Source of the DNA: Macrostomum lignano
Lineage: Eukaryota
Assembly (NCBI GenBank): GCA_002269645.1
Contig: NIVC01002092.1
Coordinates: 145,327 to 209,326, forward strand
Direction of reading: 5' to 3'
DNA length: 64,000 nucleotides
Shown here: piece by piece, positions 1 to 64,000 of the stretch
Position numbering within the stretch: the first letter of the stretch is position 1
Layout of the letters: each line of letters begins with the position of its first letter
The notes under the pieces: model-generated
Database searches by the model: none
Told to the model about the DNA's origin: nothing
Seen by the model: only the letters and a program-made list of their open reading frames with translations
Made by a program: the position numbers and the translations under genes

Positions 1-24
1 TAGGGGCGCCGACAATCGGCAACC

Positions 25-775
25 GTGCGACTGGAGCAGATGAACAAAAAGCTCGATAAGTTGATCGAATTGTGCAGCGCCCAGAGTCACGGTGGTAGGA
101 CGGTTGGACAGGCTACACAAGAAAACACGCGGCCTGAGGCTGAACCACAGGACAGGTTGATGGAGGAGCAAAATGGCATCGCGACTGGACAGGACGGCGA
201 TGAGGCGGCATGTACAAGTAATCTGGATGATGAGCTCCCGGCCGTAACAATAAACAAACAGCGACTCGACATCGCCATTCAGGCTAATGCTGCTGCGATC
301 GATGCTACGGCAGCCACCAAGCTTTGTTACTAAGGAGCTGCTAATCGAACTTATAGGTATGAAGGCTTTTCAAACTTAATTAACATGTCTGTCACTTCCT
401 TGCAAATATAAAGAAATGATTATCATAATTTGAAGTTTTAGGTTTTGCAATTTTATAATAATAAAAGCGCACTAAAGGTTCGCCATTTATAAAAGTTAAA
501 GTTCAACGGCACATTTATATTTGCTGTTTATTATCATATTTCAGGTCGTGATGCTCTTACATGCGACTCCGGCTCCTTTATGCAAGGACTACTTAAGTAG
601 ATGGATCGACGGAAGACTCAGAATTGGTGAAAATTTCATCGGAGGCCGATTTTTCAATGTATCTCCTGTGTACGCTATTGATCGACAATCCTCCGCCAGT
701 ACTGAGGCCCAGCTTGAAATGGCGAAGACGCTAGCTGTCCGCGGCGACTTACTCGACGAGCTGCTCGCCCCCTAG
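25..775 (+). other. Degenerate coding-like segment: a coiled-coil-like ORF (25-333) and a second ORF piece (543-775); identity unknown, possibly a TE or gene remnant
   Basis: GC-rich codon-like stretches separated by an AT-rich spacer with a GTATGA donor (~356) and a TTTCAG acceptor (~544). No family motif recognised with confidence. Confidence 0.2.
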
Positions 776-1573
776 AAGCTAAGTGTGTCAGCTAACTGCA
801 TTCATTTACAAAAAAATCTTATAACATAAAATTTTTTGGATATAAATGCGATTCCCAAAACACACTGCTTTTTTATTTCTTATTTTCTTCAGTTTCTACT
901 TATAGACATATTGTGAATACATTCACGCATTCGCTCTTTCCCACGCGCATCTCCAACTGATCACTGTTCATTTTTCTTGCATTATGGTTAAAATTAAATA
1001 AAGAAATAATCGAGATTGGAGACCGTGTAAAAATTAAGAAAAAATTCTACGTTTTCGTCATTAAACAGACTCGTATCCGTGATAAGAGTTATGTACTTTT
1101 GTTAAATTTAATTGTGTGAGAGTTAGCGTTGCTACGGCGGGAAAAAAACGGCCGAGATTTGGCGTCAGGGCTTCTAAATATGAAATTCCAAATTTACTAC
1201 TACTGCAAAAAACTTTGCGCACTACTAACCGCAGTAGATCAATTTGGACATAACTCCTAAATTTCCGCGACGCTCATTAAATTAAACAATTCTTCCGTCT
1301 TCCTACTTTAACTAGGAACGTCTTCCGACTTACCTGATTGGCTGGCTAACATGGAAGAATAGAGTGATTTTAAACCATGAATATGGCTTTCTGTTTTTTT
1401 CATGCACCGATCTGTTTCGCGATATTATTTTCGAGTTTGAAACAGTGCGTCAACATAGTGAAACAGCAGAAAACGATAGGGCCTACCTACAGCCAAAAGG
1501 GATACAAAATAGAGTCTAATAAGTAACAGTAACAGTTAAGGGACAGAAAACGCTGACATATGTCGCATAGAAA

Positions 1574-1780
1574 TTGATTCCAGTCTACTACTGTTGTGTG
1601 CGAAGTGTGAAACTCTGGGCCACCTGGTCAACAGACCTGTGCTCCAGGGACCACAATGTAAGGTTCAGCAGTTCTGCCGCAGGCCGTACCTCATTTGGTG
1701 GCACAATAAAACTTGGTGCTGCTGGTCGACCAGCCATGTTAAAGAAATTCGTGCAAATACGAGAGCGAGAGTCTAAGTGA
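1574..1780 (+). mobile_element. Possible degenerate zinc-knuckle (gag/ORF1-like) remnant of a non-LTR retrotransposon
   Basis: CAKCETLGH resembles a CX2CX4H knuckle. A second Cys/His piece (LCSRDH) lies in another frame. It sits just upstream of a LINE ORF2 remnant. Confidence 0.25.
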
Positions 1781-2309
1781 AGTCAGTTAAATCAGAATGT
1801 CTTTAACAGTGTTACTGTCACTGTTACTGTTACTGTACTTGTCTGACTCACAAGACCTAAATTTCTCAACGTCATGGCAATGGCTAGAGTTCCGGCACCG
1901 GAACCCATTTTCTAACAGCTACGGATCCGGCAGTGCCATTATAATATAGATAGAACATTATACTTTTCTTTCTACAGGTGGCTGATATTGAGATTTTGTT
2001 CTAGATTAAAATTTAAGACGATATGATAAGATTCGGGACGAGATGCTTCTAATATTCAGACTTCTTAAGATATGTTCTTAGCAGTCTTTATATGCTATGT
2101 CTTTATATGGCGTGCATATTCTGCTACTGCATGCACTATAGTTTTTAAAGTCTTCTGATTAAGCTTCAGTCAGCAAGCAAATCAAGCTTTCTGGCTTGTA
2201 CGAGCGATGGGCTCGGCATTCTAAAGCAAATCGAATCACCGTTAAAATTCCCTAGGCCTAGGTCGCAAATAATCCTCCATATTAGCAGGTGGCTCCATAT
2301 CAGCAACAG

Positions 2310-2680
2310 CCATATGCAGCTCCACTGGAACAATTTCACAGACTACAGGCAAACTCCCGCGTTCTGCAAAGCCTAACCTGAACAGAAAAGTTTCTGAATA
2401 CTCTGATCGCACTTTAAAAAAACCGACCTCAGGGAGATGTGCATGGTCCTAACCGGCTATGGATTCTTCCAGAGACATATCTCGTTGCGAACCGGTTTGC
2501 CCTCCCACATTATTTTCTGTGGCATGGAGAGGAGAGCATCACGTGACCTGTCCTAACTTCAAGGCGCGGCACAAACTTCGGCCAACAGCCTCATGCAGTT
2601 GGATGGACGAGCTGAACATCCCAGACAACATCCGTGATCTTTGCGCCTTCGTCCGAGATTCCGGCCGGATGTAGGTCGCC
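2310..2680 (+). mobile_element. 3' remnant of a non-LTR retrotransposon ORF2 (post-RNase H C-terminal Cys/His region), frameshifted
   Basis: Pieces across frames read HWNNFTDYRQT..., [24 protein letters not shown] and [12 protein letters not shown]. This matches the LTGH...HL...C..C..E...H....CP pattern of R1/LOA/I-type LINE C-termini. Confidence 0.55.
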
Positions 2681-4684
2681 AATGCCTCCTCCCCTGCAAA
2701 CCTGCCAATTACTGGTCTTTTTCTGTCCTGGGGGGGGGGGTTCAGCCTAATCGCGGCGCCTGCGTTCTCCGCAAGTAGTAAGTAAGCCTTTGATCGGCGC
2801 CAAGTGACTCGTAGACGACAGTAAATAAAAATCGACCAGGACGGCTACGTTGCTTTTAAATCTATAAGGAATGCAGTATCCTACGGACTTCTATTTTCAA
2901 AGGCGAACAAAATAAGAAACTGAAGGCAAATAAAGAAACGAAGGATAATTTATGCCAAGTAGGCAAGTAAAATAAGTAGCGCAGTGTTTACACACTATTT
3001 GCAGTTCCATATTGTTTAGAAGTTCTCTGATCACCATGAAACAGAAATATTTTAATGCATGCTCAAATCCAAGCAATAAATAAGATCAATTTGGGACTAT
3101 AGAAAAGCGTAAAAATGACAAGATGACGCAAGAATTGACAATAGCCTGTCAGCTAGCTAACAGTTTTGCAGAGAAAAATCATTGCTTAGCTTTGAATAAA
3201 CAATCTGCTAACAATCACGCAGTGTCATCCGGGAAGGGGAAGCGAGCTGGGGGGCAGAAGTTGAATGGAGCGCCAGCTGGATGAGTTAATTTGAATGCGT
3301 GTCTGTCTGTATATCTGCCTATCGACAAAGCAATAGAATTGAGAATTTGCTATCTATCTAGTCTTCTAGATATCTAATAAGCAACTCCATTGAATTTCAG
3401 CATCCCACAGGTTAAAGCTGTCGTCGCATGCACAAAACACAGGGGCACGTCAGTCATGCAAGTCACAATGTAACTCATCAGTGTGTCATTTTATTTCTTG
3501 AAGCATTTTAGTCAAAAACATGAAATATATTATATTGAGCCTACAGATACTGGCATGGGGACCCCATGCCGATAGTCCATGCAATACACAGGAACAGGCC
3601 ATCATTAATTTACACAAAGTAAAGAGAAAAACAATAATAGCACCTGCAGATTAAGGTGTGCATTTTTGTAGTCGGTCAATAAAAAAGTAAAATTGAGAAA
3701 CGTGGAGTCAGCGGTCACGTGGCCTTGCAAAGCGGAGTAGACAATAAAAAAATTAATTAATTAAATATGTTGGGAAATCCCTGCGATAAGAGGTGAAGAA
3801 GCAGCCACTCAGTCATAGGCTTACAGTTTTGGTATAGATAAAGCTTTATTCATAGGCAATGATAATAACAGCTAGGCAGGCCAACCAGAGCGTGAAGCTA
3901 CTTTCCAATTCAGTAGTATCTATCTCTGCTTCTTCCTCGCATCCTATTGGTCCATTGATCCGTCCAATCAGCGCCCCTGGCGTCTATCTAGTAGTAGGCC
4001 TAGTGGAATCTCTAACCCTGGTTTTATTGCTTAGTACATTAGCCGCGATTGCAAATGTACATAGCTTCTATCACGTGATTAGAATTTAAAATTGACCTTT
4101 CCTCAGCAAAAAGTAACTGTCTTATTTACTTGCTACTCAATGAAAAGTAGCAAAACTGGAATATCTAGTTTATTATCTTTGCTACATGCGTAAAGAGTTG
4201 CGGAATAAATGTGAAAAATAAAACATCATTAGTTTGATGAAATTGCGGGCAAAACACACACACAGAGCTTGTCATGGAGACATTAAATTTAAGCAAGCAC
4301 ATCCGACGCTTACTATGAGCGATTTCTATGCAAAGATGATCGATTTCCAGTTCGACCAATATTAAATATGCAATGCCACCAAATATGTGATAACAGAAAA
4401 CAATCTAGAGCAAATATTTTGACAATGCTACTTATAAGTAGTTTGATGCAGATAGCACTAAGTAGTCAGTTTTTAGAGGCGTATATGAATTGCGCAGAAT
4501 TGGTACAGAAACAGCCATTTGGACAGGTGTTAAATTAGATTTACAGAAAATCAATAGTTAAATAAATAAGCACATTAACACTCTCTGATTGACTGTGACT
4601 GATTTGATCGAAGAAAGAGCACATAGATACTGATTTACTATTGTTACTATAAGTAGTGCGTTGGTAAAGCAAGAGCTGCAGCCG

Positions 4685-5266
4685 TCATTCCGGTGGCAGC
4701 AGGCCAATATTGGCGGCGAACTCCAGCAGGGCCAGGTGGCAGAACACGTACTGCTCGGCTGTCTGGATGGAGCCGGCTCGCTGTTCCCTCAGCTTCAGCA
4801 CGGTGCCAAGCAGGTCCACCTCGCCGGTGTCAACCAGGCGCCGCATAGCGATGTCGACAGTCAGGAAGGTGCCAGTCCGCCCGATGCCAGCCGAGCAGTG
4901 CACCAGCACGGGGCCGCGGCGCTCCTTTGCCACGCTGCGAACTTGATCGAGGAATTTCAGGAAGGATCCGGCGGCGTGCGGGATGCCAAAGTCCGGCCAG
5001 CTGGTGAACTGCAGGTGAGTGACGCTCCGGCAGCTGTCACGCTGCGTTATCGTCAGCTCGGTAGTTACTAAATCCTCTTGATCGTCTACTGATTGACACG
5101 TGACTGTGACGTCGCCGTACGTCTGCGACTCGCCTGGCGACTTCGGCCAGTACAGCGCGCACTTGGTTCGCCTGCCCTCCACTAGGCGGGTTGTCATGAC
5201 GATGACGCCCACGTTGTTCTGCCAGACCATCGACCAGAAGTCCGGCACTGTGTGCGGCAGGGGGCC
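4685..5266 (-). CDS. PTPN9: PTPN9/MEG2-like phosphatase, last exon (PTP catalytic domain)
   Basis: Acceptor ccccacAG|GGC CCC at 5267. Reads GPLPHTVPDFWSMVWQ, WPD loop (WPDFGIP), signature VHCSAGIGRTG and Q-loop SIQTAEQY. Stop TGA at 4687-4685. Confidence 0.93.
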   Translation of the reverse strand, partial: GPLPHTVPDFWSMVWQNNVGVIVMTTRLVEGRRTKCALYWPKSPGESQTYGDVTVTCQSVDDQEDLVTTELTITQRDSCRSVTHLQFTSWPDFGIPHAAGSFLKFLDQVRSVAKERRGPVLVHCSAGIGRTGTFLTVDIAMRRLVDTGEVDLLGTVLKLREQRAGSIQTAEQYVFCHLALLEFAANIGLLPPE

Positions 5267-5288
5267 CTGTGGGGTTTGAGATAGGAAC

Positions 5289-5530
5289 GGATTCGTGTGA
5301 CCTGGAATTCGGATTGGAGACACCTGGGATTCGGATTGGAGACACCTGGGATTCGGATTGGAGACACCTGGGATTTGGATAGGAGACACCTGGGATTTGG
5401 ATTGGAGACACCTGGGATTTAGAATGGAGATACCTGGAATTCAGGATGGAGATACCTGGAATTTAGAATGGAGATACCTGGGATTCAGGATGGAGATACC
5501 TGGAATTTAGAATGGAGATACCTGGGACTC
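5289..5530. repeat. 22-bp minisatellite (GGATTGGAGACACCTGGGATTC-like, about 11 copies) filling most of a 284-nt PTPN9 intron
   Basis: Tandem units directly visible between acceptor 5267 and donor 5550. Confidence 0.9.
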
Positions 5531-5550
5531 CAGACAGTCGTTGCCTTTAC

Positions 5551-6333
5551 CTGAGTGCAAATGTAGGCATTGGCCTGCTGGTAGCCATCCACCCAGTTGG
5601 CGTGCACATAATCCGAGTCACCGCCTTTCAGCCGCACCCGGCTAGCATCCAGACAGGGCACATCGGCGTACCGGTTCCTGTCCCGGTTGCGGCGAAACGC
5701 GTCGCAAGGCCGGTCGCTGCCCCGGTCGGGGCCCAGCTTGCTGTTGAATTCCTCAACCAGGCCTTCCCGTTGCATAGCAGAGATGCGGGCAGCGAAGGCG
5801 GCCAGCGACATGCTTTTGCTTCGCGTATTCTTGTCGTCGTTGATTTTCGAGCCGCCGTCGCCGCTTCTCTTCTTCGACGGCGAATTGCCGCCGCTGCCGC
5901 CGCTGACGCCGCCGCCGTCGATGCTGGGTGACCGCTTCCGGCTGGAGCTGCCGTTGCCGCTGGCGCCGCTGGCGATGACAACGGAGTCCGTCATGCTGAC
6001 GCTGCCGTCAAGCAGCCAGTCGCCGCCTCCGCCGCCGCCAACGCCTCGGCCAGTTCCGGCGCTGCCGGAATCGTCAGTAAGGCTGCTGGTGTCGGAGGCG
6101 GCGCCTGACCCAGATTGGAGCCCGCCGCCGACGCCGCCGCGAGTGAAATAATCGGGCGGCAGGGTGCGGCCCATTCGGCGGCAGGCCTCGCGCAGCCAGG
6201 CCTGGTGGTCGTGCGCCCGGGTGCCGCCCAGGCTGCCTGGCAGAACCTCCAGCGGCAGGTGGCTGCTGATGGTGCTGCTGTTCACTATGAACACCCGGTC
6301 GCGTGGCTTTTCGCGCACGAACATCCGCAACAC
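5551..6333 (-). CDS. PTPN9: PTPN9/MEG2-like phosphatase, internal exon (end of Sec14 domain, Gly/Ser linker, start of PTP domain)
   Basis: Acceptor ctctcAG|GTG at 6334; donor ACT CAG|GTAAAG at 5550; both phase 0. Motifs HLPLEVLPGSLGG, RNRYADVPCLDASRV and DYVHANWVDGY...AYICTQ. Confidence 0.92.
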
Positions 6334-6351
6334 CTGAGAGATGGCGAATGA

Positions 6352-6373
6352 ATAGATAGATAGATAGATAGAC

Positions 6374-6408
<35 letters not shown>

Positions 6409-6409
6409 C

Positions 6410-6456
<47 letters not shown>

Positions 6457-6457
6457 C

Positions 6458-6508
<51 letters not shown>

Positions 6509-6509
6509 C

Positions 6510-6588
<79 letters not shown>

Positions 6589-6589
6589 C

Positions 6590-6620
<31 letters not shown>

Positions 6621-6621
6621 C

Positions 6622-6660
<39 letters not shown>

Positions 6661-6710
6661 CAGATAGATAGATAGATAGATAGATGGATAGATGGATAGA
6701 TGGATAGATG

Positions 6711-6744
<34 letters not shown>

Positions 6745-6797
6745 CAGATAGATAGACAGGCAGACAGACAGGCAGACAGACAGACAGGCAGACAGGC

Positions 6798-6830
<33 letters not shown>

Positions 6831-6837
6831 GGCAGGC

Positions 6838-6906
<69 letters not shown>
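6352..6906. repeat. Compound (GATA)n/(GACA)n microsatellite in a PTPN9 intron
   Basis: Direct inspection. Confidence 0.97.
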
Positions 6907-6908
<2 letters not shown>

Positions 6909-8025
6909 GTGCATGAATAGATAAGACTCCGACTAGAGAAAAATCAACTGAGAATCAGGAAAAGAAAATGATCTGGGAAATTAAAAGGAAGGCCCATTGA
7001 AGAAGCACGCACAAAAACCGGGATTAAGAAGCAGCAAAGAAGCCGAAGCAGCGCTTTCATCTAATTAATTTTACATAAGGCAGTTCGCCTATGCAGTGCA
7101 ATTATGAAGCTTATTTTCAACCTTTTCTCTGACTTGATTAAGCTGCCCAATAATGAACAATTTTTCAGTTACAGCCAGCAAGTACAGTGCAAGGGATAAG
7201 CAAGCAGACACTGTTTAATAACGAAGAAGTTACCCAACTTAAGTCTAAAAACGGTAAAGCAGGAAATCTCGCACGCATACTTATGCATCCCCTCACTGAG
7301 CTGAGCTCACAGAGATGATGCCTGATTAGTTCCTCACTACTTTCCCATCCCCCCAGTGCATACGAGATTACTATAGCGCCAAGAGTCTCTGAAGCGAAAT
7401 AAACGCTTAAGCCGCTCTCTCTCCCGCCGCGGGTCCCCTCATCAACAGTAAAGCCCGTATAGTCGGGCTGGCAATAAAAGTACAAGCCTGTTGTAGACTT
7501 AAACTAACTGAGTAGACTGTACGTCTAACATGGGACCGGCTTCGATTATAATAGTAAATTAATATATGAAGCTAGTGATAAAATTTCGAGACAACTCTGG
7601 GTAAACGGCTAGAGCAATTATGGCTGTCTTTAAAGTTTTAAATCCCTCGCCATCTAATGATTTTAGAAAATTTAATATAATATTCAAATCAGTGTTGAAA
7701 TTCTCCTGATTATCAGCCATGGCCCTAACAAGAGTGTGTCCATAGTTTCAGAGCTCTATTCATGCCGAATCTCTGCCGTACCTCTGCTCATTCAGCTATA
7801 AAACATGCCTTAAATACACTGAAGCAGGAGAGAAATTAATGCCGAACAATGTTAGCAATTGTCCCACGAATTTTATTGGCCTTAACTGAAGAAACTCTAC
7901 TATAATAATAATAACTAAAGCAGACTTCTCACGATATTTTTATACGCACAAACGTTATTCTCTTGTCTAATATACTCGTAAATCGCGGGTCAGCTTAGCT
8001 TAGCTTATATGTGGATGGGGCGCAT

Positions 8026-8202
8026 TAAGCGCGCATTTAAAATGCACGAGTCTGGCATAAGCGCGCGTTTAAAATGCACGAGTCTGGCATAAGCGCGCGT
8101 TTAAAATGCACGAGTCTGGCATAAGCGCGCGTTTAAAATGCACGAGTCTGGCATAAGCGCGCGTTTAAAATTCACGAGTCTGGCATAAGCGCGCATTTAA
8201 AA
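8026..8202. repeat. 32-bp tandem repeat (TAAGCGCGCGTTTAAAATGCACGAGTCTGGCA), about 5.5 copies
   Basis: Direct inspection. Confidence 0.9.
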
Positions 8203-8754
8203 TCGAACTTCATGTAAAATTGTGCTCTTCTGTCTCAGTCGTACAAATTGCCTGCGCGCTTCTTTACAAACTTTCAAACCCTTTCCTAGAACCCAAACCA
8301 TAATAACCCTCACTGCCTAAATTGCCGACAGCCACATGACTGACATTCGTAACTACTTGGATGTAATTTTGAATTAAAATTTACAAATTCAAACTTTTTA
8401 CGCTGCCCTTAATATTGAAAGTTTCATTCAACGCGAATTTATCGAGTCAACCTGCTAGCACTGGGCACCCAGCTGTAGCCAAAAGCCACAAGTGTACATT
8501 CAGGCTAGTTAAGATAAACATTAAACTATAGTCAGCAGTGTTGATTGAAACCAGACTAAATTAAAAGCCTCTAAACATAGAAGAAACTTGAAGATTTTCC
8601 ACCAGAAAGTGCTGCTGCGGCTGCAAATAGTTTCCGGAGTGGGGCTTAGAAAACAAAGCCAGGGTCACAAGCAGAGCCTGTAGGTCTGTACAATCGTTCA
8701 TTGGTAAGAACTGCGTAAATCAATCAAGTCAGACATGTGTTTCACTTCAATTTG

Positions 8755-8860
8755 CTCAATGGGGGAGTTGCTGAAATGCCATGGCTCAATGGGGGAGTTG
8801 CTGAGATGCCATGGATCAATGGGGGAGCTGCTGAAATGCCATGGCTCAATGGGGGAGTTG
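8755..8860. repeat. 30-bp tandem repeat (CTCAATGGGGGAGTTGCTGAAATGCCATGG), about 3.5 copies, just inside the intron after a PTPN9 donor
   Basis: Direct inspection. Confidence 0.88.
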
Positions 8861-8892
8861 AATATTAAAATCGAAGCCAGCTCGCGTCTCAC

Positions 8893-9444
8893 CTGAAACG
8901 GAGCCTTGAACCAAATAGGCGCGGTCACAATCAGCACCTTCTTCAGCCTGGCGGGATAATTGCCCTTGAGCATATTAAGTATCCGAATGCTCAAATCGTA
9001 GTCAAAGTTGCCGTACTTGGAGCCGGTCATGTCGTAGACGAACACGAGGCCGTTCTCCTGGGCCGAGTCGACGGCTAGGGCGGCGTCCAGCTGAAAGATG
9101 AGGCTCTTCAGGGTGTCCCGGTGCGTGGTCTCGGGTGGCCGGTGCCTGCAGGCGGTGAACAGGGCCACTACTGAGTCACTGGAACTCTGTCCGGGCACGA
9201 TGGTGAGCTTCTCGGACAGCAGTTCAGCTCGGACGCCTTCGTCGCAGGGATCGATGTGCTCAAAGTATTCAACGCGGCGGAGTTTCTCGTGCGCAGCAAA
9301 TAAATCAACGGCTCGTTGAACGTCCCACTTTCTGGCGCGGAGAAATTTTAACGAGACGGCGCGCTGTTGCGACTCGGACAGGAGGCGGAGGCGGTCGCCG
9401 CAGTGCGGGATTTGCCGGATCCGGTCGGCAAAGTTTTGCAGAGC
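8893..9444 (-). CDS. PTPN9: PTPN9/MEG2-like phosphatase, 5'-most recognisable exon (CRAL-TRIO/Sec14 domain); no in-frame start codon at its 5' end
   Basis: Acceptor gctaAG|GCT CTG at 9445; donor TTT CAG|GTGAGA at 8892. Reads ALQNF...KFLRARKWDVQRAVDLF...GLVFVYDMTGSKYGNFDYDL...PARLKKVLIVTAPIWF, closely like the MEG2 Sec14 domain. Confidence 0.9.
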
Positions 9445-11575
9445 CTTAGCAGTTTTAAAATTAGATTTATAGTTATTTTACAATTGAGTAAACGGCGGGA
9501 GTAACTTAACGCCTCGTCATGTTATTAGCAAGCTCAAGTCTAAAATCTTATATCGAGGTTTTTGTTGGGATCCAATTAACAGGTATGGCACTGAATTCAC
9601 ACCCAGAACCCAATTCAAAAGTTCATTTTTAAAAATTTATTTCTGGATTTTGCATTTGTTTGACAAAAAATGCCAGATTATTGATACTTATACTTAATCT
9701 TACTTAATATAATTGATATTTTGTAAAAACAAGCAAGGTAGCTACAAAAAGGCAATATCATTTAAACTAAGCATCCTTACAAAAATGTATATATCTGAAC
9801 ATAACTACCTGTGACAAATATTTTAATAGATTTAGAATAACAATAGCTTTTTAACCACAACAAATATGAATATATTTATTAGCTATCTATTAAACATATA
9901 CCAAATACATTTTATATGGCTATATTTAGTCATTCATTATTTGAGATCTTTAACAAAATAATACATGTAGTCTCAGACAGTTATGTTCAGATGTGTCTAA
10001 TTAAAATTAAAATCTGTATCTGAAATTAAAGATAAACAAATTTTTATCTAAAATGAAGCCTCGAGTCAAAATTCAATCAAATGTGATTAAATATTAGGAA
10101 TAACTATATTTATTTTATGATAAAGGAGCAAACCTATTTTATTTTTTTATAAAAAATCTTAGGCATCTTATATGTGACCATATATAAATACATGGTCAAT
10201 GCATTTATGAATAATAAATTATGAATAATAATGAATTTTATATATATACATAGGCACTATGATATACATAGATATACATAGATCCTATGGAAGGATCCAT
10301 AGCACAAGCTATCACAAAGACATTACTGATAATTTAACTAATAACTATATAAAGTATAAGTTTAAAATTCTTTAATACATTGGGATTATTCAAAGAAATA
10401 GAAGATAAACTCTAGAACAAGTTAGTGGGATATTTAAAGATGGAGGTAAAACCATTGATGCCTATTAGAGTGTATATACTGTGATGGGATATCTAGATCT
10501 TATATCTAACAGTATCATAACATATTGTTATAGGATATATATCCTACATTTACCAGAGTGTTTTTACCTAGCTTATCTAGCTAGTATAAATAATGATAAA
10601 CTGAGTATAATATAAACTAAATATAAACCATGATAAATTAAATTCTGTGAAGATAGTCTTAATTTTTATGCAAAGATTCCATCTTGGCTTATCTATAGTT
10701 GCAGGCATGGCTTTAGTAGAATCCCAAGAAAAAACATGAAAGGCCTTTTTTTAATAATTATCACTTACATTTTTAAAGGCAACTGTTATTTCTCTAGTGA
10801 CTAGACAAATAGCAACATGGTTATTTGTCCAGTTACTAGACAAATAGCCATCTTACTATTTGTCTAGTCCATAGTCCCAAGTGTACAACATATATGCCAG
10901 AATTTTTTTGCTCCGCATGTTGCATGCAGAAGGATTGGATCAAATCTAACTAGTGTGCGCCAATGGACCCTAGGGGTGGGGAAGAGGGTTGCAAGTTGGG
11001 GTGCTGCAACAATCAAGCTTTTTTTGTGTTCCAAATTTTATCTTACTCTGCAGAAAAACAACACTTTTAGAAATGCTTACCATAGGAAATGACCTAAATA
11101 TATTTATTTGCTTTTTAGTTAATAAACTATCTATGCCTTTTTTTAACATTTATTATGATACTCAATTTCCATCTTTTTTGTGGTAAAAATTTGAATTTTA
11201 ATTCACTATTTCTTAACTTTATATATACAAAATGTTATACAAAAATAATTAGTTTTTTGCTTTATAACTTTATCTAAATAAAATCTAATATCTAAATCAC
11301 TATTCTAGTAGTACTGATACAACATTTATAATCTGAAGCTGTGTATAAAGTAATGTTCAGCATATACCAAAAATGGGTCATTTTTTCAAGGTACATATAG
11401 ACTATTCCAAACTATAATAATAGCTAGCTCTAAATATGGTGCTATGCAAAGCATACCAAAAAAACTTTGCCAACTCCTTGATGCATGCTATGCATGTGGT
11501 ATTAAACTGCCTTAGACCTTTTTATACACAAGAATTTCCTCTAAAAACAGCATATTTAAGAGTATGGTATTGATT

Positions 11576-11975
11576 CAGTAGCATAGCTAAGGGGGAAGGA
11601 TACAGGGATATATCCCTCTCCCTATTTTGATGATTTATAGGAAATGAAAATTAGGTTTTTTTTAAAATGCAAAATAAAGTGGCTTAGACTTAGCAAAATG
11701 GCTAAAAGTAGGTCTATTTCACTTTTAAATTACTAATAAAATGTTTTAAACAATATTTCTGCAAATCTCTAATCCTTAAAATGTCTAGTCAGGATAGACA
11801 TCTACTGGCTATATTCTAATTTTAACAAAATAAAGTTTTTTGCTTAAAAAACAAGATTTGATACTTGTATATTGCAAATTTTAAGCAAAAATGCAAAAAA
11901 CTTTTTTATTAGTTTATAATAAATTTTGTCCCTAAAAGTTATCTCCCCCTTTTCAAAATCCTAGCTATGCCATTG
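11576..11975. mobile_element. MITE-like element with short TIRs (CAGTAGCATAGCTAAG ... CTAGCTATGCCATTG), hAT-like termini
   Basis: Imperfect ~16-bp inverted termini around an AT-rich non-coding interior. No clear TSD seen. Confidence 0.45.
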
Positions 11976-12184
11976 AATCTGGTTAATACCTTTAGATAGG
12001 CCTTTTTCCTATTTTAATTAATTTGTTATACTACTATAAGCCTAGTATATTCAAATATATACTAGCAATTTTCGCCCCCCCCCCCAATGGGGGACATCTC
12101 GATAGAATCCTTGTTCTTTACAAATAACAAATAGACAGCAAAAAAGCCTTTATAAGAAAACAACAGACATTCACTCTAAAAACA

Positions 12185-12620
12185 AAACATCCCAAGACAG
12201 CAAGCATCCCCAGACAGCATTCAAGCATCAATCACCAAAAAGCAAGCATCCCCCAGACTGCAAGCATCTCCCAGATAGCAAGCATCCCCCAGATAGCAAG
12301 CACCCCCCCCCCCCCGGATAGCAAGCATCCCCCAGATAGCAAGCATAACCTAGATACAAAGAGACCTTATAGATATCTAGCAACCCCCTCTCGGATAGCA
12401 AGTACCCCCCCAACCCCCCCCCCCAAGAGCAAGCATCTCCCAATAGCAAGTTACCCTAGTAGCAAGCATCCTTCCGATAGCAAGCATCCCTCAGATAGCA
12501 AGTATCCCTCAGATAGCAAGCATCCCTCAGATAGCAAGTATCCCTCAGATAGCAAGCATCCCACTAATAGCAAGTATCTATCCTTAAATAGCAAGCATCC
12601 ACCAGAGAACAAGTAGTTAG
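12185..12620. repeat. Degenerate ~18-bp satellite (ATAGCAAGCATCCCCCAG-like), 'satellite A'
   Basis: Recurrent GCAAGCATCC core; recurs at ~15620-15700 and ~18115-18170. Confidence 0.85.
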
Positions 12621-12699
12621 TGCAACAATTTAGTTAGTGCAACAATTTCCTTAGCTTTATAGTGGCTCCATTTTGTTTGGCATGACACTTTTTTATGTT

Positions 12700-13300
12700 T
12701 GAAATGGTGTTTCTGTTATGTTTGAATTGGTGGCACTTTATTGTTTGACATGGCAGTTCTTCTATGTTTGACATGGTGTCTCTTCTATGTTTGACATGCT
12801 GGCTCTTTTGTGTTTGACATGATAGCTCTTTAATGTTTGACATGGTGGCTATTCTATGTTTGACATGATAGCACTTTAATGTTTGATATGGTGGCTCTTC
12901 TATGTTTGCCATGGCGGCCCTTTTATGTTTGAAATGGTGGCTCTTTAATGTTTGACATGGAAACATGTGTATATGTTTGACATGATGGCTCTTTAATGAT
13001 TTACATGGAGTCACATATATGATTGACATGGTGGCTTTTTTATGTTTGACATGGTGGCTCTTTTATGTTTGACATGGTGGCTCTTTAATGTTTGACACAG
13101 AGTCACGTATATGTTTGACATGGTGGCTCCTTAATGTTCGACATGGTGGCTCTTTAATGTTTGACATGGAGTCACGTATATGTTTGACATGGTGGCTCTT
13201 TTATGTTTGGCATGGTGGCTCTTTTATGTTTGGCATGGTGGCTCTTTTATGTTCGACATGGTGACTCTTTTGTGTTTGGCATTGCACTTCTTTTATGTTT
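12700..13300. repeat. Degenerate ~23-bp satellite (ATGTTTGACATGGTGGCTCTTTT-like), 'satellite B'
   Basis: Recurrent TGTTTGACATG core. Confidence 0.88.
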
Positions 13301-14344
13301 AGCATTTTGTATTTTTATGGTATTTTAATAAAAAATCATTTTGCACTACTAAGATTCGAACCTAGGTCACTACATTAGCAGTCTAAGTCTGTTTGCATCT
13401 AGGCTATCTCTTTTCAATTGGAGAACATGAACTGTTGCCCTTATAATTCAATTCTTATAGCAATTCAGTTAGAATAAAAAGTTATAACATAATCAATTTC
13501 TCAATCAGCCAGTATCAGTCTCAATTCAAGTTAGCAATATTGGTTACGCAATGGAAATCAAGTCGTGTGTGTATTTCTTTGGCACTGTTTTAAGTTGTTG
13601 TGATGTAATCTTTATCAGAATTGAAATTCAGTTAGTCAGGTTTTTCTCTAGTATTCTTATAATGCATTTCAAGTCGAAAATATTGCTTGACCTTTGAAAA
13701 AAGCATGTTTTTTTAATATTTAATCCCTTGAAGATTGAGCAATGTCTTAGCCAAGATGCATGTATGCATGTTTGAAGAAAATTGGTTGAGGAGTTTTTTT
13801 TAAAAATCTATTTCACATGTACAGACAACTCATTTTTAGTATATAAGTTTTGATTTTTAGTATATTGGAAAAGGAAGGAAGTTTTGATTCTTAGTATATT
13901 GGAAGGTAAGTACATAGTTTAGATTTTTAGTATATTGGTGGACTAGCTAATTAGAGCTGTCTGCTAGCATCCAGATTTTTTATTATACCCCCCTTAATTG
14001 GTTACACAAGTTAAATAGAGTAATTATCTGGGCAGTGGGGTGCAATGTGTTTTCTTATCAGCTGGCATCAATGCAATCATTAAAATTGGGTGTGAATTCT
14101 CTTGCTGTGCATAGGCTGATAAAATTTGCATTTAAAAAGCTCATTTAAAACAGTTTTTCGAATATTTAATACCTTTAGCAATGAGCTAGAGCTTAATAAA
14201 AATGTATGTACCATCCTGGGCACATTTGACATCTTTTGGTGAAAAGGGGGTGAAAATTGGTTAGGTCATTTGGGAGATAATTGATTGCCCACATACAAGC
14301 AAGCAAGATTTTCATTTTTAGTATATTACTAGCCAATCCCAATC

Positions 14345-16985
14345 CCTGTTGGGGCTTTCCATCCAAACTCCAACCACAGCTTTCCCCATCCACAAAATCC
14401 CCGATGCAAAGAATCCCCTATCCAAAGAACCCCCATCGATAGAATCACCGATCCAAAGAATTCCCCATTCAATGAATCCCCTACTCAAGAAATCCCCGAT
14501 CTACAGAAGCCCCCTATCTAAAGAATCCTCATCCAAAGAATCTCTCATTCACAGAATCCCCATCTAAAGGATCCCTTATCCACAGAATCCAAATATAAAG
14601 AATCGTCCATACATTCCTATCTAAAGAATCCCCCCATCCATTCCTATCCAAAGAATTTCCCCATCCATTCCTACCTAAAGAATCCCCCATCTATCTATAC
14701 CCAAAGAATCCCCCCAATGAATCTCCATCCAAATAATTCACATCATAATCCCCATCTAAATAATCCATAGATCTCCCATCTAAATAATCCTCCATCAAAG
14801 AAATAATTGCCCACAGAATTCCCTCATCTAAAGAACCCCATCTGAATAATCCCCATCCAAAGTATCCAAAGAATCTCCCATCCAAATAATCCCCCTATTA
14901 ATAGAATTCTTGGTCAAAGAATCCCCTCATCTAAAGAACCCCCATCCAAATAACCCCATCTAACGAATCATTCATCTAAAGAATCAACCATTCGAAAAAC
15001 CCTCCATCGAAACAATGCCCTATCAAAAGAATTCCCTTATGAATCACCTATCTAAAGATATCTATTAAAAGCATCCCTCATCCAAAGAATCATCAATCCA
15101 AAGAATTCCCCCCAAGACTTAACATCTCAGCAATTCTCCCAAGCCTCGACACCTCAGACAATTCCCCCAAGCCTTGACATCTTACCAATTTCTCCCTATC
15201 TAAAGCCTTGACATCTCAGCAGTCCTACAAGTAGCCTCTATATCCCAGTTATTCCCTGAGTAAGCCTTTATATCTCAGTAACTCCCCTTGTAAGTCTTGA
15301 CATCTTAGCAATTTCTCCCCATCCAAAGCCTTGACATCTCAGCGATTCCCCCAAAGCCTTGACATCTCAGCGATTCCCCCAAAGCCTTGACATCTCTACA
15401 GTTTCCCATTAAGCCTTGAAATCTCAGCAATTCCCCTCCCCAAGACTTGACATCTTATAAATTTCCCCTTAAGCCTTGACATCTCAGCAATTCCCCCCAC
15501 AAGCCTTGTATCTCAGCAAGTCCCTCTTAAGCCTTCACATCTCATTAATTCCCCTAGGTAAGATTTTATACATATATTTTAATAATTCCTCCTGTAAATC
15601 TTGACATCTTAGAATACTCTTCCGAGCAAGCACCCCCCCAAGAGCAAGCGTCCTTCCAATAGCAAGCATCCCCTGATAGAAAGTACTCCCACCAAGATTA
15701 GTGAAACAATTTCCTCAGCTAGCCAATTCCAACCCCCATTGGGGCTATTTGTCCAAACTTCAACCACAGTTTGTCCACGCAATAAAATTTCACCCAACTG
15801 AATCTCAAATTTAAAGAATCCCCCTTCCAAAGAATCCACCACCCATAGAATCCACAATACAAAGAATCTCACATGCAAAGAATCCGCCATCCAAAAACCT
15901 CCTATCAATAGAATCCCCGATCCAAAGAATTCCCCCTTCAATGAATCCTCCTATCTGAATAATTGCCCATCCATAGAATCTTATATGCAGAGAATCCCTA
16001 TCCAAAGAACCCCCATCAATAGAATCCCCGATCCGAAGAATTCCCCTTCCAATGAATCCCCCATCGACAGAATCCCCTATCCAAAGAATCCCCCCATCCA
16101 TCCCTATCCAAAGAATCCCCCCATCTATCCCTATCCAAAGAATCCCCCCATCCATCCCTATCCAAAGAATCCCCCCATCCATCCCATTCAAAAGAATCCC
16201 CCCATCTATCCCTATCCCCCCATCCATCCCTATCCAAAGAATCCCCCTATCCATCCCTATCCCCCTATCTATCCCTATCCCCCTATCCATCCCTATCCAA
16301 AGAATCCCCCTATCATCCCTATATAAAGAATCACCCCATCCATCCATATCCAAAGAATCCCCGACCTCCATCCATATCCAAAAAATCCCCCTCCAGAGAA
16401 TCCCAATCCAAAGAATCCCCATCTACAAAATCCCGATCAAAATAATGCAAAGATTCACTCATCCAAATAAACCTCCATCAAAAGAATCATTGGCCAGAGT
16501 CCCCTCATCTAAAGAACCCCGTCCAAATAATCCAAAGAATCAGACTCCAAATAATTTCCATCCAAAGAATCCAAAGAATCTCCCATCCAAATAATACCCT
16601 ATCAATAAAATCCTAGGCCAAAGAATCCCCTCATCTAAAGAATCCTCGTCCAAACAATCCCATCAAATCCAAAGGATCCCTTTATCGAAAGATTCCTTCA
16701 TCTAAAGAATCCCCCACATTCAAAGAGCCCTTCATCGAAAGAATCCCCCATCGAAGGAATTTCTCAATGAACCACCTATCTAAAGATATCCATTAGAAGC
16801 AGCCCTCATGGAAAGAATCCCCAATCCATAGAATTCCCCCCAAGACTTGTCATCTCAACAATTCTCCCCAAGCCTTGAGACCTCAGTAATTCTCTCTTAA
16901 GCTTTGACATCTCAGCAATTTGCTCTCAAGACTTGAAATTTCAGGAATTCCCCCGCCAAGACTTGACATCTCATAAATTTTCCTT
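14345..16985. repeat. Alternating blocks of CCAAAGAATCCCC-type repeats ('C', ~14345-15115 and ~15760-16845) and CCTTGACATCTCAGC-type repeats ('D', ~15115-15610 and ~16845-16985, resuming ~18001-18100)
   Basis: Direct inspection. These blocks generate the spurious Pro/Ile- and Gly/Trp-rich ORFs in the track. Confidence 0.85.
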
Positions 16986-17080
16986 AACCACAATGAGACT
17001 GATGGCACAATTTCGTGCCAAGCCAGCAAAACTGCCCCCGACTGATGCCTGGCTTAGACCGGTGGATTAGAGCAGTCAAA

Positions 17081-17997
17081 CCCTTTTCCTGACTAGCCTA
17101 CTATGCCAACACATCCGTTCCCGACGGCTTGGTTCAATATCGTGCCATAGAATTTTTTTAGCTCAAGTTTTTAAGCTCGTATACAAACCCCTTCCAGACT
17201 GAAGCAACTTTTCACGCAGTCTTTGCCAAGTAGATTTTGAGACACAGCCCTAGTGTTCCAGTGTTCCCACCGGTGCAGTCAAACTTGCTTAAGTTCTTTG
17301 TTTAAGTTTTATAGCATTGTATTGCTAGCAGCGTTGTTCTTGGACGAGCGTACGAGTAGTATAAATTACGAGATCATGAGCGCTGAGTCTGATTGGGAGA
17401 CCGACGACGCGACGGAGTCCCCAATAGTTACCGATGACGAGTCTCTGAGCGACTATGAAGAGCTGAATCCAGATGTTGTAATGCTTATGTTCCTGAATCT
17501 TTTGTAAGCTTTTTCTGTATTTTTCAGGATAATATGCATAGCTTATATTATGGTTCGAGGGTTGTTTTTATAGTTGTTATTTCTTTCATTAGTTTCACAC
17601 ACTTTATTGCATTCTTTCGAACTCTCGAACAGTAATACTGTTACAACACCGGTATATCAGGTCCATCAATGCACGTTCACATCAGGTCACATGTTCTTTT
17701 TATCAAATATATACACAATTCCCAATTATGTTCTGCTCTATCTGTTAAAAAAAGATTTTTGTCTTTCAACAAAAGCCATGGCACAAAAACGGTCCATATC
17801 AGTCTGCAATGGCTGTGCTATCTATGCGAAAGGTGGTGCAAACATAAACTAAATAATTGTCAGTCGGGTGCAGTTTTGCTGGCTTGGCATGAAACCGTGC
17901 CATCAGTCTCGTCGTGGAGCGCAAAAATGTCTATGGCACGATTTTGGTCCATCCGTCGGAACGGATATGTTGGCATAGAAGACTAGTCAAGAAAAGG
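17081..17997 (+). mobile_element. Internally deleted, non-autonomous piggyBac-like DNA transposon
   Basis: ~75-85-bp imperfect TIRs starting CCCTTTTC (17081) and ending GAAAAGG (17997), followed by TTAA. The interior has an acidic N-terminal-like piece (MSAESDWETDD...ESLSDYEE) and a Cys-rich tail piece (WLCYLCERWCKH). Confidence 0.6.
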
Positions 17998-20900
17998 TTA
18001 AGCTTTGACATCTCAGCAGTAAGCCTTTATATCGCAGTAATTCCCCAGTAAGTCTGCATATCTGAATAATTCCCCAGTATGTCTTGACATCTTAGCAATC
18101 TCACCTGATCAAGCATGCCCTAAGAGCAAGCATCCTTTTGATAGCAAGCATCCCTTGATAGAAAGTAACCCAAGCAAGATAGTGAAAAAAATTTACTCAG
18201 CTAGTACAATAATTAGTTTCTTATCTAGTGCAATAATCCTTTTCAAAATTCAGAGTTTAATAAAAAAATTGAATATACTACATGAACGCTCATAGCTTCT
18301 TCTCTTTTACCTGATTTACTGGACATTTTTTTAAGTTAAAATTTTTAATAAAAAAACTTTTACTCTCTAAAAATTTGAACCCACGTTGCTGCATTAGCAG
18401 TTCAGTCTGTTCACCTGTAGGCTAACTTATCATTTTGATAACATGAATTGTAGCACATATATAATTCAACACTGAAAACTCCAAGCATAGAGTAGAAATC
18501 ACTTGAAGCAAGTTATGACATAATCAATTTCTCAGGCAGGCAATATCAGTTTCAATTATTAAAGTCAAACATTAAAGTGAACAATATGGTTACACAATCT
18601 AAATTTAAATACAATGGCGCTGGCTTGAATTGGGGAGTTGCGATAAAGTGAAGGTTTGCAATATGGAAGAGCATACAATGTGAATTTTATATAAAGTAAA
18701 ATTCATAGGAATCTTCTTTTTAATGCTATGCTCTTAATTTTTCAAATCTCAGAAAACAAATTATATTCCCGAACTCAGCATTCCTATCTCTTTCCAGCAA
18801 TATAAGGTTCTCTTCTGAAAGTGAAAAACTCAAAGCGCAAACAATGATTGAACATTCCTGCTTTAAAGCATTGAAATTAAAAAGGTGTACATTCAGCGCC
18901 AGCTACAGTGACAGGCCTGCAAGTTGATGCATTGAAATTAACAACCATGCAATGCCTAGGACTAATTGAATGGCAAAACCCTCCCTCCAATTTCAATAAC
19001 TTAAAGGTGTTGCGCAACCTTTCAATGCTTGTAGCTTTCCACATGAGTGTAGAGAACCAATGCTATAGTTGGCACTGAGTTATGATGCAATACAATTCCA
19101 TGGGCAGTCAGAACACTTCTCAATTGGAAAAAACTGTTTGAACTTAAAAAACAGGCAAAAAATTGAGTTTCTCAAATATTTAATCCCAAAAAATGAAGCA
19201 ATTTCTTAGCAAAATTTTGTGTACCAGTGCACCATCAATAAACATCAAATGTAGAAAACCCCACGAAATTTGGACTACGCAAAGTCAAATTAAACGAAGG
19301 TTCCTATAGATATATAGATAAATAGGTAGGTAGGTAGGTAGGTAACTAGATAATTTTGACTTTTAGTATATTGGATAGGATTTTAGTATATTAGAAAGAT
19401 ATGAAAATTATGAATGCAATTAACTCACTTAAAATTTTACTTGTACATTGACTACATGACATAGTTTGGATTATATATAAATGTATGCCAGGTTTAATGC
19501 CAAAAAATGATGAGACCTTAATTATACGCAGGGTTTATGCATCAAAATAAAAAATTTGTCATTTGACACAATGTATATGTTGCCTTCCAAACTAAATCTA
19601 GACTACATGATTGAAACTTCTTATTTTTCAGTTTGATTTTCATACCTCCTAATTTGCCTCATAAGAGGGTATGGGTATAAGATAGGAAGCAGTTAGACTA
19701 AATGTAGACTAGACATATACTAGTTAGTATAACAACATATTTTTTATTTATCAAGATACAAATAAGAAAATTTTAAAATCTAGAAATATTTACTAAAATA
19801 AATAGTAGGCCTAGTAGTAAAAAGTAGTAATATCCATTTAAATAGACAAATATCAAATTGGCTATTTGTCTAGTATAATAATTGGACAAATAATGAAATA
19901 GCTATTTATTTGATAACCAGACAAATAACCACATCACTATTTGTCTGGTCACCATACCAATAACAATTGTATTTTTTTAAATTGATTGACTAGACTTTGG
20001 TTAGGCCTTTAATTAAAAAAAATATTTTTTACTAATTAACTATTAAAATACAAATCAATTTGATGATAGTGTTGTTGTTATTACAGTAATTATAATAAAT
20101 TAAGCAATATTTTTAGCAAAAAAATAAAAAGTAGTTGGGCAGGTATTTACCGTTTCTTCAGCACCACTCAGCTTGCTTGCACTGCTATCTTCACATACAC
20201 AGTACCACAAGCTGACTGAACTGTTTTGTGACATTGACTTCACAAAGTAAAACTATGAAGCGTTAGTTAAGGACAATGATACTCTAGGAATATTCTCCAG
20301 GGCATAATTTATGCAATTTTAACTTCACTCATGGTAGGGCTAATCGTGTCGATTGGTGCTGCTGTCCTGTAACTGTAATGATGTAGTGTAGGCCCCTAAC
20401 TTGGCCTAAGTGCCGGATGTAGCTAAGCTAAGAAAAATGAAAAAATGTGATCGATTCTTAAATAAATTTGATGATAAACTAAAAAGTGAAATTCTTAGAA
20501 AGAACTGAGTAACACTAACTGGAATAGTTATTACTACGTATAATAAAATGGAAAACGGCTGTACTAAATTATTATATTGGATTAATCCGGCACTTGCATA
20601 TCAGTTTCTTTGAAATTAAGGATTCCATGAAAAGGTTTAGTCAGTAAATCAAACTGTAAAGGCTAAAAAGTCATGGTAAAGAAATAGATATTGAAATTAA
20701 ATTACTCAAAACATTAAAGTTTTAGGCAAAGAATACAATCAATTGGCTTCTACAGGCTCAAATATTTTTTTTCTTTTTAGTATAACGCATGGCAGTCCAA
20801 AAATAATAATTTGTACAGTTGTACTGTCCAAACCTCAATTAATGGCCGTAGTATTTATGTTCGTGAATTTTCTAATTTGTTTTGATTCTAATCAGGCTAT

Positions 20901-21875
20901 GTTTGTAAATACTCGTAAGAAAAATCATCCTTACAAGCTGGTGGCAAAACTATAATACGTACACTGTACGTACCAATTGTAGTTTACATGAACACACTGT
21001 ATTAGAAATATAGAAATTGCTTTATGAGAAATATTAGAGCTCCAATTCAGTGTAGCATGGATGCATAGCCAAAAAGATGATAATTATTTTGTGCAAGGAT
21101 AGAAGTAACTCACGGCAATGAAATTAACAAATTTAAGCTGTCAGTCTTTTAAAGTAATGGTACATGTACGTATGCTGGGCCTCCTGGGCCAGGTTGGCGA
21201 AGAAAGGCCACGCCACTGACCGAATCTGAGGCGCCGGCGTCAGCCAGCAGGCAGAAAACGCCAAGTGTACGGCAAGTCCGCGGCGTCGAGCAGATCCTCT
21301 CGGACGCCGGGAACTAGCAGACCAAACTACAAAAACTACAACCTATACATGTACTAAATATAAATTGTCTATAGTTTTAATTGTTATGCGTGGTTCCTAG
21401 CTAGAATGTGGTTGAATTAATGAGAAAACCGGAGGCTGATACCGAAGCAATCGCAGTTTATGTTATAGTTTGCTTTTAAGTAAATAATTATTAGAAAGTT
21501 TTTATTAAATTTTTTATCCGCAATTACATTGTGCCGGTCTCTATATATTGACCACGCTACTACAAGTGCAAGTGCATGAATTAATTCTTTTATTCGCTTC
21601 AGCAAAAATAATACCACGTAAATTTCCAGTTCAAGTGCAGCAGGAGACGCGGAAGGTCAATATAAGAAACGAACAAAAATGAACCCAGCAGGCGCGAAAG
21701 CGCCCTTTAAAAGAATTGTTGCCAAAAATTACTATTTTGCGCTCGGCATGTTAGCAGCGTGTTCATTGTTATATCGTGGAAATCTCCCGCGAAAATTGCG
21801 GGAGGCGCGTGTGGTGGCCAAGGATGATCCACGTTAGTTGGTTTTAAGTAAATCTAACACGCGCTGCACTCACAA

Positions 21876-22753
21876 TCAACAGTCGCCCGTAGGCTTCGGC
21901 TGCCGCAACCCAGCTCTGGCCATCACGCGGCGAGCTACCGACTCTTTCGTGTGACTAAAAATCCGACAGAAGTCCTGCTGGCCGACAAGTCCCTTAGTTG
22001 ACTGGCCGCGCGCAGCCCGTTGGAGCACCTCAACGGCCAGGCAGATGCTCTCCTCAACCGTCTGAGTGACAATCCTGCTCAATGTGGATGTGTGCGTGCT
22101 CAATGATGGGTCCGAATTGAGCTCGAGTAGCCACACGTTGAAATCCGCTCCAATTAAGAAGTCGCAGCCAAACAGCTCAAATGACATTGGCTGATCACAT
22201 AGCGAGCTGCTGGCCAGAGAGACCACGTGAGCCAGGATCGCGCGGATTCGAGGATACAGCTGACGCCGTACCCAGTCAGTGCAGGGCGCCTTGAATCGTT
22301 GGTTGATGTAGTCGTTGAGCTGGTCGGGCGTCCACACCGTGTCTTCCTTAACAGCGTCGTAGGACGGGTCCCGCTGCTGCACGGCCTGATTGGTGAGGTG
22401 CAGCAACGGGTCGTCGCTGTCAGGCCGGTAAGACCGGCAGGCCAGTCGAACGTAGCCGGGGTGGCAGAAGGCGTGCACGCCGCGGCGAATTCCGCTGCGC
22501 AGGTTCGGCACCAGTAGCAGGTAGACTCGCAGGTCGAACTTCCGACCTTCCAGTAGTAGCGGCGGATGCACGTAGCGCTGCATGATCAGATCGCGGTGTG
22601 CGTAGCCAGAGAACTTAGATTCCAGGACTGCAGCCAGGCTGTTCAGCGATTGGCTTCGGCCGGCTTCCAGCGACGGCGAACGGAGCAGTGCGATGCCTTC
22701 ACCGCAGTCGGCGTGACCGGGCTTCATGAGGAACATGCCACCGGGGTTTCGGC
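21876..22753 (-). CDS. TTLL10: TTLL10-like tubulin glycylase, last coding exon (ATP-grasp core)
   Basis: Acceptor atccAG|GC CGA at 22754 (phase 1). Motifs MFLMKP, QRYVHPPLLLEGRKFDLRVY, HLTNQAVQ, KEDTVW...LNDYIN (TTLL10-type) and FELFGCDFLIGADFNVWLLELNSDPSL. TGA at 21878-21876. Confidence 0.88.
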
Positions 22754-23254
22754 CTGGATTTTCGTGTGCTCGATTGTTTATACGGTTTATGATTATTGCT
22801 GTCTTCTGGAGCTGACCGTGGATGCTTACTATACTACGTCAATTAGTCGGGCTCTATGGTTCAAAAATATGTACGAGCAAGTTTGAGGCTCAAAATGTAG
22901 CTTAAAGTATGTTAGTTGTCAAAAGAAATAGTTTGGGTTTCCGAGCGGTGCCAAGAGGGCATTAACTGAACCCTAGAAATCTCTACTGTCCGACCACATC
23001 GACCGCCCAAAGCGATGATGGCAGACACTTTGAGAATCAGCACCGTTTTGACATCCTTAATTTACGCCTAAAAACCAGTCAATTTTTTTGCATTGCCAAT
23101 AAATTCACAGACCAGAGGAAAGAACTGCAATGTGCGGAAAAAAGAGCGAATCAGGGAGCCGTACAAAGAGTGGAACAAAGAGCGGGAGTAAAGAGCAGAA
23201 GCAAAGTCGTAAAGGTGCAATAGGAATTCCCCAAAAAATGATGTAGCCTCTCAC

Positions 23255-23443
23255 GCATGCAGTCCAGAATGCTGAGCGCGTCCGATCCGTTGAGGTGCAC
23301 CGTGTCGGGATAGAAAGTAGCCGCCTGCAGCCCGGTCGGCACCAGGCCGGGGTGGTTAAGCTCGAACTCGCGCAGGAGCCGGGCCAGACTGCACTTGTTG
23401 GCGATGAGGCCGCGAAAATGCAGCCGGTTCACGATGTGGCAGC
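23255..23443 (-). CDS. TTLL10: TTLL10-like, internal exon
   Basis: Acceptor gtcgcAG|GC TGC; donor ATG C|GTGAGA; both phase 1. Reads GCHIVNRLHFRGLIANKCSL...TFYPDTVHL. Confidence 0.82.
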
Positions 23444-23667
23444 CTGCGACGCGCGACAGTGCGGGGCTTACGACGTATGACTATATGGGTTAGCCAGTTT
23501 ACAGGGTGCTTGGAGCGCTGCATGCGGACAAATCAAGAAGCCAGGAAGGAGACAGGCCCATTCCACATATCCCTAGAGCTCGCACACTCCCACGGATACG
23601 TACACAGGCACACGCTCATCATCAGGCCAGTTGGAGGTTGGCCATCATGGATGAGCCACTATTACAA

Positions 23668-24613
23668 ATCAAGGACCACTGTAGTATAACAGGACGTGAA
23701 ACTCAAGGATCGTGTAAATTTTTCCGGGAAAAAATACACTGTAGAAATAGGAAGGAATATTTTTTCATAACGAAATCAATGATTGCATTCGATCTGGGGC
23801 AGTGAAGATTAGCATTCTTTTAATTTAGCATGCAAAGCATGTTGGGGGCTCGCAAATATCTTGCTAGAAATAGGGAGTTGTAGTCTAGTGGTCAGAGCGT
23901 CGGTCTCACGACTTGGAAGTCGGGGGTTCGATTCCCGATCCCACTAGAACAATTTGTGTCCTTGAGCAAGACACTTAACTCTGCATTGCTTCAGTTCACC
24001 CAGTTGTAAAATGGGTGTCAGCATTAGCTGGGGTGTTTGAGGCTGTGTGGCGACCCCCCAGTCCTTGGACTGAACAGCCGTACGCAGCTTTCAGATGCGC
24101 CGCGCAATAGCTGCGGCTGAGCTGTCGGCTGCACATCTGGCCCAATTGGGGCAGGTGTAATAAAAAATATGTTGTATATATAATGTGTCATTTTGAACTT
24201 TTTCTCTTTTTGTTTAGTAAGCCCAAAGTTTAAGTGTTCAGAAATGCATGACATTAGCTGAACGCGTTTTGTTTCTTCTTGAATAAAGTATGTGTTATAA
24301 AAATTTTGCATGCAGGTACTCTTAGTAGCTTTTAGACAGTTCTAGGAATTATGCTAGGCTAGGATAGACGAGAAAACAATATGAAAGTTAAACTTTCACT
24401 ACACAACCATATGTTGTAAAATACAACCGAGTAACATGCAGTGAATGCTAAATTGAAAGAATGGTAATCTTCATTGCCCCAGGTCAAATGCAATCATTGA
24501 TTTTGTCCTAAGTTTTCTCCTATCTCCGCAGTGTATTTTTCAGGAAATTGACCTCCAAAAAAATCACACGACCTTAGAGTTTTACCTCCTGTTATACTAT
24601 TATGGTCCTTGAT
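23668..24613. repeat. Diverged ~165-bp inverted repeat pair (23668-23831 and 24445-24613) bracketing the SINE
   Basis: ATCAAGGACCA...TAGTATAACAGGA...AAATCAATGATTGCATT...TGGGGCA.TGAAGATTA.CATTCTTT.AATTTAGCAT is matched in reverse complement. Confidence 0.75.
23873..24166 (+). mobile_element. tRNA-derived SINE with a CORE (MIR-like) central domain, antisense within a TTLL10 intron
   Basis: A-box TAGTCTAGTGG (23881) and B-box GGTTCGATTCC (23925). Then TGTGTCCTTGAGCAAGACACTTAACTCT...CTTCAGTT...TGTAAAATGGG (23955-24015), which follows the MIR CORE pattern. A-rich end near 24166; the 3' boundary is approximate. Confidence 0.72.
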
Positions 24614-24896
24614 GTTGATATCAATTCTACTGATACTACTGAACACTACAGAATATGATCTCATAGTTTGTTGTTGAGGTAGTCTTTTACAGTATACTTT
24701 TGTTTATTTGATATTTCCCTTAAAACCTGTTAAACAGATGTAAAAACTTTAACCTGTCTGCAAAAAGTATTTTTTTAACTGTCAATCAGTAAGCTAGTAC
24801 GAAGTGTCCTTTAAAGGCATGTTAAAATGTAAAAGGCATGTATACACCAATTGCATGACTTTTAAGCCCCGTCAGCAAGCGGCACATTAATCTTAC

Positions 24897-25036
24897 CCCG
24901 GCCACTCTTCCGCTTGGCTCCTGAGTTGGTTCCGTTGCACCAGAGAAGAGCCATTTTATCCACGGGTCTGAATTCGTTCGTGTCGGCCTCTGGCTGGCGC
25001 TCATTGAACCCCATTGCGTTTAACATCTTCCTACAG
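24897..25036 (-). CDS. TTLL10: TTLL10-like, internal exon
   Basis: Acceptor cccAG|C (25036; alternative tAG|G at 25030), phase 2; donor CGG G|GTAAGA, phase 1. Reads CRKMLNAMGFNERQ...KMALLWCNG...SGRG, comparable to the GW...LKWC...G segment of TTLL10. Confidence 0.7.
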
Positions 25037-25083
25037 CTGGGTGTGTTGGGGGTCAGGCAATCTTCCTTAATTCTTTCTTCCTG

Positions 25084-26766
25084 AAAGGAAGAGGAGGGGA
25101 GGAGAAAGAGGAAGGAGAGGAGGGAGAGGAGGGAGAGGAGGGAGAGGAGGGAGAGGAGGAATAGGAGAAAGAGGAAGGAGAGGAGGGAGAAGAGGGAGAG
25201 GAGGTAGAGGAGGGAGAGGAGGGAGAGGAGGGAGAGGAGGGAGAGGAGGAATAGGAGAAAGAGGAAGGAGAGGAGGGAGAGGAGGGAGAGGAGGGAGAGG
25301 AGGGAGAGGAGGGAGAGGAGGGAGAGGAAGGAGAGGAGGGAGTGGAGGGAGAGGATGGAGAGGAAAGAGAGGAAGGAGAGGAGGAGAGGAGGGAGAGGAG
25401 GGAGAGGAAGGAGAGGAGGGAGTGGAGGGAGAGGATGGAGAGGAAAGAGAGGAAGGAGAGGAGGGAGAGGAGGGAGAGGAAGGAGAGGAGTGAGAGGAAG
25501 GAGAGGAGGGAGATGAGGGAGAGGAGGGAGAGGAGGGAGAGGAGGGAGGAAGGGAGAGGAGGGAGAGGAGGGAGAGGAAGGAGAGGAGGGAGAGGAAGGA
25601 GAGGAGGGAGAGGAGGGAGAGGAGGGAGAGGAGGAAGAGGAGGGAGAGGAGGGAGAGGAGGGAGAGGAGGAAGAGGAGGGAGAGGAGGGAGAGGAGGGAG
25701 AGGAGGGAGAGGAAGGAGAGGAGGAAGAGGAGGGAGAGGAGGGAGAGAAAGGAGAGAAAGGAGAGGAGGGAGAGGAAGGAGAGGAAGGAGAGGAAGGAGA
25801 GGAAGGAGAGGAAGGAGAGGAGGGAGAGGAGGAATAGGAGGGAGAGGAAGGAGAGGAGGAAGAGGAGGGAGAGGAGGGAGAGGAAGGAGAGGAAGGAGAG
25901 GAAGGAGAGGAAGGAGAGGAAGGAGAGGAGGGAGAGGAGGGAGAGGAGGAAGAGGAGGGAGAGGAGGGAGAGGAGGGAGAGGAAGGAGAGGAGGGAGAGG
26001 AAGGAGAGGAAGGAGAGGAAGGAGAGGAAGGAGAGGAGGGAGAGGAAGGAGAGGAAGGAGAGGAAGGAGAGGAAGGAGAGGAAGGAGAGGAAGGAGAGGA
26101 AGGAGAGGAAGGAGAGGAAGGAGAGGAAGGAGAGGAGGCAGAGGAAGGAGAGGAGGAAGAGGAGGGAGAGGAAGGAGAGGAGGAAGAGGAGGGAGAGGAG
26201 GGAGAGGAAGGAGAGGAAGGAGAGAGGGAGAGGAAGGAGAGGAAGGAGAGGAAGGAGAGGAAGGAGAGGAGGCAGAGGAAGGAGAGGAAAGAGAGGAGGA
26301 AGAGGAGGGAGAGGAAGGAGAGGAGGAAGAGGAGGGAGAGGAGGAAGAGGAAGGAGAGGAAGGAGAGGAGTGAGAGGAAGGAGAGGAAGGAGAGGAAGGA
26401 GAGGAAGGAGAGGAGGGAGAGGAAGGAGAGGAGGAGAGGAGGGAGAGGAAGGAGAGGAAGGAGAGGAAGGAGAGGAAGGAGAGGAAGGAGAGGAAGGAGA
26501 GGAAGGAGAGGAAGGAGAGGAAGGAGAGGAGGGAGAGGAGGGAGAGGAAGGAGAGGAAGGAGAGGAAGGAGAGGAAGGAGAGGAAGGAGAGGAAGGAGAG
26601 GAAGGAGAGGAGGGAGGGAGAGGAGGAGGAGGAATAGGAGAAAGAGGAGAAAGAGGAAGGAGAGAAGGGAGAGGAGGGAGAGGAAGGAGAGGAAGGAGAG
26701 GAAGGAGAGGAGGGAGAGGAGGGAGAGGAGGGAGAGGAAGGAGAGGAGAAAGAGGAGGGAGAGGAG
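25084..26766. repeat. ~1.7-kb almost pure purine repeat (GAGGAGGGA/GAGGAAGGA 9-mers) in a TTLL10 intron
   Basis: Direct inspection. Confidence 0.97.
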
Positions 26767-26823
26767 ATATGACTAAGGGAGTTAAAAGTTTTCTCGTACG
26801 ATCGATTTCAAATGAAATTTTAC

Positions 26824-26836
26824 CTGCGGTTTGACC
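26824..26836 (-). CDS. TTLL10: Candidate 13-nt microexon of TTLL10 (GGTCAAACCGCAG)
   Basis: Flanked by tatAG and GTAAAA; lies 46 nt downstream of a GTGAAT donor. Inclusion gives ...FIFYSHGSNRSCRKML..., resembling the FYIGGSN motif I recall from vertebrate TTLL10. Confidence 0.5.
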
Positions 26837-26882
26837 CTATACTATAGTAAAAATACAGCACAGCATGCTCACATTAATTCAC

Positions 26883-27271
26883 CGTGAGAATAGAAAATAA
26901 AGTACTCCCCGCGCAGTGTGGTGTATCGTTCTCGAAACAGGGCGGCCCATTGTCTCGGCATCGTAGTTATCAGACAACAGACGTCGACGCGGCGCAGACG
27001 GCGTCGGAGCGGCCGTCAGTAGGTCAGCTGAGTCGGTGTGCATAACACTCGCGAGATTGGCCTCGCAGGTGCGAGCGTCAGCTGTCGCATTGGTGCACGA
27101 AACGGTGTCAATTGAAAGGTTGGATTCAGTTTCAACAAGGCCGATGGAGCCTTGAACGCAGACTCGATAGTCTCTGCGACCGTTTTTCAAGCGCATTCTT
27201 AGCTTGTCATCGACTGTCGCCGAGGATAAATACAGCAAATTGCGCTCATCAACGGTGGCTGATACGCTCAT
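26883..27271 (-). CDS. TTLL10: TTLL10-like 5' exon (reading frame ambiguous, see findings)
   Basis: Donor TCACG|GTGAAT at 26882. A 130-codon ORF frame and a shorter +1 frame (MPRQW...GEYFIFYSHG) both end here. Confidence 0.5.
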
Positions 27272-29426
27272 CGAGTTTTCTTGTTTTCCGTGCGATTGAC
27301 TGTTATGTAGAAAGGCAACTGAGCCGAGCCGTCAACCGTGGCATCATCTCGACCTCTTGATCCAGCAGATTTCGACGAAAGCAGTGCAAGTAAAGCCTTG
27401 TAATTCGCTTGTACAAAACGACCCGCTGCGATGCTTAGCTTCCAATAGGCTTTCTTGCTGCAATTTACCAGTAAGAAGTATCGTAACTTGCCAACCATGT
27501 AGATTCTGTCGTTGCTTACTTGCATTTTGGTATCTTGCGAATCATCTTGACCGACCAGCTGTGCATTTAGCGGATACTGACAAGTTAGTATGAGTTAATC
27601 GGTTGTACACGTGAGTATTTATGCATTTTGCATACCCTGAAAATCTCTATGGCCTAATTATTTCACACAAACGTCCAAGTTTAAATTAAAATTGCAAAAG
27701 AATTGTATTGAATTTGTCATGCAGTCTTGTGGTACCTGCGATCGGGTCGGTCCCCTGCTCCATAGTGACTATAGTTTATAGCATACTGCCAGGCGTTGGG
27801 ACGCACAGAGTAAAAATTTAACTGCATGTTTATACTCATGCAGTTGTCCAAGGGCAAAAACTTAGCCTGGCACCGTGTGGTGTCGGGAAGTTTAACGACG
27901 TACGTGTTTGATCTATACATGTATTATAATAGTAGGTACAGGTAAGCTGATGTAGCTACTGTATCGGTAGCTGAACATACAATTGTATACAAATGAGTAC
28001 ACGCCATTGGACCGCACTCCTGTATGGCCGCAGACTGCAGTTCTGTCGAACCCTGAAAGAAACAACACCAAGACAATGCAGATTAATGAACTATATTTCT
28101 ACATGCATTGTAAATGCAGCGACGTGGCGTTTCATGCTTCTAGAAATATTTTGGGAATTAAGATCTGATTGCAAAATACGTGCATAATAGCTACCAAAGT
28201 TTAGCTTTAAGCTCGTAATAAGTCCTTCGAGTTACTCGTATAGCTGTGCAAATTTTTACGCTTCCGTCCGGGGACCAAAGTGTAGATAGAATAAAATAGA
28301 GCAGAATAAAAATATTTTTCAAAGCAAAAATCCTGAAAAATGGGGTATATTCACAATTTTACTGTTTTGAGGCCTAGAATTTAACTACTCGGGTCAAAAA
28401 TTTGCCTCAATATAGCTCGATCGTCTATATATCTACACGTGTTTGAATGCTTAAATCGAAGTAAATAATGTGACCTTTTCAAAACTTGTATAAGCGCAAT
28501 AAAGCTTGTTTTATTCTGCAGGACTTCTATGGATCGTTTTATTTCGTGACTTTTTACACATGCATTACAATTAAAAATTTTAAGGCACCTCACCTAGTTT
28601 CCGGTAGATTCCCCAATCACGTGTTTAGCAATTCATATTACGACTTTGCGATCGTTGTCACGGTATTTGTATTTTCTAAGAATCATTTTCATAAGCTGCC
28701 ATCGAACTCCAAAGTGCTCAGTAAAAGTGCTCTGAAAATGTGATAGAATTACTCATAGCTACTTCCTATGGCTATACCATACCCTATATTTTTTAGGCTA
28801 CAGAAACTATTTACACTACTATACATAGGTATAGCTAGCTGCTATGCAAATATGTATCATATTTTCAAAAGTCCAGCTTTACTTTTTCATTCTTTAGAGT
28901 CCCTATTTAAAAAAACTTTCTGATTGTTGAATAGTTGGGTTTTTGTTTTGCATCTTTGTTTCTTCATAATTTGGAATTGTATATATTCCAAGTTATTTTA
29001 TATTCAATTAACTTCTAGAAAACAGCCCTAGTCCAGCTAGCGTAACCTTGTTAAAAGAGGGATATTTTTATGCCTTACTTAATTTTTGTCACTATCATTA
29101 ATTATTACTTATTTATTATTTATACCTATATTATCGAGATTTTTAGATATTTTAAACTTTACAAATGCTAAATAATAATTTAGAAATTTGGATTTATTTT
29201 TACCTATTGACTTAAGAAACTTTAAATCATATAGCCTTTCTAACAAAAATTGTAACTATTTATTGCTTTTTTAAATCTAATTCTAGTTCTAAATCTAAAA
29301 TCATATTCATTCTACCAGTTAGTCAATAATTTTATAATTTCTTCTTTTTAAAGGTTAAAGCACAAGGACTATCAAAATTTATTCACAAGGCAAATGAATC
29401 AAATCAAATGTCTTCCATGCTTTCAG

Positions 29427-30011
29427 TTGTCTCCAATGCTTTCAACATCTGTGCCAGCAACTCATGCCAGTCTGCAGCAGCGCTCGCAGCAGCTGCAGCA
29501 GGAGAAGCAGCGCCTGATGCAGATGCTTGATGAGCGACTCACTGGTCTGTTAGACATCCTTGGCAACGACTCTGACAGCCAATCCCACCCAGTGCAGCAG
29601 CCGTCTCCATCGTCAGACGATTCGCCAAAGCAGTCAGCGGCAGCAGAAGCCAGCAAGGCTCGGCAGGATCTGCCAGAGAAAGAGTTCCGCCAGCGTTGCA
29701 GTCTGCTCACCGAATTATTCGAACTGTCCCATTTTCGCACCCTTCAAAACGTATTTATTGCCTTGATGTCGCTCTACGGTTTGAGCACTCTGATCTGCGA
29801 CACCATGGACGGCAAGTCCCTTGTTGACACCCTGTCGCTGCCGTTGCTGCGCTGGGCGTTCGGCCGTCTGCCCGATGCCATCGCAATCTGGATGGCGATG
29901 CACGCGGCGGTGCTGCTGGCAGCCTACCCAGCCTACCATCACTATGCCGCCGCGCCACCTGTCTCCAGGCGCTGGCGACTCGCCTGGTTGGCTTCGTACA
30001 TCGCTTTTCAG
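29427..30011 (+). CDS. SOAT1: Sterol O-acyltransferase (ACAT/SOAT, MBOAT family), exon 1 of the coding region (ATG at 29436)
   Basis: Acceptor tttcAG at 29426; donor TTT CAG|GTGGGT at 30012. Reads EKEFRQRCSLLTELFELSHFRTLQNVFIA. Confidence 0.85.
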
Positions 30012-30037
30012 GTGGGTCGTTTGTGTCAAATCCATGA

Positions 30038-30038
<1 letters not shown>

Positions 30039-30079
<41 letters not shown>

Positions 30080-30132
30080 GCAGTTAGTTAGCTAGCTAGC
30101 TAGCTAGCTAGCTAGTTAGTTAGTTAGTTAGT

Positions 30133-30172
<40 letters not shown>

Positions 30173-30174
30173 CC

Positions 30175-30213
<39 letters not shown>

Positions 30214-30242
30214 CAGTTAGTTAGTTAGTTAGTCAGTTAGCC

Positions 30243-30273
<31 letters not shown>

Positions 30274-30274
30274 C

Positions 30275-30356
<82 letters not shown>

Positions 30357-30385
30357 GTAGTTAGTTAGTTTGTTAGTTAGTTAGG

Positions 30386-30427
<42 letters not shown>

Positions 30428-30433
30428 GTTAGT

Positions 30434-30464
<31 letters not shown>

Positions 30465-30467
30465 TTG

Positions 30468-30512
<45 letters not shown>

Positions 30513-30513
30513 G

Positions 30514-30557
<44 letters not shown>

Positions 30558-30558
30558 C

Positions 30559-30604
<46 letters not shown>

Positions 30605-30611
30605 CTAGTTA

Positions 30612-30642
<31 letters not shown>

Positions 30643-30672
30643 CAGTTAGTTAGTTAGTTAGTTAGTTAGTTT

Positions 30673-30704
<32 letters not shown>
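30039..30704. repeat. (TTAG)n microsatellite in SOAT intron 1
   Basis: Direct inspection. Confidence 0.97.
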
Positions 30705-31035
30705 ATGTAACCTGTCCATACTTTTACTGCTGAGCAGCTCCGCTCCCAAACGATCTCGTAATAATCAAGCTTTTTTTGCAACCAAACCGATGTGCTTTTG
30801 TTAATATATTATTGTAAATAATATAACATATATTATTATTCTATTACAAACCTGAGCGTGGCACCGGTTTTGTTTTCGTCGTTGTAAGTGACCTTTAAAA
30901 TGCTAGTTGCGCTACTGTGGGCAGTAGCGTATTCAGAAAATGCGCAATTAAAGCTTTTGGGAAAGTGCTTTGACGATACAAGCAAACTCTGCAATACTTT
31001 ATTGTGAACTCTCCCACACTTGCAAAAAATTGCAG

Positions 31036-31265
31036 CTTGGCTTCCTCGTGCTGCCGCTGCGCTCCCTGCTCGCCGTCCAGCTGCCTCCGGCCTCCGCCAT
31101 CATAGTGCTCACCGAACAGAGTCGCCTAATGATGAAGCTGCACGCGTTCGTGTGGGAGAGCGCCAGCCGGGGCGGACCATGTCCGAGCTTTGGTCGCTTT
31201 CTCTACTTCCTGTTCGCGCCCACGCTGGTGTACAGGGATGCTTATCCGCAGGACAGGCCAACCAG
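31036..31265 (+). CDS. SOAT1: SOAT/ACAT exon 2
   Basis: ttgcAG|CTT acceptor; ACC AG|GTGAGA donor. Motifs LPPASAIIVLTEQSRLMMKLHAFV and FLYFLFAPTLVYRDAYP. Confidence 0.9.
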
Positions 31266-32004
31266 GTGAGATGGCTGTTTAAGATGCTGTGTACAGGATT
31301 CCGCAGCCAGCAGGAAGTTAACGCAAACCCCTATCAGGAAAATAAAAATCATAGTATGTCCTAGACAATGCATGACTCTAACAGCCCGGCGCGAATGTCA
31401 ACTGCTTCTTTAATTCACAAAAATTTTCTCCTCAGCTTCTGTCCAACAAATAATCCTGATTTGTTGGTGATCAGTTGTATTAACGACTCAGCAACTGTTG
31501 AAAAGGCTTTGATAATTCGTCAATAGTGCGACGTGACCATTCAATGGCTGCTTCTATCTCTTCGTCATCCATGGTGATGCCTTGCAATGTCCTAAGCCGC
31601 TGAAGGACTTATTTCAAACGGATGCTATGCTCTTCTAATGTCCTTCCCATCACAATGATATCATCGAGATAACGAGCCAGCTTCCCCTGTCAATCATTGC
31701 AGTACACTGTGCATTACATACTGGAAGGTCTTGAAGCAATGAAGAAAATTGTGACGCTTTTTTCGATCGACTCAAGACCATTTCAAACGAATGTTCTAAC
31801 GAAATCAACAAAACAATCTGTTTCACGGAGAGGATTTAAAAAAATATCTGTTTTACGATCTACTTTTTAAGGCCCGATATTAGGAGTCTAATATGGGCCA
31901 GCTAACAAAGGTCTCATTATCATCAATTTGAATAGAATTCTTAATAAATGCCTACTGTTGGGCTTCTATCACATTTATCCCATGTTTATGCCTATCCCGT
32001 CCAG

Positions 32005-32295
32005 GTGGCGCTACGTTGCCTCTAACCTGGGCCAGGTGGCCGGCTGCGCCCTGTTCGCCCACCTGCTGCTGGTCCGCTACTGCCTGCCTGTGTTCTCACA
32101 CTGGCGCCGGCCCAGCCTCGCACACTTCATCCACACAGTGTTCCAGTCTGCTTTGCCGGGCGGCCTAGTCCTGCTACTAGCCTTCTTCGCCGTGCTGCAC
32201 TCCTGGTTGAATGCGTTCGCCGAGATGTTGCGCTTCGGCGATCGGCAGTTCTATCGCGACTGGTGGAATGTCACCTCGTTTCGCAGCTGGTACAG
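32005..32295 (+). CDS. SOAT1: SOAT/ACAT exon 3
   Basis: gtccAG|G TGG acceptor; TAC AG|GTGAGA donor. Motif LHSWLNAFAEMLRFGDRQFYRDWWN. Confidence 0.92.
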
Positions 32296-32442
32296 GTGAG
32301 ACAGCTGTTTGGCGGGTGTCAGTTATATCTCAGGTGAGACTGCTGTTTGGCGGGTGTCAGTCAGTCTCAGGTGTCAGGTGCTAGTACGAGCAGCTACTAT
32401 CGCAACTATGAAGGCCAACTCTATGGCCCAACCCCCCCGCAG

Positions 32443-32833
32443 AACCTGGAACACAGTAGTGCATGATTGGCTGTACGCCTACGTGTACAGAGAGCTGTGC
32501 CTCCGCTTCGGCAAGCGGTCCAGTTCCCTAGCAACCGGCTGCGTGTTCCTGCTCTCCTCCCTATTTCATGAGTACATTTTGGCATTCAGCTTGGGCTTCT
32601 TCTTTCCGGCTCTGTTTGTCTTCTTCTGCGGCGCCGGGTTCGGTTTGATGTTCGCCAACGGGCGCTCCCGGTTCTGGTCCGTGTTCGTGTGGGCCAGCCT
32701 GTTCCTTGGCATGGGCGCTCTCATGTGCCTGTACAGCATGGAGTGGTTCGCCAGAAGGAACTGCCCCACAGCCTATCCTGGTCGGCCCGTTCTGGACTTC
32801 CTGGTGCCGCGATCGTTCACGTGTCCCATGTGA
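32443..32833 (+). CDS. SOAT1: SOAT/ACAT last exon
   Basis: ccgcAG|A ACC acceptor. Motifs RTWNTVVHDWLYAYVY and LFHEY (catalytic His). TGA at 32831-32833. Confidence 0.92.
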
Positions 32834-32869
32834 CAGGGCTGCTCTGCGTGACTTTGATCCCAAATGTGT

Positions 32870-33325
32870 AGTTTGAAATCCCAAATCAGTAGCTTGAAAT
32901 CCTTAATCTATAGAAATCCCCAATCAGTAGAAATCCCCAATCAGTAGAAATCCCAAATCAGTAGAAATCCCAAATCAGTAGAAACCCCAAATCAGTAGAA
33001 ACCCCAAATCAGTAGAAATCCCAAATCAGTAGAAATCCCCAATCAGTAGAAATCCCCAACAATCAGAAATCCCCAATCGTTAGAAATCCCCAACAACTAG
33101 AAGTCCACAATCAGTAGAAATCCTCAATCAGTAGAAATCCCCAACTACCAGAAATTTCCAATCATTAGAAATCTCCAACAACCAGAAATCCCCAACAACT
33201 AGAAATCCACAATCAGTAGAAATCCCCAATCAGTAGAAATACTCAATCAGTAGAAATTCCTAACAACTAGTCTAGAAATCCACAATCATTAGAAATCCCC
33301 AATCAGTAAAAAATGCCAATAATTG
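32870..33325. repeat. Degenerate ~17-bp tandem repeat (TAGAAATCCCCAATCAG) directly 3' of SOAT
   Basis: Direct inspection. Confidence 0.9.
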
Positions 33326-34030
33326 GAAATCGCAAATCTGTGAATTGAAGAATCGCATTATTATATCTAATTATTTGCTACCGATTTACTAATTCAAGTA
33401 CTATTTTATAGCTAATTAATTGCGTTATTTTTCTTAAACTAGATAATTATATACCAATGTGCTTATTTGTCTACTCTTAAAGTAGCTGGCAGTAGTAGAT
33501 AGTATTCGTTTCTGTTGGCTCTTGCCATGAGTTTTTGTATTGTCTACATGTCGGTATTGTGTTGTATTAATTCGTATAGTCCCTCTGTGCGAACTTATCA
33601 CGCAATCAGAAGTATTTTATTGATTTACTTTGTACTCAATAATTCAATATTTTATTGTCATTTCTTAACACTTCTTCAATTCCAAAAATGACATATCTAC
33701 CGCTATACTATTGATAAGAATAACTTGAAGTCACTCGCAACAATGTGGTTATCTACATTTTTTCAGTAGTAAAATTAGCGTTTTTTTGCCTTTTAGGCTC
33801 AACAATTGCCTTGGCTTTCTACAAGCAGACCCATTAAAGTTACATCTTCATCTCGTTTTACCGACTTTTCAGACTGCCTCAGACTCGAAATTATTCAGAA
33901 AAAATTGAAGGAAAACTTCAAAACCCTAAATCCAGTGCGTGTGCGTAGCGATCAAGAGAAAAGGGGTGGCGCCCCAGCCCTAAGCCAGGCCGATAAACAG
34001 TTTGGCTTTATTCCCCTTGCCCGCTTATGT

Positions 34031-34258
34031 CTAACTTTGACCTCTCTCCTTACTGCTCTCTCATTGGCTGAGCAAGATTGGGCCTGTCCCTAGACTGAGT
34101 TTCGTCCGCCTAACTTTGACCTCTCTCCCTACTGCTCTCTCATTGGCTGAGCAAGATTGGGCCTGCCCCTAGACTGAGTTTCGTCCGCCTAACTTTGACC
34201 TCTCTCCCTACTGCTCTCTCATTGGCTGAGCTAGATTGGGCATTGAGTTTCGTCCGTC
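34031..34258. repeat. 79-bp tandem repeat, about 3 near-identical copies, each with two ATTGG (reverse CCAAT) motifs
   Basis: Units start at 34031, 34110 and 34189. Confidence 0.88.
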
Positions 34259-35074
34259 TTGTGTTGTGTACATCACAACGTCATCACATTCACTTGTGTA
34301 CATCAAGTTAAATGCTTGTTCATTCTTAACCCCTTATGCTCATGAGGCCGCAAACTCCGATCCGAGTAAAAGGAAAGTAAATTTTAGCTGCCACATTAAA
34401 TTTAAGTGACACAGTGTAGAAAAACTACTGAATAAAGAGTAGATACAACTTTTTCAACCTTTCATTGCGAGTAACATCTCTAGTTACTCTGTCTGTGACG
34501 TGGACTGTATTATACTATACAATAAAGCGACATTAGTAATGCTAATTGTGTTTGCAAATTTTATCATGTTAATACTTTAAACTTTTGAATTGCCTTTTTT
34601 CTTCTAAAACTTTTACAAGAAGTTTTGCTAAGCCTCTTTATTTCGAATACCAAATAATTTATGATTATTAAGATTAATCGTATTATACTATACGGTTTTT
34701 TCTTTTTCTAGGTAAGGGAGACTTAATAACAATTTAATTTTTTCTAAGCGTAAAGCTCAATTAGCCCTTATTGTCAGGAGTAAACTGTACAATTGTACTC
34801 ATTAACCCTGCTGAAGCAAAAAATAGCAACAAAAAATTAAAGCTAAAAAGACAGCCAGCCTTCTCCGAGTTGACAATTCACGGCCAGCTGTATTTCTAGC
34901 GCTCATATTTAGTCTGTATATTTAGTTTGATAGATGAAGCTGCTGCACTGGTCCGTTGAAATTCAGACAGTCTTTGTCGAGCTTCCAGGCAACAGGAATG
35001 ATCCGTGAGAAAGGTCAGTTAAAGGTCACTTGAAGCCTTGGGGGGGACTTAGATTCGGTCTCTGTGTTTTCACC

Positions 35075-35614
35075 TTATTTGCCCCAGCCAGGGGCGGGAG
35101 CGCGCTTACCCCATCCGGGAGCGCGCTTACCCCATCCGGGAGCGCGCTTACCCCATCCGGGAGCGCGCTTACCCCATCCGGGAGCGCGCTTACCCCATCC
35201 GGGAGCGCGCTTACCCCATCCGGGAGCGCGCTTACCCCATCCGGGAGCGCGCTTACCCCATCCGGGAGCGCGCTTACCCCATCCGGGAGCGCGCTTACCC
35301 CATCCGGGAGCGCGCTTACCCCATCCGGGAGCGCGCTTACCCCATCCGGGAGCGCGCTTACCCCATCCGGGAGCGCGCTTGCCCCAACCGGGAGCGCGCT
35401 TACCCCAACCGGGAGCGCGCTTATCCCAGTAGGCAGCATCGCTATCATCCTCAACGGCATCATCGTCGTCCATCGACTTGTCGGCTATCATGGATTCCAA
35501 GTCGTCGTCGAGTTTGCGTTCTCGATCTGGGTTCTCGGCGCCAGCAGCTGCAACAATGACAGCGACCGCGACAATCAGCAATAGCAGCAATCGACTGGTT
35601 GCAAAGGCCGTCAT
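35075..35614 (-). CDS. APGWamide neuropeptide precursor (179 aa): signal peptide, acidic pro-region, 15 x APGW-GKR and a terminal APAPGW-GK
   Basis: ATG at 35614 (MTAFATSRLLLLLIVAVAVIVAAAG hydrophobic signal). KR-flanked APGWG units give amidated APGW-NH2. A 5'-UTR intron is likely (acceptor at 35659, GTAAAT donor near 35753). Confidence 0.93.
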   Translation of the reverse strand: MTAFATSRLLLLLIVAVAVIVAAAGAENPDRERKLDDDLESMIADKSMDDDDAVEDDSDAAYWDKRAPGWGKRAPGWGKRAPGWGKRAPGWGKRAPGWGKRAPGWGKRAPGWGKRAPGWGKRAPGWGKRAPGWGKRAPGWGKRAPGWGKRAPGWGKRAPGWGKRAPGWGKRAPAPGWGK

Positions 35615-37009
35615 TGTCTGAAGCACAACTCTTCCTTTACTTGTGCTTGTATTGTTTGCTGCAACAAGGTATAAAAACAAACTTTTACTATTTCAGTCGC
35701 AGCAAGAATAAGTTTTCTCAAAATAGACTTAGACTCTCACCTTTCCTAATTTACTTGCGGCAGAGCAGATTCGGGTTGATGAGAGTTCTTGGCCGCTGTT
35801 CACTGAATGCCGGGGCTTTCAAGTCTGCAGTGTAGCGTGGGGAGAACAGTTGGTGAAATGCTCCAGCTTATTTATACTGGAAAGAGGGAGAGTTTCTTTG
35901 GAACTCAGCGTCGGAACTCGGATTCATCTGTTTCGAACCAGACTGTGTGTCGCCTGTCAGAGCGGCTTGGCTTTAATCTTCATCTCGTTCCTGTTCTGTC
36001 AGCGGGGGTCCTTACTCTTGGGATTTTGCGCGCCTTGCTTATCCTCTTATAGTCCCTTTAAGATTCCTGCAGCCAATTCTGAAACATTTTCCGAGATTAA
36101 AAACGCCAAAAAGCAGATTAAGGATTAACAAACATGACTTTATGGGGAGTTTATTTAGTCATGATTAAACTCCCAACTCAAATTTGGCTGACAAATACCT
36201 GCCAAGGTTGTCGGATCAGTTTGACGTGCTGACCTCACCTACCGGCTAAGCCAGTGTCGCATGGAGCATGGAGCTGATGAATGTCTCTTCTTTTTTGGGC
36301 GCTAGTTCTTATCTAATCAAAGCATTGGCAAACTTGTCTCCTAAATTTAATGTTGGATTCATCCATGGCTGCCGCGCGTTTTAACACCGGATAGTTCTGT
36401 CTACGGATTTGAGTGCGGGACGTCTGTTCCTGCATCGCACAGCTTCCTTCACCCCGTTTAGGCGCAACTGCAAAACTCCGATACTATCGGCGATTCCTTT
36501 TGGATAATCGGAGCACTTTTTTGGCAGTATCGAACATCGGTATACTTTCGATATAATTTTTCATTTTTTTACCGATGAGTCAGATAATGCGTTAAATTAA
36601 AAAGTTAACAGATGTTTTGTACGCGGTAAAAAGTTATTATGAAACAAGAAGGCATATTATTAAAATATTGGTAACATTATTACTGCCAGTGTCATTGACT
36701 CATTAAATTATCATTACAAAACCCTATGTATTTATCAATTATCATATTTCATGCTACAAGCTCTGCAACACTGTATGATTATCGAGAGGTCACGCTTCAC
36801 ACACAACTGCCATGGCGTCGAGGCCGGTAGGCCGAGACGCGGTAAGGCAGTTGTGTGTGAAGCGTATCTCGATAGTGGAATTGTGTCTATTTTCGACCAA
36901 AAACCAATTCAAAACGGCTAGGATACAACTTCCCAGACGGGAATTGTTCACTAATCGATTCAAGGGATTTGTGTCATAGGCATTTTCCACTTGGCGCAAG
37001 CCAAATGAT

Positions 37010-38756
37010 GGCCATAGACTAAACGTCTGGAACAAAAAGTTCAGCGGAGCAGCCTGAAATTATCATAGACGAAACATGTTAAATAAAGTTATGGTCTTAT
37101 AAGCTGGAACCCTGCAGCAGAGGATACATGTTTCTGTTTCCTCCGTTTGCCCTAACCTCTATTTATGCCACTCATACGAATGATAAATTGGTCGAATTTG
37201 CCGATTGAAAGCGTTGACGGCTTGAATGGAAATGAGGTCAACTTTCTCAGCGACTTGAGTATGGGTGGACGTGACGAGGCGGATGGCGAAGAGTTGATGG
37301 AGTTCATCCGATTCATTGAATGCGGTAACGATGATGCTCTGCCACCACTGCCAAGCAAAGAAGAGGCTTGCCCCGAGGATTCCATGCAGAACAAACCATG
37401 CAATTCGGCCGATGTGTGTAACGTCTAAAGACATTTCTTATTATTTTTTTTTCGTACATTTATACAATCTGTTTATTCAGCTTTGTTGTATTGAATAAAA
37501 AATATCCTCGCAAACGCATTGATACAGGAATATACAGATTGCTCATCTGCAAATGGGTATATCCAAATATAACCCGTTGGGAATATCCAAAGATGGGGAC
37601 GGCTTGACCATAGACAATCCGCAGATAAGCAATCTGTTGTATTCCTGTTTCGATGCCTGAAAGGCGCGCAAAAATTTACTTAGTTCACAATTTCCGTCGA
37701 CGCAATCGTTTGTGGCCCAAACGAAACTAGACACAATGTCAGTCACTGATTGTAGATTGATTCTAAATGTTTTTTATTATCATACGAGAAAATTCTTTGA
37801 GTCCTTGAGCACGAGCATTTGCTTCAACTTGAGAATATTCTCCAAGTGCGAGCAAATCCTCAGCCACTTTAAACCATAGACAAGACGTCTTCCCACTTGA
37901 TTCCATTGACCTTTGCAGGCATCTGAAGCTTATACACCAATTATAGACTGGCTTGTGAGAAGGGAAACAGAAAGAGAAAGAAAAAGCAAGGCATTTCTTA
38001 CAAGAATGGAAACGCAGTGACTTTTACCGGCTGAGTCAGCTTTACTGACTGACACTTTTACTGACTTTTACGAGCTACCTCACTTTTTCTTGAGCAAATC
38101 TAGCTTCGCAATTTAGTTTATGGTGCGGTTTTTATTCATACTAGCAGAAGTAAATGCCCAGACGTTGAGAATATTGAGCAACAGCTCAGGAGCAAGAACT
38201 CCTGAACGAATGCTCATGAGCTCTTGCTCACTTTATTCATGCAGACCAGAGTCGATGCTTGAGCTTGAGCAACTGCTCACTTTATTCATACGGCCTATTG
38301 TCTCTGCAAAATGCTTATTATCAGTTACTTTTATTCACAAAATCTTTCACTCTGGAGTGCTGGTGTGCAAAAGCGCCCCGCCCCTTTGATTAGCGCCCCC
38401 TTGACCCCGCTGTCTTCTGACTTTGCCATAGACATTTTCAGCGGGCCGTGAAACCGACTGAATACATTGGAGTAAATGGGATTTTACCATAGACAGTCTC
38501 AGCGGGCCGTGCTTCGCGCCTCGGCATTATAGATCGTTTCTGCCCTTTGCAGCCCATCAACATTGGTATACGGCACCTTCTAGCCATTTTGGTTTGGGCC
38601 ATAGACTACTTTGACTAGGCAAAGCCACGGTCTCCGTGTCAACTTTTGAAAGCCCCAATAGGAAAATTGACTGCAAAAAGCGTTAATCTACACATATGAA
38701 GGTTCAAGCTTGATTCATAGGCTCTTTCTTTACCAGTGAAATGGCTGTCTATGGCC
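37010..38756 (+). mobile_element. Non-autonomous Crypton-like derivative; retains only an N-terminal ORF fragment (37165-37428)
   Basis: DGEELMEFIRFIECGNDDALPPLPSKEE resembles DEDLATFIKYIEEGGASDELPLLPDENE of the Crypton ORF at 57963-59003. Bounded by GGCCATAGAC (37010) and GTCTATGGCC (38747), with several internal CCATAGAC copies. Boundaries are tentative. Confidence 0.5.
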
Positions 38757-39388
38757 AAACCTCGCTAAGAAATGAAGCCTGAGAACTCGAAACGAGGTCA
38801 ATCAACCAATTCACAGGCCTGAAAACGAGGCCAGTAAACTTTGCTTTGTTTAAACAAATTCGATAGGTAACAAACTCAGTAACGGAAATCGGCGAATCAT
38901 ATTACATTGTCCATTCGGTTAATTGTACATAAGGTAACCCGAAGGTCACTCCGTTAACACCGTCTCACCGTTGACCGTCATACTCTTCTTCTTAGCGGGA
39001 ACACTGATCTTCTCAGACTCGGGATTCAATGTAGGCTCAATGGATGCCACGGGTCCAGGCTCAATGGACTGCGCCCATCCATACCCCCACTTATGTGGGG
39101 CTTCCGATATCAAGGACGACTCAGGTATAAGGACGGGAAACCTCGTTTCTTGGAAACTTTAGGAGCCAGGTTTTCCGAAAGAATACACTACGGAGATAGG
39201 AAGTTTTCATTTTTCAGCACAAAAATTGTTATTGCTTTCGATGGGAGGCGGATCCAGTGTTCTTCTTTTGATATTTTGTGCCGTTCTTACAGCTCTATTC
39301 ATATTCATAAATTTTTTTGTTCAGAAAATTAGGATTCCATGTTAATTATTTATTCTACGTACATTCCCTGCGCCTAAAAACCATTAAA

Positions 39389-39517
39389 ATGGCACGGCTC
39401 GGTTCATTGGTTTTACGTATTTTCTCGTATTTTATCATTCTAAGCTGACTGTGTAACAATATGTGTAACAGAGATCATAAAATAGATTCATAAAACCAAT
39501 GAGCCGAGCTGTGCCAT
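39389..39517. mobile_element. 129-bp mini-MITE or hairpin with 27-bp inverted termini
   Basis: ATGGCACGGCTCGGTTCATTGGTTTTA vs the reverse complement of TAAAACCAATGAGCCGAGCTGTGCCAT (2 mismatches). Confidence 0.65.
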
Positions 39518-40015
39518 GCATTTGAAAAGCTAATCGAATTGGGGTATCGGAATATCGCATTCAACCGATACTTTCATGTATCGCGTCTAACATTTATTTC
39601 TATTTCGGAGAATTGAAGCCCAATTGTTTTGTCAATGTGGATATTAAAATTTAACCACATTCAAAGTTCCGAAGCTACGTCTACTGACAATATTTTTTGC
39701 TAGTAATTATGTTTAACAGTATAAACTCTCAGCTCAGCTAACGCAGTAGTAAATAGTAGCTATTCTCATAAGAACCAACGCAATCTTAAAGATTCCTCAT
39801 AAAAGATGGTTGACATGCGGTTATTTTAAGAAACAATAAATAGTCATGCCCCAGGTCTCATTGCGCCGACCTGCGGAAACCTGATGCGGGCTCGGCGTCG
39901 AAAGTTATTAGGGGGTCCGACTGAGTGCAAATTCAACTGTCCAGTTTATTTGTTTAACACGACACATCTGTCATTTCTAATGCTGGTTCACGGTAGCGCA
40001 GATATTGCGTCTCTC

Positions 40016-40227
40016 TCAGGCGTTGTCAAACTCGACGCCCGCTTGGTCTCCGGAGGTGGTCGGTTCCGCAAAAATGGGACGAATCTCCCATTGGGAATAG
40101 CCGGCGTAGTCTGCGGCCGGTTCGCCGCCGTACCGCCGCTTGCCCCAGCCGATGGAACGGTGCGGCCGCTGCCGATGATGAAGCCGCTCGAGATGCTGGG
40201 CGACGGACCGGATAGTCACCGGAGTGC
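40016..40227 (-). CDS. Novel -GWamide prepropeptide, coding exon 2 (contains QRPHRSIGW-GKRR)
   Basis: Acceptor cttcAG|GC ACT at 40228 (phase 1) matches the phase-1 donor at 40948. Open to TGA at 40018-40016. Confidence 0.75.
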
Positions 40228-40408
40228 CTGAAGTTCAGAGACGCTCAGAGGTTGGCCTGTTCGACTCACAGCGCGTTGTGCCTGCCTGCAGTCAAAGTGC
40301 CCCCCCCGAGTTCCAATTCGTGCGCAGCTACATTGATTTGGAGCTCGTGCATGAAAACTCTCATTTAAATGAAGACCAATCGACAAGGCACAGAGAGTGA
40401 AATACGCG

Positions 40409-40820
40409 GGGGGCTACTGTGCTAGTCCATATACTAAAATACACAGGGGGCTACTGTGCTAGTCCATATACTAAAATACACAGGGGGCTACTGTGCTAGT
40501 CCATATACTAAAATACACAGGGGGCTACTGTGCTAGTCCATATACTAAAATACACAGGGGGCTACTGTGCTAGTCCATATACTAAAATACACAGGGGGCT
40601 ACTGTGCTAGTCCATATACTAAAATACACAGGGGGCTACTGTGCTAGTCCATATACTAAAATACACAGGGTGCTACTGTGCTAGTCCATATACTAAAATA
40701 CACAGGGGGCTACTGTACTAGTCCATATACTAAAATACACAGGGGGCTACTGTGCTAGTCATTATACTAAAATACACAGGGGGCTACTGTGCTAGTCCAT
40801 ATACTAAAATACACAGGGGG
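40409..40820. repeat. 37-bp minisatellite (GGGGGCTACTGTGCTAGTCCATATACTAAAATACACA), about 11 head-to-tail copies, intronic
   Basis: Direct inspection; no unique spacers. Confidence 0.95.
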
Positions 40821-40948
40821 GGGCTATACAGGCTTGATGATGAAGTAGTCAGGGTGGCTGTACACCCTGTGTGAGCGTGTGCCTGTGTGCTTTTCCATGT
40901 GCATGCTCCCTGTGGTAATTTTTTTTATTCAACCGAAAGAATACTCAC

Positions 40949-41018
40949 CTTCGCAGTCGGCGGCCAGAGCCAGGACCGCTGCACATGACAGCAGCAGGAG
41001 GAGACTGATCTTCGACAT
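40949..41018 (-). CDS. Novel -GWamide prepropeptide, coding exon 1 (signal peptide MSKISLLLLLSCAAVLALAADCE)
   Basis: ATG at 41018; classic hydrophobic signal sequence; consensus donor GAA G|GTGAGT. A 40-nt 5'-UTR intron is likely at 41272-41233. Confidence 0.75.
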
Positions 41019-41662
41019 CGTTCCGGTCACTCAGAGAAGCTTTCAGGAGCGGTTACGGACTGTTGAAGGAGGTCGAACACCTTCGATATTTCTGATAAGC
41101 TCTGGCGCGAACCGATTACGACCCGAGCGAGTTTTATCCCAATTTATCCCCGACACGAGACCGGAAATTGGGATGATGAGGCGCGGCAAGTTGCAGCGGC
41201 CCCTGTGCGGGTCCGGGATCTGGTTCATCATCCTGGAGTTAACTAACTGGGAGATGAGCGCATCGCTCTCACCTTATCCCCGGCTCCCTGCGCGTCTCAG
41301 TCGGGCACGCGAAAAACCTGGCAGTGTAAAAACAGCTACATAAATTACCTGCTCAGCTCTCACTTTCCGAAACAATTTCTAGCTTAAAGTAATTTTTCAT
41401 CGGCTAGTAGCGGAGTTTGCTATTCCGGTTGCCGAGGAGGGGCGTATGTCTCTTTGTTGTCATTAAGGCTGTAATTTGTCAATGTGCTACATGCAGTGTT
41501 AACTAATGGAACAGGAGCCTTTTCAATTTCATGGTGTTGTGCCGGTCTCAGTGTAGCTGTTCACGATCCAGCTCATTAAATTGTTGCAGAAACTCCCATC
41601 ATTTAGAGTTTCCAACGCGCAGGACATCAATGGGACATTGACTTGGATTTGTTGACACTATA

Positions 41663-42140
<478 letters not shown>

Positions 42141-42879
42141 AGTACAGACCATGGTCTATCCTATCGTTCTAATCACTAGCTTTTCTCTCAACCCCTCCTT
42201 CACTCCCCTGTTTCCTTAATTAACCACGTGAATACCCTCGTAAAGCAATTAGCCTAGCCGAGCAGCAGGTGTTCTAAAATTAGCATCAGCAGCGCGGGGC
42301 AGAAGTTGCCATTCTTCACAATACTAGCTGATGCTTGATTATTTAAATTTTACCGCCACGTAATTGATTTTAAATCGGTAAGAAAATGGGGTTGCAATCA
42401 TGTGTTTGGTTAAATAAATTCAGCAGTTATTATTTAAATTATTCTTATTCCTAAGCACATCTGCAAAACAGAAGGAATTTTGGCTGTTTCTAAAAATGAA
42501 TTTTACTCTCTCTCGAGAGAACTTTGTTATCAGAATGCAATGATTACATTTCTGATAGCTAATGACGTAGGCAAGTTCATAGTGCCTTTCTAATTATATT
42601 CCACCATATACCTTACTAACTGGGTGGGTCCAGAAGTCCTGGGAGGCTTGGTGGTATTAAACTGCCTGTAGATCAACCTGCATGGCCCACATTTTTATGC
42701 TGAATCATTGAGATTCTGCGCTTTGGTACTTAATTACAGGATTTATTGTTTAGTAGGGGAATTTCAACCGTCTCTCTATTAGGTAAGTTATCGATCATTT
42801 TTACCTGAGCTTGTCAATGCTGATCATGCTACTGATTTGAGTTATCACTTACTAAATTCACTGTGCTCAAGGATGTTTC

Positions 42880-43790
42880 TCATTCTGATACTGAGTACTG
42901 AGTACGAGCATAATGATGATTAGACCCATTTGTGTGATTCTCTATCTGCATGTGATGATGATTGGATCAATTTGATTAATTCCCTTTTGAGTATGATGAT
43001 GATTAGACCCATTTGAGTGATTCTCTATCTGCGTGTGATGATGATTGGATCAATTTGAGAGATTCTCTATCTGAGTATAATGATGATTAGATCAATTTGA
43101 GTGACAGATCAATTTGAGTGATTCTCTATCTGAGTATAATGATGATTAGATCAATTTGAGTGACAGATCAATTTGAGTGATTCTCTATCTGAGTATAATG
43201 ATGATTAGATCAATTTGAGTGACAGATCAATTTGAGTGATTCTCTATCTGAGTATAATGATGATTAGATCAATTTGAGTGACAGATCAATTTGAGTGATT
43301 CTCTATCTGATTGTGATGATGATTAGATCAATTTAAGAGATTCTCTATCGGAGTCTGATAATGATTCAATTTGAGTGATTTTCTGAGTATGATGATGATT
43401 AGATCAATTTGAGTGATTTTCTAAGTATGATGATGGTTAGATCAATTTGAGTGATTTTCTGAGTATGATGATGGTTAGATCAATTTGAGTGATTTTCTGA
43501 GTATGATGATGATTAGATCAATTTGAGTGATTATCTATCTATCTAGGTATGATGATTAGATCAATTTGAGTGATTATCTATCTATCTAGGTATGATGATT
43601 AGATCAATTTGAGTGATTATCTATCTATCTAGGTATGATGATTAGATCAATTTGAGTGATTATCTATCTATCTAGGTATGATGATTAGATCAATTTGAGT
43701 GATTCTCTATCTGGGTATGATGATTAGATCAATTTGAGTGATTCTCTATCTGGGTATGATGATTAGATCAATTTGAGTGATTCTCATTTC
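42880..43790. repeat. Degenerate 40-58-bp tandem repeat (GATGATTAGATCAATTTGAGTGATTCTCTATCTGAGTAT core)
   Basis: Direct inspection; the unit changes stepwise along the array. Confidence 0.9.
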
Positions 43791-45465
43791 CGGTTATCCT
43801 GTTGATTATAGATTATTTTAGGGATTCTCATTCTTAATATAGCTCTGGTATCACATTGTCAGCATATTTATGCTAGTAATAATGCTATCCATTGGAGTGC
43901 TACTGTGATCATGTGATTATAGTGCGATGCTCCTGCACAAGGCACCGACAAAGTTGTCTATATTTTGTGGAAAAAGATTTCACCGCATGGTATCCAAGTT
44001 GCATGAAAATATTTATTAAAGTACTTTTATATAAAGAAGAAGAACTTTGGCTTGATAATTTGGCCAACTGGTCAAGCTCTCAGCCAGCAGGCAAATAAAG
44101 AATACACAAGTCTGTTGTTTTTTTCAAAATTAACGACACACTTGCTCTGAACTCTGAACTCAGGCTGAAGTGAGCACTCAGACAGCAACTAGGCTATTGG
44201 CTGAAGTTGAAATTTTAAAGAAAAAATCTTTTTTAAGAAATAAACTTCGTTTAGAAAGACAGGAAAGATGGTGACGGAATATGGAAAGCGAAGTTCGGAA
44301 AAGGTGGCGTGACGAACTCGAATTGCAGTGGCGCAGCTCAAGTTGGTGGTCGAAAAAAATATTTTCAAAGGCTTTTTTTGAGAGTAGCAACGTTCGGAAG
44401 GGTTTAGCGTTTGACGCAAACTTGTTTTCATGACGCAAGATTTAACAAAAATAGCGTTTTCTCGAATGAACTTGCGACTAGCGAACTGACTATTAATCCC
44501 GACGCCTAATCCTGACCAAAAGCAAGGTGTGCCTCAATTGAGGATCTTTTTCCCTTTTGTGTCGTAGCTGCACCCGCCATCTTCTCAGCCTCGCCATTTA
44601 TCTTAATGTTTTTCCAAGGACAACTTAAGTAGAAGGACGCAACACTCGAAATCTATGGTAAATGTTTTGAAGGCAACTTTCGCCGAAAAATACACTACAG
44701 AGATAGGAGGATATGTTACTTAAGTAGTCCTTGTGTTTTTCCTGTTCTAGTAAGTAAATATATACATAACATGAAGGACAGGGGGGGGGGGCAAACGCAT
44801 TTAAAAATTTATGTAGCATGAAAAAACTCGTTGCTGTCGAGAATTCGGAGTTCAGCATCACAAACTCAAAACGAACTGTCTCGATGACAGAAAAATTTTA
44901 TTACTTTTGATGAAATATTTTTTACAAATGTACAGCAGATGCTTTTATTACGTTTATGAAGTTCAGAATAACAGCTTGAGAGTGCTGTATTTTCAACAAA
45001 ATTTTATTGGCTATTGTCTGCAATGCATTTAAACTGCGCGTGTTCAAAGAAAAACAAAGGCTACAGAAAAGTGCAAAAAACAAGTTTGAAAGAAAGTTCA
45101 TTTTCAACTTGAGTTGCTTTTTTGCTTGGCCCAAAAGCGAACTTTGCTAGCTGGAGATGGGCTTATACAGAGCCACGCGGGGTAGATATGCTGCACAAGT
45201 ACAAGTAATAGCCTACTGCCAGAAGAGAGGTTGAATTCACTTATTCTAGGCTCTTTCAATCTTGCATCTTAATTTTGTTAATATGTTCACCTGACCAGTG
45301 CGATGCTGGTTTTAAAAATATAATCTGTAAATGACAATTACAATACATGCCGGATTCATTTGTTGGTAGGTAGGCCATCAGAAAACGTTGGAAAAATTAG
45401 TCCTGTACTTATGCAACCCGTACTGCATTTCCAGGAAAGTTATTATTTTCTTACTTCGTTTGCAG

Positions 45466-45749
45466 AACTCACGGCTTGGCTCAGCTCGATGGGCCAGCTG
45501 GAGTCGCCGCCGACGTCTCAACGCCTCTCGGCATCGGCAAAAAGCGACTTTATGACTGCAGACTCGACCAAAACATCTCTTTTATCAGTCATCAAGTGAG
45601 CACTGTTGCTGTTGCCGTTGCTATTTACTCAGCACATGGACTGCTTCAGAAGATGCACTGTCGGAATCTACGTCACGGATCTTTCTTACCAGCAGCATCC
45701 AGCAGAATTAGTGGGGGACTTCCAACCAACGTGTATGTATGTTACCGCG
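45466..45749 (+). CDS. Two candidate exons (45466-45595, 45633-45749) of an unidentified Cys-containing protein
   Basis: tttgcAG acceptor, a 37-nt GTGAGC...tcAG intron, and a GCG|GTAAGT donor. One frame is open across both exons (THGLAQ...PLGIGKKRLYDC...HMDCFRRC...TCMYVTA). Confidence 0.35.
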
Positions 45750-46759
45750 GTAAGTCCGTGACGTGCTGGTGAGGTAAAGCTCAGATTCTTTAATGTTGCA
45801 AGTGCTGAAGTTGAGAAGTTAGGATAAGCAGCACTGAAGTTGGCCTAATATGCAATTTTCGTGTTCCTCGAAGGTTCGTTTTTAGACTGGATAGCTAGCT
45901 CATAAAATAATGATAATTATAACTAGCTAGAGACCAATATTAACAAAGTCAAATGTCATTCACACGTACTCTGTTACGCTGAAAAGTTCAGACCGACGAA
46001 AAATCTTTGTCTTCAAAAAATTCTAAAACTTGAATTTGACTACAGCGTTTCAAATTTCGTCTTATTGTAAGACAAGAGCTCAACCTTTTAATGACACTTT
46101 TCCTGCACCCAGCTGCTGTTTGCATGATGCTCATCCTTGAAAGCTGTCTCAGCATTTTGTTAGTATGCTTGTGCTCAATATTAATTGAATATCCTTTGTA
46201 TTAGTCAATGTGCAAATTTCAATGACAATATTCTTCATACATGTAATTAATTGTTTATTTGGTTGGTTTCTTGTTTCATAGATACCGGTAGGCGTTCTAA
46301 TTGTGTCTTGATCATTATCTGTGCTGCAGGACAATTGAAAAGTTGTCCAAACCAATAATCACACTATTCTTTGGTTCCCAACTCAAAATTAAATTTAGCA
46401 CAGTCTCGCAAATCTACGAGCTAGCAAAATTTGCTAACGCTTTCGTCGCTTGCTTCAGATGGATGCTTCAGGTCCGGCACTAGTCGAACAACAGCAACAA
46501 TGAAGACTTGTTTGTCGTTATACAGGTCGAACATTCATCGTTATGTTACATCAACATAAATATACAGGTAGATCATTTTACGTCGTCGTTACGCTTTGGT
46601 CAAAGCATGTCGACGCAGCTGCAACAACAAGTCGAAACAGCAATGATAAGCGAATCCTATATAGCAACGCCAAAATCATTACGGAATAGACTCTCAAGCA
46701 TTTAAATGTCTAGATGGAGTGGTTGCATCCGCAAAAACGATACTCGAACAAGAACAACA

Positions 46760-47900
46760 GGAACAACTAAAGACGCATCCCAGAGGTCCTTAGTTCAGGG
46801 TGAAGTGTCAGACGACGCGCTGCGGCGCCAATGAGCGAACGAATTCAGCCCAGTTGACGGTGTAAAGTGCTCAGAATACAGTCCACATACTGTATAACTC
46901 CTGGAGTTGTCTTGAAGAAGTCGAGGCAGTTTCGATCTCGGCCAGTGCAATGTGAACTCTCTTGTACAGGGCCTCGGTCCGGACGCTCTCGTCCATTTGG
47001 GAAGGCCGCACGGAACAGCCCTAGAGAGCGCCTAGTCAAGCTGTCGCTTCAGCGTTGCCATCACCTGCCACAGCCAAGCCCCTCTAGGAGTCAGCTTTGG
47101 GCTGGCTGCCTAGGCAAGTTGATGTCCTCTTTTACTATAGGCGCCAGGCCGTTGAAAAATCAACGCGTCAGTTTGGCCTAATACGAGTACAGGGAGTCCC
47201 ATATGAAGTGCCAGGTTTAAATTTTTTCTCTGAAATGAAATTTAATCACAAGATGGGCACATATCTGTATATACGATTTGATTGTCTGAAGTTTCATCAA
47301 AATCGGCTTAAATTCAGTTCAGTTGTCACTTCAGCATGGCCTCCATTTTTCTCGATAGGCTGCTCTAAGCGCCCGCGACATGCCAGAGAAGTTTTCTTAC
47401 ACATTTCAAGTGTTACCAATTCAAAAGGGTCAGTATAAACCTGTCCTTCAATTCTTCAATTGTCCTAGGTCGCGTTGTATACACTTTCGACTTAATAAAT
47501 CCCCGCATAAAAATCGCAAGGAGTAAGGTCCGGCGAACATGGCGGCCAGGGCATGTTTGGTGAACCGCGCCCCACCTGTCACTGTGGAATTTTTGCACTC
47601 AGCCTTGCGGCACAACAATAGAGTAGGTAAAGTTTCAATAGAACTTATTGCTGGAGACAAAATAATTCCACTTGGAAATCTGGCACAACAGTTTGGCACC
47701 ACCTCGACCAGCTGGTCTATCTGGCATTGAGCGCCTTCAACAGACGAGGGTAGGAGGGCCAAGCGCGGCACTCAGGCCATCCAGTCCAGGAACGGGACAT
47801 GGCGTCACCAAAGCGCTCGTATCATGATAGAGTCACGCCAACCGTCATTTTAGAAAGAAAAATGAAGTCTCATCGACGACAAGGCACTTCAGAGCACTTT
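46760..47900 (-). mobile_element. RTE-like LINE remnant (RT piece ~47600-47800, C-terminal piece ~46760-47190), apparently interrupted by a mariner-like fragment
   Basis: LALLPSSVEGAQCQIDQLVEV resembles the RT segment after (Y)ADD. RRSLGLF..., MDESVRTEALY and YVDCIL resemble RTE C-termini. Many stops and frameshifts. Confidence 0.4.
47188..47580 (-). mobile_element. Tc1/mariner-like fragment (transposase C-terminus plus one terminus)
   Basis: GFIKSKVYTTRPRTIEELKDR matches the post-catalytic mariner/Tc1 motif. TA-CAGGGAGTCCC terminus near 47188. Confidence 0.6.
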
Positions 47901-48957
47901 TCATCTGATAGATCTTCCAAGCAGAGGCATCTGCAGAAAGGACTCCTTCAAAACCTTTACCCAATCAATGTTTGCATGAGCATGCGTTGGTAGTAATTCA
48001 GGACATTTCAAAGCGCAGCAATTGAACGCAAGCTAAGCTACCTGCCCGGCAATCTCGCTGATTTGCGAGTAGACAATACTTAACAGCAGATGTCGCATCT
48101 GTCGTCCAGAGTTTCGCATAAAAAGTTTTCTCCAGATCACAGGTCTATCTAGTTATTTTTAACGCTTGTCAAAATTGCATTCATTGATACTCCTTCTTAG
48201 CCGTGCATCCTCTTTCAGCCGCGTATCAATCCTCCTTCAGCCGTGTATCAATCCTCTTTCAGCCGCGTATCAATCCTCCTTCAGCCGTGTATCAATCCTT
48301 TTTTAGCCGCGCCCCAGCTATCTGTTTCTGAATGAGCTCCCTTTTTAGCTTCAATTTTTGCGAAGGTTATAAGTCTTGGTCAGTCAAGAAGGTTGCATGA
48401 CAACTTTTTAAAGAAGAACGGCTAAAATTCGATAAGTCTAGCTTTTTAATAGTAATAAATCTTTCCAATTTCTGTACAAAAATTAAAAAATTTCTGTACA
48501 AAACATAAATAAAGAGGGGAAGTATGCTCGTGTTGATAATTATTTTGAAAAAAACCCTATCAGTGGAAGATTCTATCTGCCTGTCTAAAAATAGCAACAA
48601 TCCAGTCTGTTAAATACCATGCCAACCCCAACCCCTAAACAGAAGCCGGAATTATATGAGCCACCCTAAGCATTTCGAGATCAAGATTTTGTTTCCAAAA
48701 ATAACGACAATTCCATTAAGCATCAGCAAATCGGAGGCCTTCGGTGCAACCCCCTCCAGCCACCCCTGGCGACCGTCTTGTCTATATAAACCCGATCAAA
48801 TTCTATATAAAATTAGCATCGCTTTTCTTTCTACCAGGAGGTAAGAAGCTGTGGTTGGCGGATTGTTTAGCTACCTCGTTTCTTCGCTAAGGCTCATCTT
48901 GTTGCTAAAATTAGCACCTGCGTACATACTTGACCGGCTTTTTCTAACCGAAAAGAG

Positions 48958-51092
<2,135 letters not shown>

Positions 51093-51710
51093 CTGTACAG
51101 GCAGCTCTGTTTTCTCTTCTCACCCGATGCACTGCTGCGTACTGTAGGGAACTGAGTGGCTTGGAAGACTCACCGGTCATATTTTCTACAATTTCTACGC
51201 TTTCTTACACTGTATATTCCTTTCATCGGACATTTGCAGCAGACTCAACACTTGCGTTCAGGAAAGTCAGGAAGTAGGATTTTTGCCTCGGGCAGCTTAA
51301 TGCATGTCTTCCCGATCCCTACCCTCTGATGCCGCCGGTGCCCTCCTTCGCTGCATGTCTGGCAGTTCGCACTAAACAGATTCAACATTCATATTATTTT
51401 TTGATTTAAAGTTTGAGTTAGTTAGCTTTACCAAGATATTTTGTATCATGCTCTGATTAATAATATTTTTTCTACATTCTTCCTTAACCTTTTTCAACAA
51501 AAACTTTACTCCACAAATTTTAGTTATTGAACTATCTAAAAAATTCAATCAACTTTTTACTGATATCATTAAAACTCTGTAAGTTGTCAATTTAAAATTG
51601 GCTGCTGCAAGCACTTAGTGCCATGTAAATAAACACCTGATGATGGACAGGTAGCGCATCAAGTCTTGATAATTCTAGCATGAACTATCTAATGGCTAAG
51701 TGAGACTAAA

Positions 51711-52317
<607 letters not shown>

Positions 52318-52715
52318 GTGATGAATTCTGATTACGCGTGCGTCTTGCAAGAAAGCAGGAAAGCAAGTAATTAAAAGCTATTTGTCTTGTCAAGCAACTA
52401 CGACCGGTGTGTAACTGTATACATCTTCCTGTCGACGCCCTAAACAGTGTAAATAGAGACGAGTTTCAATATAGGCTTCACCCCCACACCCCATTCCCCC
52501 TTCCCACTCGGATCCTGATGGACCAATGAAGTTAGCTGGAAGTGAAAAAAACATGATTATGGTACTATATGAGGTCTACCATATACTTAGATGGGCCATA
52601 GACAAAACAGTTTCCTCAAAGTCGGTCTTTGATTATGCAGTTATGCGATTCTCAAAAATTAAAACTCTCTCTACAAAGCAACTATGGCCGCGATTGCTAA
52701 CAGTAGAAAGAGTAT

Positions 52716-55602
52716 GGGGGTGTATTTCAAATACACACATTTCCTTTGTCTCTATCTCCGAAAATATTCAACCACAGACATGAAAATCCAGAACACGGGC
52801 TAAAATTTTCCGCTCTATTCGATGAAGCAACTTCAAGAATCATGAAAAATCGGCATCGTCGAGATATTCAACGATTCTCCTCGGGGTGTCCGGTGGCACA
52901 AACCACCAACACTGGCAAAAATTTTCTGCTCAAAAAATCTCATCATGAAACCACGTCGGCTCGACAAACTATGCATATCAGTCGTAGAGGCCTTTGTTCC
53001 CAGGCACCAGGGTCCCTTCATCTCCGTCTGGGGCATCGGCGGCGACCGTCGGGACCTTCAACAAAAGCACCTAATCGGCGTCTCAGAGACGGCCTCGTTC
53101 CCAAAACTGAAATAAAAAAACCTCTTCTGCATGCAGCATTCAGTCATTAGACATAATCGGTGAATGAAATGTAGACATACAGGCGACCTTCGGGACCTTC
53201 AACGGAGTGCCACCACGCGGCCCTGACGAGCTGGCACCCCAACATCGTGACTTTTCTATCACGGCACCAAACCAGGCATGTCTGCATATTATACGAGTAC
53301 AATGGTCCTGCACCATGTTCAGCATTCAGCTCTGTCTGGACGACCTTCGGGACCTTCAACGGAGTGCTACCATGCGGCCCCGACGAGCTGGCACCCCCAA
53401 CATTGTGATTTTTCTATCAAGGCACCAAACCAGGCATGTCTGCATATTATACAATGCTTTTGCACCATGTTAAATTGGAGAGTTACAGATTTAACTGGCG
53501 ACTGAAAAATAAAATATATTTAATTTGTCAAAAATGATATTACAGCAGGTCAAAAATGATGTTACAGCATGTCAAAAATGATATTACGGCATGTCAAAAA
53601 TGATATTACGGCATGTCAAAAATTATATTACAGCAAATTCAGAGCAGAAGGATCTGAACACCGACACATAGACACAAAAGCGGAGTCAATTGTCACTATT
53701 TAATGTGGTGCACAACGTGCACAGTAATGGTGACTCACTGTCTCTTCCATCGCAGTGTGTCTTCGGCAAATTCCTTCGTCACACATGCAACACTTCCTTG
53801 ATGTCGCACTCAAGGCACGCTTCTCGTCCTTTGACTTTTGTCTCGCGCATGTTGCACAGGGCTTTCTGCCACCAACTGACACCACACAGCCGCCGCTTCA
53901 CGTGCCTGTTCCTTCATTTGCTCGTCGTTGATTTGACAACCTGCGAGCTGGAACAGTCGGTGATGACTGTTCAGCCGGTGATGATCGGACAGATTCTGAA
54001 GAAGAGCGGCCGATTGCGAGCGCTCCTCGATCAGAGGTTGCAGAAGTTGCGCAGCTGCCTTGCGCTGGAACTCGTTGCGATAGTTCGGCGAGGCGCAGAG
54101 CTCCGGGTGCGCCAGTCTCCAGATAGCAGCGGCATTCACAGCTGCTATGTTGAGTATGCCGCCGGAGAAGATTGCCTTCTCGCATGAGTCGGACTTTCGC
54201 TTGCAGTCGGATGTGCGGAACATCCTGTTGCAGGTGTTCGTGCCAATCTTGGTAGAATTTTAGTACGTGCCTATTACTACAGGCTTGCCATTGGGAAGCA
54301 GTTGTCTGTCGTGGTGTATGGTGGACAGCAACATCACGTTTCGGCCCGCCTTGGGGCAATAGGACACACGTGAGCTCCTCAGAAAACTGGAATTCGCTCG
54401 TGTGTGGAGCCATGGTTTGAGTTGAATTCTTGAGATCGGCTGGCAGGCCACCACAAGTGCGCATCACTGTTCCCTTGGTCAGCTGAGCATCGGATTCCTG
54501 TGATGCAAAAGTAGTGACAGCAGTGTTCCTTTGCCAGTGAAGATTTCCGCACTGAACACATAGCGGATGTCCATGTCATTCTGAATCTCTGGATTCCCAG
54601 CCGATGTCAGCAGGAACAGCTTGGCACCATTGCGACAGGGCTTCTCCTTCAGAAAGACCGTGAAGTCACAGTCCACACCCGAGTAGACAACCAGAGTTTC
54701 GTCGACGCAGAGGTACGGCCCGGGAAGGACAGGATGGCGCAGCTGACTGACAAAGGTGTCGGATGCCGTAGAGCTTGTCCGTTGTGGCAGTCCGCTGACG
54801 ATGTTCGGTAGTTTCGAATTTAGCATGGTGCAGGACCATTGTATAATATGCAGACATGCCTGGTTTGGTGTCTAGATAGAAAAATCACAATGTTGGGGGT
54901 GCCAGCTCATCAGGGCCGCGTGGTGGCACTCTGTTGAAGGTCCCGAAAGTCGTCCAGACAGAGCTGAATGCTGAACATGGTGCAGGACCATTGTATAATA
55001 TGCAGACATGCCTGGTTTGGTGTCTAGATAGAAAAATCACGATGTTGGGGGTGCCAGCTCGTCGGGGCCGCGTGGTGGCACTCCGTTGAAGGTCCCGAAG
55101 GTCGCCCGTATGTCTACAGGTCAGCCTCGAAGGTCGCTATCGTCCATTTCATTAACCGATTATGTCTACTGACTGAATGCTGCATGCAGAAGAGGTTCCT
55201 TTTATTTCAGTTTTGGGAACGCAGCCGTCTCTGAGATGCGGATCAGGTGCTTTTGTTGAAGGTCCCGACGGTCACCGCCGATGCTCCAGACGGTGATGAA
55301 GGTGACTCTGGTGCCTAGGATGCTGAGAACAAAGGCTTCTGCGACAGATGGACCCAGATTTTTGAGCCAATATGGATATACCATAAAGGGTTATACAGTG
55401 TAGTGTTGGTTGTCCTTGCCACCAGTGTCTTAGACAAGAATCGTTGAATATCTCGACGATGCTGACGTCGGATGACTTTGAAAGTTAGTTCGTCGGAAAG
55501 GGCGAAAAATTTTGATCTACACGGTAGACTTTTTTACGAAAATCGGTAATTCGGTTTGCGAGATATCGTGAAATGGGTCGTGTGTATTTGTAATACACCC
55601 CC
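52716..55602. mobile_element. Long-TIR (foldback-like) DNA element 1; arms ~52716-53476 and ~54817-55602
   Basis: The arms are reverse complements, each with two tandem ~155-bp subrepeats. Termini GGGGTGTATTTCAAATACAC and GTGTATTTGTAATACACCCC. Confidence 0.8.
53700..54816 (-). pseudogene. piggyBac transposase pseudogene fragment (frameshifted, internally deleted) inside long-TIR element 1
   Basis: PGPYLCVDETLV (first catalytic Asp), KP.R.GAKLF, RNVMLLSTIH, KPVVI..Y..TKIGTN (third Asp motif GGVD degenerate), GILNIAAVNA and a C-terminal Cys-rich domain CATC...CCMC..GICRRH. The segment with the second Asp is missing. Confidence 0.85.
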
Positions 55603-56980
55603 GTGGTCTTTCCCCATGGGGAAAATAGCGTGGTCTTTCTACTGTTAATTGTTCTATAGGTACTTTAAAACTCTTCTGATTAGCATTAGCAGCAACTTCA
55701 CTTGTCAGTCCAGCAGGTACCATGGCAACGTTAGCCTGTTGAGACTGGCAGACAAGCAATGATTCACTTGTCTTGATGTTACCGCATTGCAAAGCGTTAG
55801 AGGCCGATCGGATCGTGTTACTGGACGAGCCAATGTAGCACTCGAGAGCTGCAGAAGTGTTCCCGGTAATTCTACTTATTTCGACTCGCTCGAGGCGGGC
55901 GTCTCGCAGAGATGTAGTGCAAGTCTTTCTTAGTGTTTGATTAGTGTAGCGGTCACAATCGGGTGTCGGTAATCCAGCAGTTACTGTCCTAACAACAGAG
56001 TCAATGGTATGTCGACCGAAAGCCTGATTTTGATACCATCTACCTCTCTTCACGGCGTCCTCGATACCAGTTGAGAAACAGATTAGGCTTATTACAGATC
56101 TGTGGTCTCATTTCGACATACTTCTTGTACAAGCACACAGTGCAGTACCGATGGTCAACCGTATGATAGATGCGCCCGGTCTTTAAGGGTCTGTTGCAGG
56201 TCTTCAATCCACATTGGCAAGTCTTGGAGACGTTTGTCTCCATAAACTGCAGGCACTCCTCCCCAGCTTCAAATCCAATGTTGATTTGCCGCTCGAACTC
56301 CAGTTGGTGAAGCTCTCTTCCACCCCGTAGGCCGAACGCTTTGCCCAGCGTAAAAATAACAGTGTACAGCAGTTGCTTGGGATTGGAATCTCCAAGAATG
56401 TCCTGCTCCCATAATGACATCTCCTCGGCAGTGCCAAGTGCAATAGTCGGCTTTGTTAGATTAAGCTGTTGCCTTCGCGGGCAGTCTCCCTCATGGCAGA
56501 ATCTAATGCTGAACGGGTAGCAACAAACGACGAGTCTGTCGAAATACTGAATGTCCTTTTCAGCACATGCTGGAAATAATGCTGAATCATTGTGATGATA
56601 TCCTTCAACGAACCAGGTTTAAATTTCTGACCGTCAACCTTCCGGACTTCAAACACAAAGTACTGCAGCAACTCGTTAAGATCACCAGCTGACATCTCTT
56701 CAATTGATTTTATGACCATCAGTCCAGGTTTCCTGCCTTCCAGTTGGGCTTGCAGGCGAGAAGCCTTCCAGGCTTCAAAAATTTTGACGGCCCAGCCTCG
56801 CTTCGCGATTGTAGCTCTAGGGATCCCATCGTCTAGATAACGTTGTAAATCTTCTGCACTAGGAATCTTTCCAAACGGTCTCGCCGATAAGCCTAGGTTG
56901 TCGGCACTTTTACTCGAAGTGGAAGATGTCTGCGCAAAGTCCAATTCCGCAAAGAATGCGTCAAATTCGAAGTCGTCCAT
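55603..56980 (-). mobile_element. Crypton-like tyrosine recombinase (CryptonA/DUF3504 type) copy 1, broken into three frames
   Basis: WAVKIFEAW, LQYFVFEVRKVDGQKFKPGSL, LWEQDILGDSNPKQL, GLRGGRE, CTVCLYKKY, YTNQTLRKT, ITGNTS and ECY. Frameshifts near 56460 and 56045. Confidence 0.82.
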
Positions 56981-57436
56981 ATCGAAATATTGCTTGATAA
57001 TGAATTATATTAGATTTACAAGTACAAGCAAGCTGATACTTACAAGCTGCAAGCAATGCTCATCTGCGTGCCCTGTAAACCTATCTGAATTCATTGGGAT
57101 TTGTCTTTGGTTTTTGGCGTGTATTAAGTTTACATACTATATACGCTTTAAAATATAGTCGCTTCGCTCGCCTCGAGACCATTGTCGCTAGTCAGTGCTT
57201 TTAGATAATGTTTTGTGTATGGTAAAAACTGTCGCAACTTTGATTTCACTTTATAGCCTGTGGTTCTAGCGTCACTTCTGGATAATGTCCTTGAGTTCTG
57301 GATAATGTCCACGACTTGTGGATAATGTCCACGACTTGTGGATAATGTCCGCAATTTATTTAGAAAACAGCATACCACACAGTAACAATAAAATTCAATA
57401 CAACAATGCACAGTAACAAAAAGGTAACAAAAAACA

Positions 57437-59003
57437 CTAGGAAATACTCTTGAAATTTTGGCATATAGTGTCAGTTGCCCATAAATTCTCACAGACTGCA
57501 TTGGTTGAACGTGCAGTTTTGCATAACGAAATGTTCTTGCCATTTGGATGAGCGTTTGCGAAGTTGACCGCCTCCTGGACCGTTGAGCTCTGGTTGTTGA
57601 CTGGGCACACGCTCGTGTTGATTGCTGGGCTATCTGTTGTACTGGCTGATGGGCACGCGCTCGTAATAACATGGCCATTTGAATCAGGTGTAGTAGTGTT
57701 TTTCTCCATGTCCAGTACCTTGGTTACGGCGTCGCTGCACTTCTTTAGCACCTTGTCACGTCTGATTGAGAGATATCGGCGAACGGTTTTTTCGCACTTC
57801 TGGCCAGTTATCGCCATGATGTCGGCCATGGAATGCCCAGCTGCTTCTAAGTCGCACACACCCGCTGACTCTAAAATATTAGGCAAACGGTATTACACAA
57901 TTGTAAGCATCTTGAGGCATTGCCTAAAGGCTAAATTAAGCTACACCTTTGGCAAAGGAGATTTACCTGATGCAGTGGTTGGTGTAAACTTTGGATAGCT
58001 TGGCCTTCCCACTCAGCGTCTTCATAAAGTTGTTGAGATAGTTTACGCCTCTCTTCTGCTTAGCACAAAACCGCCGTGCTCCAGTCGGCGAATTTCTTAG
58101 CGGTCTTGGGAACAGAGAATTGTCCTTGGTTTCACCAGGCAGGAGAGACAAATACTCATCTATAATTGCTGTGTCATATATACTGGCCTGCTTGATTTCG
58201 ACGTCTCTTTTGGCTTTCGCCGGATCAGCTGTCCTGTTCTTGGTCTTCGACGATGATAGTGCGTAGTACATCCTTCCGTCTGAGTCGCTTTTCTTCTCTA
58301 ACCAATCCTTTGTCTCCAAGCTCGCAAGGTGCTCTCTGCCTCGTTCTCCCAGTCCGTACAGCAGCCGAAACAGCATCTCGTCCTGTGTAACTTCGGCAGT
58401 TGAGCGGTCAAAGTAAAGACGCAGCTTTTGCATGTCTCCTTCCTCAATTGGAGGAAACGGTCTAACCTGACCTCCTGAGGATTGCCACTCACGGGTTTTG
58501 AACCGCAGTAGACGATTAGCTCCGGAAAATTCTTCTCCGCTAAGAATGTTAATGTTGAGTCCCGCAATCATTGTCAAATAGCGTTGGATTCCAGCACGTA
58601 TGCAGACTAGGCTTGACGGCGAATAGCTGCCTCCGTCAGCGCGTCGTAGTTTGAAATAGAAATACCTCAGAAACTCTGCCAGCGTGGCAGTAGTCAATTC
58701 GTGCACGGCTGCTCCATGCTCAGCTAGAAAGTTGACAAAACTTGAGCCGTATGCCAACATCTGCTCCCGAGTCTTGCTCGGCAAACTTGCAACTTCTTCG
58801 CGTGCCATCGTTTCAGTTATATCGAGCGGCACTGCCGGTCCTTCGGTCATGCATGAGACTTCTTCCACGTCTTCATTTTCATCCGGTAGCAACGGCAATT
58901 CGTCACTTGCTCCTCCCTCTTCGATGTACTTGATAAATGTGGCTAGGTCTTCGTCGGCTGCGAAGTCGTTTCCCGAAGTCGATAGCATTGAAATAAAATC
59001 CAT
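57437..59003 (-). mobile_element. Crypton-like tyrosine recombinase copy 2 (different family), 346-codon ORF plus a probable 96-nt intron and a C-terminal exon
   Basis: FLRYFYFKLRRADGGSYSPSSL...IQRYL, GERGRE, YTNHCIR (HxxR), donor AG|GTAAAT at 57966, acceptor ttttAG at 57871, then GHSMADIMAITGQKCEKTVRRY (catalytic Tyr). Confidence 0.82.
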
Positions 59004-59681
59004 TTCGGAGCGTGTGACACCAGAGAGACAACTAATCGTTAATCAGATGCCCAGTTAATCAGATGCACTTAGTCTGCCATGATGCTTTTCTTGTAGCAGG
59101 GTTATTTGAGAGCTTTCATTTTCTCCACCCTCTCTCTCCTCTGTGCCTTTCTTCTTTGAAAACAGTCTATGGCCAAAAACTATGATAAGCAGCCTATGGC
59201 CATACAAGTTCAACCAAATATTTTGTCTATGGTACTTCCGAGCGACAATGAAGCTAGACAAAGGTCGGAACTCAGGATAATGGGTGGGGGCACTCGTGCG
59301 TTGAATTCAGCAACACCATAGACACTCGTGCGCTAAGTTGTCCTTGATGGATCCTAAGATATATACAGTATAAGCCGAGAACAATCGTGTCTCTCAAAAC
59401 AGTGTTGGGCAGATTTAAAATCAAACCCGATCAACATTCAGAGAATTCCTTCCTCGTTTAAGCAGCGCGGCAAGCAGCGCAGAAGCATCTGCCGAAACCA
59501 GCTACCGCATTCGGCTACTGTGATCGAGTGATCGGCTACTGTGATGTGAACGAGTACGCGCCACTCAAGCAGTGTTGTCTCTGGCAGTGGATTTGTCCAA
59601 TTCGATTTGCACCTGTGGCTGCGCAAGTTGCCGCTTAACAGTCGGATGCCGAAGCTATTTTTCCATTGCACGGATGCCGAT

Positions 59682-61682
59682 GGGGGGTATTTCAAATACC
59701 CAAAAAGTTATCCACGCCATAACTCTTGAACCCGACGATGAATTCGTCTAAAAATTCACAGTACGGGCTAAAATTTATCGAGGAATCTGATGAAGCCATC
59801 GTTGACTCTCTCCGACATCGAGATCGTCGAGATATTCAGCGATTCTCAAGGAGGTCCCCCTGTTTTTGAAGGCAAACCGTCGAATTCAGTGGCTAGGTCT
59901 TGACACCAGGCAGTAAGGTGCACAAAATGATCCCAAACCTCATTTCAGCCATTGGTGAGGTAACCCAGAACACTTGTAGTGCGCTACAACAATGCCCCGT
60001 GGCCACCGTCGACCATCGTCAGGACATTCAACGAGCACATTCTGACATCATCGGAATTTGAGATCCGAAACAAATTTCGGTCAAATCATTTATTATGAAA
60101 TCTTGTCAATGAGCAACCTACGACTCCTTCTTGCATTCAACCTACTTCCTGCACCGTCCCGACCGTCTGGACGACCATCGGGACCTTCAACGGATGTGTC
60201 CATCGGACTTCTGGCAGTCTAGCATATACTTTGGCTAGGAATTCTTGATCAAGCCTCACCAATGAGCACCCTAGCACTCTAAGCGCGCAACTAAACTAAT
60301 GAGCAACCTGCGAACCACTGCAGTCACGCCTAGTTATTTTGCACCGTTTCGCTTATCGATCGTTAGGAAAAATGTCCAAGGATAAATTTAAAAAAACAGA
60401 GTCGCACGAAGTTTTTAATTGTTCATAAAGATGACGCAAAATTTTTTTTAGCACACAGAAAGTGCTGGTGAATTGTTCTTAAAGCTGGCGCAACAGAGTA
60501 AAGTCGCTATGGAACGGTGTCATTGAATAAACAGTCTAATAAACATGGAATAAACAGTTGTAAAGGAATAAACAGCATGCAATGGACGCATGAACCAAAA
60601 GTGTACACAGCAAGGCCTCCACTTTTTTCATTCACCGCCATGTCTTGTCCCACTGAAACTCATAAACCTGCCTTAGTGCCTGTCATTAAATGTGCAAGTT
60701 GCACAGTAAATGAAGTTGTTTCCGCTGTGACAACAATCAAAATTTCAGTCCGAAATTAGACCATAACCGTTATAAGAGCATTTCAAATTTCTACTGCAAG
60801 TTTATGCCGACAGTTTTAAGCATAAAGTTTTCCAGTAAAACATGATTACTATTATTTCTGTTTTTTATCCGCTACTTTCTCAGCATAATTTTCACTGTTA
60901 TGATCCTCTTTTAATTTCCATATCGATTCTGCATTTCGATTCAGCTAAACTGATTTTTTTTCTTGGAATGTTAATTTGGACAAAACTGGGTACATCTTTT
61001 GGTGTAAAAGTCTGAGTGAGTAAGAGAAAGTGACACTAAAAGTTTACAGATTATAACGGTACACTTACGAGCAGTCAGAGCAAAAATAACGGGTGTCATG
61101 CACTCTGTGACGAACAGTCTGTGATGAAGTGACGAAGGTCTTTGCAGATCGCACACGGCACGCGAAGTGCATGACTTCGAAGTGCATGGACACATCCGTT
61201 GAAGGTCCCGACGGTCGTCTAGACGGTCGGGACGGTGCAGGAAGTAGGTTGAATGCAAGAAGGAGTCGTAGGTTGCTCATTGACAAGATTTCATAATAAA
61301 TGATTTGACCGAAATTTGTTTCGGATCTCGAATTCCGATGATGTCAGAATGTGCTCGTTGAATGTCCTGACGATGGTCGACGGTGGCCACGGGCATTGTT
61401 GTAGCGCAGTACAAGTGTTCTGGGCTACCTCACCAATGGCTGAAATGAGGTTTGGGATCATTTTGTGCACCTTACTGCCTGGTGTCAAGACCTAGCCACT
61501 GAATTCGACGGTTTGCCTTCAAAAACAGGGGGACCTCCTTGAGAATCGCTGAATATCTCGACGATCTCGATGTCGGAGAGAGTCAACGATGGCTTCATCA
61601 GATTCCTCGATAAATTTTAGCCCGTACTGTGAATTTTTAGACGAATCCATCGTCGGGTTCAAGAGTTATGGCGTGGATAACT
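59682..61682. mobile_element. Long-TIR element 2; near-identical ~500-bp arms (59704-60211 and 61179-61682), with a degenerate piggyBac Cys-rich tail inside
   Basis: The arms are almost perfect reverse complements. Left terminus GGGGGGTATTTCAAATACCC; the right arm lacks the outer ~22 bp. The interior minus strand reads FACRV...RVHDTRYFCSDC (piggyBac CRD-like). Shares motifs with element 1 (ACGGGCTAAAATTT, CATCGTCGAGATATTCA, GGGACCTTCAACGGA). Confidence 0.8.
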
Positions 61683-62395
61683 TGGCGGCGATATATCGAC
61701 CTGGCGTCCAAACAGCTGATCCGTGCAATCGAGCGAGCGTTCGCGACCAACAACCGGCTGCCGGTAGTCTGGCCAGCCCTGTACATCGGCACGAAGGAGA
61801 GTTCGCAGCTGGCACTGACATGGCCCCTGATCAGATTGTCGCCAGTTTAATCGACGCGATCGAACATTGTGTCGAAGACAATGCTGACTGCGCACAAGGC
61901 AAACGCATTGTTGTACCAGCACCGCCCGAAGTTACGGACGAATCGGATGGTTCCGACAGCAGTGTCAACGAGTCTGATGATCCAATTGCTGCGTCTGAAT
62001 ACGCAGATGCACAGGCTATCGCAGACAAAATGACAGAGCGACTAACGGAAATTTGGTGGAAAGTTAACAACAAAATCGAAGAGAATGCATCACATGTCCA
62101 TCGTCGCAAACAGTTGCACACTGGCGTTAGGGGAACGCTCGCCAAATTACGACATACGCTGACGGTTAGTCTGGAGACTTGGCTAATGTCTCCGCATCAA
62201 GTTTGTACAGATTTGACTGAAATGACAACGCGTGGTGTCTGGCGAGCAAGCACTGCCGGAGTAAAAGCCTGCCAGCTACAGTGCATTCTACCTGCAGTCA
62301 AGACTCAGAGAGACAGAGAGAAAAAGAGACATAGAGCAAACTATTCTTATAGTATGTACTCCAACGCGTATATAACCAAACGGTATATAAGATAA
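61589..62395 (+). other. 268-codon chimeric ORF: first ~31 codons from the TIR of element 2, the rest from flanking coding-like DNA of unknown origin
   Basis: The ATG lies inside the right arm. Acidic Ser/Asp patch, then a basic helical region. No family recognised. Confidence 0.3.
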
Positions 62396-62450
62396 TACAC
62401 ACACACACACACACACACGCACACACACACACACACGCACACGCACACAC
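62396..62450. repeat. (CA)n microsatellite
   Basis: Direct inspection. Confidence 0.95.
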
Positions 62451-63185
62451 TCCCACTAACCCAACCACTTACCTGTCACAACCTATTTTATTTTAACTCA
62501 CAGCCTCTAATGAGCAGCAGAGCTCATTTCACATTTCTCGGTAAGCGCAGCGTTTCCCGAAATTAATGAGGCTGTGACAAGTAAGTGGTTTGGGTGATGA
62601 GAAGATTTACGCAAGCAAACAATCAAGTAGGCGGCTTCCCCTGGATAAGTTACCCTCTGGTAACCGCAGCAGGCGGCTTCCCAAGATAAGTTACCCTCTG
62701 GCAACAACAGGTGACCGCCACAAGATGAGGCACAGAATGTAAAGAGGCTGGGTACGGGTACAGGTTTGCAATCAGTACGACGCAATAGCAGACGGTCCCC
62801 TCCAAAACAGCTAGCTCTCGAACAATAACTGAAATTTTTTTTGATGAAAATGTTCTAAGTCAACTTTATTTTGACACTTATAAGCTAGACTAGACTAGAA
62901 TCTTCCAAGTATTATATCTATTTAATAAATATCATTTCATAACATGTACAACCTGTTTAAATGTTTTATTATTATTATTGTTGTTTAAATATTTAATTTT
63001 TAAAAAAATAACAACAATTTAGTCATTTAACATGTGTAATAAACCACTGAAACGAGGAGATACTCTATGGCAAAATCTCCTATATGACTATCGTATTACA
63101 ATATATATTTATGTTATTAAATGTTCAACTATCATATTGAAACTATATTGCAGAAACAAATGTATATAATATTATATTATAATAC

Positions 63186-63397
63186 TCAATGGGTCCAAGC
63201 CGACGGCCAGTCGGCTGGCTCGGTCCAGCCGGGCGCCCCAGCGGCCGGCGGCCCGGCGCTCGTCGGCCATCTCCCGCTCGATGGCCCTCAGTTGGCCGGG
63301 CGTCGCCGGGCCATAGGCGCCAGCCGCCAGGGCCGCCCCCTCCGCCTCTATCTCGTTGACGGCCGCGGCCGCCAGCTGCCACATACGAAAACAATGT
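63186..63397 (-). CDS. Isolated GC-rich internal exon of a gene extending beyond the window (helical/coiled-coil-like, RHCFRMWQLAAAAVNEIE...)
   Basis: acacAG acceptor at 63398 and TTG A|GTATTA donor at 63185. Open frame with GC-rich codons in AT-rich surroundings. Confidence 0.5.
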
Positions 63398-64000
63398 CTG
63401 TGTAATAGGATTTCGGTTCGGTACGGATATCGTATTAGTTGTTGTCGTTGGTGGTGGCACATTATATAATAAATAAATAAAAAACAATCGAGACATTCAT
63501 ATAATTACATTTCATGTTTTACGTTTCGATTGCTCGATTGCTTGTTTCTGGTTACTGACTTAATAAGTCAGGCGGTCTTGTGCTACACATTTGAGTAATA
63601 GTCTATGGCTACTTATGTTTCTGCATCGGATTAGTAGTTTGTACGCATCTATAATTCTACGCAGTTTAATTTCATAAAATCGCTGTTTGAGCATTCTGGG
63701 TAAGTTCTGTGGTTTTAACCTATTATTTGTAATAGGTTAAAAACAAAAAGTAGTTGCTATTTTAGCCAAAAGCTAGAGTGCCGCAATTTATAGCTATTGG
63801 TAAATATTTAACTGAAAGGCAGCTTAAATGTCGATAACATCGATTTCTCTATAAAGAGCTGAGGCTAGATTTAACATGGGACTCCCATAATCTGTTCGCT
63901 CTCTGTTTCACAATTATTTTGACTACTGCTAAATCTGCAGCTAAATTGTACCTAGATTAGTGTATTAGAAACAACATACGCTCGTAAAAAGGTTTAGGTC

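What the first reader, a model, noticed from the sequence alone, without database searches (positions are those of the whole stretch)
40016..41018. Hidden two-exon neuropeptide precursor encoding a possible GnRH/corazonin-like peptide pQRPHRSIGW-amide
Seen: splicing 41018-40949 to 40227-40016 gives a 93-aa protein MSKISLLLLLSCAAVLALAADCEG-TPVTIRSVAQHLERLHHR-QRPHRSIGW-GKRR-YGGEPAADY...DNA*. It has a signal peptide, an amidation Gly, a basic cleavage site and an acidic tail. The ORF track misses it because the signal peptide is on a separate exon. Known: molluscan GnRH/corazonin-type peptides begin pQNYHFSNGW, and AKH/RPCH peptides end in GW-amide. Inference: cleavage after the Arg before Gln gives pQ-R-P-H-R-S-I-G-W-NH2, identical to pQNYHFSNGW at 5 of 9 positions (Q,H,S,G,W). 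Caveats: the conserved aromatic residue is Arg here, and the peptide does not directly follow the signal peptide as it does in typical GnRH-family precursors. A shorter SIGW-amide, parallel to APGW-amide, is an equally possible product.
Basis: partly seen in the sequence, partly recalled or inferred. Interest (0 to 1): 0.8.

Follow-up and report, generated by a model that had tools for sequence, protein, structure and literature searches.

The report
Orphan flatworm Trp-amide prohormone gene
This is a real, transcribed two-exon gene of the flatworm Macrostomum lignano that looks like a small hormone precursor ending in ...SIGW-amide, but it is not a GnRH/corazonin gene, is already in GenBank as a "hypothetical protein", and sits next to the worm's APGWamide neuropeptide gene.

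Summary
Splicing 41018-40949 to 40227-40016 (minus strand, GT..AG, phase 1) gives exactly the 93-aa protein described. The window is Macrostomum lignano. The same 93-aa protein, over the same 1003-nt span, is already deposited as "hypothetical protein BOX15_Mlig012517g1" in an annotation built from RNA-seq transcripts. So the gene is uncharacterised, not hidden.

The GnRH/corazonin reading is not supported. In 30 of 30 family precursors the Gln directly follows the signal peptide, the core is Q-x-aromatic-H/Q-aromatic-S-x-x-W, two residues separate Trp from the amidating Gly, and the tail contains Cys. The candidate meets none of these. It scores -2.0 bits against a family profile, the same as its own shuffled controls. 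The 5/9 identity is expected by chance in 18-37% of random peptides once Q, G and W are fixed.

No relative was found in two searches of libraries holding billions of proteins. The best reading is a lineage-restricted amidated-peptide prohormone. A 16-copy APGWamide precursor lies 4.4 kb downstream on the same strand; paralogy between the two is unproven. Interest is modest.

The parts
40949..41018 (-). Exon 1 CDS: Met1 to the first base of codon 24. It encodes MSKISLLLLLSCAAVLALA|ADCE. The phase-1 donor is G|GTGAGT.
   Evidence: In-frame TGA at -15. GC 0.61.
40962..41018 (-). Predicted signal peptide, residues 1-19. It has a Lys3 n-region and an h-region ISLLLLLSCAAVLALA. The likely cleavage is A-L-A|A by the -3/-1 rule.
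   Evidence: The best 10-residue Kyte-Doolittle window scores 2.85, within the 2.38-3.83 range of 29 bona fide GnRH/corazonin signal peptides. The cleavage position is inferred. SignalP was not available.
40228..40948 (-). Single intron, 721 nt, GT..AG, phase 1. It contains a 37-bp tandem array at 40400-40820.
   Evidence: The array has 9 core copies here and 14 in the duplicate locus L002. GC is 0.46.
40016..40227 (-). Exon 2 CDS, from the rest of codon 24 to the TGA stop. It encodes GTPVTIRSVAQHLERLHHRQRPHRSIGWGKRRYGG...FDNA*.
   Evidence: GC is 0.65. It is identical in L002 except for one 1-nt deletion.
40145..40171 (-). Codons 43-51, QRPHRSIGW.
   Evidence: Coordinates derived (Trp codon starts at 40147). 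The upstream site H-H-R42|Q has P4=Leu, P6=Glu and P8=His, with Arg at P5.
40145..40156 (-). Codons 48-51, SIGW. This is the favoured mature peptide (SIGW-NH2), preceded by R-P-H-R47.
   Evidence: P4=Arg and P6=Arg at this site only. It aligns with APGW in the neighbouring repeat unit. Processing is inferred, not observed.
40133..40144 (-). Codons 52-55, G-K-R-R. Gly52 is the amide donor, followed by a tribasic convertase site.
   Evidence: W-G-[KR][KR] occurs 16 times in the six-frame translation of the window: 15 in the APGW gene and once here.
40019..40132 (-). Codons 56-93, the acidic C-terminal peptide YGGEPAADY...VEFDNA. It has no Cys and no basic cleavage site.
   Evidence: It is frameshifted by a 1-nt deletion in the duplicate copy (P0002).
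39945..39950 (-). AATAAA polyadenylation signal, 65 nt after the stop codon.
   Evidence: Its function is inferred from sequence only.
35075..35614 (-). Neighbouring gene: an APGWamide precursor of 179 aa, with its own signal peptide and an acidic spacer. It carries 15 x KR-APGW-GKR plus a terminal APAPGWGK. It provides context and is a possible paralogue.
   Evidence: It is called as a 193-aa gene in duplicate locus L002 but not annotated at this locus.

Best explanation
The locus is a genuine Macrostomum lignano gene (GenBank BOX15_Mlig012517g1) encoding a 93-aa secretory pre-pro-protein. It is best read as a lineage-restricted peptide prohormone.

Proposed mechanism:
1. Shown from sequence: the signal peptide, residues 1-19, sits on exon 1.
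2. Inferred: the 74-aa pro-protein enters the regulated secretory pathway. A prohormone convertase cuts at K53-R54-R55. Carboxypeptidase trims the basic residues. Peptidylglycine alpha-amidating monooxygenase converts Gly52 into a C-terminal amide on Trp51. M. lignano has an essential pc2 homologue whose in situ pattern suggests nervous-system expression (PMC4490696).
3. Inferred: the N-terminal boundary is most likely R-P-H-R47|S, an R-X-X-R site, giving SIGW-NH2. That is a structural analogue of the APGW-NH2 encoded 16 times by the next gene downstream. Less likely products are pQRPHRSIGW-NH2 (cut at R42) or an uncut 32-residue amidated peptide.
4. Inferred: a short Trp-amide would most plausibly act on a GPCR of the protostome RFamide/Wamide receptor expansion that contains the RGWamide/APGWamide receptor.

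It is not a member of the GnRH/corazonin/AKH family.
For: - Gene reality: exact identity and an identical span to a transcript-derived GenBank model. A second model skips the same intron. The splice sites are canonical, the exons are GC3-rich and a polyA signal follows.
- Prohormone features: a hydrophobic N-terminus in the range of true neuropeptide signal peptides, a W-G-K-R-R site, and small size.
- Processing-site logic: only R47 has Arg at P4 and P6. Mass spectrometry in other spiralians confirmed monobasic cuts at Arg with a second basic residue 3-6 positions upstream (PMC8557429).
- Link to APGWamide: R47-SIGW-GKR-xxG aligns 7/11 with the R-APGW-GKR-APG unit of the neighbour.
- Lineage restriction: there are no relatives beyond M. 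lignano copies among 5.8 billion clustered proteins or in an exhaustive HMMER scan of 1.84 billion representatives.
- Against GnRH membership.
Against: - There is no direct evidence of neuronal or endocrine expression, of processing, or of the peptide itself.
- The gene ID was absent from the supplements of three M. lignano expression papers (files may be truncated).
- There is a single amidation site and no conserved relatives, so selective constraint cannot be shown. The only other copy is 97-99% identical across coding and non-coding DNA alike.
- A G-[KR][KR] triplet in a 74-aa His/Arg-rich secreted protein could be incidental, with a rough own estimate of a few percent to 10%.
- R42 also fits the looser spiralian monobasic rule (Arg38 at P5), so the N-terminal boundary is unresolved.
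Confidence: 0.6

Rival explanations
1. A divergent GnRH/corazonin/AKH-superfamily prohormone yields pQRPHRSIGW-NH2 by monobasic cleavage after Arg42 and cyclisation of Gln43. The peptide acts on a GnRH- or corazonin-type receptor.
For: - Ungapped identity is 5/9 with the correct spacing of Q1, H4, S6, G8 and W9 to mollusc pQNYHFSNGW, and 5/9 to sea-urchin pQVHHRFSGW.
- It has C-terminal amidation and a basic site.
- A profile search that recovers 30 GnRH/corazonin precursors found no canonical one named as M. lignano, so the canonical slot is not demonstrably filled.
- Arg38 at P5 makes R42 cleavage possible under the loose spiralian rule.
Against: - In 30 of 30 family precursors the Gln follows the signal peptide. 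It lies 2-8 residues after the hydrophobic core and is never preceded by K or R. Here it lies 26 residues after the core and follows Arg.
- There is no aromatic residue at positions 3-5, whereas 21 of 22 family peptides have one. Net charge is +2.
- Trp is followed directly by the amidating Gly, not by two residues.
- The tail has no Cys, whereas 30 of 30 family members have at least one.
- The profile score is -2.0 bits, equal to shuffled controls and to the APGW precursor.
- The interior matches are expected by chance in 18-37% of random peptides.
- Planarian grh-1 keeps the canonical form.
Confidence: 0.06
2. The gene is a tandem-duplicate derivative of the adjacent APGWamide gene. It would be a divergent single-copy member of the APGWamide/RGWamide family whose one remaining unit drifted from KR-APGW-GKR to HR-SIGW-GKR. 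It would signal through the same or a duplicated APGWamide/RGWamide-type receptor.
For: - The two genes share a strand and lie 4.4 kb apart. The pair is kept together in the duplicate locus L002.
- The unit alignment R-xxGW-GKR-xxG matches 7/11.
- Both precursors run signal peptide, spacer, basic site, xxGW-GKR.
- W-G-[KR][KR] occurs nowhere else in the six-frame translation of 64 kb.
- Planarian cpp-1 shows that flatworm APGW-type peptides vary at positions 1-2 (VPGW, TPGW).
Against: - There is no nucleotide similarity between the loci above chance (best E = 0.16).
- Outside the 11-residue unit the proteins do not align meaningfully.
- The family-defining features from trochozoans are all absent: multiple copies, two C-terminal Cys residues 20-30 aa apart, and a phase-0 intron between them (PMC8557429). 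The neighbouring M. lignano APGW gene itself also lacks the Cys tail.
- Pro at position 2 of the tetrapeptide, present in APGW, VPGW and TPGW, is replaced by Ile.
- Adjacency of two W-amide genes could be coincidence.
Confidence: 0.2
3. The product is not a hormone. It is a small, fast-evolving, lineage-specific secreted protein, for example a gland or seminal-fluid product or a cationic His/Arg-rich antimicrobial peptide. The G-K-R-R motif would then be incidental or a simple furin-type maturation site.
For: - It is an orphan with no homologues anywhere.
- It has a single putative peptide and no repeated units.
- The N-terminal pro-region is His/Arg-rich.
- The tail tolerates a frameshift in one genomic copy.
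- There are no expression data tying it to neurons.
Against: - An aromatic residue followed by Gly and a tribasic site, plus an R-X-X-R site four residues upstream, is the classic layout of an amidated tetrapeptide.
- It matches the unit of the bona fide neuropeptide gene next door.
- It has no Cys framework or recognisable domain.
Confidence: 0.17

Closest known systems
APGWamide / RGWamide family (mollusc APGWamide, annelid RGWamide, planarian cpp-1 V/TPGWamide, and the M. lignano APGWamide gene at 35075-35614)
   Same: - Both have a tetrapeptide ending in Gly-Trp followed by Gly-Lys-Arg, with an Arg immediately upstream.
- Both are secretory precursors with a spacer between the signal peptide and the first peptide.
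- The candidate lies next to a true family member on the same strand.
   Different: - It has a single copy, not 3-16.
- The upstream site is R-X-X-R, not Lys-Arg.
- The tetrapeptide starts Ser-Ile, not Ala/Val/Thr-Pro or x-Arg.
[quoted passage not shown] Its one intron is phase 1 and sits after the signal peptide.
- No similarity is detectable beyond the 11-residue unit.
Protostome GnRH/corazonin-type precursors (mollusc pQNYHFSNGW..., arthropod pQTFQYSRGWTN-NH2, Schmidtea grh-1 QSYHFSNDWLP)
   Same: - A hypothetical pGlu-started peptide has Q1, H4, S6, G8 and W9 in register (5/9).
- It has an amidation Gly and a basic site.
- It is a single-copy peptide followed by an 'associated peptide'.
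   Different: - The peptide is not adjacent to the signal peptide.
- It is preceded by Arg, not by a signal-peptidase site.
- It has no aromatic residues at positions 3 and 5.
- Trp is C-terminal, not followed by two residues.
- The tail has no Cys.
- The profile score is at background.
AKH / RPCH (e.g. Dm-AKH pQLTFSPDW-NH2; RPCH pQLNFSPGW-NH2, the latter quoted from memory)
   Same: It would be a Trp-amide, or near-Trp-amide, C-terminus on a short pGlu peptide, with GW-amide as in RPCH.
   Different: - The AKH hallmarks are 8-10 residues, Phe/Tyr at position 4 and Trp at position 8, directly after the signal peptide.
- Here position 4 is His, position 8 is Gly and position 9 is Trp.
- Ungapped identity to 9 AKH/ACP peptides is 1-2 of 9.
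Myoinhibitory peptide / allatostatin-B (W-X6-W-amide)
   Same: It has a C-terminal Trp-amide and would plausibly use the same protostome RFamide/Wamide receptor expansion (PMC8557429).
   Different: It has no second Trp seven residues upstream (RQRPHRSIGW), and it is single copy.

Membership tests
GnRH/corazonin-type prohormone | The mature peptide starts with Gln immediately after the signal-peptide cleavage site. | tested here: not met
   In 29 of 29 N-complete family precursors the Gln lies 2-8 residues after the hydrophobic core. In all 30, the residue at -1 is A, G, S, T, C or P, and never K or R. In the candidate, Gln43 lies 26 residues after the core and follows Arg42.
GnRH/corazonin-type prohormone | The core is Q-x-[Y/F/I]-[H/Q]-[F/Y]-S-x-x-W, with aromatic residues at positions 3 and 5. 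| tested here: not met
   The motif is absent: position 3 is Pro and position 5 is Arg. 21 of 22 family peptides have F or Y at positions 3-5.
GnRH/corazonin-type prohormone | Trp9 is followed by 2-3 further residues before the amidating Gly. | tested here: not met
   All 30 family members have W-x-x-G(G)-[KR]2-3. The candidate has W-G-K-R-R.
GnRH/corazonin-type prohormone | A Gly amide donor plus a di- or tribasic cleavage site follows the peptide. | tested here: met
   G52-K53-R54-R55.
GnRH/corazonin-type prohormone | The associated peptide contains Cys. | tested here: not met
   All 30 have at least 1 Cys and 20 have at least 2 (several are truncated). The candidate tail has none.
GnRH/corazonin-type prohormone | Similarity to a family profile is significant. 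| tested here: not met
   The candidate scores -2.0 bits and only GW..GKR aligns. The scored interior-shuffled controls average -2.0 bits (115 of the 200 made were reported), and 20 of them score at least as high as the candidate. Planarian grh-1 scores 34.9 bits but belongs to the training set. Database hits score 32-91 bits.
GnRH/corazonin-type prohormone | The peptide activates a GnRH- or corazonin-type GPCR. | not testable with these tools
   This needs a receptor assay.
AKH/RPCH | The peptide is 8-10 residues, starts with pGlu directly after the signal peptide, and has Phe/Tyr at position 4 and Trp at position 8. | tested here: not met
   Position 4 is His, position 8 is Gly and position 9 is Trp. 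Identity to 9 AKH/ACP peptides is 1-2 of 9. The position in the precursor is as.
APGWamide/RGWamide | The N-terminal part of the precursor holds multiple tandem peptide copies. | tested here: not met
   there is one W-G-K-R site. The neighbouring true APGW gene has 16 copies. Feature definition from PMC8557429.
APGWamide/RGWamide | A short xxGW or RGW peptide is flanked by basic cleavage sites and a Gly amide donor. | tested here: inconclusive
   The sequence R-P-H-R|S-I-G-W-G-K-R-R fits the form. The upstream site is monobasic (R-X-X-R) and cleavage is unverified. Pro2 or Arg2 is replaced by Ile.
APGWamide/RGWamide | There are two Cys residues 20-30 aa apart at the precursor C-terminus. | tested here: not met
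   no Cys after the peptide. The M. lignano APGW precursor itself also has 0 Cys, so this trochozoan feature may not apply in flatworms.
APGWamide/RGWamide | A single phase-0 intron lies between the exons encoding the two Cys residues. | tested here: not met
   the only intron is phase 1 and lies directly after the signal-peptide exon.
APGWamide/RGWamide | The peptide activates an RGWamide/APGWamide-type receptor. | not testable with these tools
   This needs a receptor assay.
MIP/allatostatin-B | The peptide has the W-X6-W-amide motif and is usually multi-copy. | tested here: not met
   there is no Trp upstream of Trp51 in the pro-region, and the peptide is single copy.
Generic amidated neuropeptide prohormone (kind, not family) | It has an N-terminal signal peptide. 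| tested here: met
   Heuristic only. The hydrophobic core scores 2.85, within the 2.38-3.83 range of true precursors. An A-L-A|A site is present. SignalP was not available.
Generic amidated neuropeptide prohormone (kind, not family) | It is a transcribed, small precursor with a Gly-dibasic processing site. | tested here: met
   for the transcript-derived model. for the site.
Generic amidated neuropeptide prohormone (kind, not family) | It is expressed in neurons or endocrine cells and the processed peptide can be detected. | not testable with these tools
   No expression or peptidomic record was found.

The most novel reading that the evidence does not exclude
SIGW-amide (or pQRPHRSIGW-amide) is a previously unrecognised flatworm Trp-amide signalling peptide. 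Its gene arose beside the APGWamide gene. The linked pair would then be a living example of how a multi-copy tetrapeptide gene spawns a single-copy, N-terminally extendable 'Q....S.GW-amide' peptide. That transition is what the contested APGWamide-to-RPCH/AKH/GnRH hypothesis requires (PMC10730642).
Probability: 0.07. Interest if true: 0.6.

Novelty: new member of a known kind. Interest (0 to 1): 0.3.

Why it matters
If the peptide is made, it adds a lineage-specific Trp-amide neuropeptide to a regenerative and sexual-selection model flatworm. I found no neuropeptide catalogue for that species in the held literature. It would also give a two-gene W-amide locus (SIGW + APGW) in which ligand birth and receptor co-option can be studied by RNAi, transgenesis and receptor assays.

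The negative result is still useful. Flatworm GnRH/corazonin peptides, where known, are canonical, so weak Q...S.GW look-alikes should not be annotated as such.

Practically, the GenBank entry could be re-labelled from "hypothetical protein" to "putative amidated-peptide prohormone". The APGWamide gene at this locus, missing from the deposited annotation, should be added.

Tried and rejected
1. Pfam scan of the 93-aa protein gave only a sub-threshold INCA1 hit (13.5 bits against a cut-off of 27). I treated it as noise.
2. Rfam on the whole window found nothing.
3. The exhaustive HMMER scan gave two marginal hits, P0004 and P0005 (E = 3e-4 and 7e-4). Both are long internally repetitive proteins whose scores sum several weak repeat matches, and neither has prohormone architecture. 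Rejected.
4. The single-sequence search with planarian grh-1, meant to find an M. lignano GnRH, returned only itself and was uninformative. The profile version found 30 family members but none named as M. lignano. This is inconclusive, because the word prefilter passed only 31 candidates.
5. The duplicate locus L002 cannot show selective constraint. Exons, UTRs and 400 nt upstream are identical, and the flanks are 92-99% identical.
6. DNA-level paralogy with the APGW locus gave nothing above chance.
7. Literature searches for 'SIGWamide', 'Mlig012517', and Macrostomum with GnRH, corazonin or APGWamide found no description of this gene or peptide. McVeigh 2009 (PMC2749192) is not held. I did not locate Koziol 2016 in the library, so prior listing as an 'npp' gene cannot be excluded.
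8. The gene ID is absent from the supplements of three expression papers. The supplement of the polyclad single-cell atlas (Piovani et al. 2023) holds no sequences.
9. I did not attempt structure prediction. A 74-aa cleavable pro-peptide with no homologues would give no usable model.
Full report
**What is in the sequence.** On the minus strand, 41018..40949 reads ATG...GAA G|GTGAGT, and 40227..40016 follows ...CTTCAG|. The intron is phase 1, 721 nt long and GT..AG. It holds a 37-bp x 11.4 tandem array at 40400-40820. The start codon has an in-frame TGA 15 nt upstream. The exons are 61-65% GC with GC3 of 73%, the intron is 46% and the window 43%. An AATAAA sits 65 nt after the stop codon.

**Whose gene it is, and whether it is hidden.** The protein is 100% identical over its full length to NCBI [quoted passage not shown]. 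The encoding contig, NIVC01002092.1 of GCA_002269645.1, equals window 30016-51018 base for base. The deposited gene span of 1003 nt is exactly the finding's coordinates. That GenBank annotation was made from RNA-seq-derived transcripts (StringTie/TACO plus a de novo assembly), with ORFs from TransDecoder (PMC5730564). The splice junction therefore has transcript-level support, although I saw no read counts. A second gene model from another assembly (UniRef A0A1I8FP53, P0003) is frame-garbled. It maps only to the 5'UTR, exon 1 and exon 2, with nothing in the intron. So the gene is real and already catalogued. What is missing is any functional label. No paper in the held library mentions the gene ID or a "SIGWamide".

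**Relatives.** The word-indexed search of 5.8 billion protein clusters returned only M. lignano copies. An exhaustive HMMER scan of 1.84 billion representatives returned the protein itself plus two marginal hits. Those hits are long repetitive proteins with summed weak repeat matches, and I rejected them. Pfam gives nothing. A second genomic copy (L002; product P0002) is identical in its exons, UTRs and 400 nt upstream, apart from one 1-nt deletion that frameshifts the C-terminal tail. Its flanks are 92-99% identical, and its intron repeat has 14 core copies against 9 here. This matches the known large-scale duplication in the DV1 assembly and carries no information on constraint. The gene is an orphan in everything searchable here. 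Transcriptomes of other Macrostomum species are probably not in these databases.

**Testing the GnRH/corazonin reading.** The 5/9 identity to pQNYHFSNGW is arithmetically right. However, Q1 is fixed by the choice of cleavage site, and G8 and W9 by the choice of a GW-amide peptide. With those fixed, two or more interior matches to any of 13 published family peptides (PMC5592718; Smed-grh-1) occur in 18% of random peptides drawn from the pro-protein's composition. With the local His/Arg-rich composition the figure is 37%.

I built a 14-column profile from 11 published GnRH/corazonin cores. The candidate scores -2.0 bits, with only GW..GKR aligned. That equals the mean of the interior-shuffled controls that were scored (115 of the 200 made), and 20 of those score as high or higher. 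The APGW precursor scores -3.2. Planarian grh-1 scores 34.9, but it is in the training set.

The same kind of profile, run database-wide, recovered 30 precursors from molluscs, an insect and the planarian at 32-91 bits. I used them to measure the family's architecture:
- Gln sits 2-8 residues after the hydrophobic core in all 29 N-complete sequences.
- The residue before Gln is A, G, S, T, C or P in all 30, and never basic.
- Trp is always followed by two residues before G(G)-[KR]2-3.
- The associated peptide always contains Cys.

The candidate fails all four. Gln43 lies 26 residues after the core and is preceded by Arg. Trp is followed directly by Gly. The tail has no Cys. It also lacks the aromatic residues at positions 3-5 that 21 of 22 family peptides have, and it carries net charge +2. 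The AKH hallmarks (Phe/Tyr at position 4, Trp at position 8) are not met either.

The one flatworm GnRH-type gene I could read, Schmidtea grh-1, is fully canonical, with QSYHFSNDWLP-GKR right after the signal peptide. Polyclads are also reported to have GnRH/corazonin peptides (PMC13551398). I could not show that M. lignano has a canonical gene: none of the 30 hits is named as M. lignano, and the prefilter passed only 31 candidates. A highly derived paralogue therefore cannot be strictly excluded, but nothing positive supports it.

**What it more likely is.** The N-terminus has Lys3, a 16-residue hydrophobic stretch and A-L-A|A. Its hydrophobicity (2.85) lies within the range of the 29 true signal peptides (2.38-3.83). 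W51-G-K-R-R is a textbook amidation and convertase site. W-G-[KR][KR] occurs 16 times in the six-frame translation of the 64-kb window: once here and 15 times in one other gene.

Among the single-Arg sites upstream, only R47 (R-P-H-R|S) has basic residues at P4 and P6. R42 (H-H-R|Q) has Leu at P4 and Glu at P6, with only His at P8 and Arg at P5. R44 and R73 precede Pro, and R38 precedes Leu. Mass spectrometry in nemerteans and brachiopods confirmed monobasic cuts at Arg with a second basic residue 3-6 positions upstream (PMC8557429). Under that looser rule both R47 and R42 qualify. Under the stricter P4/P6/P8 rule, which I state from established knowledge of prohormone processing (Devi; Veenstra), R47 is clearly best.

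So the favoured product is the tetrapeptide SIGW-NH2. The alternatives are pQRPHRSIGW-NH2 and an uncut 32-residue amidated peptide. M. lignano has an essential pc2 homologue whose in situ pattern suggests nervous-system expression (PMC4490696), so the processing machinery is there. All processing steps are inferred.

**The neighbour.** The other 15 W-G-K-R sites belong to an ORF at 35614..35075 on the same strand, whose start lies 4.4 kb downstream of the candidate's stop codon. It encodes a 179-aa precursor with its own signal peptide (MTAFATSRLLLLLIVAVAVIVAAAGA) and an acidic spacer, then 15 x KR-APGW-GKR and a terminal APAPGWGK. This is an APGWamide gene, the flatworm counterpart of mollusc APGWamide, annelid RGWamide and planarian cpp-1. 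It is not annotated at this locus in GenBank, although a 193-aa version is annotated in the duplicate locus. The deposited annotation excluded transcripts overlapping repeat annotations, which may explain the gap.

The candidate's R47-SIGW-GKR-RYG aligns 7/11 with R-APGW-GKR-APG. That places R47 on the P1 Arg of the APGW unit.

It does not prove paralogy:
- The two loci share no DNA similarity above chance (best E = 0.16).
- The proteins do not align outside the unit.
- The trochozoan family hallmarks are absent: multiple copies, two C-terminal Cys residues, and a phase-0 intron between them. The M. lignano APGW gene also lacks the Cys tail.

**Mechanism proposed.** The pre-pro-protein undergoes signal-peptide removal, then a convertase cut at KRR and probably at RPHR. 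Carboxypeptidase trimming and amidation of Trp51 via Gly52 follow, and a short Trp-amide is secreted. It would most plausibly act on a GPCR of the protostome RFamide/Wamide expansion that includes the RGWamide/APGWamide receptor (PMC8557429). Shown here: gene structure, transcript-derived model, motifs and neighbourhood. Inferred: secretion, every cleavage, amidation, receptor class and cell type.

**Verdict.** This is a new, uncharacterised member of a very well known kind, a small amidated-peptide precursor. It is lineage-restricted as far as can be seen. Interest is modest, raised a little by the physical linkage to the APGWamide gene.

Noticed in passing
window 35075-35614 (-); promoter-like TATAAA at 35876-35871; putative 5'UTR intron 35740-35659: A complete APGWamide neuropeptide precursor: 179 aa, with its own signal peptide, 15 x KR-APGW-GKR and a terminal APAPGWGK. 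It has no Cys and no C-terminal domain. It is not annotated at this locus in GenBank, although a 193-aa version (two more copies) is annotated in the duplicate locus L002 at 15996-16577.
   Followed up: partly
window 40949 (exon-1 donor) and 35658 (first base after the APGW-gene acceptor): The candidate's exon-1 donor and the acceptor in front of the APGW coding exon are both phase 1. A splice between them would be in frame, giving MSKIS...ADCE-ANNTSTSKGRVVLQT-MTAF.... This has a one-in-three chance by accident, and no transcript evidence was seen. M. lignano does make multi-gene transcriptional units (PMC5730564).
   Followed up: partly
L002 exon 2 (product P0002), corresponding to about window 40066: The duplicate copy carries a 1-nt deletion (GAACCGACC to GAA-CGACC). 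It frameshifts the C-terminal tail after ...PIFAE and extends the protein to 102 aa. This is either an assembly indel or evidence that the tail is dispensable. The peptide region is untouched.
   Followed up: yes
window 40400-40820: The intronic 37-bp tandem array is 97% self-identical. Its core-copy number differs between the two genomic copies (9 and 14).
   Followed up: yes
window 41663-42105, 6074-6914, 51689-52393: Long (AGAC)n-type microsatellites generate spurious 150-280-aa 'CLSVCLSV...' or 'YLSIYLSI...' ORFs in the mechanical ORF list.
   Followed up: no
window 25342-26834 (+): A purine-rich GGA/GAA-type simple repeat gives spurious 'RGGRGRRG...' and 'EEGEEGEE...' ORFs of up to 343 aa.
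   Followed up: no
window 4685-9198 (-): Exons encode a CRAL/TRIO domain (8698-9198) and a protein-tyrosine-phosphatase domain (4685-6333). This is the PTPN9/PTP-MEG2-type architecture.
   Followed up: partly
window 55517-59003 (-): A cluster of long intron-less ORFs, two of which have QRICH1-domain hits (56456-56980 at E = 2e-8; 57963-59003 at E = 3e-4). They look like tandem or duplicated copies of a mobile-element-derived gene. From memory, QRICH1-type domains are associated with Crypton-like tyrosine-recombinase elements.
   Followed up: no
window 21876-22736 (-) and 29394-32833 (+): These are ordinary neighbours: exons of a tubulin-tyrosine-ligase-family gene and of an MBOAT-family O-acyltransferase. 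The latter is annotated in GenBank as a 498-aa product.
   Followed up: partly
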